The notes under the pieces are model-generated. The model saw only the letters and a list, made by a program, of their open reading frames with translations, was not told where the DNA came from and ran no database searches. DNA of 28,299 nucleotides from Hyalangium minutum. Lineage in GTDB: Bacteria > Myxococcota > Myxococcia > Myxococcales > Myxococcaceae. Positions within the stretch are counted from its first letter, which is position 1; the number at the start of each line of letters is the position of its first letter. The translations under genes and the position numbers were made by a program. The stretch covers positions 1 to 28,299 of the forward strand of contig NZ_JMCB01000035.1 of assembly GCF_000737315.1 (NCBI RefSeq), given 5' to 3'. Shown here piece by piece: positions 1 to 28,299 of this stretch.

Positions 1-88
1 CACCGCCACGGCCTCCAGCCTCCCTCGCTACTCCCGAGCTTCGAGACCGCTCCGGCTGCTCTGGCTGCTTGAGCCGGTGAACTCTTAC
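1..88 (+). mobile_element. tnpC: IS66-family element, right end (last 23 codons of TnpC, stop at 70-72, then terminal IR ending ...CTCTTAC)
   Basis: Frame 1 reads HRHGLQPPSLLPSFETAPAALAA*, matching the ...PPSLLP C-terminus of one IS66 TnpC subgroup. The terminus reads GTAAG on the minus strand, the IS66 GTAA signature. It is an exact inverted copy of 28204-28291. Confidence 0.8.
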
Positions 89-329
89 GTTGAACTTTAT
101 GGCCCGCATTTAATTCAACATGACCGCGACCTTGATTTAGAACAATCGAATCCTGAACATTTCCGATGGCATGTTGACTTGGATCAGCTGTATCTAAGTC
201 ACGATGCGGCCCATCTTGAGCTCGATTCGCCGCATCGTGATCGTTTTCCAGCGGATGTTGCCCGTGTTGCGTTGTTCCAATTTCGTTTGGGTAGCCGGTT
301 GCTTTTCTAAGCTGTAACTCTCGACTCGA

Positions 330-836
330 TTAACCACCCGGAGAGTAAAGTGTCGTCACACGTTCATATGCGCCGACGCAACCGGCAGTGTCGACGCGAG
401 CTGGATTGCCGTTGAAATACAGGGAAATTGCCAGCGATTTCATCTCCTCAGGGGCGTTGGACGGGATCATCACCCACCCATTGTTGTTTCCACATGGCCC
501 TGGATTCGGCAATCCGGCCCATCGGATGTACACCTCTCCGCCGGACCCGACTGCGACGGCCGTGATTGCTGACGCATTGTAGATTGCTGACGCATTGTAG
601 TCGCTCCTCCACAGCTCGTTCCCGCTCGTCCCGTCGTCGGCGCGGAATATCAGCTGGCCGCCGACGTCGGTAAGGAAGGAGGGCTCGGAGCCCTCGGGGC
701 CGGGCCGCACGTCCATGACCATGACGGCAGGACCAGATACAACCGGAGGGGGCTCCGGCGTCTGGGCCAGTGCGGCGCTTCCGGACAACAGAAACAGCGA
801 GGACAGCAGGCGAGACGGTGAGCAAAGACGATTCAT
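330..836 (-). CDS. Chimeric secreted protein: signal peptide and first ELWxxD repeat of an ELWxxDGT-repeat protein fused in frame to an unrelated ~80-aa Cys-containing domain
   Basis: ATG at 836 with GGGAG upstream; signal peptide; ...LIFRADDGTSGNELWRSD then an abrupt switch to YNASAIYNASAITAVAV.... The 3' part has visibly lower GC. Confidence 0.7.
   Translation of the reverse strand: MNRLCSPSRLLSSLFLLSGSAALAQTPEPPPVVSGPAVMVMDVRPGPEGSEPSFLTDVGGQLIFRADDGTSGNELWRSDYNASAIYNASAITAVAVGSGGEVYIRWAGLPNPGPCGNNNGWVMIPSNAPEEMKSLAISLYFNGNPARVDTAGCVGAYERVTTLYSPGG
564..600. repeat. Perfect 18-bp tandem duplication GATTGCTGACGCATTGTA x2 at the fusion junction
   Basis: Seen directly at 564-581 and 582-599; encodes YNASAI twice. 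Confidence 0.95.
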
Positions 837-1453
837 GAGGACTCCCAACCGCGTGGGAAAGAAGCCCACGCGAGGGAAGGTGGGAGGCGGTCAGGCCCGA
901 AGTCCATCGCCTCACGGTCCCCCAGGGGGATTTCACACTGAACACTCGCTGGTGCCGGCCGTCCACGAGCGCCCCGCATGCTGCCACCCGGCCTCAATGA
1001 CACGCCCGAGAAGCGGCGCCTGTTGCGCCGTCGTTACGGTGCGTCAGCCATGTCTTCGAGCTGCCCCTCGGCGAGGGCGCGGTAGTGGGGCACGACTTCC
1101 ACCTTGAGCACGTCCCGCATCTCCTGGCGGGCGCTGCCGAAGTGAGTCTGCCCCAGTTCCGTGGCTCTCCCGCACTTCGTGTGGTTCCCCTCGAAGGCGA
1201 AAGGGAGACACGGCGAGCTGCCGACCACACTCATCCATCAGGGAAGTCTGGTCTTGGGTCTGTCGTCATCTACGCCCCAGTGACTCTCCCCTCGGAAAGC
1301 GAGCGGAAGAACGGCCATGCGCGCAGCTTCCTCCTCGGCCCCCCTCCACATAAAGTGCGGGAGAGCCGGTATACCTCGCTCCTCGAAATGGGAAAACCGG
1401 ACCCGACCTCCAGGCGTCAGTCGAGACGACGGGATGCGCCGGCGGGCGAGCGC

Positions 1454-2380
1454 TCAGCCGATGACGAACTTGTCGCGGTGCTGATTAATGAATTGATCAA
1501 GCGACGTCAGCGGCACACCCCAGCTACGAACGGCATTGAGGTCCACCTTATAGCCCTCGACATTGTCCCATACCTGGCCCCTGACGTGCAGCGGATGGTA
1601 GCCTTGCGCGAGCATCTCATCTTCCGAGAAGGTGACGGCCGAAACCGGCTTTCCGGTGCCCTTCGCGATCTTGGCTGCAACCTCGACCAAAGTGGCGCAT
1701 TCCGCAGAGAGGTCAATCTCATGACCGTGGAAACGCTCAGGGTCGGCGAAGGCGGCCGCCGCGAATGCGCCGATGTCCTGCGCGGCGATCCAGTCGAGGC
1801 CGGTGTCCGCTTCGATCGCAGTCTCGAACCGACCGTGTTCGCGGAGCGAAGCGAACATGAAATCCACCATCGGCGGCACCAAGTCCTCCATGATGAGGGC
1901 AGGCTTCAGGATCACCCAGTGGCGGAAGCCCTGCGTCTTGACCATGTCGTTCACGGCCGCCTTGTTCTGCCAGTACAGCGGCTCCCAGCGGCCCTCGTCC
2001 CAGCCGACGAAATTCTCGTGATCGCCTGCCCGGGCGACGGAGGTGTGAACGATCACGTTGACGTCCGCGCGTTTAGCGGCCTCGACCAATGCCTTGCCGG
2101 TTACGATCTCGGTATAGGGGTCACTGGGCTGCGATCCCATCTGCACTGAGAAGACGCCTTCCACTCCTGCCAATGCCGCATCGAGGCTGGCGGAATCGGT
2201 AAAGTCGCCCTTCACGACCTCCACTCCCTGCGCCGCGAGCGCCTGTCCCGCAGCCGAAGCGGGATCGCGCGTCAGGGCGCGTACGGGGCGGCCCGCTTGC
2301 AGCAGCGCGCGGACGACGGCACCACCTTGCTTGCCGGTGGCACCGGCCACGAGGATTGGGCGAATATCGGGGTTCGACAT
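1454..2380 (-). CDS. NmrA-family NAD(P)-binding (atypical SDR) protein
   Basis: N-terminal ILVAGATGKQGGAVVRALL Rossmann motif, GDFTD, WVILKPALIME; 308 aa, full length. Confidence 0.93.
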   Translation of the reverse strand: MSNPDIRPILVAGATGKQGGAVVRALLQAGRPVRALTRDPASAAGQALAAQGVEVVKGDFTDSASLDAALAGVEGVFSVQMGSQPSDPYTEIVTGKALVEAAKRADVNVIVHTSVARAGDHENFVGWDEGRWEPLYWQNKAAVNDMVKTQGFRHWVILKPALIMEDLVPPMVDFMFASLREHGRFETAIEADTGLDWIAAQDIGAFAAAAFADPERFHGHEIDLSAECATLVEVAAKIAKGTGKPVSAVTFSEDEMLAQGYHPLHVRGQVWDNVEGYKVDLNAVRSWGVPLTSLDQFINQHRDKFVIG

Positions 2381-2502
2381 GGGAAGCCTTTCCTAAGGGA
2401 TATCGCGCACGGCGCCGGGGAAGTGCTGACCCAAGGATAGGGCTACCCGATACGAAACGCAAGAGTTCCGGTACGGTTGATTTTCGTAATTAAGAATCTA
2501 TT

Positions 2503-3138
2503 ATGATTGCCATGAACGATCTGTCTCACCGTCATCAGCGTCGCCTTCCGCCGGCGGAACGGGGGCGCGCGCAGGACAGAAGCCGCGACGATCTCATCAT
2601 CGGCGCAGCGCTCGAGCTGCTCGCCGAAAAGGGCTATCATAGCCTGACGATGACTGATGTGGCGGCGCGTGCGGGGGTGTCGAAGGCGACGCTGTATCGA
2701 CGTTGGACGGCAAAGGCAGATCTTGTGACCGACGCCGTCGCTACGCTGAATCCGATGACCACGCCGCGCTATCCCGGCACGTCACTGCGCGACGATCTCC
2801 TCGCGTTGATGGAGCAAGCCGGCAATTGCGACGACAGTCCCGAGGTTGTGACCGCGACGATGGAGATGGCGCGGTTGCACCCGGACCTTTATCGGACTCT
2901 CACCGAGCGCTTCGGCACGTTCGTTCGGGCCGAGCTGGACAAGCTCGCCACCCGAGCGGCCGATGCGGGACACGCGCCACTGTCGGAGGTCGAACTCGAC
3001 GTTCTGTGCGATACGGTCGTCGCGCTGCTGGCTCATTACGCTGGACCGGCTGGTGCATCAATTCCGCGCGAGCGTCTGATTGGACTGGTCGACCATGTGC
3101 TGATGGTCCTGCTGACGGGAACACGTGCCGCGGAGTAG
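2503..3138 (+). CDS. TetR/AcrR-family transcriptional regulator, divergent from the NmrA gene
   Basis: AALELLAEKGYHSLTMTDVAARAGVSKATLYRRW HTH signature. The start could be 2503 or 2512. Confidence 0.93.
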   Translation: MIAMNDLSHRHQRRLPPAERGRAQDRSRDDLIIGAALELLAEKGYHSLTMTDVAARAGVSKATLYRRWTAKADLVTDAVATLNPMTTPRYPGTSLRDDLLALMEQAGNCDDSPEVVTATMEMARLHPDLYRTLTERFGTFVRAELDKLATRAADAGHAPLSEVELDVLCDTVVALLAHYAGPAGASIPRERLIGLVDHVLMVLLTGTRAAE

Positions 3139-3297
3139 GCGATCTTGCTCCTGCGCGGCCGCTTCGCGACTTGGCCGCTTGAAGCTGCTGGCCTCCAGCG
3201 CACGAAACCCGGTTATTCCCAAAACAGCATCCTCCCCGCCCAGCGCGCCATACTGGAACGGCTCCGGACCATCAGGAAGGTTCTGCACTGAGCCAGA

Positions 3298-3323
3298 GGA
3301 GCTCGAATCACTCTTCGAGCTCC
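3298..3323. terminator. 10-bp perfect stem hairpin GGAGCTCGAA-6-TTCGAGCTCC, probably bidirectional
   Basis: Lies 10 bp past the stop at 3333 (minus) and just past a plus-strand remnant stop near 3291. Confidence 0.55.
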
Positions 3324-3332
3324 CGTTCGCAC

Positions 3333-3572
3333 TCACTGCCCCGGTTGGCTTTCGAAAGAGGTGAGCTCCGCCGGCAGGGCGGGCAGGTGCTCGAAGTAGA
3401 TGAGCGTCTTGTCCCCGCCCTGGCCCTCGATGGCGATGCACTCCACCTCGCCCGCGCCGTTCAACCGGACGTAGGTGCGGCTCGGGTGTTCGATCCCCTT
3501 CTTTTCGAACGCCAGGTCGCGCATGGGGAGCAGGTCGCCCATTTCCTGGTCTCCCAACTCGCCGTTGAGCAT
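3333..3572 (-). pseudogene. DUF5335-like small protein remnant (N-terminus missing, probable internal deletion)
   Basis: GELGDQEMGDLLPMRDLAFEKKG joined directly to IEHPSRTYVRLNGAGEVECIAIEGQGGDKTLIYFEHLPALPAE resembles DUF5335, but the segment between the two halves appears to be missing. Confidence 0.5.
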
Positions 3573-4027
3573 AGGAAGGACCGGAGCCCTCTTGGGCGTA
3601 GCGGGCGGGAGCAGAGCGGGAGGTGAGGGACGCTGACGGGGAGCCCATGAGCCGCACTCCGGGCCGGCGCACAAGCCCTTCATTGGAAACGATCTTCCAA
3701 TAACGAGGGATTTCGATCCCGTCGATCGCGACGAAGCGCGGGCACGAGTCCCGCGCTCCAACGATCGCCGTCACTTCCGCCGATGGTCATGACGAGTGCG
3801 GCTTGCCGCCCGCAGCAGGGAATGAGGTACTCTCTTGTTCAAGAGCCCAGCGGCAGAGCGGAAGTTGGTGCCACGTACACCCATCGGGCGTCCGGAGGTC
3901 GAGCAAGGGACCAGGAAGAGCCATCGACAGCGATGCTGATCCGACCCGCGCTTGCCTGATCACCCCTATGCACCAAGGATCGCGCACCCCGCGATCGAAA
4001 CGCCGCGCTTCCGGAAGATCGTCTCCA

Positions 4028-4458
4028 CTCTTCTTCAACTACGCCCATGAGCCGCTCGTCGTCATCAACCCGGCCAACGCCGACCGGCTGCAGCACCTGG
4101 TGCGCAACCAGCTCGGCTTCGACCTGATCGGCTCCACCGGCCTGGGGGAGCGCTTCGAGCTGGGCCTCGTGGCCCCGCTCAAGATCGAGCGCGGCGAGTT
4201 CAACGAGCTGCCCACCGGCAACCTGGAGCAGTCGTGGAAGGGCGGCCTGGGTGACCTCCGGCTCGTCCCCAAGGTGTTACTTCTAGAACGCGACACCCTG
4301 CGGCTGGGGCTCGCGGCGCCAATGGTGATGCCCACGGCGGACGCCTCGGAGCTTCAGGGCCAGAAGGGGTTTGGCGTGCAGCCGCGGCTCGCGGCGGACT
4401 ACGCCTTCGAGAGCGGCACCCGGCTGCTGGCCAACCTGGGCCTCAACGTGCGCAGCCG
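4028..4458 (+). pseudogene. Internal fragment of a myxobacterial outer-membrane beta-barrel (OmpA/TraB/AgmC-type barrel)
   Basis: FNYAHEPLVV...GLGERFELGLVAPL...GGLGDLRLVPKVLLL...PRLAADY...LLANLG. No credible start or signal peptide; cut at 4459 by the oriIS-like repeat. Confidence 0.75.
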
Positions 4459-4520
4459 GCGTATAGGCAGGATAGAGGCCATGTTGCTGGTGAGGGCTGG
4501 AGCGGAGGTGCCGAGGAGGA
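4459..4520 (-). mobile_element. Isolated 62-bp copy of an IS91/ISCR-type oriIS end (copy B)
   Basis: 60/62 identical to 7132-7193. On the minus strand it ends ...TATCCTGCCTATACGC, carrying the CCTATAC core of ISCR oriIS. Confidence 0.8.
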
Positions 4521-4529
4521 GCGACACGA

Positions 4530-7025
4530 TCAGCCCTCCTTGCGCACCACCCGGTCCCGCCGCCACTTCACCTTCTTTCCGATGAGCTTCGCCCCGGTCA
4601 CGTCGTTCGTCGTGGTGCTGGCCTTGTAGCACTTGTCGATGGACAGCGTGACGAAGCTGGTGTCCACATCGATCACTTCGCCGACCACATCGACGCCGGG
4701 GTGGAAGAGCGCGTTGGCCATGCGGATCCGGTCCCCCTTCTTGAACTGGACCGCGCGCGGCCAGTCGATCGTCGTTCCCACCAGCTTCTTCGTCTGCGTT
4801 GTGGTTTCGAGGATCATCGTGCCGGTCTGATAGCACGCCTTCGCCTTCAGCTTGATGTGCGTCTCGGTCAGCTCGGTGACCTCGCCGACGATCTCGAAGC
4901 CCTGGTAGGTCGACGGATCCGAGACGCGAATTGTATCTCCCACTTTGGACTCGGGAGCGGTCTTGGAGACCTTCTTGTCCGCGCGGAACGCTTGCTTGAG
5001 CTGCTCCAGCGACTTCTCCTTGTGACTGGACTGCTGGAAGAACTTCTGGGTGTCGCCGATCTTCCCAAAGAGCTTGAGCTTCGCGGTGATGCCCGTGTTG
5101 GGGAAGCGGCTCGCATACCGTGGGTAGGCGAACACGATGAACCAGACCAAGGCGCGCATCTTCTGCTCCTCCTCGTCGACGAGTCCGCCGAGATGAAGGA
5201 GTGACCGTGCCAACTCGGAGAGCTTCGACGTGAGGTACTTCTTCTGCAGCAGCGCCTGCTTGAAACTGTTGTACTCGCTCAGGGTCTCGCTCCCGGCGAT
5301 CCGCTCGATGGTGCGGCTGACGGTGGTGTTCTGGAGCGCGGAGTACCGGAGGAAGCCGGTGTCCCGGTTCTCGATCTGGAAGAACAGCGGGAACCCCTTG
5401 GTGGTTCCGCGGCCCCCGCCATCCAGCGACGCATTGAGCCGGATCAGGTAGGCCATGAGCTCTTGCAGCGAGCGGCCCTGGAACCCACAGAGCTGCTTGA
5501 TCCGCGTCGCCCCTACCGGGTTCTGGAGGTCGTCTTCCGACTGCGTGCGGTCGAAGTAGATCGTCGGCACGCCGAGGTACATCAGGCGCTCCATCGAGCC
5601 GCTGCGCATGCCGATCTGGATCACCGGATAGCGGAGGGAGAGGTTGAGCAGGAAGTTGATCTGAGCCCCCATCGGCTGGCCCTTGAAGGGCTCGCGCTCC
5701 CAGAACCGGATCAAGTTATGGGACGATGGGCTCTTGCGGTACGAGAGCGTCAACATCTCGTCGCTCTTCTTCTCAGAGATTCCGTAGTGGTGCAGGAGGT
5801 AGCTCTGGATCCGCGTCCGATCCTCCGACGAGAGGTTCTCGTAGAGCGAGATGCCGAGGACCATCGCCGTGTGCTCGAGCGCGTTCTGGCCCATGGAGAG
5901 GTCCTCGCCCCTCGCCATCGCTCTCGAGGAGATCGGGGCCGACAGCTTCCCGAGCTCTTCCTTGAGCTCGTCGCCGATGGGGATGAACCGGATCGGCGCG
6001 TTCAGCTCGGCCGCCATGTCGGAGACGATCTGCCTGACCTGCTTGTAGAGCGTGAAGTTGGTATGGTGCTGCGGCTTGCCGGGGCTCGTTCTCTCCTGCC
6101 CGAGGCCGAAGTCCGCGAGGATGGCGCGCTCCTCGTCGGGCTTCGCGCCGCGGATCCAGAACAGCACCAGGACGGGCGTGGCCTCTCGGACTCCGCCCTT
6201 GCGCAACTCCAGATCCTCGACGAAGGTCGAGATGAACTTTTCGTTCGCCTGGGAAAACTTGCTGGTGGCGTTGAGGATCTCCAGCCGGAGCGCGCTCACC
6301 ACTGGCGCGAAGCCTTTCTTGTCCACGCAGCTCAGGACGTAGTTCGTCGAGGCATCGATGTAAGCGAAGGCGATCTGCCCCTTGCCACCGTGGAACGCCT
6401 TCATGACGGCATCCGAGAACTCCTGACGGCGGCGGGCGACGAGCCCCACCTCCATGACGTCAAGAGCCGCCTCCTTGTAGAAGGAGTGTACGCGGAGGAA
6501 GCCACGCAACCGCTCGGCGTTCGACCACGACACCCTGCCCGACAGTGAGATGCCGAGAACCGCCGCCGCATGCTCGAGCGAGCGCTCATCCACTTTGAGG
6601 GCCAGCGCCGCTTCCTTCTCCTCGAGCCAGCCGCCGATGGGGTTCTCCTTCGTGGTGAGGAAGCGCGACAGGAGGCGGGGGTTGCTGTTGAAGAAGTCCT
6701 TGTCCGCGATCACCAGGAGGGAGCCTGGCTCCTCATGGAACTCCACGAGATCGACGTCCTTCTCGAAGCGGCAGCGGACGATGCAGAGTTCGCTGTCGAG
6801 CAGGCCGAATGACGAGAAGTAGCCCAGCCGCCCATCGACCTTCCGCTTGTAGTCGACGGCCTTCTTGAGCAAGGGGTCGATTCCGTCGTCGTACAGCCCC
6901 TCGTCCACCCACAGGAGCCCCCTCATCGGATCGCCCAGCTTGGCCCGGCTCAGCAGCAGCGCGTACACGAGCCCGTAGGCGTCTCCCTCTTGGTAGATGT
7001 GGTGGTTGACGAAAGTGGTCCCCAT
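4530..7025 (-). CDS. Large hypothetical protein (831 aa): putative GT-B/GT9-like glycosyltransferase with two C-terminal SH3/KOW-like barrels
   Basis: Long open frame with coding-like codon bias; ATG at 7025 with AAGGA upstream (the ORF track extends to 7073). EGDAYGLVYALLL and QIGMRSGSMERLMYLGVPTIYF resemble the GT9 motifs lGD..l..pal and IGnDSGpmHlAaalgvPtv.lF. The gene itself is confident; the function is tentative. Confidence 0.6.
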   Translation of the reverse strand: MGTTFVNHHIYQEGDAYGLVYALLLSRAKLGDPMRGLLWVDEGLYDDGIDPLLKKAVDYKRKVDGRLGYFSSFGLLDSELCIVRCRFEKDVDLVEFHEEPGSLLVIADKDFFNSNPRLLSRFLTTKENPIGGWLEEKEAALALKVDERSLEHAAAVLGISLSGRVSWSNAERLRGFLRVHSFYKEAALDVMEVGLVARRRQEFSDAVMKAFHGGKGQIAFAYIDASTNYVLSCVDKKGFAPVVSALRLEILNATSKFSQANEKFISTFVEDLELRKGGVREATPVLVLFWIRGAKPDEERAILADFGLGQERTSPGKPQHHTNFTLYKQVRQIVSDMAAELNAPIRFIPIGDELKEELGKLSAPISSRAMARGEDLSMGQNALEHTAMVLGISLYENLSSEDRTRIQSYLLHHYGISEKKSDEMLTLSYRKSPSSHNLIRFWEREPFKGQPMGAQINFLLNLSLRYPVIQIGMRSGSMERLMYLGVPTIYFDRTQSEDDLQNPVGATRIKQLCGFQGRSLQELMAYLIRLNASLDGGGRGTTKGFPLFFQIENRDTGFLRYSALQNTTVSRTIERIAGSETLSEYNSFKQALLQKKYLTSKLSELARSLLHLGGLVDEEEQKMRALVWFIVFAYPRYASRFPNTGITAKLKLFGKIGDTQKFFQQSSHKEKSLEQLKQAFRADKKVSKTAPESKVGDTIRVSDPSTYQGFEIVGEVTELTETHIKLKAKACYQTGTMILETTTQTKKLVGTTIDWPRAVQFKKGDRIRMANALFHPGVDVVGEVIDVDTSFVTLSIDKCYKASTTTNDVTGAKLIGKKVKWRRDRVVRKEG

Positions 7026-7131
7026 GGCCGACCGTCCTTTGCCTTGTAGCGGCCGGAGAGTGTCGGTGATCATGTCGCACAGAGCGAGAAATCGTGCCCC
7101 GGCCCATGGGCAGCGCTACGGAATCAGCCGC

Positions 7132-7638
7132 GCGTATAGGCAGGATAGAGGCCATGTTGCGGGTGAGGACTGGAGCGGAGGTGCCGAGGAGGACCGCTGA
7201 CAGGTGCCGCCCGAGCAGTGCGCCCGGTCGGTGGACAGGCCGCGCAGCCCCTTGAGGTACACGCCTGCCCAGGCCGCCCTCCCATGGGGTGCGCGGTAGG
7301 GGACTGGGCCTTTTGGCTCTGGGGAGGCGTGAGCCTTAACACCCCGCGGCCTGGATTGATTCTTGCGCCGGGGCCAGGCTCACACCTGCCGTGGGCAAGC
7401 CCAGGTGCTCCCGTATCGCTCGCACTCCCCTGCCTGCCTTCACATACGCCAAGACCCTTAAGCCTGCCTCCACACCTGACGCAGGCGAACACGTCGAAGT
7501 CGAACGTCCTCTTCAGCAACTCTGCCCAATCCACTCGCGGCGTCCTCTGCTTCATCCGCTCCTTCCTGGCCGCTGCCTCACTCCCCGCTCTCGCCTCCTC
7601 CGCTTGGGGGAACAGAAATGGCCGCAGTTTGGCGCGAA
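7132..7638 (-). mobile_element. 5'-truncated IS91/ISCR-like (Y2 HUH) element: frameshifted transposase C-terminus, GC-rich downstream region and oriIS end (copy A)
   Basis: AKLRPFLFPQ...RTPRVDWAELLKRTFDFDVFACVRCGGR is the DWA..LKR.F..D...C..CGG C-terminal motif of IS91/ISCR transposases. The frame shifts after CGGR. The end reads CCTATACGC at 7132. Confidence 0.85.
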
Positions 7639-7867
7639 CGGAGATCACCGATCCCTCCTATACCAGCGGCGGCAGCTGCCCAGCGGGGCGCAGCTGCCGC
7701 TACAGCGACAGCGCCTTCTTCAGTGCCAGCACCAGCGTCAGCCCGCTGGTGGCGATGACTCGTGCGGCGCGGGCTCCAACCCGTGGAACTTCGCCTTCGC
7801 CCCGTTGGGCTCCATCCAGAACGAGTTGGGGATTGTCCCCTACTGCCAGGGTTTCGTGGGCTGCTGA
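7639..7867 (+). pseudogene. 3' remnant of a Cys-containing, probably secreted protein, frameshifted
   Basis: Two frames join as ...TDPSYTSGGSCPAGRSCRYSDSAFFSAST... / ...DDSCGAGSNPWNFAFAPLGSIQNELGIVPYCQGFVGC*. The 5' part is replaced by the IS91-like remnant. Confidence 0.35.
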
Positions 7868-7890
7868 GCGGAAGCCACAGGCCGATCGGT

Positions 7891-8340
7891 TCAGCTGTTC
7901 GGCCGGATCAGCGTGAGCACCTGAGTGAACGTCCTATCTCCATTGGGAGTGGTGACCAGCACCCCGCTCACGCCCAAGTAGGCACCTGTGCCACCGATGA
8001 CGGGAATCTGGGAGGGACCTGTCTCGGCCTCCCGGCCCGCGACGGTGATGGAGCCATCGCTCATCGTGAGCGTCCACTGGCACTCACTGAACTGGCCGGG
8101 CAGCGTCCGGACGCAGAAGCCGCTGTTGCTCCCGATGTTTTGCCCTGCCTCATTCAGCAGCGGCTGATCGAAGACGAACATATCCCCCGGCGAGTCACCT
8201 GGAGCGCCCAGGTCTACGGGCGAGGCAATGCCGCTGCGGGCATCGGCGATGGTCCTCAGAGTCCAGGGTTCGTCTGCCCGGGCGGAACCGCAGCCCAGCA
8301 TCGGCAGGGTCAAAACAGCCATGAGTATGCCTTTGTGCAT
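7891..8340 (-). CDS. Dirigent / allene-oxide-cyclase barrel-like lipoprotein
   Basis: Lipobox LPMLGC; DSPGDMFVFDQPL...IGSNSGFC...ECQWTL...GSITVAG...IPVIGGTGAY.GVSG is the AOC/dirigent beta-barrel pattern. Confidence 0.8.
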   Translation of the reverse strand: MHKGILMAVLTLPMLGCGSARADEPWTLRTIADARSGIASPVDLGAPGDSPGDMFVFDQPLLNEAGQNIGSNSGFCVRTLPGQFSECQWTLTMSDGSITVAGREAETGPSQIPVIGGTGAYLGVSGVLVTTPNGDRTFTQVLTLIRPNS

Positions 8341-8401
8341 CGTGTTGCTCCGTTGCGGAATTGAAAGACGTAGGGTTTGTGGACGCGCGCGCGCCCGGCG
8401 C

Positions 8402-8849
8402 TCAGTTGCAGGAGTACTGAGGGGCGAGCTCGAGGACGCGCTGCTCGGCGAGCGGGGAGAGCGCCCTCAGGCGGGAGAGGTAGAGAGGGGCCTTCATCCC
8501 CATGCCGATGAAGGACCGTATGAGCGCTCTTGAGCTACGGAGATCTCCTTCCGCTCGGCCTCCGTGAACGTACGCCCCGCGGCCTTCTCGAAGGTCTGCA
8601 GATCCAGCTCGAGCTGTGCGTTCAAAGTGGCCCGGAGCGCCTGGAGCAGCTCGGCGTACTCGGTCATGGCCGCCTCCAGCGTCTCGGGCGCCTGAGCGAG
8701 GATCTTCTGGGCCTCCAGGAAGTCGAGGCGGGTGTGCTGCGCCTCTTCGAGCCAGTGGTGCTTGAGTTGGGGAGCACGTCATCGAGCTTCCACGACGCGC
8801 GTTCGGAGCTTTGGATGCAAGACTGGTATTCGGAGTCGGTCTTGAGCAT
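8402..8849 (-). pseudogene. Ferritin-like diiron protein pseudogene (large internal deletion plus frameshifts)
   Basis: N-terminus MLKTDSEYQSCIQSSERASWKLDDVLP jumps in another frame to LKHHWLEEAQHTRLDFLEAQ (ExxH diiron motif) ...LDLQTFEKAAGRTFTEAE; a further shift occurs near 8530. Confidence 0.7.
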
Positions 8850-9114
8850 GGGCTGAGTGGATGATCACTGCGCTGCACATGTCAATGCAGGCGGATGGAG
8901 CCATTGGATTGCAGCAACGGGAGCAGATGGAGCGCTTCGGAGATCGGGCTGTGCACTGGGCCGGTGGAGCATCACCCTCCGAAGATGTACCTGCCCCTGC
9001 GGACGTGTCGTGTTCTCGTTGCCATTGGGGAATTGGAGGATCCACTGCCGGTAGGGCTTCGTGCTACGAGAGCCGTGGGGGGCGTGGCCGGTTCGCCCCT
9101 GGACTCGCAAGGCC

Positions 9115-10017
9115 ATGCGCACGGACATCCTTCCCGAGGAGCTCCTCGAGACGGTTCTCGGTTCGATGACGGCAGCCGCCGCGGAGCGGCTGCGTGCCGA
9201 GCCCGGCCTGCCTCAGGTACTCTCCCGGATATTCGCGGAGGCGGCCTCGCTTCGGAGCGTGGCGCCAGAGCCACTCGTGTTCGCGCGTCACTTGGGCGCG
9301 TGGCTCGCCGAGGCGGACGACCCCGCTCGCGTCCTGGAGCGCCTGCATGCGCGAGACCTGGCGCTCGCGCTCGCCTGTGCCCTGGAGACGCCCGGAGCCA
9401 CGGAGCTGCTCGAGGAGGAGGTCCTGGGCAGGCTGCGCGTGCCGCTCTCCCGCCTCCATCCCTCGCCCGCGTTCGTGGACGAGGTGCTCCAGACGCTCCG
9501 GGCGAACCTGCTCATGCCCCGGGCGGGAGGGCCGCCCCGGCTCATCGGCTATGCGGGCGTGGGCTCATTGTTCCACTGGGTGAACAGCGCGGGCGTGCGG
9601 CTCGCGCTGCGGATGCGCAAGGCGCATGGCCAGGAGGCCCAGGTGGATGCCGAGGTGCTGGCCGCGCATCCCGCCCAGGGAGGGCTGGAGCTGGGGCTGG
9701 TCCGCGAGGAGGCCCGCGCGCATGTGCGTGCCGCTTTCGTGCAGGCGGTGGCGTCACTCGATGACGAGGACCGGGAGCTCTTGCGCCTGCACTTCGTGGA
9801 GCGGCTTTCCCTGGAGCGGATGGGGACGCTGTACGGTCTGCACAAGTCGACCCTGTCCCGGCGGTTGTCCGGGGTACAGGCGCTGCTGGAAAAGCGCACG
9901 CGCCGGTGCCTGTCGGAGCGGCTGGCGCTCTCCTCGGAGGAATTGGACAGCGTGATGCGCGCTATCCACGGTCGCCTCGACCTGAGCCTGTCCGGGCTCC
10001 TGGCGGCGAAGGGATGA
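9115..10017 (+). CDS. ECF-like sigma-70 factor, Myxococcales family (TIGR03001-like)
   Basis: DLALALACAL...EVLQTLRANLL...YAGVGSLFHWV region 2; RELLRLHFVERLSLERMGTLYGLHKSTLSRRL region 4. ATGA overlap with the kinase gene. Confidence 0.85.
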   Translation: MRTDILPEELLETVLGSMTAAAAERLRAEPGLPQVLSRIFAEAASLRSVAPEPLVFARHLGAWLAEADDPARVLERLHARDLALALACALETPGATELLEEEVLGRLRVPLSRLHPSPAFVDEVLQTLRANLLMPRAGGPPRLIGYAGVGSLFHWVNSAGVRLALRMRKAHGQEAQVDAEVLAAHPAQGGLELGLVREEARAHVRAAFVQAVASLDDEDRELLRLHFVERLSLERMGTLYGLHKSTLSRRLSGVQALLEKRTRRCLSERLALSSEELDSVMRAIHGRLDLSLSGLLAAKG

Positions 10018-12677
10018 GCTGCCCAGACGAGAACGACCTCGCCCGCTACGTGAATGGCTTGCTGTCGGCCGAGCGTGAGCAGGCGGTGCGCTCCCATGTC
10101 ACCGGCTGTGGCGAGTGCCGGAGCGTGCTCGCCGCGCTGAGCGCTCTGGAGGAGCCGCCCCTCGCGCAGGGCGTGGGGCCGCTCGCCACGGGCACGCGGG
10201 TAGGGCGCTATGTGGTGCTGGGCCTGTTGGGCGAGGGCGGCATGGGCCGCGTCCATGTCGCGTACGACCCCGAGCTGGACCGCAAGGTGGCGTTGAAGCT
10301 GCTCAACCCGGAGCGGCTTCGCGGGGACTCGCTGGACCTGGCGCGACAGCGGCTGGAGCGCGAGGCCCGGACCATGGCGCGGCTGTCCCATCCCCATGTC
10401 GCCAGCCTCCATGACGTGGGCGAGTACGAGGGACAGCTGTTCCTGGTGATGGAGTTCGTGGAGGGAGGCACGCTGCGGAAGTGGCTGGCGGAACGTCCCC
10501 GCTCGCGCCGGGAGATCCTGGAGCGCTTCCTCCAGGCCGCGGACGGGCTCGCTGCCTCGCATGCGCTGGGCATCGTCCACCGCGACTTCAAGCCGGACAA
10601 CGTCCTGCTCACGAAGCCTGGCGTCGTCCGCATCACCGACTTCGGCCTGGCCCACGCGACGGCGGCGTCCGGGGAGGGGGCGGTGCTGGATGCCTCGGTG
10701 ACGAGCGACGCCCTCACCGTCACCGGGACCTTGCTGGGCACGCTGGCCTACGGCGCGCCCGAGCAGCTTCGTGGCGAGCGCGGCGATGCCCGCTCGGACC
10801 AGTTCTCCTTCTGCGTCGCGCTCTACGAGGCGCTCAATGGCCAGCGTCCCTTCGAGGGGACAACCCGGGAGGCGCTGCTGGAGGCGATGGCGCGTCAGGC
10901 CGTGCGGCCCGAACGGCCCGGGGTTCCGGTGTGGCTGCGGTCCGTGGTCCGCCGGGGGCTCTCCGCGGACCCGGCGAAGCGCTTCTCCTCCATGGGCGAG
11001 CTGCGCGCACGGCTCGCCCGGGACCCTGTCTCCCGATGGCGCAACGGGAGCCTGGCGGCGCTGGCGGTGGTCCTGGCCGTCGCGGTGCTGGGCGTACTTG
11101 CCCGGAGGGAGCCGCGCGAGCTGTGTCAGGGCAGCGAGCGGCACTTCGCGGGAGTCTGGGACGAGGCGGCCCGCGAGGCCCTCCACCGGGCGTTCCTGGC
11201 CACGGGCTCGCCAGACGCGGAAGCCTCCTTCGCGGCGGTGGCGGCGGCGCTGGAGCGCTGGAAGGAGGACTGGACGCGCGCGCACCAGGAGGCCTGCGAG
11301 GCCACGCGTGTCTGGGGGGAGCAGTCGGACCAGGTGCTGGGCCTGCGCATGGCGTGTCTCGATGAACGGCTGGGCGAGGTGAATCGCCTGGTGGCAGTGC
11401 TCCAGGGCGCGGACGCCCGCACGGTGGAGCGTGGCTTCGGCCTGGGGGCGTCCCTGACAAGCCTGCGGCGCTGCTCCGACGTGAGGACGTTGCAGGAGGC
11501 GGTGGCGCTACCCGAGGACCCGGTGGCCTTGGCGGAGGTGGCGGTCATCCGGGGGGAACTGGCGCGGGCGAACGCGGAGTTGCTCGCGGGGCGTACCCCG
11601 GAGGCCTTGAAGGGGGTGCTGGCCGCGCGGGAGCGCGCTGTGCGCACGCACTACCGCCCCTTGGAGGCGGAGGCCCACCTGCTGTGCTCGACGATTCAGT
11701 CGGATGCGAGCATGTTCGAAGCCGCCCGGGACTCCGCGGCACAGGCGGCCCTCGCGGCGGAAGCCGGGCGGCACCATGGCGTGCTGGCGCGGGCGCTCTA
11801 TGGCATGGCCTGGGTAACTGTGCATGGCCTGGGGCAGACGCGGGAGGCGTGGGCCCACCTCCAACGCGCCCAGGCCGTAGCGGAGCCGCTGCGAGACCCC
11901 GAGTTCGACGCGCTGCTGGACTATGTCCGCGCCGAGCTGCTCGAACAGGAGGGCCGCTTCGCCGAGGCGGAGCCCCTCCTGCGCGAGGCGCTCGACCGTG
12001 TCATCGCGAAGGGCGCGTCGCACGCCGCCACCCGCGCCGAGCTCACCGGGCGCCTGGGCCTGCTGGCCCGTCAGCAAGGACGGCTCCTCGAGGCGAAGCG
12101 ATGGCAGGAGGAGGCGGTTCGACTCCATGAAGAACTCCATGGCCCCGAGCATCGCGACACCGCGCGGGCGCTGGCGAACCTGGGGGGCACGCTGGGCTAC
12201 ACGGGAGAGTTTGCGCGCGCGGAGGCCGTCATCCAGCGGGCGCTCGTCATCCTCCAGCGCGTCCTGGGAGAGGAGCATCTGGCGGTGGTACGCACCCTGT
12301 CCAACCTGTCCTTCGTCTACTTCGAGTGGGGACATGGCCCCCAGGCGCGTGAGGCCGCGGAACGGGGCTTCGCGCTGGCGCACAAGAGCGTGGCCCCGGA
12401 TGCCGCAGCCTCTATGGTGACGCGGGCCTCGACCTGCGACGACTACAGCGACAGGCCGCTGAAAGATCCCTACACGGAGGTCTATTCCTTCGCCGTCCGC
12501 GGGGACGAACTCTTCACTCAGAGAGAGGAGGACGACCCGAAGGTCACCCTGCGCTGGAAGCGGGTGAGCGACCTGTGCGAGGCGTCCACCTCGTTCAAGT
12601 GCCGGGGACGAGGGTCGTGCTCCTGTGTCACCACGAAGAACAAGCCCCTGACGGGCCAGCAGAACTGCACCCTCTGA
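10014..12677 (+). CDS. Membrane Ser/Thr protein kinase (N-terminal zinc-finger-like motif, Pkinase, TM, TPR repeats) with a foreign C-terminal ~85 aa
   Basis: HVTGCGEC motif; LGEGGMGRV, VALK, HRDFKPDNVL, DFG, APE; TM near aa 345-365; TPRs. After about 12420 the sequence changes to an unrelated Cys-rich tail. Confidence 0.9.
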   Translation: MSCPDENDLARYVNGLLSAEREQAVRSHVTGCGECRSVLAALSALEEPPLAQGVGPLATGTRVGRYVVLGLLGEGGMGRVHVAYDPELDRKVALKLLNPERLRGDSLDLARQRLEREARTMARLSHPHVASLHDVGEYEGQLFLVMEFVEGGTLRKWLAERPRSRREILERFLQAADGLAASHALGIVHRDFKPDNVLLTKPGVVRITDFGLAHATAASGEGAVLDASVTSDALTVTGTLLGTLAYGAPEQLRGERGDARSDQFSFCVALYEALNGQRPFEGTTREALLEAMARQAVRPERPGVPVWLRSVVRRGLSADPAKRFSSMGELRARLARDPVSRWRNGSLAALAVVLAVAVLGVLARREPRELCQGSERHFAGVWDEAAREALHRAFLATGSPDAEASFAAVAAALERWKEDWTRAHQEACEATRVWGEQSDQVLGLRMACLDERLGEVNRLVAVLQGADARTVERGFGLGASLTSLRRCSDVRTLQEAVALPEDPVALAEVAVIRGELARANAELLAGRTPEALKGVLAARERAVRTHYRPLEAEAHLLCSTIQSDASMFEAARDSAAQAALAAEAGRHHGVLARALYGMAWVTVHGLGQTREAWAHLQRAQAVAEPLRDPEFDALLDYVRAELLEQEGRFAEAEPLLREALDRVIAKGASHAATRAELTGRLGLLARQQGRLLEAKRWQEEAVRLHEELHGPEHRDTARALANLGGTLGYTGEFARAEAVIQRALVILQRVLGEEHLAVVRTLSNLSFVYFEWGHGPQAREAAERGFALAHKSVAPDAAASMVTRASTCDDYSDRPLKDPYTEVYSFAVRGDELFTQREEDDPKVTLRWKRVSDLCEASTSFKCRGRGSCSCVTTKNKPLTGQQNCTL

Positions 12678-12711
12678 CGGTCAGGAGCCACCATCCGCTC
12701 AGTCGAGCGCA

Positions 12712-12750
12712 AAAGCCCCGGCCGCCATCTGGCGAGCCGGGGCTTTCCTT
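12712..12750. terminator. Intrinsic terminator, probably bidirectional: AAAGCCCCGGC-CGCC-ATCT-GGCG-A-GCCGGGGCTTT
   Basis: 11-bp perfect outer stem with an A-tract on one side and a T-tract on the other, between convergent genes. Confidence 0.85.
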
Positions 12751-12772
12751 TCCCTGGTGGGAGCCGGGGTTC

Positions 12773-13444
12773 CTAGCGGAAGAGTTCCCACAGCTGGATG
12801 GCTGTTGCGCGCGCTCGCAGCGTACCGTAGCGATCACCGGCCCAGCCTATCTCGGCCGAGACGTAGAAGTTTTTGGCATAGGAGCGCAACGCATACTGGC
12901 CCCCGCTCAAGGGGATAATATAGAAGCGCTCCCATGCCGCTACCTCCGTGGCGCGGGCCCTCAGCGTGCCGAAGGTGTCTCCGCCCCAGCCGATCTCGGC
13001 GGAAACATAGCGGCCATTGGCCAGAGACTTCAGTGCATACGTGCCGGCGAAGTAACAGAGCTGATACCTTTCCCAAAGGTCCGCCCGGTAAGCCCGGGCT
13101 CTGAGCGTGCCGTACTGAGTGCCGCCCCAGCCCACTTCCGCGGAAACGTAACGGCCGTTCGCCACCGAGGTGATCGTGGTCCATTTGGGATTGCAGACGA
13201 TCGTGGGGGGCACTGCGGCGTCAAGTGTGGCCGCCTGTGCAGCCAGCTCGTCCGCGAGCTCCAGCAGAGGAACTGGCTCAGCTTGAACCTCGGCGAAGGC
13301 CCCCGAAACCTCCTGCTCCTCGAGCGCTGTTGATGTCTGCGCGGTATCCGCGCTCACAGCACCATCCGACTCAGGACCGCATGCCTGAATTCCAAACATC
13401 AGTCCCGCAGTGACAAGAAGACGCCGCAGAAAGATCTGGCTCAT
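12773..13444 (-). CDS. Fascin-like beta-trefoil lipoprotein
   Basis: Lipobox FGIQAC; three repeats of NGRYVSAE.GW.G..YGTLRARA...WE.F. ATG at 13444 is preferred over the GTG/TTG extension to 13690. Confidence 0.85.
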   Translation of the reverse strand: MSQIFLRRLLVTAGLMFGIQACGPESDGAVSADTAQTSTALEEQEVSGAFAEVQAEPVPLLELADELAAQAATLDAAVPPTIVCNPKWTTITSVANGRYVSAEVGWGGTQYGTLRARAYRADLWERYQLCYFAGTYALKSLANGRYVSAEIGWGGDTFGTLRARATEVAAWERFYIIPLSGGQYALRSYAKNFYVSAEIGWAGDRYGTLRARATAIQLWELFR

Positions 13445-13756
13445 ATCGTCTGTTACCCCTGGCAAGCATTGGACAACCGAGTACTGCCTTGACGCTGATG
13501 GGCGGCAGCCAGTACACGCATTCGCTGTTGTTGAGCCAAGAATTGCCACGCACTGTCCAATGAGTACCCCAACCCCGGTGCGGCCACTCTGTTGCTTGTT
13601 TTGTGTTCTCAGCCGAAGAACCGCACCGTAGACAACGCGATTCGGGACGTGTGAGTGGATGCTAGGCATTTCTCTCATCCCCGTGAGCAAGTCCTAGCCA
13701 CTGCGTGACTCCATCAAGGCACGGCAGGGCCAAAAGCTTTCACACAGAGATGCCCC

Positions 13757-16324
13757 TCAGGGACAGCCGTGGGACTGATGCCAGTAGAAGGCGCGGTGGA
13801 GCAAGACCGCCGAGAGCAGGTAGGCCACGACCAGCCCCGCCAGCAGCAGTCCCAGCAAAGGTGGGAGGGGGATGAAGCCGAACCAGGCACCCAGGGCCGT
13901 GAAGGGCAGCACGTTGGCCACGACGATGGCCCCCAGGGATGACAGCAGGAGCCAGCCCGAGGGCCGGCTGCGCAGCGGGTTGCGATGGGTGCGGATGATG
14001 AAGATGACGAGCACCTGCGTGGTGAGCGACTCCATGAACCACGCCGTCTGGAACAGCGGGGCCTCGGCCTTGAAGAGCAGCAGCAGGACGGCGAAGGTGG
14101 CTGCATCGAACAGCGAGCTGAGCACGCCGAACAAAGCCATGAAGCGCTGTACCGAGCGCAGATCCCACCGGGGCGGCTGCGCGAGCTGCTCCGGGTCCAC
14201 CTCATCCAGCGGGATGGCCAGCTCGGACAAGTCGTAGAGCAGGTTATTGAGGAGGATCTGGATGGGGAGCATGGGCAAGAACGGCAGCAGCATGGAGGCG
14301 CCCGCCATGCTCAGCATGTTGCCGAAGTTGGAGCTGGTGCCCATGCGGATGTATTTCATGACGTTGCCGAAGGTCCGCCGGCCTTCCTCCACGCCTTCCT
14401 GGAGCACGGCCAGATCCTGCCGCAGCAGCAGCAGATCCGCCGCCTCGCGGGCCACATCCACGGCGCCGTCCACGGAGATGCCCACATCCGCGGCATGCAG
14501 CGAGGGTGCGTCGTTGACGCCATCCCCCAGGTAACCCACCACGTGCCCGCGCCCGCGCAGCGCGCGGATGATGCGGCTCTTTTGCGCGGGAGAGACGCGG
14601 GCGAAGAGGGTGGTTTGCTCGGCCCGCACCCGGAGCGCCTGCTCATCCAGCGCCTCCAGCTGCCGGCCGGTGAGCACCTGCTTCACGGGGAGCCCCAACT
14701 CGCGGCAGACATGTTGCGCGACGCGCTCGTCATCCCCCGTGACGACCTTCACCTGAACGCCGCCTCGGGTGAGCGCCTCCAGCGCGGGCCGCGCGCTCTG
14801 CTTGGGTGGATCCAGGAACGCGGCGAAGCCGGCGAGGGTGAGCTCCACCTCGTCTCCGGTGCGCGCCACCTGCATGTCCGGAGGCTCCTCTCGCCAGGCG
14901 GCGGCGAGCACGCGGAACCCCTGCTCTCCCAGCTCCGCGAAGCGCGCCTGCACCCGGGCCCGCGCCGCGGCATCCAGGGGGTGTTGGGTGCGTCCCTCGT
15001 CCTCTTCATAGTGGGTGCAGAGGGGCAACAACTCCTCGGGAGCCCCCTTCACCACCAGCAGCCGATGACCCTCGCGCTCCAGCAACACGGAGACGCGGCG
15101 GCGCTCGAAGTCGAAGGGCACCTCGTCCACCTTGCTCCAACCGGCAGGCTGTACCTCCTGGTGCGCGAGGATGGCCTCGTCCATGGGGCTGCGCAGCCCG
15201 GTCTCGAAGTGGCTGTTGAGCCAGGTCAACTCCAGCACCCGGGCGCACTCGCGGCCCGTGGCGTCCTCATGCTGCTCCAGGCGGATGCATGCCTCCGTGA
15301 GCGTGCCCGTCTTGTCCGTGCACAGCACATCCATGCTCCCCAGGTCGTGCACCGCGCTCAGCCGCTTGACGATGACATGCCGGGACGCCATGCGCAGCGC
15401 GCCGCGCGACAGCGTCACGGAGAGGATCATGGGCAGCAGTTCGGGAGTGAGGCCCACCGCCAGCGCCACGGAGAAGAGGAAGGACTCCAACAGGGGCCGG
15501 CGCGCGTGCACGTGCACCAGCAGCACCACGAGCACCAGCAGCACCGTCAGCCGCATCAGCATCAGCCCGAAGCGGCGCATCTCCAGCTCGAACGCGGTGG
15601 AAGGGGCGCGCTGGGCCAGTGAGTGGGCAATGGCGCCCACCGAGGTCCTCGTGCCTGTGTTGAAGATCACGGCCCTTGCCGTCCCGCTGATGACGGAGGT
15701 GCTCATGAAAACGGCATTGCGCGCCTCGGTGGGGCCGGCGTCCGGGGGGGCCTCACCCGTGGCCTTCTCCACCGGGTAGGACTCACCGGTGAGGAGCGCC
15801 TGGTTGACGTAGAGGTCCCGGGACTCCAGCAACCGCGCGTCCGCGGGCACCAGGCTGCCGGCCTCCAAGAGCACCACATCCCCGGGGACGAGCGTGGCGG
15901 AGGGGAGCTCCTGCTCCGTCCCATCTCTCAGGACCCGGGCTCGCGGGGCCACCATGTGCCGGAGCTTCTCCGCTGCATCCCCGGCGCGGTGCTCCTGGAA
16001 GAAGTCCAGCGTCACGCTGAGCAGCAGGATGGTGGCGATGATGGAGGCGCTCGTCAGATCACCCGTGAGCGCCGAGGCGACGCTGGCCGCCAGCAGCACC
16101 AGCACGAGCGGCTCCCGGAAGCGCGCCAGAAACTCCACCACGGGGAAGCGCCGGGTGCGCCGCTCAGGGGTGTTGGGGCCGTAGCGCTCGAGCCGGGCCT
16201 GGGCCTCGGTGCTCGTGAGCCCCGAGGAGCTGCTCCCGAGCCGCGCCAGCAGTGCCTCGGCGGAGCCGCTCCAGGCGGGGAGGGCTTCAGGAGCAGAGGG
16301 GGAAGAGGGGCGCCTGTCACCCAT
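13757..16324 (-). CDS. mgtA: Magnesium-translocating P-type ATPase (type IIIB)
   Basis: LTGES, GLTPELLP, DKTGTLT, KGAPEE, DPPK, TGD, GDGVNDAPSL, TSSNFGNM (MgtA signature). RBS AGGAG upstream of ATG 16324. Confidence 0.93.
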   Translation of the reverse strand: MGDRRPSSPSAPEALPAWSGSAEALLARLGSSSSGLTSTEAQARLERYGPNTPERRTRRFPVVEFLARFREPLVLVLLAASVASALTGDLTSASIIATILLLSVTLDFFQEHRAGDAAEKLRHMVAPRARVLRDGTEQELPSATLVPGDVVLLEAGSLVPADARLLESRDLYVNQALLTGESYPVEKATGEAPPDAGPTEARNAVFMSTSVISGTARAVIFNTGTRTSVGAIAHSLAQRAPSTAFELEMRRFGLMLMRLTVLLVLVVLLVHVHARRPLLESFLFSVALAVGLTPELLPMILSVTLSRGALRMASRHVIVKRLSAVHDLGSMDVLCTDKTGTLTEACIRLEQHEDATGRECARVLELTWLNSHFETGLRSPMDEAILAHQEVQPAGWSKVDEVPFDFERRRVSVLLEREGHRLLVVKGAPEELLPLCTHYEEDEGRTQHPLDAAARARVQARFAELGEQGFRVLAAAWREEPPDMQVARTGDEVELTLAGFAAFLDPPKQSARPALEALTRGGVQVKVVTGDDERVAQHVCRELGLPVKQVLTGRQLEALDEQALRVRAEQTTLFARVSPAQKSRIIRALRGRGHVVGYLGDGVNDAPSLHAADVGISVDGAVDVAREAADLLLLRQDLAVLQEGVEEGRRTFGNVMKYIRMGTSSNFGNMLSMAGASMLLPFLPMLPIQILLNNLLYDLSELAIPLDEVDPEQLAQPPRWDLRSVQRFMALFGVLSSLFDAATFAVLLLLFKAEAPLFQTAWFMESLTTQVLVIFIIRTHRNPLRSRPSGWLLLSSLGAIVVANVLPFTALGAWFGFIPLPPLLGLLLAGLVVAYLLSAVLLHRAFYWHQSHGCP

Positions 16325-17309
16325 CCTGCTTCTCCTCGGGGACGCTCCCTCGGAGAAGCAAGAGGCCAACAGGCAAGGGGAGCCAGAGGGTGAAGCCGCG
16401 CAGCAGCAGGGTGCCGGTGAGCGCCGTCTCGAGCGGAACTCCGAGGTAGTTCAGCATCCCCACGCAGGCGGCCTCGAAGGTGCCGACACCGCCGGGGATG
16501 ATGGACACCGTCTCCGCCACGGAGGCCAGCATGAAGCTGACGAGCACGGTGCTCGGCAGGGCGGTGTGCCCCAGTGCCCGGAGCGTGGCGCCTAGGGTGG
16601 CGGCGTCTAGGAGGAAGATGGCCAGCGAGAGCAGGGTGCCCTCGGCGAGCAGGCGCGGGTCGCGCAGCAGCCGGGGCGGTACCTGAGAGAGGGTGCGCAG
16701 CAGGGGCTCGAGCCCTGGGATGCGCCGGATCCACCGGGCACCCAGCCAGCTCTGGCGCCGCGTCAGCCAGAGGGTGGTGGCAGGGACGATGGCGAGCAGG
16801 ATGGAGAAGCTGGCGGCCAGCCACTTCACCAGAGGATTCAGCTCGCGCCGGTACCAGAGGAAGAGGAGGCTGATGCCCAGGGCGAGGGCCTGCGCGGCGT
16901 AGAGGCACAGGTTGGTGATGATCACCGAGGCGGCGGCCGCGCTGGCGGAGGCGCCCTCCCGCCGGAGCCCTCGTGCGACGACCAGGGAGCCGCCCAGCCC
17001 CGCGCTGGGGAAGATCTGATCAAAGGAGAGCTTCATGATGGACAAGCGAGCCAGGGAGAGCAGCGGAGCGTGAACCCCGGTGCGCAGCAGCACGCGCCTC
17101 CAGAGCACCGCGGCACACAGATAGGTGCCCACCTGGAACCCAGCGCCCACGAGCAGCCAGGCGGGACGGGCCTGGAGAAAGAGCTGGGCGAGCTTCTCCT
17201 CCTCGGCATAGCGCGTGAGCACGAAGACGAGGAAGGCCGCGAGCACCAGCACGCCCGGCACCCATCCCCAGCGCCTGCGCCTGGAGGGCGTGGGCAGGGG
17301 AGGGAGCAT
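16317..17309 (-). CDS. Lysylphosphatidylglycerol-synthase TM-region (flippase-like, UPF0104) membrane protein
   Basis: Multi-TM; QIFPSAGLGG and SIIPGGVGTFEAACVGML motifs. Overlaps the mgtA start by 8 bp. Confidence 0.85.
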   Translation of the reverse strand: MLPPLPTPSRRRRWGWVPGVLVLAAFLVFVLTRYAEEEKLAQLFLQARPAWLLVGAGFQVGTYLCAAVLWRRVLLRTGVHAPLLSLARLSIMKLSFDQIFPSAGLGGSLVVARGLRREGASASAAAASVIITNLCLYAAQALALGISLLFLWYRRELNPLVKWLAASFSILLAIVPATTLWLTRRQSWLGARWIRRIPGLEPLLRTLSQVPPRLLRDPRLLAEGTLLSLAIFLLDAATLGATLRALGHTALPSTVLVSFMLASVAETVSIIPGGVGTFEAACVGMLNYLGVPLETALTGTLLLRGFTLWLPLPVGLLLLRGSVPEEKQDG

Positions 17310-17468
17310 GTCCCCCGGCCGGAGCTGGGCTGCTATACCGGGCTTCACCCGCACCTCCTGGAGTCGGCTCTCAAGATGAGGCCGCCGGAGGCGGGGTGCA
17401 GCAGCGCTCGGTCCCCCCGGCACGCAGCGGGTGGAACGCGGGCCGGAGGGGCTGCCCGCGCGCCAACC

Positions 17469-17966
17469 TCAACGCACGCGCGTCAGCGTCACGCAGCCCA
17501 GGAAGCGCGCCTTGCCGATCCGCTCCAGCGTGTGCCGGGCCGCGGAGAAGTGCGTGGACCCCAGTGGCACGCACAACAGCGCGCGCTCGCAGGCCAGCGC
17601 TACCTCGAGCCCCACCGGGTTCGTGAGGACCGAGTCGATGCAGGTGACGGTCCTCCCGCCCTGCTCCATGTACGAGCGGATGTCTCGCACGAGACGGGCG
17701 GCGGCTCCCGGCGGCAGGCCCTCGGCGTCGATCAGGCGGAGGGGCTTCTCGCGGTACTGCTTGCCCACCGAGAGGATGGCCTGCCCCGCTGCCAAGCCGG
17801 AGGTCCCCGGCTGCGCGGGTACCACCACCAGTGAGGACCACGGCTCGCGCTGGGTGAGCAGCGTCCACAGGTGGAGCAACTCGGTGGGAACCGGCTCCGC
17901 GGGAGCTGGGGAGAGCTCGCGGGGGAACGAGGGCGCTTCCGGGGCGAGGGGCAGCGGGGTGTACAT
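17469..17966 (-). CDS. Stand-alone Wze/BY-kinase-like (CpsD/CapB-like) polysaccharide co-polymerase partner, degenerate P-loop
   Basis: WSSLVVVPAQPGTSG (degenerate Walker A position), VTCIDS, ERALLCVPLGST...ARHTLERIG..RFLGCV pattern. Directly downstream of a sugar transferase. Confidence 0.55.
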   Translation of the reverse strand: MYTPLPLAPEAPSFPRELSPAPAEPVPTELLHLWTLLTQREPWSSLVVVPAQPGTSGLAAGQAILSVGKQYREKPLRLIDAEGLPPGAAARLVRDIRSYMEQGGRTVTCIDSVLTNPVGLEVALACERALLCVPLGSTHFSAARHTLERIGKARFLGCVTLTRVR

Positions 17967-18001
17967 GGGCCCGTCCAGTTCTTGATGTCGAATCTCAGGT
18001 G

Positions 18002-18773
18002 TTAGCTGGCACCACTTCCCGTAATGACCACGGGCACTGTCTTCAAGATCAGCCGCAGGTCTGTCAGCAGGGTCCAATTGTCGATGTACTGCATGTCCAA
18101 GTACATCCACTCGTCGAAGGAGATCTGGTTGCGGCCGGAGACCTGCCAGATGCAGGTGAGACCTGGGCGCACTGACAGACGCCGGCGCTGCCATGCAGCG
18201 TATTTTTCCACCTCCTTCGGAAGCGGCGGGCGCGGGCCTACCACGCTCATCTCACCGCGCAGTACATTGATCAGCTGCGGCAGCTCGTCGATGGAGTACT
18301 TGCGGATGAAGCGGCCGATCCGAGTGATTCTCGGGTCGTTCTTGATCTTGAACACGGGGCCGGTCTGCTCGCTGAGCGCCTCGAGCTTGGCGCGCAGCTC
18401 CTCGGCGTTCACCACGCCAGATAGCCCGCGACGTGGCGGCGGCCTCGCTTCCGCAGCGCCACGCCAGTCAGCCGGCCCATGGCGCCCACACCGAGGATGA
18501 GCGCCTCGTCTTCTCGAGGGGCCTCGCGCACCGCCAGCCAGCGGAACACCCTCTGCCGTAAGGCCCCCCACTCCAGGCTGCCCACGGAAGACTGTGGCCC
18601 AGCAGCACCGTGGAACCCAGCTGCGTTCCCATTACCAGGAGCAGGTCCACGAACAGGTTCAGCTTGGCGACAAAGCCACGAGCTGGCCGACCGTTCTCCG
18701 CCAGGGGCAAAGGTATGGGAGGAGGCTCCGGCGGGTAGTCCGGCAGGGGCCGATGTGCAGTGTTGGTATGCAT
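18002..18773 (-). pseudogene. Polyprenyl-phosphate hexose-1-phosphate transferase (PHPT, EpsZ/ExoE/WcaJ-like) pseudogene
   Basis: Intact Bac_transf C-terminus (FKIKNDPRITRIGRFIRKYSIDELPQLINVLRGEMSVVGPRP). The N-terminal TM piece (ATG 18773) and the ALILGVGAMGRL piece are in other frames, with the intervening domains deleted. Confidence 0.85.
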
Positions 18774-18801
18774 GGGTCGCCGCTCCCTCGCGGGGGGCCA
18801 G

Positions 18802-18817
18802 AGCACTGCTTGTGCCA
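18802..18817 (-). promoter_or_regulatory. Putative sigma54 -24/-12 promoter TGGCAC-AAGCA-GTGCT
   Basis: Correct N5 spacing, one mismatch to TTGC; about 30 bp upstream of the PHPT ATG. Confidence 0.6.
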
Positions 18818-19142
18818 GCCGTGCTCTCTCACCTATGCGCACCCTCGAAACGTCTGTTGGCCACTCCAGCGCGTGCTGGCGCCTGAAGGTGGGCTGCGGC
18901 GAAGCCCTTACGCCCGCGTTCAATGCCGACGCAGGGACGTCAGAAAGAGACGCTCCAAGGACTGACGCCAAGTCCCTGGAGTTACAGCGGCTTCTGGCAC
19001 ATCGTCCCAGAGGACGGGCGGTTTGCAGAAGCACGGAGTGGGCCGATTTCTCGGGCCTGGCACAGCAGGAGAAGCCGGAAACGAATACCGTCCTCTTCCT
19101 GGGCCGCTTCGTGAAGCCCTAGGCAGACCGTGAGCGCGGCGG

Positions 19143-20056
19143 TCAGGCCATCCCGCGCTGCTGGCGGGCCCACGTCTCGAAGCTCATGGGAGAGAGACCG
19201 TAGGATCGGGCGATCTCGGGTCGTGCCAGCACCGGGGCGACGTTCATGTACGTCAGTCCCTGCGCCACACCGGGATGCAGGCCGGCGGCGACGGCCTCCT
19301 CGACCGTGCCCACCTGCACTCGTACTCCTTGCCGTCGAGGCGCGAGAGTATCTCGGCGATCTGAGGAAGCGTGAGCAGGTCGCCGGCGAGCTGCAGCGTC
19401 ACACCTTTGAACCTGGCGGGATCGTTGATCGCCGCCGCGGCTGCCTTGCCGATGTCCTCCGGGGCGATGAGCCCAATGGGCCGATCAGTCCTGATCACCG
19501 TGACCAACTGGCGCCCGTCGGCGAAGCCGGCGGGATCGAACATGGGCTGGTCCATGAAGGTGGCGGGCAGGATGAGGGTCCAGTGCTCGAAGCCGGCGTT
19601 GCGCACGAGCTCGCAGGTAGCGAGCTTGTTCTCCCAGTAGTCCTCGTGGGACTTCCAGCGACCCTCGGCCCAGCCCTCGACGTTGCGGTGGTCGCCGACG
19701 CCCGATGTCGCGGTGTGCACGAACGTGCCGACGCCTTCGGTAAGCGCGGCCTCGACGAGGTTTTTTCCCTGCTCGCGCTCCTTGCTGTAGTCAACGCCGG
19801 TCGCGGAGAGAATGGGCGACTGCATCGAGAACACCGCCCGTGTCCCCGCGCAGGCGGCGCGCAGCGATCGCGGATCGTCGAGATCCCCGATGACCACCTC
19901 GGCGCCGGCCGCCGCGAGGGCCTTCGCGTTCGGCGCGTCCGGGTTGCGCACCATTACCCGCACCGATGTGCTGCCTTCGGCCAGCAGCGCCCGGGCGGTG
20001 GCGCCGCCCTGTCGCCCTGTGGCGGCGGTGACGAGAACGGGATCGCTGCTGCTCAT
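19143..20056 (-). pseudogene. Second NmrA-family protein with a -1 frameshift near 19318
   Basis: VLVTAATGRQGGATARALL. After ...DGKEYE the natural tail (VQVGTVEEAVAAGLHPG...SFETWARQQRGMA*) is in another frame ending at 19143. Confidence 0.85.
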
Positions 20057-20069
20057 GCGGGCCTCCTGT

Positions 20070-20127
20070 AAGTGGGGTGCCCCACCGTTTAGACTTCGGT
20101 GGCAAGATATGGAGGGCCACCCCGTTT
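20070..20127. promoter_or_regulatory. Two related 21-bp imperfect palindromes (20070-20090 and 20107-20127), candidate TetR operators
   Basis: AAGTGGGGTGCCCCACCGTTT vs ATATGGAGGGCCACCCCGTTT, 15/21 identical, in the divergent NmrA/TetR spacer. Confidence 0.6.
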
Positions 20128-20145
20128 GTCGAGGAGAGGATCTCC

Positions 20146-20754
20146 GTGGATCGTGTGAAGACGTTGCGAGCGGACGGCCGACGCAACCGAGAGCGGATCG
20201 TCGCCGCCGCCGCAGAGCTGGTCGCCAGGGATGGCGCGCAGGCGTCGCTCGAGGAGATCGCGCGGCGGTCGGGGGTGGGCTCCGCGACCCTGCACCGGCA
20301 CTTCCCGTCGCGGCGGGCGCTGTTGGAGGCGGTATTCCGCGCCGGCGTCGCGCAGCTCTGTGCGCGGGCCGCCGTGCAGCCGGGCGAGGACCCCGGCGCT
20401 GAGCTGGCTGCCTGGCTCGAGGAGCTGACAGTCTACACGGCGACCCACCGCGGACTTGCCGCTGCCCTGCTGGCCGGCCCGGATGGCCTCTCGCCAGAAG
20501 AGCTCTGCTGCACCGACATGCTGCTCGACGTGATGGAGGTTCTGGTGGCACGGGCCTCGTCTGTGGGCGCGCTTCACGCCGTCGCCACGACGAAGGACCT
20601 GATGCTCTTGGCGAACGCGATTGCCGTCGCCACCGAAGACGATCCGGCCACCGCGAGCCGGCTGCTGCGCCTCGCGCTCACCGGCATACGGTCTGAAAAC
20701 CGGAACGGTCCCCCTTCTCGGCCGGGCCGGGCTCGGGCGCCGACGAAGAAGTAG
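20146..20754 (+). CDS. TetR/AcrR-family regulator (LRADGRRNRERI type)
   Basis: LRADGRRNRERIVAAAAELV...SLEEIARRSGVGSATLHRHFPSR. GTG start after GAGGAG. Confidence 0.92.
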   Translation: MDRVKTLRADGRRNRERIVAAAAELVARDGAQASLEEIARRSGVGSATLHRHFPSRRALLEAVFRAGVAQLCARAAVQPGEDPGAELAAWLEELTVYTATHRGLAAALLAGPDGLSPEELCCTDMLLDVMEVLVARASSVGALHAVATTKDLMLLANAIAVATEDDPATASRLLRLALTGIRSENRNGPPSRPGRARAPTKK

Positions 20755-20759
20755 GCTCT

Positions 20760-20788
20760 CGCGCTCTCCGCTGTCGACGGAGAGCGCG
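20760..20788. terminator. 11-bp perfect hairpin CGCGCTCTCCG-7-CGGAGAGCGCG between convergent genes
   Basis: Seen directly, 6 bp after the TetR stop; lacks a U-tract. Confidence 0.5.
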
Positions 20789-20860
20789 CCCGCCGCGTCA
20801 ACTACCCTCCAGGCCCCATGCCCTGCCACCGCTTGGAGGCCTTTGAGAAGGCGCCCAGGC

Positions 20861-21604
20861 TCAGGCCGCCGCGCTCAGCGAAGTCCAGGTGCCTTGCGCA
20901 GCGCTCAGGCAGTCCCCCAGGAAGCGCAGGTAGCAGTCCAGCCCCTTGGCGCCGATGGATGCCAACTTGTGGGCATGCGCAGGCTCTGGGGTGATGGCCT
21001 CCTCCATCATCCGCTCATTGAGGGCCGTGTGGCCGACATCCACCGCGGCGTGCTCCTTGAGGAAGGAGAGCTGATCCATGGCCTCGCGTCCGAGCACCCG
21101 GGTGACTTGCGCGAGGATTCGCGGCACCAACTCCACCGCCAGGTAGCCCACCTCGTACTCGATGGCCGCCTGGCCGATCGGCAGATCGCTCGCGATCGTG
21201 TCGTCATGCAGCTGACGGTAGGCCCGCATCGCCTCCGTGGGGGCCTGGGTGATCAGCGCATCCGCGTCGAGCTGCTGCGCGTAGCGCGTGTTCCAGCGGC
21301 GCACCAGCACGCGCGTGTCCTCGATGGTCATCAGGTGGTGTCCGGCCTCGTGCCGCGAGTGGGTGATGAGCCCCCGGCCGAGCTTCTCCTGCCCCAGCGC
21401 GATGCAACGCTCGCCCGCGCCGCGGATCCATCCTTCTACGGGCTCGGTCATGTACGCCCCGCGCGCGGACCACTCGATCATGAAGCGCTCCAGCAGGGCG
21501 GGGGAGATATCGGGGGACAACAGGGTGCGCACCACCGGCTCCGTCTCCAGCCGGGCGCGGGTCTCCAGGACGTGAGGCAGGTACATCGTCTTCATCAGGT
21601 TCAT
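20861..21604 (-). CDS. Heme-oxygenase-like diiron oxidase (iron-containing redox enzyme, CADD/TenA-like fold)
   Basis: HEAGH, IEYE and H-x3-D-x2-H (EHAAVDVGH) metal-ligand motifs; all-helical 247 aa. ATGA overlap with the upstream gene. Confidence 0.8.
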   Translation of the reverse strand: MNLMKTMYLPHVLETRARLETEPVVRTLLSPDISPALLERFMIEWSARGAYMTEPVEGWIRGAGERCIALGQEKLGRGLITHSRHEAGHHLMTIEDTRVLVRRWNTRYAQQLDADALITQAPTEAMRAYRQLHDDTIASDLPIGQAAIEYEVGYLAVELVPRILAQVTRVLGREAMDQLSFLKEHAAVDVGHTALNERMMEEAITPEPAHAHKLASIGAKGLDCYLRFLGDCLSAAQGTWTSLSAAA

Positions 21605-23433
21605 GACAGCTCCTTCTCAGCGGAGGTGGGCAGACGGCCTGCTGTCTGCGTGTGGATGTGCTCCAGGAAATCGGGGGCGAGCTCCGCGGCGATGAGCCAG
21701 AGGTACGGCCGCGCAGCGCCATGAGCGACGTGGCTGTTGAGCCCGTCCTCTTGCATGAAGACGAAGGTGTCGCGGCCGCGGCTTGCGTACCACTGGCGCG
21801 CCGCGTCCAGCAGCGCCTCACGGGCCTCCCCTGTCTCGGGAGCCAGCGGGAAGAGGCGCACGGCATCCAGCAGGCGGAAGGGGTTGGCCCCGCGCTGGCC
21901 CACCTCCAGCACCGCCGCCGCGAGCGGTCTGCCCTGATGGCGTGCGACCAGGATGTGCCGCTCCCGCTCCAGCCCGGCTTCACGCCAGGCTCCGGCTGCG
22001 GCCTCCAGCTCCAAGGACTCCGCGCTCAGATCCAGGGCTTCGAGGTAGCTGGCAGGGCGCAGGCGGGCGAGCTTGCGGGCGAGCAGTGCCTGCTCGAAAG
22101 GTGTCGCTGGACCGAGCGTCATCCCCACTGGGAGCGCCTTACGAGGCTCCGCACAGGAGACGTCCACCATCCGCAGGGGAAGCAGAAGCGTCCGGCCCGT
22201 GCCGGCCATCCGGCGCGCGAAGCCGCTGTGCACGCGGTGGACGAAAGGCACAGTTCCCTCGATGTAAGCTCCCAGCCACCGGAAGCCGGGGTCACCCTGC
22301 GCGTGCTCCACCGTCCGGACATAGAGATCCCGGAGGATTCTTCCCGTGGTGATCGGCGAGGGCGCGCTTCCCGGCCGCTTCGCCAGTTGGTGGACCAGCC
22401 ACAGCGATTGGTATGGCTTCATGGAGGCGAGCGTCGCCTCCACACCGCGAGCAGAAGGCCACGCCGCCAGACACATCAGCTGCGGCAGGTGTGCGGCACG
22501 CCGGCCCAGTTCGAGGAAGCTGGCGCGCTGGTCCTCGAACCACTCCGCCGAGTGGCTGGCCAGGTTGAAGTAGCCCGAGTCGATGAAGAGCTGCCACAAC
22601 GGCTCCACCAGGCTCCCATCTGTCCTCGTGGCGGGGCAGAGCGAGCGAGTGACGAGCTCTCTCCAGCGCTCCGTATCCAGGCCCGTGAGCGGCTCCACCC
22701 GCAGGCCACAGACGCTCGTTCCCTCCGCGGTGACGGACACGTGACGGATCTCGGCACGCAGGTGAATGGGCTTCCCGGCCTCCGTGAGGAGCACGCATGC
22801 TGACAGCACCCAGCCAGGCTCGAGCCGCTCCCCTGGCAGGAGCCGCACACCCAGCCCACCGAAGGAGACATCGAGCACCTCGCGCTCCCACTCGGATCCG
22901 GAGTGAAGTGGCAGGACGAGACGTGTAGCGGGCGGGGGCGAGACACGCCGGTAGAGGCGGTGGCGGACGCGGACGAGGCGGTCCGGCAGTGGCGTTCGGA
23001 GCTGCTCCCCCTCCCAGGTGCCCTCCTGCAGGCGCATGCGATAGACCGAGTTGTAGCCCGCCACCTCGGCCTCGTACGGGAGCGAGCCTTCGCTCTCAGC
23101 GAGTGCGGCGCATCGCCAGCGAAGGCACCTGGACTTGAGATCGACCTGCTCCAGCACCAGGCGAGTGGCCCGTCCGTTCCGGCGCAGAAGGCCCCGGCCT
23201 CCCAGGGAGGCGGCAGTCATGAGGGCCAACTGGATGCGCTCTGGCTCGACGAGTTCTTCATGGAAGCGCGCGGGCCCGCTCGCGCGATCAGGAGTGCTCT
23301 GCGCTTCCCCTCGGAGGAGAGCTCCACCTGTTGACGAGGGAGAGACCCTCTCGTAGGGCACGGTGTCGGCGAGCGGATCCAGCTTCGACCGCGTCTCTTC
23401 GATGAGATCGTGGGTCCACAGGTGCGGTGACAT
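21601..23433 (-). CDS. PilZ-domain protein with C-terminal acyl-CoA N-acyltransferase (GNAT-like) region; PixB-like architecture
   Basis: RLYRR (RxxxR) and DVSFGG (DxSxxG) PilZ motifs, followed by a GNAT-like C-terminal half. Start 23433 has GGGA upstream; 23442 is an alternative. Confidence 0.75.
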   Translation of the reverse strand: MSPHLWTHDLIEETRSKLDPLADTVPYERVSPSSTGGALLRGEAQSTPDRASGPARFHEELVEPERIQLALMTAASLGGRGLLRRNGRATRLVLEQVDLKSRCLRWRCAALAESEGSLPYEAEVAGYNSVYRMRLQEGTWEGEQLRTPLPDRLVRVRHRLYRRVSPPPATRLVLPLHSGSEWEREVLDVSFGGLGVRLLPGERLEPGWVLSACVLLTEAGKPIHLRAEIRHVSVTAEGTSVCGLRVEPLTGLDTERWRELVTRSLCPATRTDGSLVEPLWQLFIDSGYFNLASHSAEWFEDQRASFLELGRRAAHLPQLMCLAAWPSARGVEATLASMKPYQSLWLVHQLAKRPGSAPSPITTGRILRDLYVRTVEHAQGDPGFRWLGAYIEGTVPFVHRVHSGFARRMAGTGRTLLLPLRMVDVSCAEPRKALPVGMTLGPATPFEQALLARKLARLRPASYLEALDLSAESLELEAAAGAWREAGLERERHILVARHQGRPLAAAVLEVGQRGANPFRLLDAVRLFPLAPETGEAREALLDAARQWYASRGRDTFVFMQEDGLNSHVAHGAARPYLWLIAAELAPDFLEHIHTQTAGRLPTSAEKELS

Positions 23434-23490
23434 GGTGATCATTCCCAGCGGGGACGAAGGAGAGCGTTCGTCCTCGTGCGCACCGTCTTC

Positions 23491-23507
23491 AGCACGGCGC
23501 GTGCCAA
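23491..23507 (-). promoter_or_regulatory. Putative sigma54 -24/-12 promoter TTGGCAC-GCGCC-GTGCT
   Basis: Correct spacing, about 58 bp upstream of the PilZ-GNAT start; same GTGCT variant as at 18802. Confidence 0.65.
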
Positions 23508-23758
23508 TCGCTTGCCACCGGACTCGAAGGCCCTTTGGTAAGGGCCGCTATCGCGGTTTCCGAGGGGAATGGTGCAGTTCACCTGGGCCCAACAGGTGCC
23601 GGAACGAGGCGCGGCTGCGTGGTGAGACTACGCAGCCGCGTGTTCACGACACGCGCGGCTCACCTGTGGAGGGCACGGACAGCTTGCTCCAGCCCTCATT
23701 TCTGACCGGCAGGATGGCTACAACCCTGCCGGCCGTTCACCGGCTTCGCAGTGCTGCC

Positions 23759-26041
23759 TTAGGGAGCATAGAGCTCCGCAGAGCTGAAGATGACGCCTCC
23801 CGAGAGGAGCACCTTGCCGGTGGGCAGCAGAGTCAGGCTGTGCGAATAGCGACTCGTTTGCATGGAACTCGTGAGCTCCCAGGTTCCCACTGCAGGATCG
23901 TACAGCTCCGCCGAGGCATGGGCCCCGTTGATGGAGCGGCCTCCGGCGACGAGCACCTTGCCCGAGAGCAGCAGCGTCACGGCGGTCTGGTAGCGGGGGA
24001 CACTCATGGAGCCGGTGGTGACCCAAGTGCCGCTATCCGGGTCGTACACCTCTGTCGCTGCCGAGGTGGTCGATCCGCCAAGGACGAGCACCTTGCCGGA
24101 GGGCAGCAGCGTGGCAATGTGGTCCTCGCGAGACTGAGTCATGGAGCCGGTGGGCGTCCAGGTACCCGTGTTCGGGTCGTACAACTCCGCCGAGGAATGG
24201 AAGGGCTCTCCGCCAGTCACGAGCACCTTGCCGGAGAACAGAAGCGTCGCGGTATGGTCACTGCGGGCATCGTGCATGGAGTTCGTGGCGGTCCAGGTTC
24301 CCGTAGCCGGGTCATACACCTCCGCGGTTGCTGCGTAGTCGGTCGAGTACCCTCCCACCACCAGCACTTTTCCAGAGGGCAGCAGCGTCGCGGTGTGGCC
24401 ACCACGCGCATGGTTCATGGTGCCGGTCGACGTCCAGGTTCCCGTGGCAGGGTCATACAGCTCCGCCGTTGCCTGATAGGTGTCCGAGTACCCTCCGGTG
24501 ACAAGGACCTTTCCAGATTGCAGGAGCGTCGCTGTGTGACTCACGCGGGGGATGCTCATCGCGCCCGTGGCCATCCATGTGCCAGTTTCCGGATCGTACA
24601 TCTCCGCTGTCTCCAGGAGTGAGCCGGTCCAAAGCCCTCCGCCAGTCACGAGCACCTTGCCAGAGGACAAGGTCGTCGCGGTGTGCCAGTACCGAGCCTG
24701 GGAAGGGGAAGAGGTGGCAGTCCAGGTGCCGGACAGGGCGCAGGAAGCCAGTCCGGTAATGGTAAAGGTGCGGGTGGCGGTCAAACCAACGCCGTTGGTG
24801 ACGGTAGCAGTGACAGGGGCGGTGCCGCCGTCTGGCACGCAGGTGGGCGCTGTCCACGTGACACGGCTTCTGGTGGCCGAGTCCTCAGACTGGCCCAGCG
24901 CGCCCACAGGGGAACTCCAGGCGAAAGAGAGCAGGCTGTTCGTCAGGTCGCTGGCTACCACCTCGAAGACGAGGAGCTGAGAGGGCGTCGCCGTGAGTGC
25001 GGACTGATAGGAGCGCACGATGATGGGAGGCAAGGAGAGGGGGGACGCCGGAGACACGCACAAGGCCAGGGTGGCGGTCGCATGGCCGCCGCGCTCGTCG
25101 GAGACCTCCACCTGCACTTGGCAGTTGTTGCAGGAGTGAGCGGGCAGTGCAGTGGGAGAGAAGCGGGCCGTGGACATATTTGGGTTCTCCCACGTGCCCA
25201 GGCAGGAGGCGCTCCACTGGTAGCGGAGTGCATCTCCGTCACCATCCGAGGCGGAGACGGAGAGTTCCGTCTGCTCGCCTACAGCCAAAGAGGACTGAGA
25301 TGAGGAGAGGTTCGTCACAACGGGGCGGTTGTTGAAGCGCACGTCCAGAATCACGTCGCCTTGCCCGGCAGAGACGTTCACCGTGAAGGACACCGAGGTG
25401 GCAGCTCCGTGCGAGTCGATCACAGTGAGCGCGAGCTGCACTGGACCCAAGGTGGCCGGAGCGTTCCAGGTGGTGCTGGCCTGGGTGGGCGCGGAGAAGA
25501 TGCCTGACGGTGCTGTCCACTCGTACTCCAGGGAGTCGCTCTGGTTGGGATCATGCGCGCTTGCCATCAATGACACACTCTCGCCGGGGGCTACGACCAG
25601 AGGCGAGGCCACCATTGAGTCAATCAGCGGAGCCTCGTTCGTGTAGGGCTCTTCGGCGGCGCTCTCGTGAAGAGTGAGGGTGATGAGTGACATCTCCGAT
25701 GCCCCGATGGTGACACCTGTGGAATGTCCCTCATAGAGCAGAGTGTCTGCTGGCCCGAAGGCCTGGGCCAGGAATGCGCGGCCGGTACCAGCCGGGATGT
25801 TGCCGACGACTCCTCCCCACACCCCATTCGTTTTCACCAGCTCGGTGACGATGGAGGGCATGTCCGCTGCGGAGGAAGTGACGGTCACGCGTGAGATGTC
25901 ATTGGCGGAGAGGGTGTGGCGCGTGGACACGGCCAACTGCACCGAGCCAGTAGCGCGCGCGGACGCAGAGGAACTCTCATGACAGCCGGCGAGCAGTGCC
26001 CACAACAGGAATAGGACATAGAGGGGACGTGATAGAGGCAT
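23759..26041 (-). CDS. Kelch-repeat lipoprotein with N-terminal Ig/PKD-like domains
   Basis: Lipobox LLAGC; repeated NxxP...Y.W beta-sandwich units; seven R..HTATLL.SGKVLV.GG kelch blades. Confidence 0.92.
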   Translation of the reverse strand: MPLSRPLYVLFLLWALLAGCHESSSASARATGSVQLAVSTRHTLSANDISRVTVTSSAADMPSIVTELVKTNGVWGGVVGNIPAGTGRAFLAQAFGPADTLLYEGHSTGVTIGASEMSLITLTLHESAAEEPYTNEAPLIDSMVASPLVVAPGESVSLMASAHDPNQSDSLEYEWTAPSGIFSAPTQASTTWNAPATLGPVQLALTVIDSHGAATSVSFTVNVSAGQGDVILDVRFNNRPVVTNLSSSQSSLAVGEQTELSVSASDGDGDALRYQWSASCLGTWENPNMSTARFSPTALPAHSCNNCQVQVEVSDERGGHATATLALCVSPASPLSLPPIIVRSYQSALTATPSQLLVFEVVASDLTNSLLSFAWSSPVGALGQSEDSATRSRVTWTAPTCVPDGGTAPVTATVTNGVGLTATRTFTITGLASCALSGTWTATSSPSQARYWHTATTLSSGKVLVTGGGLWTGSLLETAEMYDPETGTWMATGAMSIPRVSHTATLLQSGKVLVTGGYSDTYQATAELYDPATGTWTSTGTMNHARGGHTATLLPSGKVLVVGGYSTDYAATAEVYDPATGTWTATNSMHDARSDHTATLLFSGKVLVTGGEPFHSSAELYDPNTGTWTPTGSMTQSREDHIATLLPSGKVLVLGGSTTSAATEVYDPDSGTWVTTGSMSVPRYQTAVTLLLSGKVLVAGGRSINGAHASAELYDPAVGTWELTSSMQTSRYSHSLTLLPTGKVLLSGGVIFSSAELYAP

Positions 26042-26322
26042 AGCGCTTGTTCCTTGAAAGAGAGGGGCACCATGCCCGCTCTCTTTCAGGACAATGCCCA
26101 GTGTGCGATGTCGAAGCGGTGAGCCCGCTCACAGGATGGTGGTGTGGCTGCTCACACTTTTATTCACTCTGGATGTGAGAGTCTTCACTGCGCCGAGGCG
26201 GTTCACGTGAGAGCTTGGCGGGGCTCGCCGTGCTCACCCAGGACGCTGGGGACTTGTTCCTCCGAACTGGGGGGGCGAGCTTTTCGGTGAGAAGAGAAAC
26301 AACAGACATTCAGGAGATATTC

Positions 26323-28203
26323 ATGCCTTCTGCTTTGAAGACAGGGTTGGGAGTGATTGCGAAGCTCGTGATGACTTCAGCGTTGCTGTGTCTAGCGTGC
26401 CGGGAGGAACTCCAGGGATGGAACGAAGATCCGCCCCATGAAGGGCGCACCGCTCAAGCTCTTCAGGCGACGGCCGGTGGGACTTGGGTGGCCACGAAGC
26501 TCATGGTTAATGCTCGCGACTTCCACTCGGGGACGCTGTTGTCTGACGGCAAGGTGCTGGTCATCGGAGGGGTGGGCCCCAGTGGGGAACTCACCCGTGC
26601 GGAGGTGTACGACCCGGACATGGGAGCGTGGAGCCTCACGAACCCGATGATCATGAACCGCGTTTGTCATACGGCGACACTGCTGCCCTTGAGCAAGGTG
26701 CTGGTCGCCGGAGGTGTGGGCCTCAGCGGCGAACTCCCCCGGGCGGAGGTCTATGATCCGGATACGGGAGCGTGGAGCCTCACAGGCCCTCTGAGCACGG
26801 CCCGCTGTGGGCACACGGCGATCCTGCTATCCTCGGGCAAGGTGCTGATTGCCGGAGGCTGGAACTCGAGCGGCGCGCTCGCCAGCGCGGAGTTGTACGA
26901 TCCGGACACGGGAGAGTGGAGCCCCACGGGCTCAATGGCCACGGCCCGCCAATACCTGACGGCAACGTTGTTGCCTTCAAGCAGGGTGCTGGTCGCCGGA
27001 GGTTCCGGCCTCAGCGGCGCGCTCGCCAGCGCGGAGGTGTACGACCCGGGCACGGGACAGTGGAACCCCACGGGCCCGATGGCGACGGCCCGTGCTCGCC
27101 ACACGGCGACATCGTTGCTGGGCGGTAAGGTACTGGTCGCCGGAGGTTCTGGTCCCAGCGGTGAGCTCGCTAACACGGAGGTGTACGACCCGGACAGGGA
27201 AGAGTGGAGCCCCTCGGGCCCGATGGCCACGGCCCGCGCCCGCCACACGGCGACGCCATTGCCCGGCGGCAAGGTGCTGGTCACTGGAGGCCTTGGCCCT
27301 ACCAGCGAGCTCGACGTGGGCGGACTCGCCAGCGCGGAGGTGTACGATCCAGCCACGGGGGAGTGGAGTCTCACAGGCCCTATGGACACGGGCCGTATGC
27401 ATCACACGGCGACGCTGTTGCGCTCAGGCGAGGTGCTGGCCGTAGGGGGCTACAACTGGCCAGATGGCCGCCTCGCCAGCGCGGAAGTGTATAATCCGGC
27501 CGCGCTGGTGGTGACCTCCCCAGCCAACCACTCGACGACTAAGAATCACCGGCCGATCTACTGCGGGACGGCGAAGGCGGAAAGCACCGTCACCCTGTTC
27601 GTGGATGGGCGTGAGGTAGGTACCACGAAGGCCAACACCTCAGGAGAGTGGTGCCACCAGCAGCCTGTGAACCTGGCGGAGGGCATCCACACTGTGAGGG
27701 CCTGGGTCATGGATGTCGGTGGCAGCACCGGAGCGGACTCGAATACCAACATCTTCACGGTAGACATCACGCCTCCGGCCGTTCCGGAGCTGCTCACCCC
27801 TGCCGACGACTCGACGACCAAGGAGAACCGGCCGATCTATGGCGGGACCGCGGAGGCAGGATGTACCGTCACCGTGTTCGTGGATGGGAGTGAGGTAGGC
27901 ACCACGAAGGCCAACGCCTCGAGGGAGTGGAGCCACCAGCAGCCTGTGAACCTGGCGGACGGCAGCCACACTGTGAGGGCACGGGCCACGGATACAGGGG
28001 ACAATACCGGTCTTGACTCGAAGACCCACTCCTTCTTGGTGGATGCCACATCTCCGGAAAAACCCCTGGTGCGTGTGCCTGACGTCTTCAACACCCAGAA
28101 CCCCAGCCTTGCCGGGGTGGCGGAGGCCCGCAGTCTGGTGACGGTATGGCTGGATGGCACGGAGGTGGGAACACTCACGGCGGATGAGGTGGGAAATTGG
28201 AGC
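26323..28203 (+). pseudogene. Kelch plus bacterial Ig-like repeat lipoprotein interrupted by IS66 (missing from the ORF track because the frame stays open to the window end)
   Basis: AGGAG RBS, ATG 26323, MPSALKTGLGVIAKLVMTSALLCLAC lipobox, seven kelch blades, two full Ig repeats (279-bp period from about 27530) and half of a third cut at 28203. Confidence 0.85.
27530..28087 (+). repeat. Two near-identical 279-bp (93-aa) Ig-like domain repeats
   Basis: ACTCGACGAC... recurs at 27530 and 27809; long shared stretches such as CCACCAGCAGCCTGTGAACCTGGCGGA. Confidence 0.85.
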
Positions 28204-28299
28204 GTAAGAGTTCACCGGCTCAAGCAGCCAGAGCAGCCGGAGCGGTCTCGAAGCTCGGGAGTAGCGAGGGAGGCTGGAGGCCGTGGCGGTGCGCCGCCA
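28204..28299 (-). mobile_element. tnpC: IS66-family element, right end (tnpC 3' end, stop at 28220-28222)
   Basis: Starts GTAAGAGTTCACCGG; identical in reverse complement to 1-88; interrupts the kelch-Ig gene. Confidence 0.8.

Follow-up and report, generated by a model that had tools for sequence, protein, structure and literature searches.

How did the gene encoding an 831-aa protein in Hyalangium minutum come to lie between two copies of one short sequence? The stretch of DNA analyzed here (28,299 nt, contig NZ_JMCB01000035.1, hereafter the window) carries this gene (P0001, hereafter the cargo gene) on the minus strand at 4530-7025, with its ATG starting at 7025. A repeat search of the window recovered two direct copies of 65 nt, at 4459-4523 and 7132-7196, with 95% identity (62/65). 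In the window, the terminal 22-mer is found exactly twice; in 100 dinucleotide shuffles, it never appeared. The initial annotation, made from the same DNA, had reported a 62-bp same-orientation repeat (60/62 identity), which we recovered and extended to 65 nt; its labels follow minus-strand order, "copy A" being 7132-7193 and "copy B" 4459-4520. We likewise confirmed its statement that copy B (4459-4520) lies 9 bp from the cargo stop codon (4530-4532), a distance of 6 nt if the repeat runs to 4523. In blastn, the match reaches 6-7 nt beyond the element terminus and contains one indel (4453-4520 and 7125-7193).

Both repeats are genuine termini of an IS91/ISCR-family element. Homology breaks off at an identical base, ...CCTATACGC, in 15 loci from at least six genera, all in genomes other than that of the window (Pyxidicoccus, Cystobacter, Myxococcus, Archangium, Corallococcus, Vitiosangium, and MAGs), and in these 15 loci the terminus lies ~200 nt past the transposase stop. 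Upstream of the homologous ends at loci L016 and L019 are ORFs matching PF04986 Y2_Tnp (6e-24 and 8e-17) and PF14319, the zinc-binding N-terminus, and the L016 transposase ORF is 34% identical to the ISVsa3/ISCR2 transposase. The terminal octamer CCTATACG is common to the myxobacterial end and to the oriIS terminus of ISCR2, which reads ...TTCCTATACG with T as the next base; for this comparison, we used intact ISCR2 copies, some others being 3′-truncated by erm(42). The shared terminus in 15 loci, the Y2_Tnp ORFs, and the ISCR2 octamer together bear out the earlier proposal that the repeat is the oriIS end of an IS91/ISCR element, and a defined oriIS terminus downstream of tnpA is present in this myxobacterial lineage. 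We rejected a chance repeat because the sequence is the conserved terminus of a family present in 15 other loci. A giant target-site duplication was also rejected, as was an attL/attR pair flanking an integrated element, given the conserved family terminus and the lack of a recombinase between the copies.

Among the best 120 of 209 protein matches, all 61-179 aa long, we found no full-length transposase of this lineage, and our searches recovered neither its terIS nor a complete element with both ends. IS91/ISCR ends are described as forming secondary structures, whereas a subterminal palindrome was not detected by folding here: when the terminal 65 and 129 nt were folded as ssDNA, neither strand gave an ori-end hairpin better than shuffles (z = +0.7 to +1.5).

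The two copies differ in how much of the element adjoins them. The inner copy (7132-7196, minus strand) is the oriIS-side terminal 65 nt of a 5′-truncated IS91/ISCR-family remnant of ~520 nt (7132-7650, minus strand), its terminus ...CCTATACGC falling at 7132. This remnant comprises the C-terminal ~100 Y2 transposase codons and ~200 nt of non-coding end region; the transposase tail (~7330-7650, minus strand) has a frameshift at 7458-7461 and matches NF052416 (ISCR clade Ia, E = 3e-8), and the catalytic domain is absent in the window. By tblastn, the remnant also matches a Y2_Tnp ORF from Vitiosangium, and the L016 Y2_Tnp ORF aligns to window 7690-7475. Together with the NF052416 match, these tblastn results agree with the earlier view of copy A as the end of a truncated Y2 transposase. 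The remnant matches our full 228-position end profile (nhmmer, E = 1e-65), and its blastn alignment to L016, L014, L008, and L018 reaches -473 to -504 from the terminus. The outer copy (4459-4523, minus strand, terminus at 4459) is a solo ori end of the last 65 nt only, covering profile positions 167-228 in nhmmer; IS homology past -65 had no support from shuffles.

On the minus strand, the locus reads as follows: the remnant (7650 to 7132), 27 nt, the cargo gene with ~85 nt upstream of it, 12 nt, the solo ori (4523 to 4459), a fragment of an outer-membrane beta-barrel gene, and a third, more distant end (3678 to 3571). The cargo gene has the same direction as the transposase remnant, and its ATG is 106 nt from the inner ori terminus. 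Its closest relatives, L001 and L002, are 90.9% identical in nucleotides and 86% in protein and sit in a different context with no ori ends. Homology to them is confined to window 7104-7110 through 4536, that is, the gene plus ~85 nt upstream, and both limits lie within 12-27 nt of the ori copies. The 27 nt that separate the inner terminus from the cargo block (7105-7131, minus strand) begin GCGGCTG; they did not significantly resemble the sequence upstream of the gene in the closest relative, since 276 of 1000 shuffles scored equally well. The 12-nt junction on the other side (4524-4535, minus strand; GGCTGATCGTGT on that strand) encodes the last codon and stop of the cargo; at this place, the closest relative has TAG immediately past ...RKE. 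By sequence alignment, the cargo is demonstrably a discrete block, and its limits fall where the two ori copies lie. That a junction falls exactly at the cargo stop codon would be a coincidence under every model.

These limits bear directly on whether the cargo arrived or was always there. If the gene were resident, two same-orientation elements would have inserted independently, one on the upstream side of the cargo, the other within the convergent beta-barrel gene downstream, and deletions would have left ~520 and 65 nt of them. Such a course would suit a neighborhood full of fragments and a cargo GC3 of 0.91, which is typical of the host phylum, and short solo ori fragments unlinked to this cargo are indeed dispersed elsewhere (L015, L017, L010). 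However, homology to a 91%-identical relative ends within 27 and 12 nt of the ori copies, which would demand two further coincident breakpoints, and the end of one deletion would have to fall no more than a codon from the cargo stop. Furthermore, very short ori-proximal fragments outnumber long remnants, unlike the prediction of random deletion. As the homology limits adjoin both ori copies, they favor capture, and we regard an in-place origin as quite improbable.

The cargo family was seen here in Myxococcota-type sequences only. No Pfam, NCBIfam, PADLOC, or PDB sequence-profile match was found for the cargo protein. An AlphaFold2 model (pLDDT 76) gave weak Foldseek matches to glycogen synthase (the best, E = 7e-4), GT9, OtsA, and UDP-GlcNAc 2-epimerase, with low TM-scores of 0.15-0.37, weakly suggesting a GT-B-like fold, and the C-terminus of the model would form tandem Tudor/KOW-like barrels. 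The motifs GKPQHHTN and GMRSGxMERLMxxGVPT are among those invariant in the family.

We then consider the surroundings. The beta-barrel gene fragment (4019-4458, plus strand), which resembles Phenol_MetA_deg and the TraB N-terminus, is cut at the outer ori terminus, and its own N-terminus is also missing. It matches PF13557 Phenol_MetA_deg (E = 5e-5, 24 bits) and, weakly, the TraB profile, of whose 522 positions it covers 49-203 at 41.6 bits (cut-off, 700). The initial annotation was right that a broken gene adjoins the outer copy; the OmpA-type assignment it gave that gene fits only loosely, as the retained part contains no OmpA domain. Nor did the intact allele, or empty site, that it had suggested looking for come to light: when the fragment was used as a protein query, nothing matched but the fragment and one protein at 38% identity. 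The third IS91-like end, of a second type ("type 2", ...GTCCTTCCTATGCTC), lies at 3571-3678 on the minus strand (nhmmer E = 1.4e-4) in the same orientation as the other two, and the ~108-nt unit recurs with the same left boundary in Myxococcus qinghaiensis (L007). The neighborhood as a whole is a graveyard of fragments, including the beta-barrel fragment, a protease-like fragment at 7650-7870, the type-2 end, and IS66 copies.

Part of the locus has also been copied. Contig JMCB01000037.1 carries a second copy of window 1-7614, at 99.92% identity, with the breakpoint of the segmental duplication at 7614/7615, and this duplication of ~7.5 kb shows 0 differences in 7.29 kb. Three remnants of ~490-520 nt in other genomes (L008, L014, L018) end at the position equivalent to 7614/7615. 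An IS66-family terminal inverted repeat occupies 1-88 (minus strand), with a mirror copy at 28204-28299 and a DDE_Tnp_IS66 ORF in contig JMCB01000037.1, and the contig breaks at position 1 because of this repeat. The outer and inner ori copies have derived bases in common, yet differ at 3 of 65 positions. Set against the absence of differences in the recent duplicate, this divergence suggests that the ori pair is old or stems from two source copies.

Short pieces of the ori end are not peculiar to the window. Other genomes contain solo or partial ori fragments of ~11, 23, 25, 40, 64, 70, 73, 90, and 108 nt, with no fixed boundary. L008 carries a full end, 56 nt, and a 23-nt end; L011 a full end, 117 nt, and 25 nt; L009 an 11-nt duplication of the ori end; and L007 a very short tandem duplication of 35 nt. 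In both L007 and L005, a type-2 end is followed by a 90-nt type-1 end, and in L015, solo ends of 64 and 73 nt lie 3.06 kb apart, flanking DJ-1-like and PhyH genes. ISCR2 shows the same pattern: on the E. coli tet(X4) plasmid pRF173-1_87k_tetX (NZ_MT219816.1), four ISCR2 ori termini share one orientation and bracket dfr and estT-tet(X4), among them a 1265-nt 5′-truncated remnant and a tandem partial end of 98-101 nt. Both this family and ISCR2 typically show graded ori-proximal fragments that are stacked the same way round, whether or not foreign DNA separates them.

This range of lengths bears on two points raised by the initial annotation. Its suggestion that 62 bp approximates the minimal ori is not supported, since the partial ends elsewhere run from 11 to 108 nt without a common boundary. 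Its own alternative, a dispersed MITE with no linkage to the cargo, is right as to dispersal, in that short solo ori fragments do occur apart from the cargo; a fixed-length element was rejected because solo fragments do not share a left boundary (-62, -65, -70, -75, and so on). Shared left boundaries do occur, in the ~490-520-nt remnants (L008, L014, L018) and the type-2 ~108-nt unit (window, L007).

The arrangement of the partial ends raises another possibility, that no unit of cargo plus ori was ever transposed and that the cargo is filler DNA introduced by template switching at a nicked oriIS. The transposase would nick at the junction of flank and ori; after 65 nt of ori had been copied, leading-strand synthesis would jump to the cargo locus, copy ~2.6 kb, return via CAGCCG microhomology, and copy the ori again, giving the order flank, partial ori, filler, full ori, IS. 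In the window, L008, L009, and L011, the partial copy is always distal and the full copy continuous with the IS, as this course predicts, and 6-7 nt (CAGCCG, plus strand) are common to the sequences just outside both window termini. The 11-nt (L009) and 35-nt (L007) duplications and the ISCR2 tandem end of 98-101 nt, which is 100% identical to its neighbor, also resemble in-place copying errors. However, mixed-type stacks (L005, L007, and the type-2 end of the window) cannot come from re-copying one end and fit repeated insertion better. The window copies, moreover, differ at 3/65 although they would have been identical when formed, and the same genome holds no source copy of the cargo.

A target or terminator motif would account for the shared hexamer just as well. 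CG(R)GCTG directly follows 4 of 19 termini, namely both window copies, as (G)CGGCTG, and L016 and L019, as CGAGCTG at unrelated sites; by a rough binomial estimate, the probability of this by chance is near 1e-4. Seven other termini adjoin a different common repeat, CGG(A)TTTGGTCC, and the small inserts in L008 and L011 lack CG(R)GCTG at their left ends. On balance, we consider template switching unlikely.

Rolling-circle capture is the best reading of the locus. We put at roughly one in two the probability that a Y2/HUH rolling-circle IS91/ISCR transposon, one that is widespread in Myxococcota, captured the cargo and that the region is the resulting fossil "sandwich." Replication would start at oriIS and often halt early, yielding short ori-proximal fragments, one of which may have come to sit just past the cargo stop codon in a donor locus. 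A transposase acting in trans would have started at this solo ori, crossed the cargo, and stopped ~110 nt upstream of the ATG, in a one-ended transposition. The resulting piece of cargo plus ori may have inserted at an ori-adjacent target beside the resident remnant, CG(R)GCTG being present past both window termini and two others, and would later have been copied passively in the ~7.5-kb duplication associated with IS66-family elements. Our searches found no donor locus for cargo plus ori.

This reading retains rolling-circle capture from the initial annotation, on the strength of the ori termini, the truncated remnant, and the discrete cargo block, and departs from it over how the cargo would have moved. 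Co-mobilization by terIS read-through was not borne out: the cargo lies to the remnant's oriIS side, so read-through by the adjacent remnant cannot explain it, and only a start at the outer ori could move the cargo. Neither was independent mobility of cargo plus 62 bp, for the identical protein was seen on just two contigs, which belong to one genome, and each time within the one duplicated block (1-7614). We found no independent insertion of the cargo with an oriIS; L001, L002, and the other cargo-family contexts examined carry no IS91 end beside the gene, and a metagenome scan for cargo relatives recovered two loci only, with IS91 ends at neither. The structure is now immobile, with no intact transposase and no terIS left.

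A broader idea, possible if doubtful, is that Myxococcota IS91 elements propagate mainly as graded ori-proximal fragments, which would re-insert beside ori ends already in place, form one-directional stacks, and trap host DNA, and that in the window a solo 65-nt ori moved a whole gene in trans. Such fragments would come about because replication from oriIS often stops early. If true, the minimal ori of this lineage would be at most 65 nt plus the CG(R)GCTG flank, and the process would be a bacterial counterpart of the end-stacking and gene capture of Helitrons. Eukaryotic Helitrons are rolling-circle HUH transposons with asymmetric ends, host-DNA capture, and stacked ends; their transposase has a Rep-helicase architecture, and capture proceeds mainly by bypass of the 3′ end. 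The likeness of the window locus to Helitrons is one of analogy, not of membership.

By itself, the locus is a dead remnant, and no new mechanism emerges from it. Its interest lies in where it occurs: work on gene capture by ISCR/IS91 elements has dealt almost exclusively with antibiotic-resistance genes on proteobacterial plasmids, and the same sandwich layout, with stacking of partial ori ends, is now seen in soil Myxococcota chromosomes with a non-resistance cargo. This suggests that capture accompanies this transposition chemistry in general, as a by-product. The natural series of graded ori-proximal fragments (11-108 nt and ~500 nt) also offers ready-made deletion variants for mapping the minimal oriIS.

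Among known systems, one-ended transposition of IS91, IS801, and IS1294 shares with the window functionally distinct ends and an oriIS downstream of tnpA. A short specific sequence also abuts oriIS in these elements, for which CG(R)GCTG would be a candidate counterpart in the window. In these elements, failed termination mobilizes adjacent DNA, and the right-end 82 bp of IS91, flanking tetranucleotide included, suffices for transposition (PMC13181058), which makes a functional 65-nt ori plausible. The flank of IS91-type elements is CTTG or GTTC, whereas the window has CG(R)GCTG. Classical one-ended transposition takes DNA beyond terIS, upstream of tnpA; the window cargo, in contrast, lies beyond oriIS, and the start point would be the second, outer ori.

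The variable region of ISCR1, in which unrelated genes lie directly downstream of oriIS in the transposase orientation (PMC6218425), likewise places a gene just past oriIS. It is bounded by a second 3′-CS copy, whereas the window cargo is bounded by a second oriIS. ISCR1 also prompts the question of whether the cargo could be a regular passenger (tnpA, internal ori-like site, passenger, true ori), the window being a decayed copy of such a transposon. The cargo starts 106 nt past the inner terminus in the orientation of tnpA, ISCR1 downstream genes are driven by outward promoters in the oriIS region (PMC6218425), and ISCR2 arrays hold genes between ori ends. However, a cargo homolog lies beside the end in 0 of the 15 other loci, other cargo-family loci examined have no IS91 end, and homology stops at the inner terminus in all other copies. 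Outward promoters have been demonstrated in ISCR1, whereas a scan of 4300-7700 in the window found no sigma-70-like site. We judge a passenger-carrying transposon very improbable.

The closest parallels to capture are ISCR28 and ISCR2. In the ISCR28 "sandwich," as described at second hand in PMC12772301 (citing Yuan et al. 2024), two sequential oriIS are credited with capturing a gene, which, as in the window, lies between a remnant element with an additional oriIS and a second oriIS; by the same account, ISCR28 is intact and integron-associated, whereas the window element is decayed. ISCR2 (ISVsa3) arrays on tet(X4)/floR/sul2 plasmids resemble the window in their Y2 transposase, the CCTATACG terminus, one-way ori termini around cargo, and truncated remnants. 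These arrays have at least one full-length transposase and reported mobility (PMC7722449), whereas the window holds only the ~520-nt remnant and the 65-nt fragment, and they carry resistance genes, whereas the window has a non-resistance cargo in a Myxococcota chromosome. The oriIS-gene-oriIS layout is already known from ISCR elements with antibiotic-resistance genes, and the window is a further example of it.

An exact match of the cargo-gene product identifies the window as the complete contig JMCB01000035.1 of assembly GCA_000737315.1 (Hyalangium minutum). A repeat search of the window recovered a direct repeat at 4459-4523 and 7132-7196, identical at 62/65 positions. This bears out the 62-bp direct repeat described in the initial annotation, across which identity is 60/62. 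Two occurrences of the terminal 22-mer were counted in the window against none in 100 shuffles, and by blastn the similarity runs 6-7 nt past the terminus with one indel. The copy labels used previously follow minus-strand order: copy A (7132-7193) comes after a transposase remnant, and copy B (4459-4520) lies 9 nt past the stop of the cargo gene and adjoins a broken plus-strand gene.

Scanning one genome per species, we found the 22-mer at 15 loci in Pyxidicoccus, Cystobacter, Myxococcus, Archangium, Corallococcus, Vitiosangium, and several MAGs. When these loci are co-oriented, similarity in all 15 ends at the identical base, immediately after ...CCTATACGC, and 10 of them also have the ~225 nt of end region ahead of it in common. 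At two loci (L016 and L019) the end region sits after ORFs matching PF04986 (Y2_Tnp) and PF14319; the L016 ORF shares 34% identity with ISVsa3/ISCR2 of E. coli plasmids. On one such plasmid, NZ_MT219816.1, two intact ISCR2 copies diverge 235 nt past the transposase stop, between ...TTCTTCCTATACG and a T. The myxobacterial terminus reads ...GGCCTCTATCCTGCCTATACGC, and the terminal octamer CCTATACG is therefore common to both. These sequence comparisons identify the window repeat as the oriIS-side terminus of an IS91/ISCR-family element. The oriIS of IS91, located downstream of tnpA, starts transposition and requires a specific flanking tetranucleotide; the last 82 bp are enough (PMC13181058). 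Both window termini are directly followed by (G)CGGCTG, and those of L016 and L019 by CGAGCTG, a CG(R)GCTG flank that recalls IS91, whose target and terIS cleavage site are short sequences resembling each other. Separately, seven termini from several genera (L005, L006, L007, L008, L010, L011, and L018) adjoin CGG(A)TTTGGTCC(A/T)nTTTGGTCC... at an offset of 2-5 variable nt; this sequence represents a preferred target or, alternatively, a further repeat element.

Read along the minus strand, the locus opens with the C-terminal ~100 codons of a transposase (7650 to 7330; NF052416, E = 3e-8, tblastn match out to 7690), frameshifted at 7458-7461, followed by a non-coding end region that closes at the terminus (7330 to 7132). 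A 27-nt junction beginning GCGGCTG (7131 to 7105) leads into the cargo block (7110 to 4536; ATG from 7025, stop at 4530-4532), and a 12-nt junction (4535 to 4524) gives the cargo its last codon and stop. The solo 65-nt end comes next (4523 to 4459), then a reversed fragment of a beta-barrel gene lacking both gene ends (4458 to 4019; PF13557, weak TraB-N-terminal similarity), and, third in this orientation, a more distant IS91-like end (3678 to 3571; nhmmer E = 1.4e-4). The window thereby holds three ori-type ends facing one direction, each with unrelated DNA ahead of it. We refer to the repeat as type 1 and to the distant end as type 2. The type-2 end (...GTCCTTCCTATGCTC) matches a ~108-nt unit of Myxococcus qinghaiensis (L007, 5246-5358), with the left boundary ATGAAGGGCTTGTGCG identical in the two genera, and looks like a fixed-length miniature derivative. 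The surroundings of the IS remnant are gene fragments; its truncated end adjoins a frameshifted C-terminal gene fragment on the plus strand (7650-7870; ITDPSYTSGGSCPAGRSCRYSDSAFF... then ...NPWNFAFAPLGSIQNELGIVPYCQGFVGC and a stop).

The 831-aa cargo gave no match in Pfam, NCBIfam, PADLOC, or PDB-sequence searches. It has 16 relatives, myxobacterial wherever an organism is named (Vitiosangium, Corallococcus, Archangium), and GKPQHHTN and GMRSGxMERLMxxGVPT are among the invariant motifs. With an AlphaFold2 model (pLDDT 76, pTM 0.67), Foldseek returned no more than weak matches, to GT-B enzymes (glycogen synthase, GT9, OtsA, UDP-GlcNAc 2-epimerase) and, for the C-terminus, to tandem Tudor/KOW-like barrels. 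With a GC3 of 0.91, the gene has the codon usage expected for the phylum. The closest relative (L001/L002; 86% aa and 90.9% nt identity) has a 451-aa gene and a HEAT-repeat gene ahead of it. At the nucleotide level these loci resemble the window only over the stretch from 7104-7110 to 4536, that is, from ~85 nt upstream to the last sense codon. No IS91 end was found in L001/L002 or in five further cargo-family contexts (L020-L024). It is highly improbable that the cargo is a regular passenger of a longer IS91-family transposon, an arrangement seen in none of the other loci.

By blastn, a second contig of the assembly, JMCB01000037.1 (contig 37), repeats window positions 1-7614 at 99.92%. All six differences fall in 7290-7461 (1786-1957 of contig 37), inside the IS91 remnant, and the remaining 7.29 kb is identical; duplication of a larger block therefore carried the cargo and the two ori copies along passively. 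Such a second copy lends no support to the mobile unit of cargo plus 62 bp inferred in the initial annotation. At 7458-7461 the window reads TTAA versus GGC in contig 37, which is in frame (CGGRRRVLAYVKAG); the transposase tail is thrown out of frame by this replacement. An IS66-family element of 1553 bp, present in full in contig 37 (1-1553, a single transposase ORF), forms the boundary of the duplicated block. Window ends 1-88 and 28204-28299 are the terminal inverted repeat of this element (GTAAGAGTTCACCGG...). When the ends of contig 37 are joined, the element is flanked on either side by the identical 8 bp (AGTTCAAC), which suggests a ~9.16-kb unit, tandem or circular, that received a single insertion. 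Directly inside the IS66-family end, GC at 89-600 is 53-55% versus 66% window-wide.

Further into the window, the 135-147-nt tandem repeats at ~23.8-24.7 kb are due to a Kelch-repeat/PKD gene (23759-26041, minus strand), and the 144-nt repeats at ~26.5-27.5 kb would stem from a probable second Kelch-repeat gene (~26300-28200, plus strand) that enters the IS66-family end at the contig edge.

Across loci of the family, full ends repeatedly have partial ori ends of like orientation stacked distal to them. L008 carries a full end, 56 nt, and a 23-nt end; L011 a full end, 117 nt, a 25-nt end, and an 11-nt repeat; and L009 an 11-nt terminal duplication. Stacks also mix types: in L007 a type-2 end carrying a duplication of 35 nt comes before the final 90 nt of a type-1 end, and L005 has the type-2 terminal motif only (TCCTATGCTCCT) before the same 90-nt fragment. 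In L015, DJ-1/PfpI-like and PhyH genes lie between two solo ends (64 and 73 nt) separated by 3.06 kb, and further solo fragments measure ~40 and ~108 nt (L017, L010). Template switching at a nicked ori would account for the partial copy being always distal, with the shared hexamer as microhomology, but it leaves the mixed-type stacks and the 3/65 differences between the window copies unaccounted for, and we regard it as unlikely.

Three remnants of ~490-520 nt (L008, L014, L018) share a left boundary immediately before CTCCCCCAAGC. The 7614 breakpoint of the duplicated block (TGTTC/CCCCAAGC, which includes GTTC; window 7612-7630) falls within a few nt of it and might act as a pseudo-terminator inside the element or as a hot spot of recombination. 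Searching proteins with the transposase tail, we obtained 209 matches, the best 120 of which span only 61-179 aa; the transposon lineage seems to persist mostly as 3′ remnants. Many myxobacterial genomes at NCBI label ORFs of ~72-88 aa over this C-terminal remnant as 'ATP-dependent helicase HrpA' (P0057, P0065, P0077, P0093, P0103, P0113, P0120-P0124, P0131, P0132), probably a propagated misannotation.

IS91 replicates from oriIS to terIS, and failed termination mobilises DNA past terIS (PMC13181058). Seen from the adjacent remnant, the cargo is on the far side of oriIS, which means that read-through from that remnant cannot explain its capture; only initiation at the outer ori could have captured it. 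The initial annotation's reading is partly supported: its element ends and its idea of capture stand, but support does not extend to terIS read-through, to a mobile unit of cargo plus 62 bp, or to a 62-bp minimal ori. We favor capture in trans, to which we assign a probability of about one half; the anatomy and the family-wide stacking are observed, and the steps that follow are inferred. Early termination would have produced short ori-proximal fragments, one of which may have inserted right after the cargo stop at a donor locus. A transposase acting in trans would then have begun at this solo ori and halted ~110 nt upstream of the cargo ATG, and the cargo with its ori piece would have entered the ori-adjacent target of the resident remnant. 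We prefer this account because the limits of the cargo block coincide with the ori copies, mixed-end-type stacks occur, and (G)CGGCTG/CGAGCTG follows the window, L016, and L019 termini. Two insertions in place, followed by deletions, would require several coincident breakpoints and appear quite improbable; only a passenger-carrying transposon is less probable.

The layout of the locus has counterparts in known ISCR systems. As in the myxobacterial stacks, ISCR2 on the E. coli tet(X4) plasmid NZ_MT219816.1 has four ori termini in one direction (3495, 5813, 10421, and 10519), which bracket dfr and estT-tet(X4). The terminus at 5813 belongs to a 1265-nt 5′-truncated remnant, and that at 10519 to a tandem partial end, in which the last 98-101 nt of the oriIS end directly follow the terminus of an intact copy (10420-10520) with CGT microhomology at the junction. 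For ISCR28, gene capture by a 'sandwich' of two sequential oriIS has been reported (PMC12772301). Since ISCR2 and ISCR28 have already shown this layout, the window locus adds an example rather than a new architecture; what is new is the host group and the non-resistance cargo, in a structure that is now inactive.

What the first reader, a model, noticed from the sequence alone, without database searches (positions are those of the whole stretch)
4530..7025. 831-aa GT9-like glycosyltransferase with tandem SH3/Tudor-like barrels and no signal peptide: possible toxin, defence or protein-modifying enzyme
Seen: N-terminal EGDAYGLVYALLL, then VLVLFWIRG, RFIPIGD, NLIRFW and QIGMRSGSMERLMYLGVPTIYF in the order expected for a two-Rossmann GT-B/GT9 enzyme. 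It is far longer than an LPS heptosyltransferase and not in an LPS cluster. Known: GT9-related enzymes include the protein heptosyltransferases TibC/AAH. Inference: a stand-alone mobile GT with substrate-docking barrels could glycosylate proteins or nucleic acids, as an effector or anti-phage factor.
Basis: inference. Interest (0 to 1): 0.7.

Follow-up and report, generated by a model that had tools for sequence, protein, structure and literature searches.

The report
Orphan GT-B-like enzyme, likely T6SS effector
The gene is real and encodes a rare, unnamed myxobacterial enzyme whose predicted shape weakly resembles two-domain (GT-B) sugar transferases but which is not a GT9 heptosyltransferase by sequence; in four related genomes its relatives sit at the edge of a type VI secretion gene cluster, so it is most likely an injected effector rather than a cell-wall or anti-phage enzyme.

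Summary
The ORF exists at 4530-7025 but on the minus strand. It is 831 aa, has GC3 0.91, and all the quoted motifs are present and conserved.

It belongs to a very small, unannotated family. There are no Pfam, NCBIfam, PADLOC or PDB-sequence hits. It was found in 3 of 185,579 species genomes and 8 metagenome loci, and all named hosts are myxobacteria.

AlphaFold models give two Rossmann-like halves (pLDDT 72.5 for the window protein, 84.3 for a short homologue). In three Foldseek searches the best matches are mostly GT-B enzymes: UDP-GlcNAc 2-epimerase, GT9, EarP, OtsA and TagF. These matches are weak (E >= 8e-4, TM 0.2-0.4).

GT9 membership fails by sequence. PF01075 does not match any of 27 members, and hhalign against a GT9 profile gives probability below 1%.

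The C-terminal tandem barrels are real (internal repeat E=1e-11; Tudor/Agenet-like by fold).

New findings:
- In 4 of 13 distinct homologue loci the gene directly flanks one type of T6SS cluster, at either end.
- There is no conserved neighbour that could be an immunity gene.
- Distant relatives are fused to OTU or other cysteine-protease domains.
- The window copy is an orphan gene cassette beside an IS91/ISCR transposase remnant.

Best reading: a T6SS-associated GT-B-like transferase effector. An anti-phage defence role is not supported.

The parts
4530..7025 (-). Complete CDS, 831 aa (stop TGA at 4530-4532). An upstream in-frame ATG at 7073 would give 847 aa but is not supported by the homologues.
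   Evidence: GC3 0.906 and dN/dS 0.44
6636..7025 (-). N-terminal Rossmann-like half, first part (residues 1-130). Strand 1 is followed by the conserved loop N-H-H-x-x-Q-E-G-D-x-Y-G-L. G14 and D15 are nearly invariant across the superfamily, making D15 the candidate catalytic base.
6453..6602 (-). Helical insertion module, copy 1 (residues 142-191; consensus aLEHAAxVLGISL..S..D..RL..YL..HygY). It is present only in the window's clade.
6186..6380 (-). Rest of the N-terminal half and the inter-domain helices (residues 216-280; conserved YI-x-x-ST).
5961..6179 (-). C-terminal Rossmann-like half, first part (residues 283-355). It carries LFWIRG (W290, R292), E298, GKPQHHTN (P318, H320) and PIGD (G351, D352), all invariant in the superfamily.
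5751..5906 (-). Helical insertion module, copy 2 (residues 374-425), homologous to copy 1 (E=1e-7).
5346..5720 (-). C-terminal Rossmann-like half, second part (residues 436-560). It carries NLIxFW, PMGAQ, Q-x-G-x-R-S-G-x-x-E-x5-G-x-P-T (R474, S475, G476, E479, P487), R508 and FQIENxDTG. This is the putative nucleotide-donor site and the segment with the lowest dN/dS (0.19).
4956..5345 (-). Helical C-terminal region (residues 561-690) with the conserved GGL..E...WF...YP.Y motif, then a low-confidence charged linker.
4740..4943 (-). SH3/Tudor-like beta-barrel 1 (residues 695-762).
4533..4739 (-). SH3/Tudor-like beta-barrel 2 (residues 763-831), a tandem duplicate of barrel 1. P0003 and P0004 have a single copy. 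P0005 and P0018 carry a third helical module here instead.
7124..7648 (-). Context: remnant ORF whose residues 24-64 match the C-terminal part of an IS91/ISCR-family transposase. It lies about 50-100 nt upstream of the gene.
   Evidence: NF052416, E=2e-4, fragment only; a similar fragment lies near the Archangium homologue
3803..4585 (+). Context: truncated TraB-like / MetA-pathway-like outer-membrane barrel ORF. It converges on the gene and overlaps its 3' end. Its homology stops where the gene cassette begins.
   Evidence: cassette boundaries 4536-7104

Best explanation
The gene encodes a member of a small, so far undescribed enzyme family that is made in the cytoplasm without a signal peptide. 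Its core is two Rossmann-like alpha/beta halves arranged like a GT-B glycosyltransferase. I infer that the C-terminal half binds an activated nucleotide donor. The conserved R292, the R474-S475-G476 loop and E479 would hold the phosphates and ribose. D15 in the loop after the first strand, together with H320 and D352, would act on the acceptor held in the cleft. The family is most likely a cargo effector of a non-canonical type VI secretion system, one with an IglE-like TssJ and a DUF4280 PAAR-like spike tip. The window copy is an orphan effector gene that has moved as a gene-sized cassette into a decayed region next to an IS91/ISCR remnant. The two inserted helical modules and the C-terminal tandem SH3/Tudor-like barrels are clade-specific accessory parts, probably for target or carrier binding. 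No immunity-like gene travels with the family, and distant relatives are fused to deubiquitinase-type proteases, so the target is more likely eukaryotic (amoebae, fungi or nematodes that meet myxobacteria in soil) than bacterial. Shown: the gene, its conservation, the motifs, the barrels and the T6SS linkage of homologues. Inferred: the GT-B fold (about 0.7), transferase chemistry (about 0.5), secretion (about 0.5 for the family, about 0.4 for this orphan copy) and the eukaryotic target (about 0.3).
For: Fold:
- The AF2 model of the short homologue P0010 is confident (pLDDT 84.3, pTM 0.85), with alternating beta-alpha elements in both halves.
- Top Foldseek matches in PDB and BFVD are mostly GT-B enzymes: UDP-GlcNAc 2-epimerase at 1.4e-3, GT9 3tov at probability 0.92, EarP, OtsA, TagF, WaaC, and a viral RfaF at probability 0.91 and TM 0.40.
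- The loop [RD]-[ST]-G-x-x-[EH]-x7-P after a C-domain strand has the same spacing as D261-G263-H266-P274 of GT9.

Conservation:
- About 20 polar residues are invariant from the myxobacterial family to relatives at 16-24% identity.
- dN/dS is lowest (0.19) in the C-domain.

T6SS linkage:
- In L009 and L014 the gene lies just upstream of DUF4280, a TssA-like gene, X, TssB/C, Y, TssK and TssE.
- In L006 (Nannocystis bainbridge) and L016 it lies just downstream of TssF, TssL, TssM and TssJ (IglE_N).
- The four clusters are collinear, of one type.
- The linked members are scattered over the family tree, and one (P0006) is sister to the window's clade.

Effector-like traits:
- Neighbourhoods are otherwise not conserved, and no shared neighbour ORF was found.
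- The window shares 90.9% nucleotide identity with L007 only across 4536-7104, with unrelated flanks.
- There is a transposase remnant beside the gene.
- Distant relatives carry an OTU domain (Dickeya zeae) or another Cys-protease-like C-terminal domain (read from the sequences).

Precedents:
- GT-B-fold effectors exist in Legionella: SidI is characterised, and SdbA, LegA9, Lpg0770 and Lpg1151 are predicted (PMC11696984).
- Predicted anti-eukaryotic T6SS effectors, including glycosyltransferase domains, lack adjacent immunity genes (PMC10435454).
- DUF4280 proteins are PAAR-like parts of non-canonical T6SS (PMC5014421).
Against: - The structural matches are weak: no Foldseek hit is better than 8e-4, TM-scores are 0.2-0.4 and rmsd is 10-20 A.
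- No sequence method links the family to any glycosyltransferase.
- The model coordinates could not be inspected, so it is not shown that the invariant residues line a cleft.
- Only 4 of 13 distinct loci are next to T6SS genes. The window itself has none, and whether its genome has such a T6SS is unknown.
- No known T6SS delivery marker (PAAR, Rhs, VgrG fusion) was found in the protein.
- Some homologues sit next to sugar-related genes: RgpF and GT4 in L015, UDPGT in L026, GH3 in L012.
- Secretion, toxicity and donor/acceptor identity are untested.
Confidence: 0.42

Rival explanations
1. A cytoplasmic, non-secreted glycosyltransferase that works for the producer itself. It would modify a polysaccharide, a secondary metabolite or one of the cell's own proteins (EarP-like). 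A variant of this idea is a T6SS accessory enzyme that modifies parts of the machine. In this reading the barrels dock the enzyme on its endogenous substrate.
For: The fold matches include EarP, OtsA, GT9 and TagF, all of which are housekeeping enzymes. Some homologues neighbour RgpF and GT4 (L015), a UDPGT (L026) or a GH3 glycosidase (L012). There is no secretion marker in the protein. GC3 of 0.906 shows long residence in high-GC hosts.
Against: The family is extremely sparse and patchy: 3 of 185,579 species genomes and 29 clusters among 1.84 billion representatives. That is unlike a housekeeping enzyme. No neighbour is conserved outside the T6SS cases. The gene moves as a single-gene cassette. 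Distant relatives are fused to OTU-type proteases. The gene sits at either end of the T6SS cluster rather than inside it, which is typical of cargo and not of core or accessory genes.
Confidence: 0.25
2. A secreted effector with a GT-B-like scaffold that is not a glycosyltransferase. Instead it would be an NDP-sugar hydrolase or epimerase (NeuC/MnaA-like) or a TagF-like phosphotransferase that depletes or misuses a nucleotide-activated metabolite in the target.
For: The best Foldseek E-values are to UDP-GlcNAc 2-epimerases and the hydrolysing epimerase NeuC (1.4e-3 and 1.8e-3), and TagF recurs. An invariant His (H320) and Arg residues fit phosphate and His chemistry. The T6SS linkage is the same as for the best explanation.
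Against: All the fold matches are equally weak, so ranking within the GT-B superfamily means little. GT9 structures have high Foldseek probabilities (0.90-0.92) in all three searches. There is no sequence similarity to epimerase or TagF families.
Confidence: 0.15
3. An anti-phage defence or nucleic-acid-modifying enzyme. A stand-alone GT would glycosylate DNA or RNA (T4 BGT-like) or phage proteins, with the Tudor/Agenet-like barrels binding nucleic acid.
For: The gene is sparse, mobile and stand-alone, and lies next to a transposase remnant. In Vitiosangium a TIR-WD40 protein lies 7 kb away among unannotated genes. The barrel fold is shared with KOW, Tudor and Agenet domains.
Against: PADLOC has no hit. 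There is no match in plasmids. No defence genes recur beside the homologues. The barrels are missing from most of the family, including all T6SS-linked members. No T4 BGT-like structure appears among the viral fold matches.
Confidence: 0.06
4. A true GT9-family (ADP-heptose-dependent) enzyme, for example a protein heptosyltransferase related to TibC/AAH.
For: GT9 structures score among the highest Foldseek probabilities (3tov 0.90-0.92; viral RfaF 0.91). The spacing of the [RD]-[ST]-G-x-x-[EH]-x7-P loop is the same, and a GD follows strand 1 as in WaaC.
Against: PF01075 does not match any of 27 members at E<=10. hhalign gives probability 0.07% against WaaC and below 1% against a 123-sequence GT9 alignment. 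The GT9-invariant K192-x-W-P and Y-G-P motifs are absent. No heptose-biosynthesis or autotransporter genes are nearby.
Confidence: 0.03

Closest known systems
GT9 ADP-heptose:LPS heptosyltransferases (WaaC 2gt1/2h1h, WaaF 1psw, Veillonella GT9 3tov)
   Same: The predicted architecture is the same: two Rossmann-like domains. A G-D follows the first strand. After a C-domain strand there is a [DR]-[ST]-G-x-x-[HE]-x7-P loop with identical spacing. GT9 structures score among the highest Foldseek probabilities in all three searches.
   Different: There is no detectable sequence homology. The protein is 2.5 times longer. It has two inserted helical modules, an extra helical C-terminal region and tandem barrels. 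It has Arg where GT9 has the invariant Asp261, and it lacks the K-x-W-P and Y-G-P motifs. There is no LPS context, and it is restricted to a few myxobacteria.
Legionella GT-B-fold effectors (SidI mannosyltransferase; predicted SdbA, LegA9, Lpg0770, Lpg1151; PMC11696984)
   Same: These are secreted, multi-domain effector proteins whose GT-B-like domain is recognisable mainly by predicted structure. A single acidic residue in the N-terminal half is the proposed catalytic residue, and there is no immunity gene.
   Different: They use a different secretion system (Dot/Icm T4SS against T6SS here). No sequence or top-50 structural match to them was seen. The host phylum differs.
T6SS cargo effectors encoded at cluster edges or as orphans, including predicted anti-eukaryotic glycosyltransferase domains of RIX effectors (PMC10435454)
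   Same: The gene is placed directly beside T6SS core genes or a PAAR-like gene in 4 loci and occurs as an orphan copy elsewhere. The tails are polymorphic, and there is no neighbouring immunity gene, as reported for anti-eukaryotic effectors.
   Different: There is no RIX, MIX, PAAR or Rhs delivery domain. The conserved enzyme domain starts at residue 1. The associated T6SS is a non-canonical type with a DUF4280 spike tip and an IglE-like lipoprotein.
EarP (GT104), the arginine rhamnosyltransferase of EF-P
   Same: It is a GT-B-fold protein glycosyltransferase, and it recurs among the Foldseek matches (7f2a, 5wxi, 6j7l, 7cox, 5xvr). It also has acidic residues in the loop after strand 1.
   Different: Probabilities are only 0.2-0.35. 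There is no efp neighbour. The size and motifs differ.
Tandem Tudor/Agenet/KOW-type SH3-like barrels (ADCP1 6ie4, FMRP 4ova, Spt5 KOW 5oik)
   Same: Two consecutive small beta-barrels give Foldseek probabilities of 0.94-0.97. The internal duplication aligns at E=1e-11.
   Different: The E-values are weak (0.025-0.07). There is no Pfam match apart from a sub-threshold MS_channel_2nd hit. No aromatic-cage residues were assessed. The barrels occur only in 4 family members.

Membership tests
GT9 (Pfam PF01075 Glyco_transf_9) | Significant match to the family HMM or profile | tested here: not met
   No PF01075 hit at E<=10 for the window protein or for any of 27 superfamily members. hhalign against WaaC gives probability 0.07%. 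hhalign of A1, A2 and A3 against a 123-sequence GT9 alignment gives probability below 1% (that GT9 alignment had low diversity, Neff 2.7).
GT9 (Pfam PF01075 Glyco_transf_9) | Invariant GT9 residues (K192-x-W194-P195, D261-x-G263, H266, Y279-G-P281 in WaaC numbering) | tested here: not met
   The family has R474-S-G476, E479 and P487 at equivalent spacing, but it has no K-x-W-P and no Y-G-P, and it has Arg instead of Asp261.
GT9 (Pfam PF01075 Glyco_transf_9) | ADP-heptose donor use; LPS-core or autotransporter acceptor context | not testable with these tools
   No heptose, LPS or autotransporter genes were found in the window or in the homologue loci. The biochemistry is untested.
GT-B fold superfamily | Two Rossmann-like beta/alpha/beta domains facing a cleft, structurally superimposable on known GT-B enzymes | tested here: inconclusive
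   The AF2 models show alternating beta-alpha elements in two halves. GT-B proteins are the majority of the top 50 PDB matches and head the BFVD list, but the best E-value is 8e-4, TM is 0.2-0.4 and rmsd is above 10 A. Per-domain superposition could not be run.
GT-B fold superfamily | Nucleotide-binding loop and helix with a ribose-binding acidic residue in the C-domain; catalytic or acceptor residues after strand 1 of the N-domain | tested here: inconclusive
   Invariant R-S-G-x-x-E follows a C-domain strand, and G-D follows N-domain strand 1. The positions fit GT-B, but their assignment to ligand contacts is inference only.
T6SS cargo effector | Genetic linkage to T6SS core, VgrG or PAAR genes | tested here: met
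   Met for the family: L009 and L014 (upstream of the DUF4280 PAAR-like gene and TssA/B/C/K/E) and L006 and L016 (downstream of TssF/L/M/J). Not met for the window copy itself, which has no T6SS gene within 28 kb.
T6SS cargo effector | Adjacent cognate immunity gene (expected for antibacterial effectors) | tested here: not met
   An all-against-all comparison of ORFs of at least 70 aa in 11 loci found no conserved neighbour outside the T6SS genes. This is compatible with an anti-eukaryotic effector (PMC10435454) or with no toxicity at all.
T6SS cargo effector | T6SS-dependent secretion and target-cell activity | not testable with these tools
   This needs secretome and competition assays.
Known anti-phage defence systems (PADLOC-DB v2) | Match to a defence-system protein model, or recurrent defence-island context | tested here: not met
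   No PADLOC hit at E<=10. No defence genes recur near the homologues.
Tudor/Agenet/SH3-like barrel domains | Small five-stranded barrel fold, here in tandem | tested here: inconclusive
   Foldseek probabilities are 0.94-0.97 to tandem Agenet, Tudor and KOW domains, but E-values are 0.025-0.07 and the linkers have low pLDDT. The internal repeat aligns at E=1e-11. The only Pfam hit is sub-threshold, to MS_channel_2nd.

The most novel reading that the evidence does not exclude
The window protein is a member of an unrecognised enzyme superfamily of secreted effectors. In this reading a GT-B-like transferase is delivered by a non-canonical (DUF4280/IglE-type) T6SS in myxobacteria. In other bacteria (Dickeya zeae, uncultured lineages) it is fused to N-terminal zinc ribbons and to OTU-type or other deubiquitinase-like proteases. 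It would covalently modify a eukaryotic (or prey) target with a sugar or another nucleotide-activated group. That would make it the first GT-B-type T6SS effector family and a marker for anti-eukaryotic weaponry in soil predators.
Probability: 0.3. Interest if true: 0.75.

Novelty: new variant of a known kind. Interest (0 to 1): 0.55.

Why it matters
If the reading is right, it defines a new effector enzyme family with a clear, testable catalytic signature: G-D; W-x-R-G; P-x-H; I-G-D; R-S-G-x-x-E.

It would link that family to a poorly studied, Francisella-like T6SS type in myxobacteria. It would also add a GT-B-type transferase to the chemistry known for T6SS cargo.

The absence of an immunity gene and the deubiquitinase fusions in distant relatives point to eukaryotic targets. 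That bears on how soil myxobacteria deal with amoebae, fungi or nematodes.

The family is invisible to current annotation (every member is 'hypothetical protein'), so a Pfam-style model built from these alignments would be useful in itself.

If the reading is wrong, it is still a conserved orphan enzyme with an unusual internal architecture: the same ~45-aa helical module inserted into both halves of the fold.

Tried and rejected
- Single-sequence and profile searches gave nothing usable. These were Pfam, NCBIfam, PADLOC and PDB sequences.
- tblastn against plasmids found no match.
- The superfamily-profile search of the 5.8-billion-protein set returned only the already known close family, because of the word-index candidate limit.
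- hhalign against WaaC and against a GT9 alignment was negative. The GT9 alignment was built from a search seeded with PDB-verified WaaC and 3tov sequences, and it had low diversity. This therefore rules out close GT9 membership, not remote GT-B homology.
- The whole-chain Foldseek search of the 831-aa model was diluted by insertions. I repeated it with a short homologue, which gave a better model but still weak E-values.
- The sigma-70 promoter and terminator scan around the gene found nothing above shuffled expectation.
- The context look-up for the Dickeya OTU-fusion relative failed. The Archangium distant relative has no T6SS context.
- The metagenome scan added only 8 loci, and none had new T6SS context.
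- The small ORF between TssJ and the gene in L016 is low-complexity and not homologous to the Nannocystis N-terminal zinc-ribbon extension.
- The idea of a recent foreign acquisition from a low-GC donor was rejected. The gene's lower overall GC (0.628) comes from amino-acid composition, because GC3 is 0.906.


Full report
OBSERVATION. The finding's coordinates hold a real gene, but on the minus strand. The plus-strand translation of 4530-7025 is full of stops. The minus strand carries an open frame at 4530-7073.

The 831-aa form starting at ATG 7025 is the correct one. All homologues start there with M-x-x-x-[FVI]-[IV]-N-H-H, and an AAGGA lies 9 nt upstream.

The frame is clearly coding. GC3 is 0.906, like the neighbouring kinase and ATPase genes. 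dN/dS against an 86%-identical homologue is 0.44 overall and 0.19 in the C-terminal catalytic-looking segment.

WHAT FAMILY IS IT. Sequence libraries give nothing. Pfam shows only a sub-threshold MS_channel_2nd hit on the last barrel, and NCBIfam, PADLOC and PDB sequences have no hit. This holds with family profiles too and when 27 members are scanned individually at E<=10.

The family is tiny:
- 17 clusters in the 5.8-billion-protein set.
- 29 hits, 14 of them strong, among 1.84 billion cluster representatives.
- 3 of 185,579 species genomes: Vitiosangium, Corallococcus and Nannocystis.
- 8 loci among 241 million metagenome records.

Every named host of the close family is a myxobacterium, and every member is annotated 'hypothetical protein'.

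More distant relatives (16-24% identity) keep the same signature: QSGDxNGV, LFWVRGP, GKPWHHAT or NPHHVMT, PIGD, NLIxFF, and QVGLRSGAIEQGMYLGxPTxYID. They occur in Corallococcus, Archangium, Dickeya zeae and uncultured lineages. The Dickeya protein carries a C-terminal OTU protease domain. Others carry N-terminal Cys-rich zinc-ribbon-like segments, and two carry a C-terminal Cys-protease-like domain (read from the sequences).

The superfamily-invariant residues, in 831-aa numbering, are G14, D15, W290, R292, E298, P318, H320, G351, D352, Q470, G472, R474, S475, G476, E479, G485 and R508.

FOLD. AlphaFold2 with the 17-sequence alignment gave pLDDT 72.5 and pTM 0.63 for the window protein. For the 589-aa homologue P0010, which lacks the insertions and barrels, it gave pLDDT 84.3 and pTM 0.85. 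Both models show two halves of alternating strands and helices, followed by a helical region.

Foldseek against PDB with either model, and against BFVD, puts GT-B-fold proteins at the top:
- UDP-GlcNAc 2-epimerase (1.4e-3) and NeuC.
- GT9 3tov (probability 0.90-0.92), and WaaC and WaaF.
- EarP, OtsA, TagF and glycogen phosphorylase.
- Viral glycosyltransferases (8e-4), including an RfaF-like heptosyltransferase (probability 0.91, TM 0.40).

These matches are consistent but weak. None is better than 8e-4, TM-scores are 0.2-0.4 and rmsd exceeds 10 A. I therefore treat 'GT-B-like' as probable (about 0.7), not shown.

The conserved residues sit where GT-B enzymes have functional loops. G-D follows the first N-domain strand. 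W-x-R-G follows the first C-domain strand. R-S-G-x-x-E-x7-P follows a later C-domain strand, with exactly the spacing of D261-x-G263-x-x-H266-x7-P274 in GT9.

IS IT GT9? No, not by any sequence test. I verified a WaaC sequence against PDB 2gt1 and collected 120 GT9 homologues. I then ran hhalign, which gave probability 0.07% against WaaC alone and below 1% for three family alignments against the GT9 alignment. The GT9-invariant K-x-W-P and Y-G-P motifs are absent. The GT9 alignment had low diversity, so this excludes membership but not a very remote common origin.

ACCESSORY PARTS. Residues 695-831 form two small beta-barrels that are tandem duplicates (31% identity, E=1e-11). They resemble tandem Agenet, tandem Tudor and KOW domains by fold (probability 0.94-0.97, E 0.025-0.07). 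Only P0001 to P0004 have them, and P0003 and P0004 have one copy.

A second, unexpected feature is a ~45-aa helical module (aLEHAAxVLGISL..S..D..RL..YL..HYGY). It is inserted once into each Rossmann-like half of the window protein, at residues 142-191 and 374-425 (E=1e-7 between the copies). It is found two or three times in the seven proteins of this clade. In P0005 and P0018 a third copy replaces the barrels at the C-terminus. It does not occur in any neighbouring ORF.

GENOMIC CONTEXT IN THE WINDOW. Downstream lie a TetR regulator and an NmrA-like reductase. There is also a truncated TraB-like / MetA-pathway-like outer-membrane-barrel ORF (3803-4585, plus strand) that runs into the 3' end of the gene. 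Upstream lies a remnant ORF (7124-7648, minus strand) matching only the C-terminal ~40 residues of an IS91/ISCR transposase. Beyond it are about 1.4 kb without recognisable genes, then a sigma-like ORF and a zf-HC2/kinase/TPR protein.

The 86%-identical homologue on contig L007 shares 90.9% nucleotide identity with the window only across 4536-7104. That span is the gene plus about 80 nt upstream, and the flanks are unrelated. The gene therefore behaves as a single-gene cassette.

It is not in an LPS/EPS cluster. The only sugar-related gene in the window is a truncated Bac_transf ORF 11 kb away. No T6SS gene lies in the window.

CONTEXT OF HOMOLOGUES. I examined 13 distinct loci. Nine have unrelated neighbourhoods. 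Four are directly adjacent to a T6SS cluster:
- In L009 and L014 the gene lies just upstream of a DUF4280 (PAAR-like) gene, an ImpA_N-like gene, an unknown gene, TssB/TssC, a conserved 190-aa protein, TssK and TssE.
- In Nannocystis bainbridge (L006) and in L016 it lies just downstream of TssF, TssL (DotU), TssM (IcmF) and an IglE_N-type TssJ.

The four clusters are collinear pieces of one cluster type. The family gene is 40% identical between them. In a rough neighbour-joining tree the T6SS-linked members are spread over the family, and one (P0006) is sister to the window's clade.

For a gene in a 10-13 Mb genome, landing within 1-2 kb of a ~25-kb cluster at least twice independently, at both ends, is far from chance (my estimate, not a formal test). 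An all-against-all ORF comparison found no other conserved neighbour, and therefore no candidate immunity gene.

INTERPRETATION. Several features together fit a secreted effector better than a housekeeping glycosyltransferase or a defence gene:
- an enzyme-like, strongly conserved core;
- a sparse and patchy distribution;
- cassette-like mobility;
- placement at the edges of T6SS clusters;
- variable C-terminal modules;
- protease fusions in distant relatives.

Published precedents are consistent with this. GT-B-fold effectors are known or predicted in Legionella (PMC11696984). Predicted anti-eukaryotic T6SS effectors, including glycosyltransferase domains, characteristically lack adjacent immunity genes (PMC10435454). 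DUF4280 proteins are PAAR-like components of non-canonical, Francisella-type T6SS (PMC5014421).

The proposed mechanism is all inference. The C-domain would bind a nucleotide-activated donor through R292, the R474-S475-G476 loop and E479. D15, H320 and D352 would act on the acceptor in the cleft. The helical modules and barrels would dock a target or a carrier.

WHAT REMAINS UNCERTAIN. The GT-B assignment rests on weak structural scores and motif geometry. The chemistry could be transfer, hydrolysis, epimerisation or phosphotransfer. Secretion is unproven. The window copy is an orphan, and it is unknown whether its genome has the matching T6SS. A cytoplasmic role remains a serious rival (0.25): some homologues neighbour RgpF and GT4, a UDPGT or a GH3.

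VERDICT. Interest is moderate to good (0.55).

Noticed in passing
window 6453-6602 and 5751-5906 (minus strand); P0002-P0005, P0007, P0018: A ~45-aa helical module (aLEHAAxVLGISL..S..D..RL..YL..HYGY) is inserted into both Rossmann-like halves of the same protein. In P0005 and P0018 it occurs a third time at the C-terminus, in place of the barrels. It matches no known domain and was not found in any neighbouring ORF.
   Followed up: partly
window 7124-7648 (-); L010 12644-13099 (+): Remnant ORFs match only the C-terminal ~40 residues of IS91/ISCR-family (rolling-circle) transposases. One lies next to the gene in the window and another 2.5 kb from the Archangium violaceum homologue. The two fragments share 75% identity over 24 aa.
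   Followed up: partly
window 3803-4585 (+): A truncated ORF resembles the N-terminal barrel part of the myxobacterial outer-membrane-exchange protein TraB (NF033763, 41.6 bits, profile positions 49-203 of 522) and Pfam Phenol_MetA_deg. It ends where the gene cassette begins, so the cassette may have disrupted it.
   Followed up: partly
window 4536-7104 vs L007 3677-6245: Homology to the 86%-identical copy (90.9% nucleotide identity) is confined to the gene plus about 80 nt upstream. Both flanks are unrelated, so the gene has relocated as a single-gene unit between related genomes.
   Followed up: yes
L006 9704-10000 (Nannocystis bainbridge); P0015, P0022, P0026, P0027, P0032-P0034: Many relatives carry an N-terminal Cys-rich (zinc-ribbon-like, CxxC...CxxC) extension before the conserved NHH/QxGD start. 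The window protein lacks it. Its function is unknown.
   Followed up: no
P0034 (Dickeya zeae, WP_220177338.1 cluster); P0022, P0027: Distant relatives are fused to a C-terminal OTU cysteine-protease domain (Pfam E=4.8e-12), or to another Cys-protease-like domain (..SCGQRAAxNA.. ..GHYIAV..) that Pfam does not recognise. These fusions look like effectors that act on the ubiquitin system.
   Followed up: partly
L007 1682-3637 (+); L026 11989-12978 (-): HEAT-repeat proteins (PF13646) lie directly next to the closest homologue of the window gene and next to a distant Archangium relative. This could be coincidence or a partner or immunity-type protein. They were not compared with each other.
   Followed up: no
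L006, L009, L014, L016: These myxobacterial and metagenomic loci carry a T6SS cluster of unusual make-up: a DUF4280 PAAR-like gene, an IglE_N-type TssJ, a TssB-TssC fusion in L014, and a conserved 190-aa protein in the Hcp position without a Pfam match. It is reminiscent of the non-canonical Francisella-type systems.
   Followed up: partly
window 9061-10017 (+) and 9906-12677 (+): A sigma-70 region-4-like ORF overlaps the start of a 923-aa protein that combines an anti-sigma zf-HC2 motif, a Ser/Thr kinase domain and TPR repeats. GC rises to 0.71-0.74 here, against 0.62-0.65 around the finding.
   Followed up: no
window 12773-13690 (-): A 305-aa ORF has three internal repeats (..NGRYVSAEIGWGG..YGTLRARA..WE.F..) and a weak DUF7910 match. 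It is probably a secreted beta-trefoil/fascin-like repeat protein.
   Followed up: no
window 26549-27290 and 27518-28026: There are long tandem DNA repeats of period 144/288 (5.2 copies, 76% match) and 279 (1.8 copies). The first probably encodes further Kelch-type repeats, like the 760-aa Kelch/PKD protein at 23759-26041 (-).
   Followed up: no
window 18002-18571 (-): A Bac_transf (WbaP-like sugar-phosphate transferase) ORF covers only the C-terminal catalytic part (profile positions 61-178). It is possibly truncated or has a mis-set start. It is 11 kb from the finding and not linked to it.
   Followed up: no

Follow-up and report, generated by a model that had tools for sequence, protein, structure and literature searches.

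A conserved gene pair of Myxococcota sets a predicted c-di-GMP receptor-acyltransferase beside a heme-oxygenase-like oxidase

What might a bacterium do with a putative c-di-GMP receptor that is fused to a predicted acyltransferase and directly followed by a heme-oxygenase-like oxidase? This question is raised by a locus of the myxobacterium Hyalangium minutum (contig NZ_JMCB01000035.1, positions 1 to 28,299; this whole stretch of 28,299 nucleotides is hereafter the window), in which two genes, here called A and B, lie head to tail.

21601..23442, minus strand: gene A, intact ORF of 613 aa with an ATG start
20861..21604, minus strand: gene B, intact ORF of 247 aa with an ATG start, encoding a heme-oxygenase-like di-metal oxidase/oxygenase (HDO)
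21601..21604, minus strand: ATGA stop/start overlap of genes A and B (the plus strand reads 'tcat')

Both genes carry the coding signature of a GC-rich genome (GC3 of 0.81 for gene A and 0.90 for gene B), and gene A has a second conserved ATG at 23433 (MSPHL...). The initial annotation had described two intact genes joined by an ATGA overlap, which is borne out by the ORFs and by the junction. This overlap, which implies translational coupling of the two genes, is also present in clade-A loci and is replaced by a short overlap or a gap in other clades.

Gene A, for which 64 homologues were collected (top identity 93%), starts with a disordered N-terminus that is followed by PilZN-like, PilZ and tandem-GNAT domains, as seen in an AF2 model (pLDDT 84.8, pTM 0.84).

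22990..23271, minus strand: YcgR-N/PilZN-like beta-barrel, residues ~58-151 (Foldseek and secondary structure of the AF2 model)
22669..22980, minus strand: PilZ domain, residues ~155-258 (Pfam PF07238)
22945..22971, minus strand: c-di-GMP motif 1, RVRHRLYRR (R158-R166), which contains R162xxxR166 (family conservation)
22855..22872, minus strand: c-di-GMP motif 2, DVSFGG (D191-x-S193-x-x-G196; family conservation)
22153..22620, minus strand: N-lobe of the predicted tandem GNAT, residues ~275-430 (AF2 topology, Foldseek, invariant columns)
21637..22125, minus strand: C-lobe of the predicted tandem GNAT, residues ~440-602 (AF2 model, Foldseek, invariant columns)

The N-terminal half of the protein is predicted to be a YcgR-type c-di-GMP receptor module (PilZN+PilZ). 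PF07238 matches residues 162-258 with 30.2 bits (cutoff 22.5), a PilZ match being found in 37 of 48 family members, and Foldseek alignments of 209-222 columns cover YcgR (5y6f), PP4397 (3kyf) and MrkH (5kgo) in full length, with E = 3e-10 to 1e-9; over the set of receptors that also includes MotI, E is 3e-10 to 1e-8 and the target-normalised TM 0.56-0.72. The RxxxR and DxSxxG motifs, which had been reported as intact, are indeed kept in 40-41 of the 41 PilZ-bearing members: R160, R162 and R166 in 40-41 (R165 in 37), the Asp of motif 2 in all 41, its Ser and Gly in 40 each. Gene A thus has in common with YcgR, MrkH, PP4397 and MotI an N-terminal module of two barrels, in which RxxxR lies in the linker and DxSxxG in the PilZ barrel itself, but these receptors work via protein-protein or DNA contacts, whereas the module of gene A is joined covalently to an enzyme domain. 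Versions of gene A that lack PilZ (L005, L007, L008, L016) still keep their HDO partner, which makes PilZ look like a regulatory addition to a core that is catalytic.

The C-terminal half, which had been called GNAT-like, matches no Pfam, NCBIfam or PDB sequence model, and an acyltransferase fold is visible in the AF2 model and Foldseek only (E = 5e-8 to 1e-4 against tandem-GNAT structures). The GNAT assignment therefore rests on one AF2 model, by which this half is predicted to be a tandem-GNAT acyltransferase of a family that lies outside the sequence models. The N-lobe, with an alpha-alpha-beta-beta-beta-alpha-beta-alpha-beta topology and invariant W283, S289, G290, Y344, W348, H351 and Q352, matches the tandem GNATs 2wpw, 5kf1 and 7q3a, VipF, Eis-like proteins and FemX, while the C-lobe contains an invariant GLERER...VAR block (R493, R495, R501) together with E513, N520, D526 and R529. 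Judging from the invariant columns and the AF2 model, neither lobe has a clear canonical Q/RxxGxG/A loop for acyl-CoA. Known tandem GNATs such as the clavulanic acid cluster ORF (2wpw), the Clostridium glucosamine N-acetyltransferase (5kf1), MAB_4324, VipF and Eis-like enzymes have the same two-lobed fold (alignments of 340-360 columns, E = 5e-8 to 1e-6), but they are only 8-18% identical to gene A and have no sequence family in common with it, and TM values of 0.37-0.49 indicate that the gene A lobes are oriented differently.

For gene B we are confident, on the strength of its AF2 model (pLDDT 94.4) and of the structures that this model matches, of a heme-oxygenase-like fold, and we read it as a UndA/CADD-like HDO with the following motifs.

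21335..21361, minus strand: HDO ligand motif 1, HSRHEAGHH (H82-H90), which contains E86-x-x-H89 (conservation)
21152..21160, minus strand: candidate carboxylate ligands E149 and E151 (IEYE), each in 52 of 52 homologues
21029..21052, minus strand: HDO ligand motif 2, H185-x3-D189-x2-H192 (conservation)

Pfam PF14518 scores 18.8 bits, under its 28.9 cutoff; profiles match 3dde and CADD, and Foldseek gives TM 0.66-0.71 to 3dde, UndA (4wwj/6p5q), CADD (8vag/1rcw) and 3oql. H82, E86 and H89 are invariant in the 52 homologues, and H185, D189 and H192 are found in 52, 51 and 49 of them. The six candidate metal ligands (E86, H89, E149/E151, H185, D189 and H192) thus show little or no variation, which is what a catalyst would lead one to expect. 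The CADD-type H-x3-D-x2-H motif noticed in the initial annotation is confirmed, since it aligns with the EHEEADVRH segment of CADD. UndA and its homologue PSPTO1738 have the same fold (TM 0.66-0.71) and the same ExxH ... HxxxDxxH ligand pattern, and the 1-alkene-forming UndA is an earlier example of an enzyme that uses O2 to decarboxylate a carboxylic acid oxidatively, although it is 15-17% identical to gene B and acts on free fatty acids, without a GNAT partner. The Chlamydia protein CADD (CT610), a self-sacrificing p-aminobenzoate synthase, is also alike in fold (TM 0.68-0.69, or 0.77-0.78 target-normalised) but is only 14-15% identical and belongs to folate metabolism rather than to a GNAT pair; no conserved Lys donor like that of CADD was seen in gene B. 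The closest solved structure (E = 2e-6, TM 0.71-0.75) is that of Sden_3740 (3dde), with which gene B has an HxxxExGHxLM motif in common (motif 1 aligns as H-A-x-x-E-x-G-H-x-L-M); this is a structural-genomics protein of unknown function, so the likeness gives no mechanistic information.

Across Myxococcota the pair is conserved. Of 83 loci scanned, 76 have a homologue of gene A immediately upstream of the HDO (in two of these, L014 and L015, only an AT remnant of gene A is left), and six of the seven apparent exceptions have homologues that are full-length but very divergent (profile E = 1e-14 to 1e-30). With three loci added to the count (L084, L085, L086), and including the very divergent versions and two decayed copies, the A-then-B adjacency is seen in 84 of 84 Myxococcota loci with readable upstream DNA, which settles in favour of conservation the neighbourhood question raised at the outset; a metagenome contig (P0012) even has an in-frame A-B fusion. 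This adjacency persists between classes of Myxococcota whose proteins are 30-45% identical and whose flanks differ; the flanks also differ among the clade-A loci examined (the window, L003, L084, L085). No transporter, acyl-activating enzyme or tailoring gene is consistently linked to the myxobacterial pair, apart from synteny in Myxococcaceae, where the clade-B copy lies with a divergent HATPase-like gene, probably by descent. Many of the neighbours had been described as decayed, a view that finds little support in the window: domain matches are full-length for the TetR, Kelch/PKD, P-type ATPase, Ser/Thr kinase and LPG-synthase-TM genes on the flanks. The exceptions are the adjacent NmrA gene, which covers profile positions 4-238 of 298 only and has an odd C-terminal tail, and one sugar-transferase fragment that looks frameshifted.

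How the pair might be transcribed is suggested by the DNA around it.

23491..23507, minus strand: candidate sigma-54 (-24/-12) promoter CTGGCACGCGCCGTGCT, ~50 nt upstream of the ATG at 23442
23610..23660, no strand assigned: conserved block with two overlapping inverted repeats (I1, I3), ~105-155 bp upstream of the -24 element
23449..23476, minus strand: conserved 5'-leader hairpin GAGGACGAA...TTCGTCC (inverted repeat I2), just upstream of the start codon
20760..20788, no strand assigned: perfect 11-bp GC-rich hairpin (a separate inverted repeat I1), between gene B and a convergent TetR gene

The -24/-12 box that had been proposed upstream of the pair (TGGCACGCGCCGTGC, 23492-23506, minus strand) is recovered, and five closely related orthologous loci have a box of this type at an identical offset while neighbouring sequence has diverged; a scan of orthologous loci did not find it outside the closest clade. 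TGGCACG-N5-TGC, a pattern picked after the site was seen, has one occurrence in the window where 0.09 would be expected, and among random 480-nt windows taken from the loci 0.23% reach a score of at least 11/12. The upstream block, which is near-invariant in the window, L084, L085, L003 and L004 despite differing upstream genes (DNA fold z = -2.2), is a candidate binding site for an enhancer-binding protein; no activator gene was found among the window ORFs scanned. The arms of the leader hairpin are kept in five loci, with an unexceptional fold energy (z = -1.1). The hairpin downstream of gene B has no T-tract and was not called by the terminator scan; it is a possible bidirectional terminator. 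In the window and its nearest relatives, these sequence features suggest that the pair is probably transcribed from a sigma-54 promoter with an upstream activator site.

A different line of evidence comes from other phyla, where the same HDO subfamily (46-57% identical to the Myxococcota members) lies beside, or is fused to, unrelated small GNATs in all eight non-Myxococcota loci: five in cyanobacteria (L079, L087, L088, L089, L091), one in Binatia (L090), one on an unassigned metagenome contig (L093), and one (L092) in which the HDO is fused to part of a small GNAT. These small GNATs have weak FeeM, Acetyltransf_5 or exosortase-acyltransferase matches, and in three cyanobacterial loci the genes follow the order aromatic ammonia-lyase, AMP ligase (CoA ligase), GNAT, HDO, with tailoring or shikimate-pathway genes in addition. 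Profile comparison found no relation between them and the myxobacterial GNAT domain, so the cross-phylum argument is one by analogy. The idea of an N-acylated small-molecule product, put forward in the initial annotation, gains independent support from these clusters. In N-acyl-tyrosine pathways, the known enamide-forming step is catalysed by the flavoenzyme FeeG, CndG or HyeB, not by an HDO (PMC11959600). What is comparable is the succession of an N-acyl amino acid synthase and an oxidative enzyme; what differs is that this enzyme is a flavoenzyme decarboxylase there (PMC11959600) and an HDO here, and that the GNAT of myxobacteria does not resemble FeeM in sequence.

Our best explanation, to which in its full form we give an even chance, is that the pair forms one translationally coupled cassette, a c-di-GMP-gated acyltransferase plus an HDO, in a small-amide pathway. 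In this scheme, (i) the GNAT domain would use an activated acyl donor to form an amide, either an N-acyl amino acid or an N-acyl amine, (ii) the oxidase would then transform it with O2, for example by UndA-like oxidative decarboxylation or desaturation, or by N- or C-oxygenation, oxidase-first supply of the amine or acid partner being the less likely order, and (iii) c-di-GMP bound at the RxxxR/DxSxxG site of the N-terminal module would gate the acyltransferase allosterically.

The obvious comparison is PixB (MXAN_2604), the one PilZ-GNAT protein that has been studied. This Myxococcus xanthus protein has a PilZ-PilZ-GNAT architecture; its acetyltransferase domain governs reversals as well as development, and it is thought to affect motility and development perhaps via protein acetylation (PMC8316039). 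Both are myxobacterial proteins with a c-di-GMP-receptor module N-terminal to a GNAT-fold acyltransferase, and the same logic is proposed for both, c-di-GMP boosting acyltransferase activity. PixB, however, has two PilZ domains, a Pfam-detectable GNAT, a motif 2 without the Ser and no reported HDO partner, whereas gene A, with its PilZN+PilZ module, retains that Ser and ends in a tandem GNAT undetected by sequence models. The M. xanthus counterpart of gene A adjoins icd (MXAN_3537), does not lie at MXAN_2604, and is absent from the 24 PilZ proteins studied. Orthology is therefore rejected on locus and architecture, and PixB, which the initial annotation had brought in, stands as an architectural analogue. 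The cAMP-regulated mycobacterial protein acetyltransferase (cNMP-binding domain plus GNAT) cited as an analogy for PixB (PMC8316039) similarly fuses a nucleotide second-messenger receptor to a GNAT under allosteric control, but its messenger and its receptor fold are different ones, it has only one GNAT, and its substrate is a protein lysine.

A PixB-like role would have the GNAT acetylate proteins, possibly the HDO, on c-di-GMP, with the HDO fold as O2/iron/redox sensor or target. It is suggested by the architecture (PMC8316039), by the protein and aminoglycoside acetyltransferases (VipF, Eis-like) among the top fold matches and by the HATPase-like synteny, and a pair that stands alone in variable contexts, with no linked transporter, activating or tailoring gene, would also fit regulation; we nevertheless consider it unlikely, because the HDO metal ligands are so well kept, the subfamily sits in biosynthetic-looking clusters with small FeeM/Acetyltransf_5-like GNATs in other phyla, and gene A is not a PixB orthologue. 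Quite unlikely, in our view, is a scheme in which the HDO comes first, making an amine or acid block (for example an arylamine, as with CADD, or an amino acid tailored by oxidation) that the GNAT then N-acylates. CADD is among the closest folds, with an aligned HxxxDxxH, and uses a Tyr of its N-terminal helix as substrate; an N-terminal Tyr (Y8) is invariant in gene B homologues, and the cyanobacterial lyase and ligase would supply an activated cinnamoyl-type acyl donor for which an amine acceptor would be needed. Against this, gene B homologues showed no invariant Lys that would correspond to the amino donor of CADD, and UndA and Sden_3740 are equal or closer in fold; the GNAT-first gene order of Myxococcota and of the cyanobacterial clusters is uninformative.

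Matches to FemX (1ne9, 1xe4, 7z6a) and to the aminoacyl-tRNA-dependent peptide synthase Sba18 (9wqy), with E = 2e-5 to 8e-5, and the UniRef name 'BioF2-like acetyltransferase' of one gene A homologue, would allow a two-lobed GNAT that takes an amino acid from aminoacyl-tRNA and passes it to a small molecule, a peptide or a lipid, and an HDO that then tailors the product. This is improbable, since acyl-CoA-dependent tandem GNATs score ~1000-fold better in Foldseek, FemAB/Acetyltransf_6 Pfam matches are found in 0 of 48 members, and the partner GNATs in other phyla are single-domain and NAS-like. That the genes are independent, their overlap devoid of functional meaning, would require adjacency by descent only; within-family synteny can persist through inheritance, but we find this very hard to believe of an adjacency that outlasts its changing flanks across classes, of which two different fusions exist, and which has unrelated GNATs recruited beside the same HDO subfamily in other phyla.

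In conclusion, the GNAT-HDO association across phyla favours a small-molecule acyltransferase-plus-oxidase cassette that would be c-di-GMP-gated in Myxococcota, where the pair probably makes a small amide under second-messenger control.

The two genes are intact open reading frames on the reverse strand, joined, as the initial annotation had stated, by an ATGA stop/start overlap (the plus strand reads 'tcat'):

21601-23442 (-): gene A, intact ORF of 613 aa
20861-21604 (-): gene B, intact ORF of 247 aa
21601-21604 (-): ATGA overlap of genes A and B

GC at third codon positions is 0.81 in gene A and 0.90 in gene B, as is typical for real genes of a genome of ~68% GC. The closest relatives are uncultured or Hyalangium sequences, the best matches of gene A being 93%, 85% and 76% identical to it, and those of gene B 96% to 86%. 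Among the matches listed, the named homologues of both genes all come from Myxococcota, except contigs labelled Comamonas. In two of these (L016 and L068, deposited as Comamonas sp. KCTC 72670), both of the paralogous pairs described below occur in a Myxococcaceae-type version, and their heme-oxygenase-like di-metal oxidases (HDO) share 72% and 49% identity with gene B; the contigs probably belong to a mislabelled or contaminated assembly.

The only Pfam domain in gene A is PilZ (PF07238, 30.2 bits with a cutoff of 22.5, over residues 162-258), and both c-di-GMP motifs are conserved in the family alignment:

gene A, residues 158-166: c-di-GMP motif 1, RVRHRLYRR (R162xxxR166)
gene A, residues 191-196: c-di-GMP motif 2, DVSFGG (D191-x-S193-x-x-G196)

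In this 48-member alignment, R160, R162, R166, D191, S193 and G196 are kept in 40-41 of the 41 PilZ-bearing members, and R165 in 37/41, which bears out the earlier reading of intact RxxxR and DxSxxG motifs. The AlphaFold2 model built on the same alignment (pLDDT 84.8, pTM 0.84), in which disorder is limited to residues 1-55 and two short loops, places a beta-rich domain resembling a YcgR-N/PilZN barrel (residues 58-151) before PilZ. In a Foldseek search against the PDB, residues ~58-258 match full-length YcgR, PP4397, MrkH and MotI (E = 3e-10 to 2e-8), which are PilZN+PilZ c-di-GMP receptors, and the alignments of 209-222 columns cover nearly all of the 226-235-residue chains of YcgR, PP4397 and MrkH, for which E is 3e-10 to 1e-9. 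With its PilZ match, predicted PilZN barrel and two c-di-GMP motifs, gene A has the make-up of a YcgR-type receptor, and is predicted to bind c-di-GMP.

The C-terminal half of gene A is modelled as a GNAT at the fold level, but belongs to an unclassified family by sequence. Residues ~275-600, where pLDDT is mostly >90 and the GNAT alpha/beta fold is duplicated, match tandem-GNAT structures (probability 1.00, E = 5e-8 to 1e-4), the best of which (E = 5e-8 to 1e-6) are clavulanate-cluster 2wpw, the glucosamine N-acetyltransferase 5kf1, MAB_4324, VipF and Eis-like proteins. Pfam returns no GNAT family at E <= 1 for any of the 48 family members, and searches in NCBIfam, PDB phmmer and PDB profiles gave no GNAT match. 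The GNAT-like half that had been proposed is therefore recovered by structure prediction and by none of the sequence models tried, and its assignment rests on a single predicted structure. Twelve residues of the domain are invariant (W283, S289, G290, Y344, W348, H351, Q352, D471, E513, N520, D526 and R529), as is a GLERER...VAR block (R493, R495 and R501). GNATs bind the acyl-CoA pyrophosphate through a Q/R-x-x-G-x-G/A loop between beta4 and alpha3; approximate, variably conserved matches to it occur in the N-lobe (K355-R-P-G358-S-A360) and the C-lobe (P535-E-T-G538-E-A540), and a canonical loop is not evident.

Gene B scores under the Pfam cutoff for Haem_oxygenas_2 (PF14518, 18.8 against 28.9 bits), a family for which ~30 of the 120 gene B homologues among the matches listed have a precomputed match. 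Its AlphaFold2 model is all-helical (pLDDT 94.4) with the seven-helix heme-oxygenase-like fold, and Foldseek aligns it at TM 0.66-0.71 with UndA, the UndA homologue PSPTO1738 (3oql), CADD and, as the closest solved structure, Sden_3740 (3dde), a protein of no assigned function, and more weakly with TenA, PqqC, HrmI, AetD and heme oxygenase. Residues H82, E86, H89, E149, E151 and H185 are invariant in 52/52 homologues, while D189 is kept in 51/52 and H192 in 49/52. Profile alignment places H185-x3-D189-x2-H192 on the CADD segment EHEEADVRH, and HEAGHH on the 3dde segment HEEAGHE. Judged by these alignments, gene B displays the three-His, three-carboxylate ligand pattern of an HDO (E86, H89, E149 or E151, H185, D189 and H192), in agreement with the heme-oxygenase-like diiron oxidase and the H-x3-D-x2-H motif recognised at the outset.

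How general the pair is was judged from a scan for HDO relatives with one genome per species, which gave 183 relatives and 80 retained loci, or 83 with three loci already in hand. A tblastn homologue of gene A lies directly upstream of the HDO, on the same strand, in 76 of these 83, and ends at, or <= ~100 nt from, the HDO start; among the 76, L014 retains only a short remnant of the acyltransferase domain, and in L015 the match covers part of this domain. L078 is a 1.3-kb contig that ends inside the acyltransferase domain. The seven loci with no tblastn match to that domain were rejected as exceptions to adjacency. One (L079) is a cyanobacterial contig, and the other six, from Polyangia, Sandaracinaceae and other Myxococcota MAGs, hold divergent homologues, that is, ORFs of 474-600 aa upstream of the HDO that match the family profile mostly near full length (E = 1e-14 to 5e-30). 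Addition of the two closest metagenomic loci (L084 and L085) and of a fusion locus (L086) brings the Myxococcota set to 85 loci, and the pair is present in all 84 with readable upstream DNA, the outcome of the adjacency check that the initial annotation had put forward. An 846-aa read-through ORF in L072 was discarded as a fusion, being an alternative-frame artefact; an in-frame PilZ-GNAT-HDO fusion (P0012) is found on one metagenome contig, a single case in which an assembly indel is possible. The observation made from sequence alone is genuine and far stronger than chance would give, and its interpretation is largely on target, with the chemistry and regulation standing as proposals.

The flanking genes of the window, L084, L085 and Hyalangium gracile are wholly unlike one another, which indicates that the conserved unit consists of two genes only. 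In the flanks compared, TetR and NmrA hold no conserved position beside the pair, and the myxobacterial pair has no consistently linked accessory genes beyond a synteny with icd, HATPase and FAD-monooxygenase genes that is limited to Myxococcaceae clade B, one of two paralogous clades. Many genomes contain both clades. Gene A homologues are ~580 aa in clade A, which includes the window, and ~700 aa in clade B, owing to an extra N-terminal domain. Some clade-A members (loci L005, L007, L008 and L016, and proteins P0048-P0057) have lost the PilZ module and kept the GNAT-HDO pair. Altogether, the PilZ-tandem-GNAT family comprises at least 420 clusters at 50% identity (profile E <= 1e-30), and is near-universal in Myxococcia, often as two paralogous copies.

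A separate observation concerns the gene immediately upstream of gene A, which encodes a Kelch/PKD lipoprotein. Homologues of the N-terminal half of this protein (residues ~19-510, 33-36% identity) follow the HDO directly, in the same orientation, in six Archangium/Vitiosangium loci:

23759-26041 (-): Kelch/PKD lipoprotein gene of the window
~8950-10440 (+) in L019, L020, L022, L026, L029 and L034: Kelch/PKD homologues

The gene may be a third partner with loose linkage to the pair, or the arrangement may be coincidental, the family of paralogues being large.

The model organism M. xanthus has a member of its own, a gene A homologue of 716-758 aa followed by a 250-aa HDO, two genes from icd, which retains RIRHRWHRR and DLSFSG:

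L001/L002, 5725-8753: M. xanthus pair

Within Myxococcaceae, copies of this type keep their synteny with a gene for a divergent HATPase-like protein of 187 aa and with a FAD monooxygenase gene in convergent orientation. Since icd is MXAN_3537 (PMC2875238) and no MXAN_353x gene was included when 24 PilZ proteins were systematically deleted in M. xanthus (PMC8316039), this member appears to be an overlooked and unstudied PilZ-type protein. It is distinct from PixB (MXAN_2604), which has two PilZ domains, a Pfam-recognisable GNAT and no motif-2 Ser, and which may share an operon with two downstream genes (PMC8316039). The gene A family has a different architecture, and its M. xanthus member sits near MXAN_3537 with one downstream gene. 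Judged by the published description of PixB, orthology is rejected on locus position and architecture, and gene A is therefore an architectural analogue of PixB.

The initial annotation had also placed the pair under a sigma-54-type promoter, for which the hallmark is GG and GC dinucleotides 10 nt apart in TGGCAC-N5-TTGC upstream of a gene. The upstream region contains three elements of note:

23492-23506 (-): candidate sigma-54 (-24/-12) box, TGGCACGCGCCGTGC, one mismatch to TGGCAC-N5-TTGC
23610-23660: candidate activator site, two overlapping GC-rich inverted repeats ~105-155 bp upstream of the -24/-12 box
23449-23476: 5'-leader hairpin just before the gene A start codon, conserved in five orthologous loci

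Matches with <=2 mismatches are not above chance in this GC-rich window (19 observed vs 31.7 expected), and TGGCACG-N5-TGC, found once vs 0.09 expected, is a pattern picked after seeing the site. Conservation is more telling, for a 17-nt element, CTGGCA(C/T)GC(G/C)CCGTGCT, keeps its offset in five orthologous loci (the window, L084, L085, L003 and L004), among which the preceding 30 nt diverge, and sigma-54 scores >=11/12 are reached by 0.23% of 480-nt stretches drawn at random from the loci. The 23610-23660 block is near-invariant in the same five loci although their upstream genes differ, and its position suits a candidate site for an enhancer-binding protein; the window ORFs scanned include no enhancer-binding activator gene. 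Most other clades have no comparable site, and three Corallococcus-type loci have weaker ones (9-10 of 12). Sigma-54 control from the candidate box is thus plausible for the Hyalangium-type sub-clade of these five loci. The leader hairpin, whose stability is not significant (z = -1.1), could be a translational element. Scans for promoters and terminators detected no sigma-70 promoter or T-tract (intrinsic) terminator, and 20000-24200 contains no Rfam family.

The picture of an intact island among decayed neighbours, which was part of the same annotation, is not borne out for the immediate flanks. Full-length domain matches were obtained for TetR, Kelch/PKD, P-type ATPase, Ser/Thr kinase and LPG-synthase-TM genes, while the NmrA gene (19253-20551) matches positions 4-238 of the 298 in its profile only and has an odd C-terminal tail. 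The sole case that looks frameshifted is a sugar-transferase fragment (Bac_transf, 18002-18571, matching from profile position 61), which overlaps same-strand ORFs in other frames (17469-18194 and 18468-19034); either a frameshift in the gene or an error in sequencing may account for the region 17469-19034 (-). Elsewhere in the window, a TetR regulator (20077-20754, +) is divergently paired with the NmrA-like gene (-) within 19253-20754, and a further NmrA-like gene is found at 1454-2380. In 9061-12677 (+), a Ser/Thr protein kinase carries a zf-HC2 (anti-sigma-type) motif at its N-terminus and TPRs at its C-terminus; the ORF ahead of it matches sigma-70 region 4, and this stretch has a GC content (0.71-0.74) markedly above its flanks (0.60-0.65). 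No PADLOC defence model matched.

The most telling result comes from beyond Myxococcota. L079 is a genuine low-GC cyanobacterial contig, whose HDO shares 46% identity with gene B; next after it comes a GNAT of 218 aa that matches Acetyltransf_1, Acetyltransf_7 and FeeM weakly. With the HDO of L079 as query, seven further non-myxobacterial loci were inspected:

L087 (Nostoc commune): HDO, then the same 218-aa GNAT as in L079
L088 (Symploca), 582-7773: aromatic ammonia-lyase, AMP ligase, 229-aa GNAT, HDO, Trp-halogenase-like enzyme
L089 (Nostoc CENA67), 1-9947: lyase, ligase, 225-aa GNAT, two HDO copies, glyoxalase, tyrosinase, chorismate mutase, prephenate dehydrogenase
L091, 399-8046: DAHP synthase, lyase, ligase, 228-aa GNAT, HDO, O-methyltransferase
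L090 (Binatia) and L093: HDO and GNAT of 226-255 aa with a 4-nt overlap
L092, 6001-7851: 361-aa HDO with the N-terminal half of a GNAT as C-terminal extension, the other half being in the next ORF

The GNAT of L090 and L093 matches Acetyltransf_5 (28.5 bits, cutoff 22.4) and, weakly, FeeM. The extension in L092, ~100 residues long and homologous to the first half of an Acetyltransf_5-type GNAT, reflects either an HDO-GNAT fusion broken by a frameshift or an assembly error. In L090, the gene immediately upstream of HDO-GNAT (1945-2568) encodes a protein of 207 aa, rich in NPCAA(K) repeats and predicted to be membrane-bound or secreted, and the protein at this position in L093 is unrelated. This HDO subfamily is thus linked to a GNAT in 8/8 non-myxobacterial loci inspected, and has at least three types of GNAT as partners, between which profile comparison finds no relation; the small GNATs of other phyla were rejected as homologues of the myxobacterial domain (hhalign probabilities <1%). 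In a midpoint-rooted NJ tree, the myxobacterial HDOs, with their tandem-GNAT partner, separate from the others, with their small-GNAT partners.

Replacement of the GNAT beside the same HDO subfamily argues that the two enzymes act on one small molecule, and from the lyase-ligase clusters an acyl-CoA would be the donor and an N-acyl amide the intermediate. L088, L089 and L091 look like an undescribed type of lyase-ligase-GNAT-HDO biosynthetic cluster, with cinnamoyl- or coumaroyl-CoA as the predicted acyl donor and a product derived from an N-cinnamoyl or N-coumaroyl compound. The reading that we favour, to which we give about even confidence, is that the myxobacterial pair is a c-di-GMP-gated acyltransferase-plus-oxidase cassette making an oxidised amide. 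UndA is a precedent among HDOs for oxidative decarboxylation, a reaction that would turn an N-acyl amino acid into an enamide. The enamide pathways that are known use the flavoenzymes FeeG, CndG or HyeB (PMC11959600), and an HDO route would therefore be new. Unlike FeeM-FeeG, the window pair includes no flavoenzyme, and its GNAT has no FeeM or Acetyltransf_5 match in Pfam or NCBIfam, such matches being confined to the partner GNATs of other phyla. The literature that we searched gave no account of such a GNAT-HDO pair.

Several rival explanations bear on this reading. By analogy with PixB, gene A might be a protein acetyltransferase with the HDO as sensor or target, which we consider unlikely. 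Somewhat less likely again is that the HDO acts first and makes the acceptor. That gene A is a Fem-like aminoacyl-tRNA transferase seems improbable, FemX and an aminoacyl-tRNA-dependent synthase being weaker Foldseek matches (2e-5 to 8e-5) than the best tandem GNATs, and the absence of any functional link between genes A and B is hardly credible given how faithfully the two occur together.

Returning to the favoured cassette, a broader and distinctly speculative extension, which we rate as unlikely as it stands, is that GNAT-HDO cassettes of Myxococcota, Cyanobacteria, Binatia and others make an unrecognised class of oxidised N-acyl amides, for example enamides or alkenes, if N-acyl amino acids underwent oxidative decarboxylation of the UndA kind, which needs no flavin. 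Direct activation of the first enzyme, the GNAT, by c-di-GMP would in myxobacteria turn the second messenger into a diffusible or membrane lipid-like signal with a bearing on motility or development.

For HDO enzymology, the cross-phylum partnership with GNATs indicates a new substrate class, in an easily expressed two- to four-gene system. As for c-di-GMP signalling, effectors that are themselves small-molecule synthesis enzymes are, to our knowledge, rare, and myxobacteria are organisms whose social behaviour is under c-di-GMP control. The M. xanthus copy, being outside the set of 24 PilZ deletions, offers a genetically tractable test. If the proposal is true, a PilZ-gated acyltransferase coupled to an O2-activating di-metal oxidase would tie the level of a second messenger directly to the output of a metabolite or signal.
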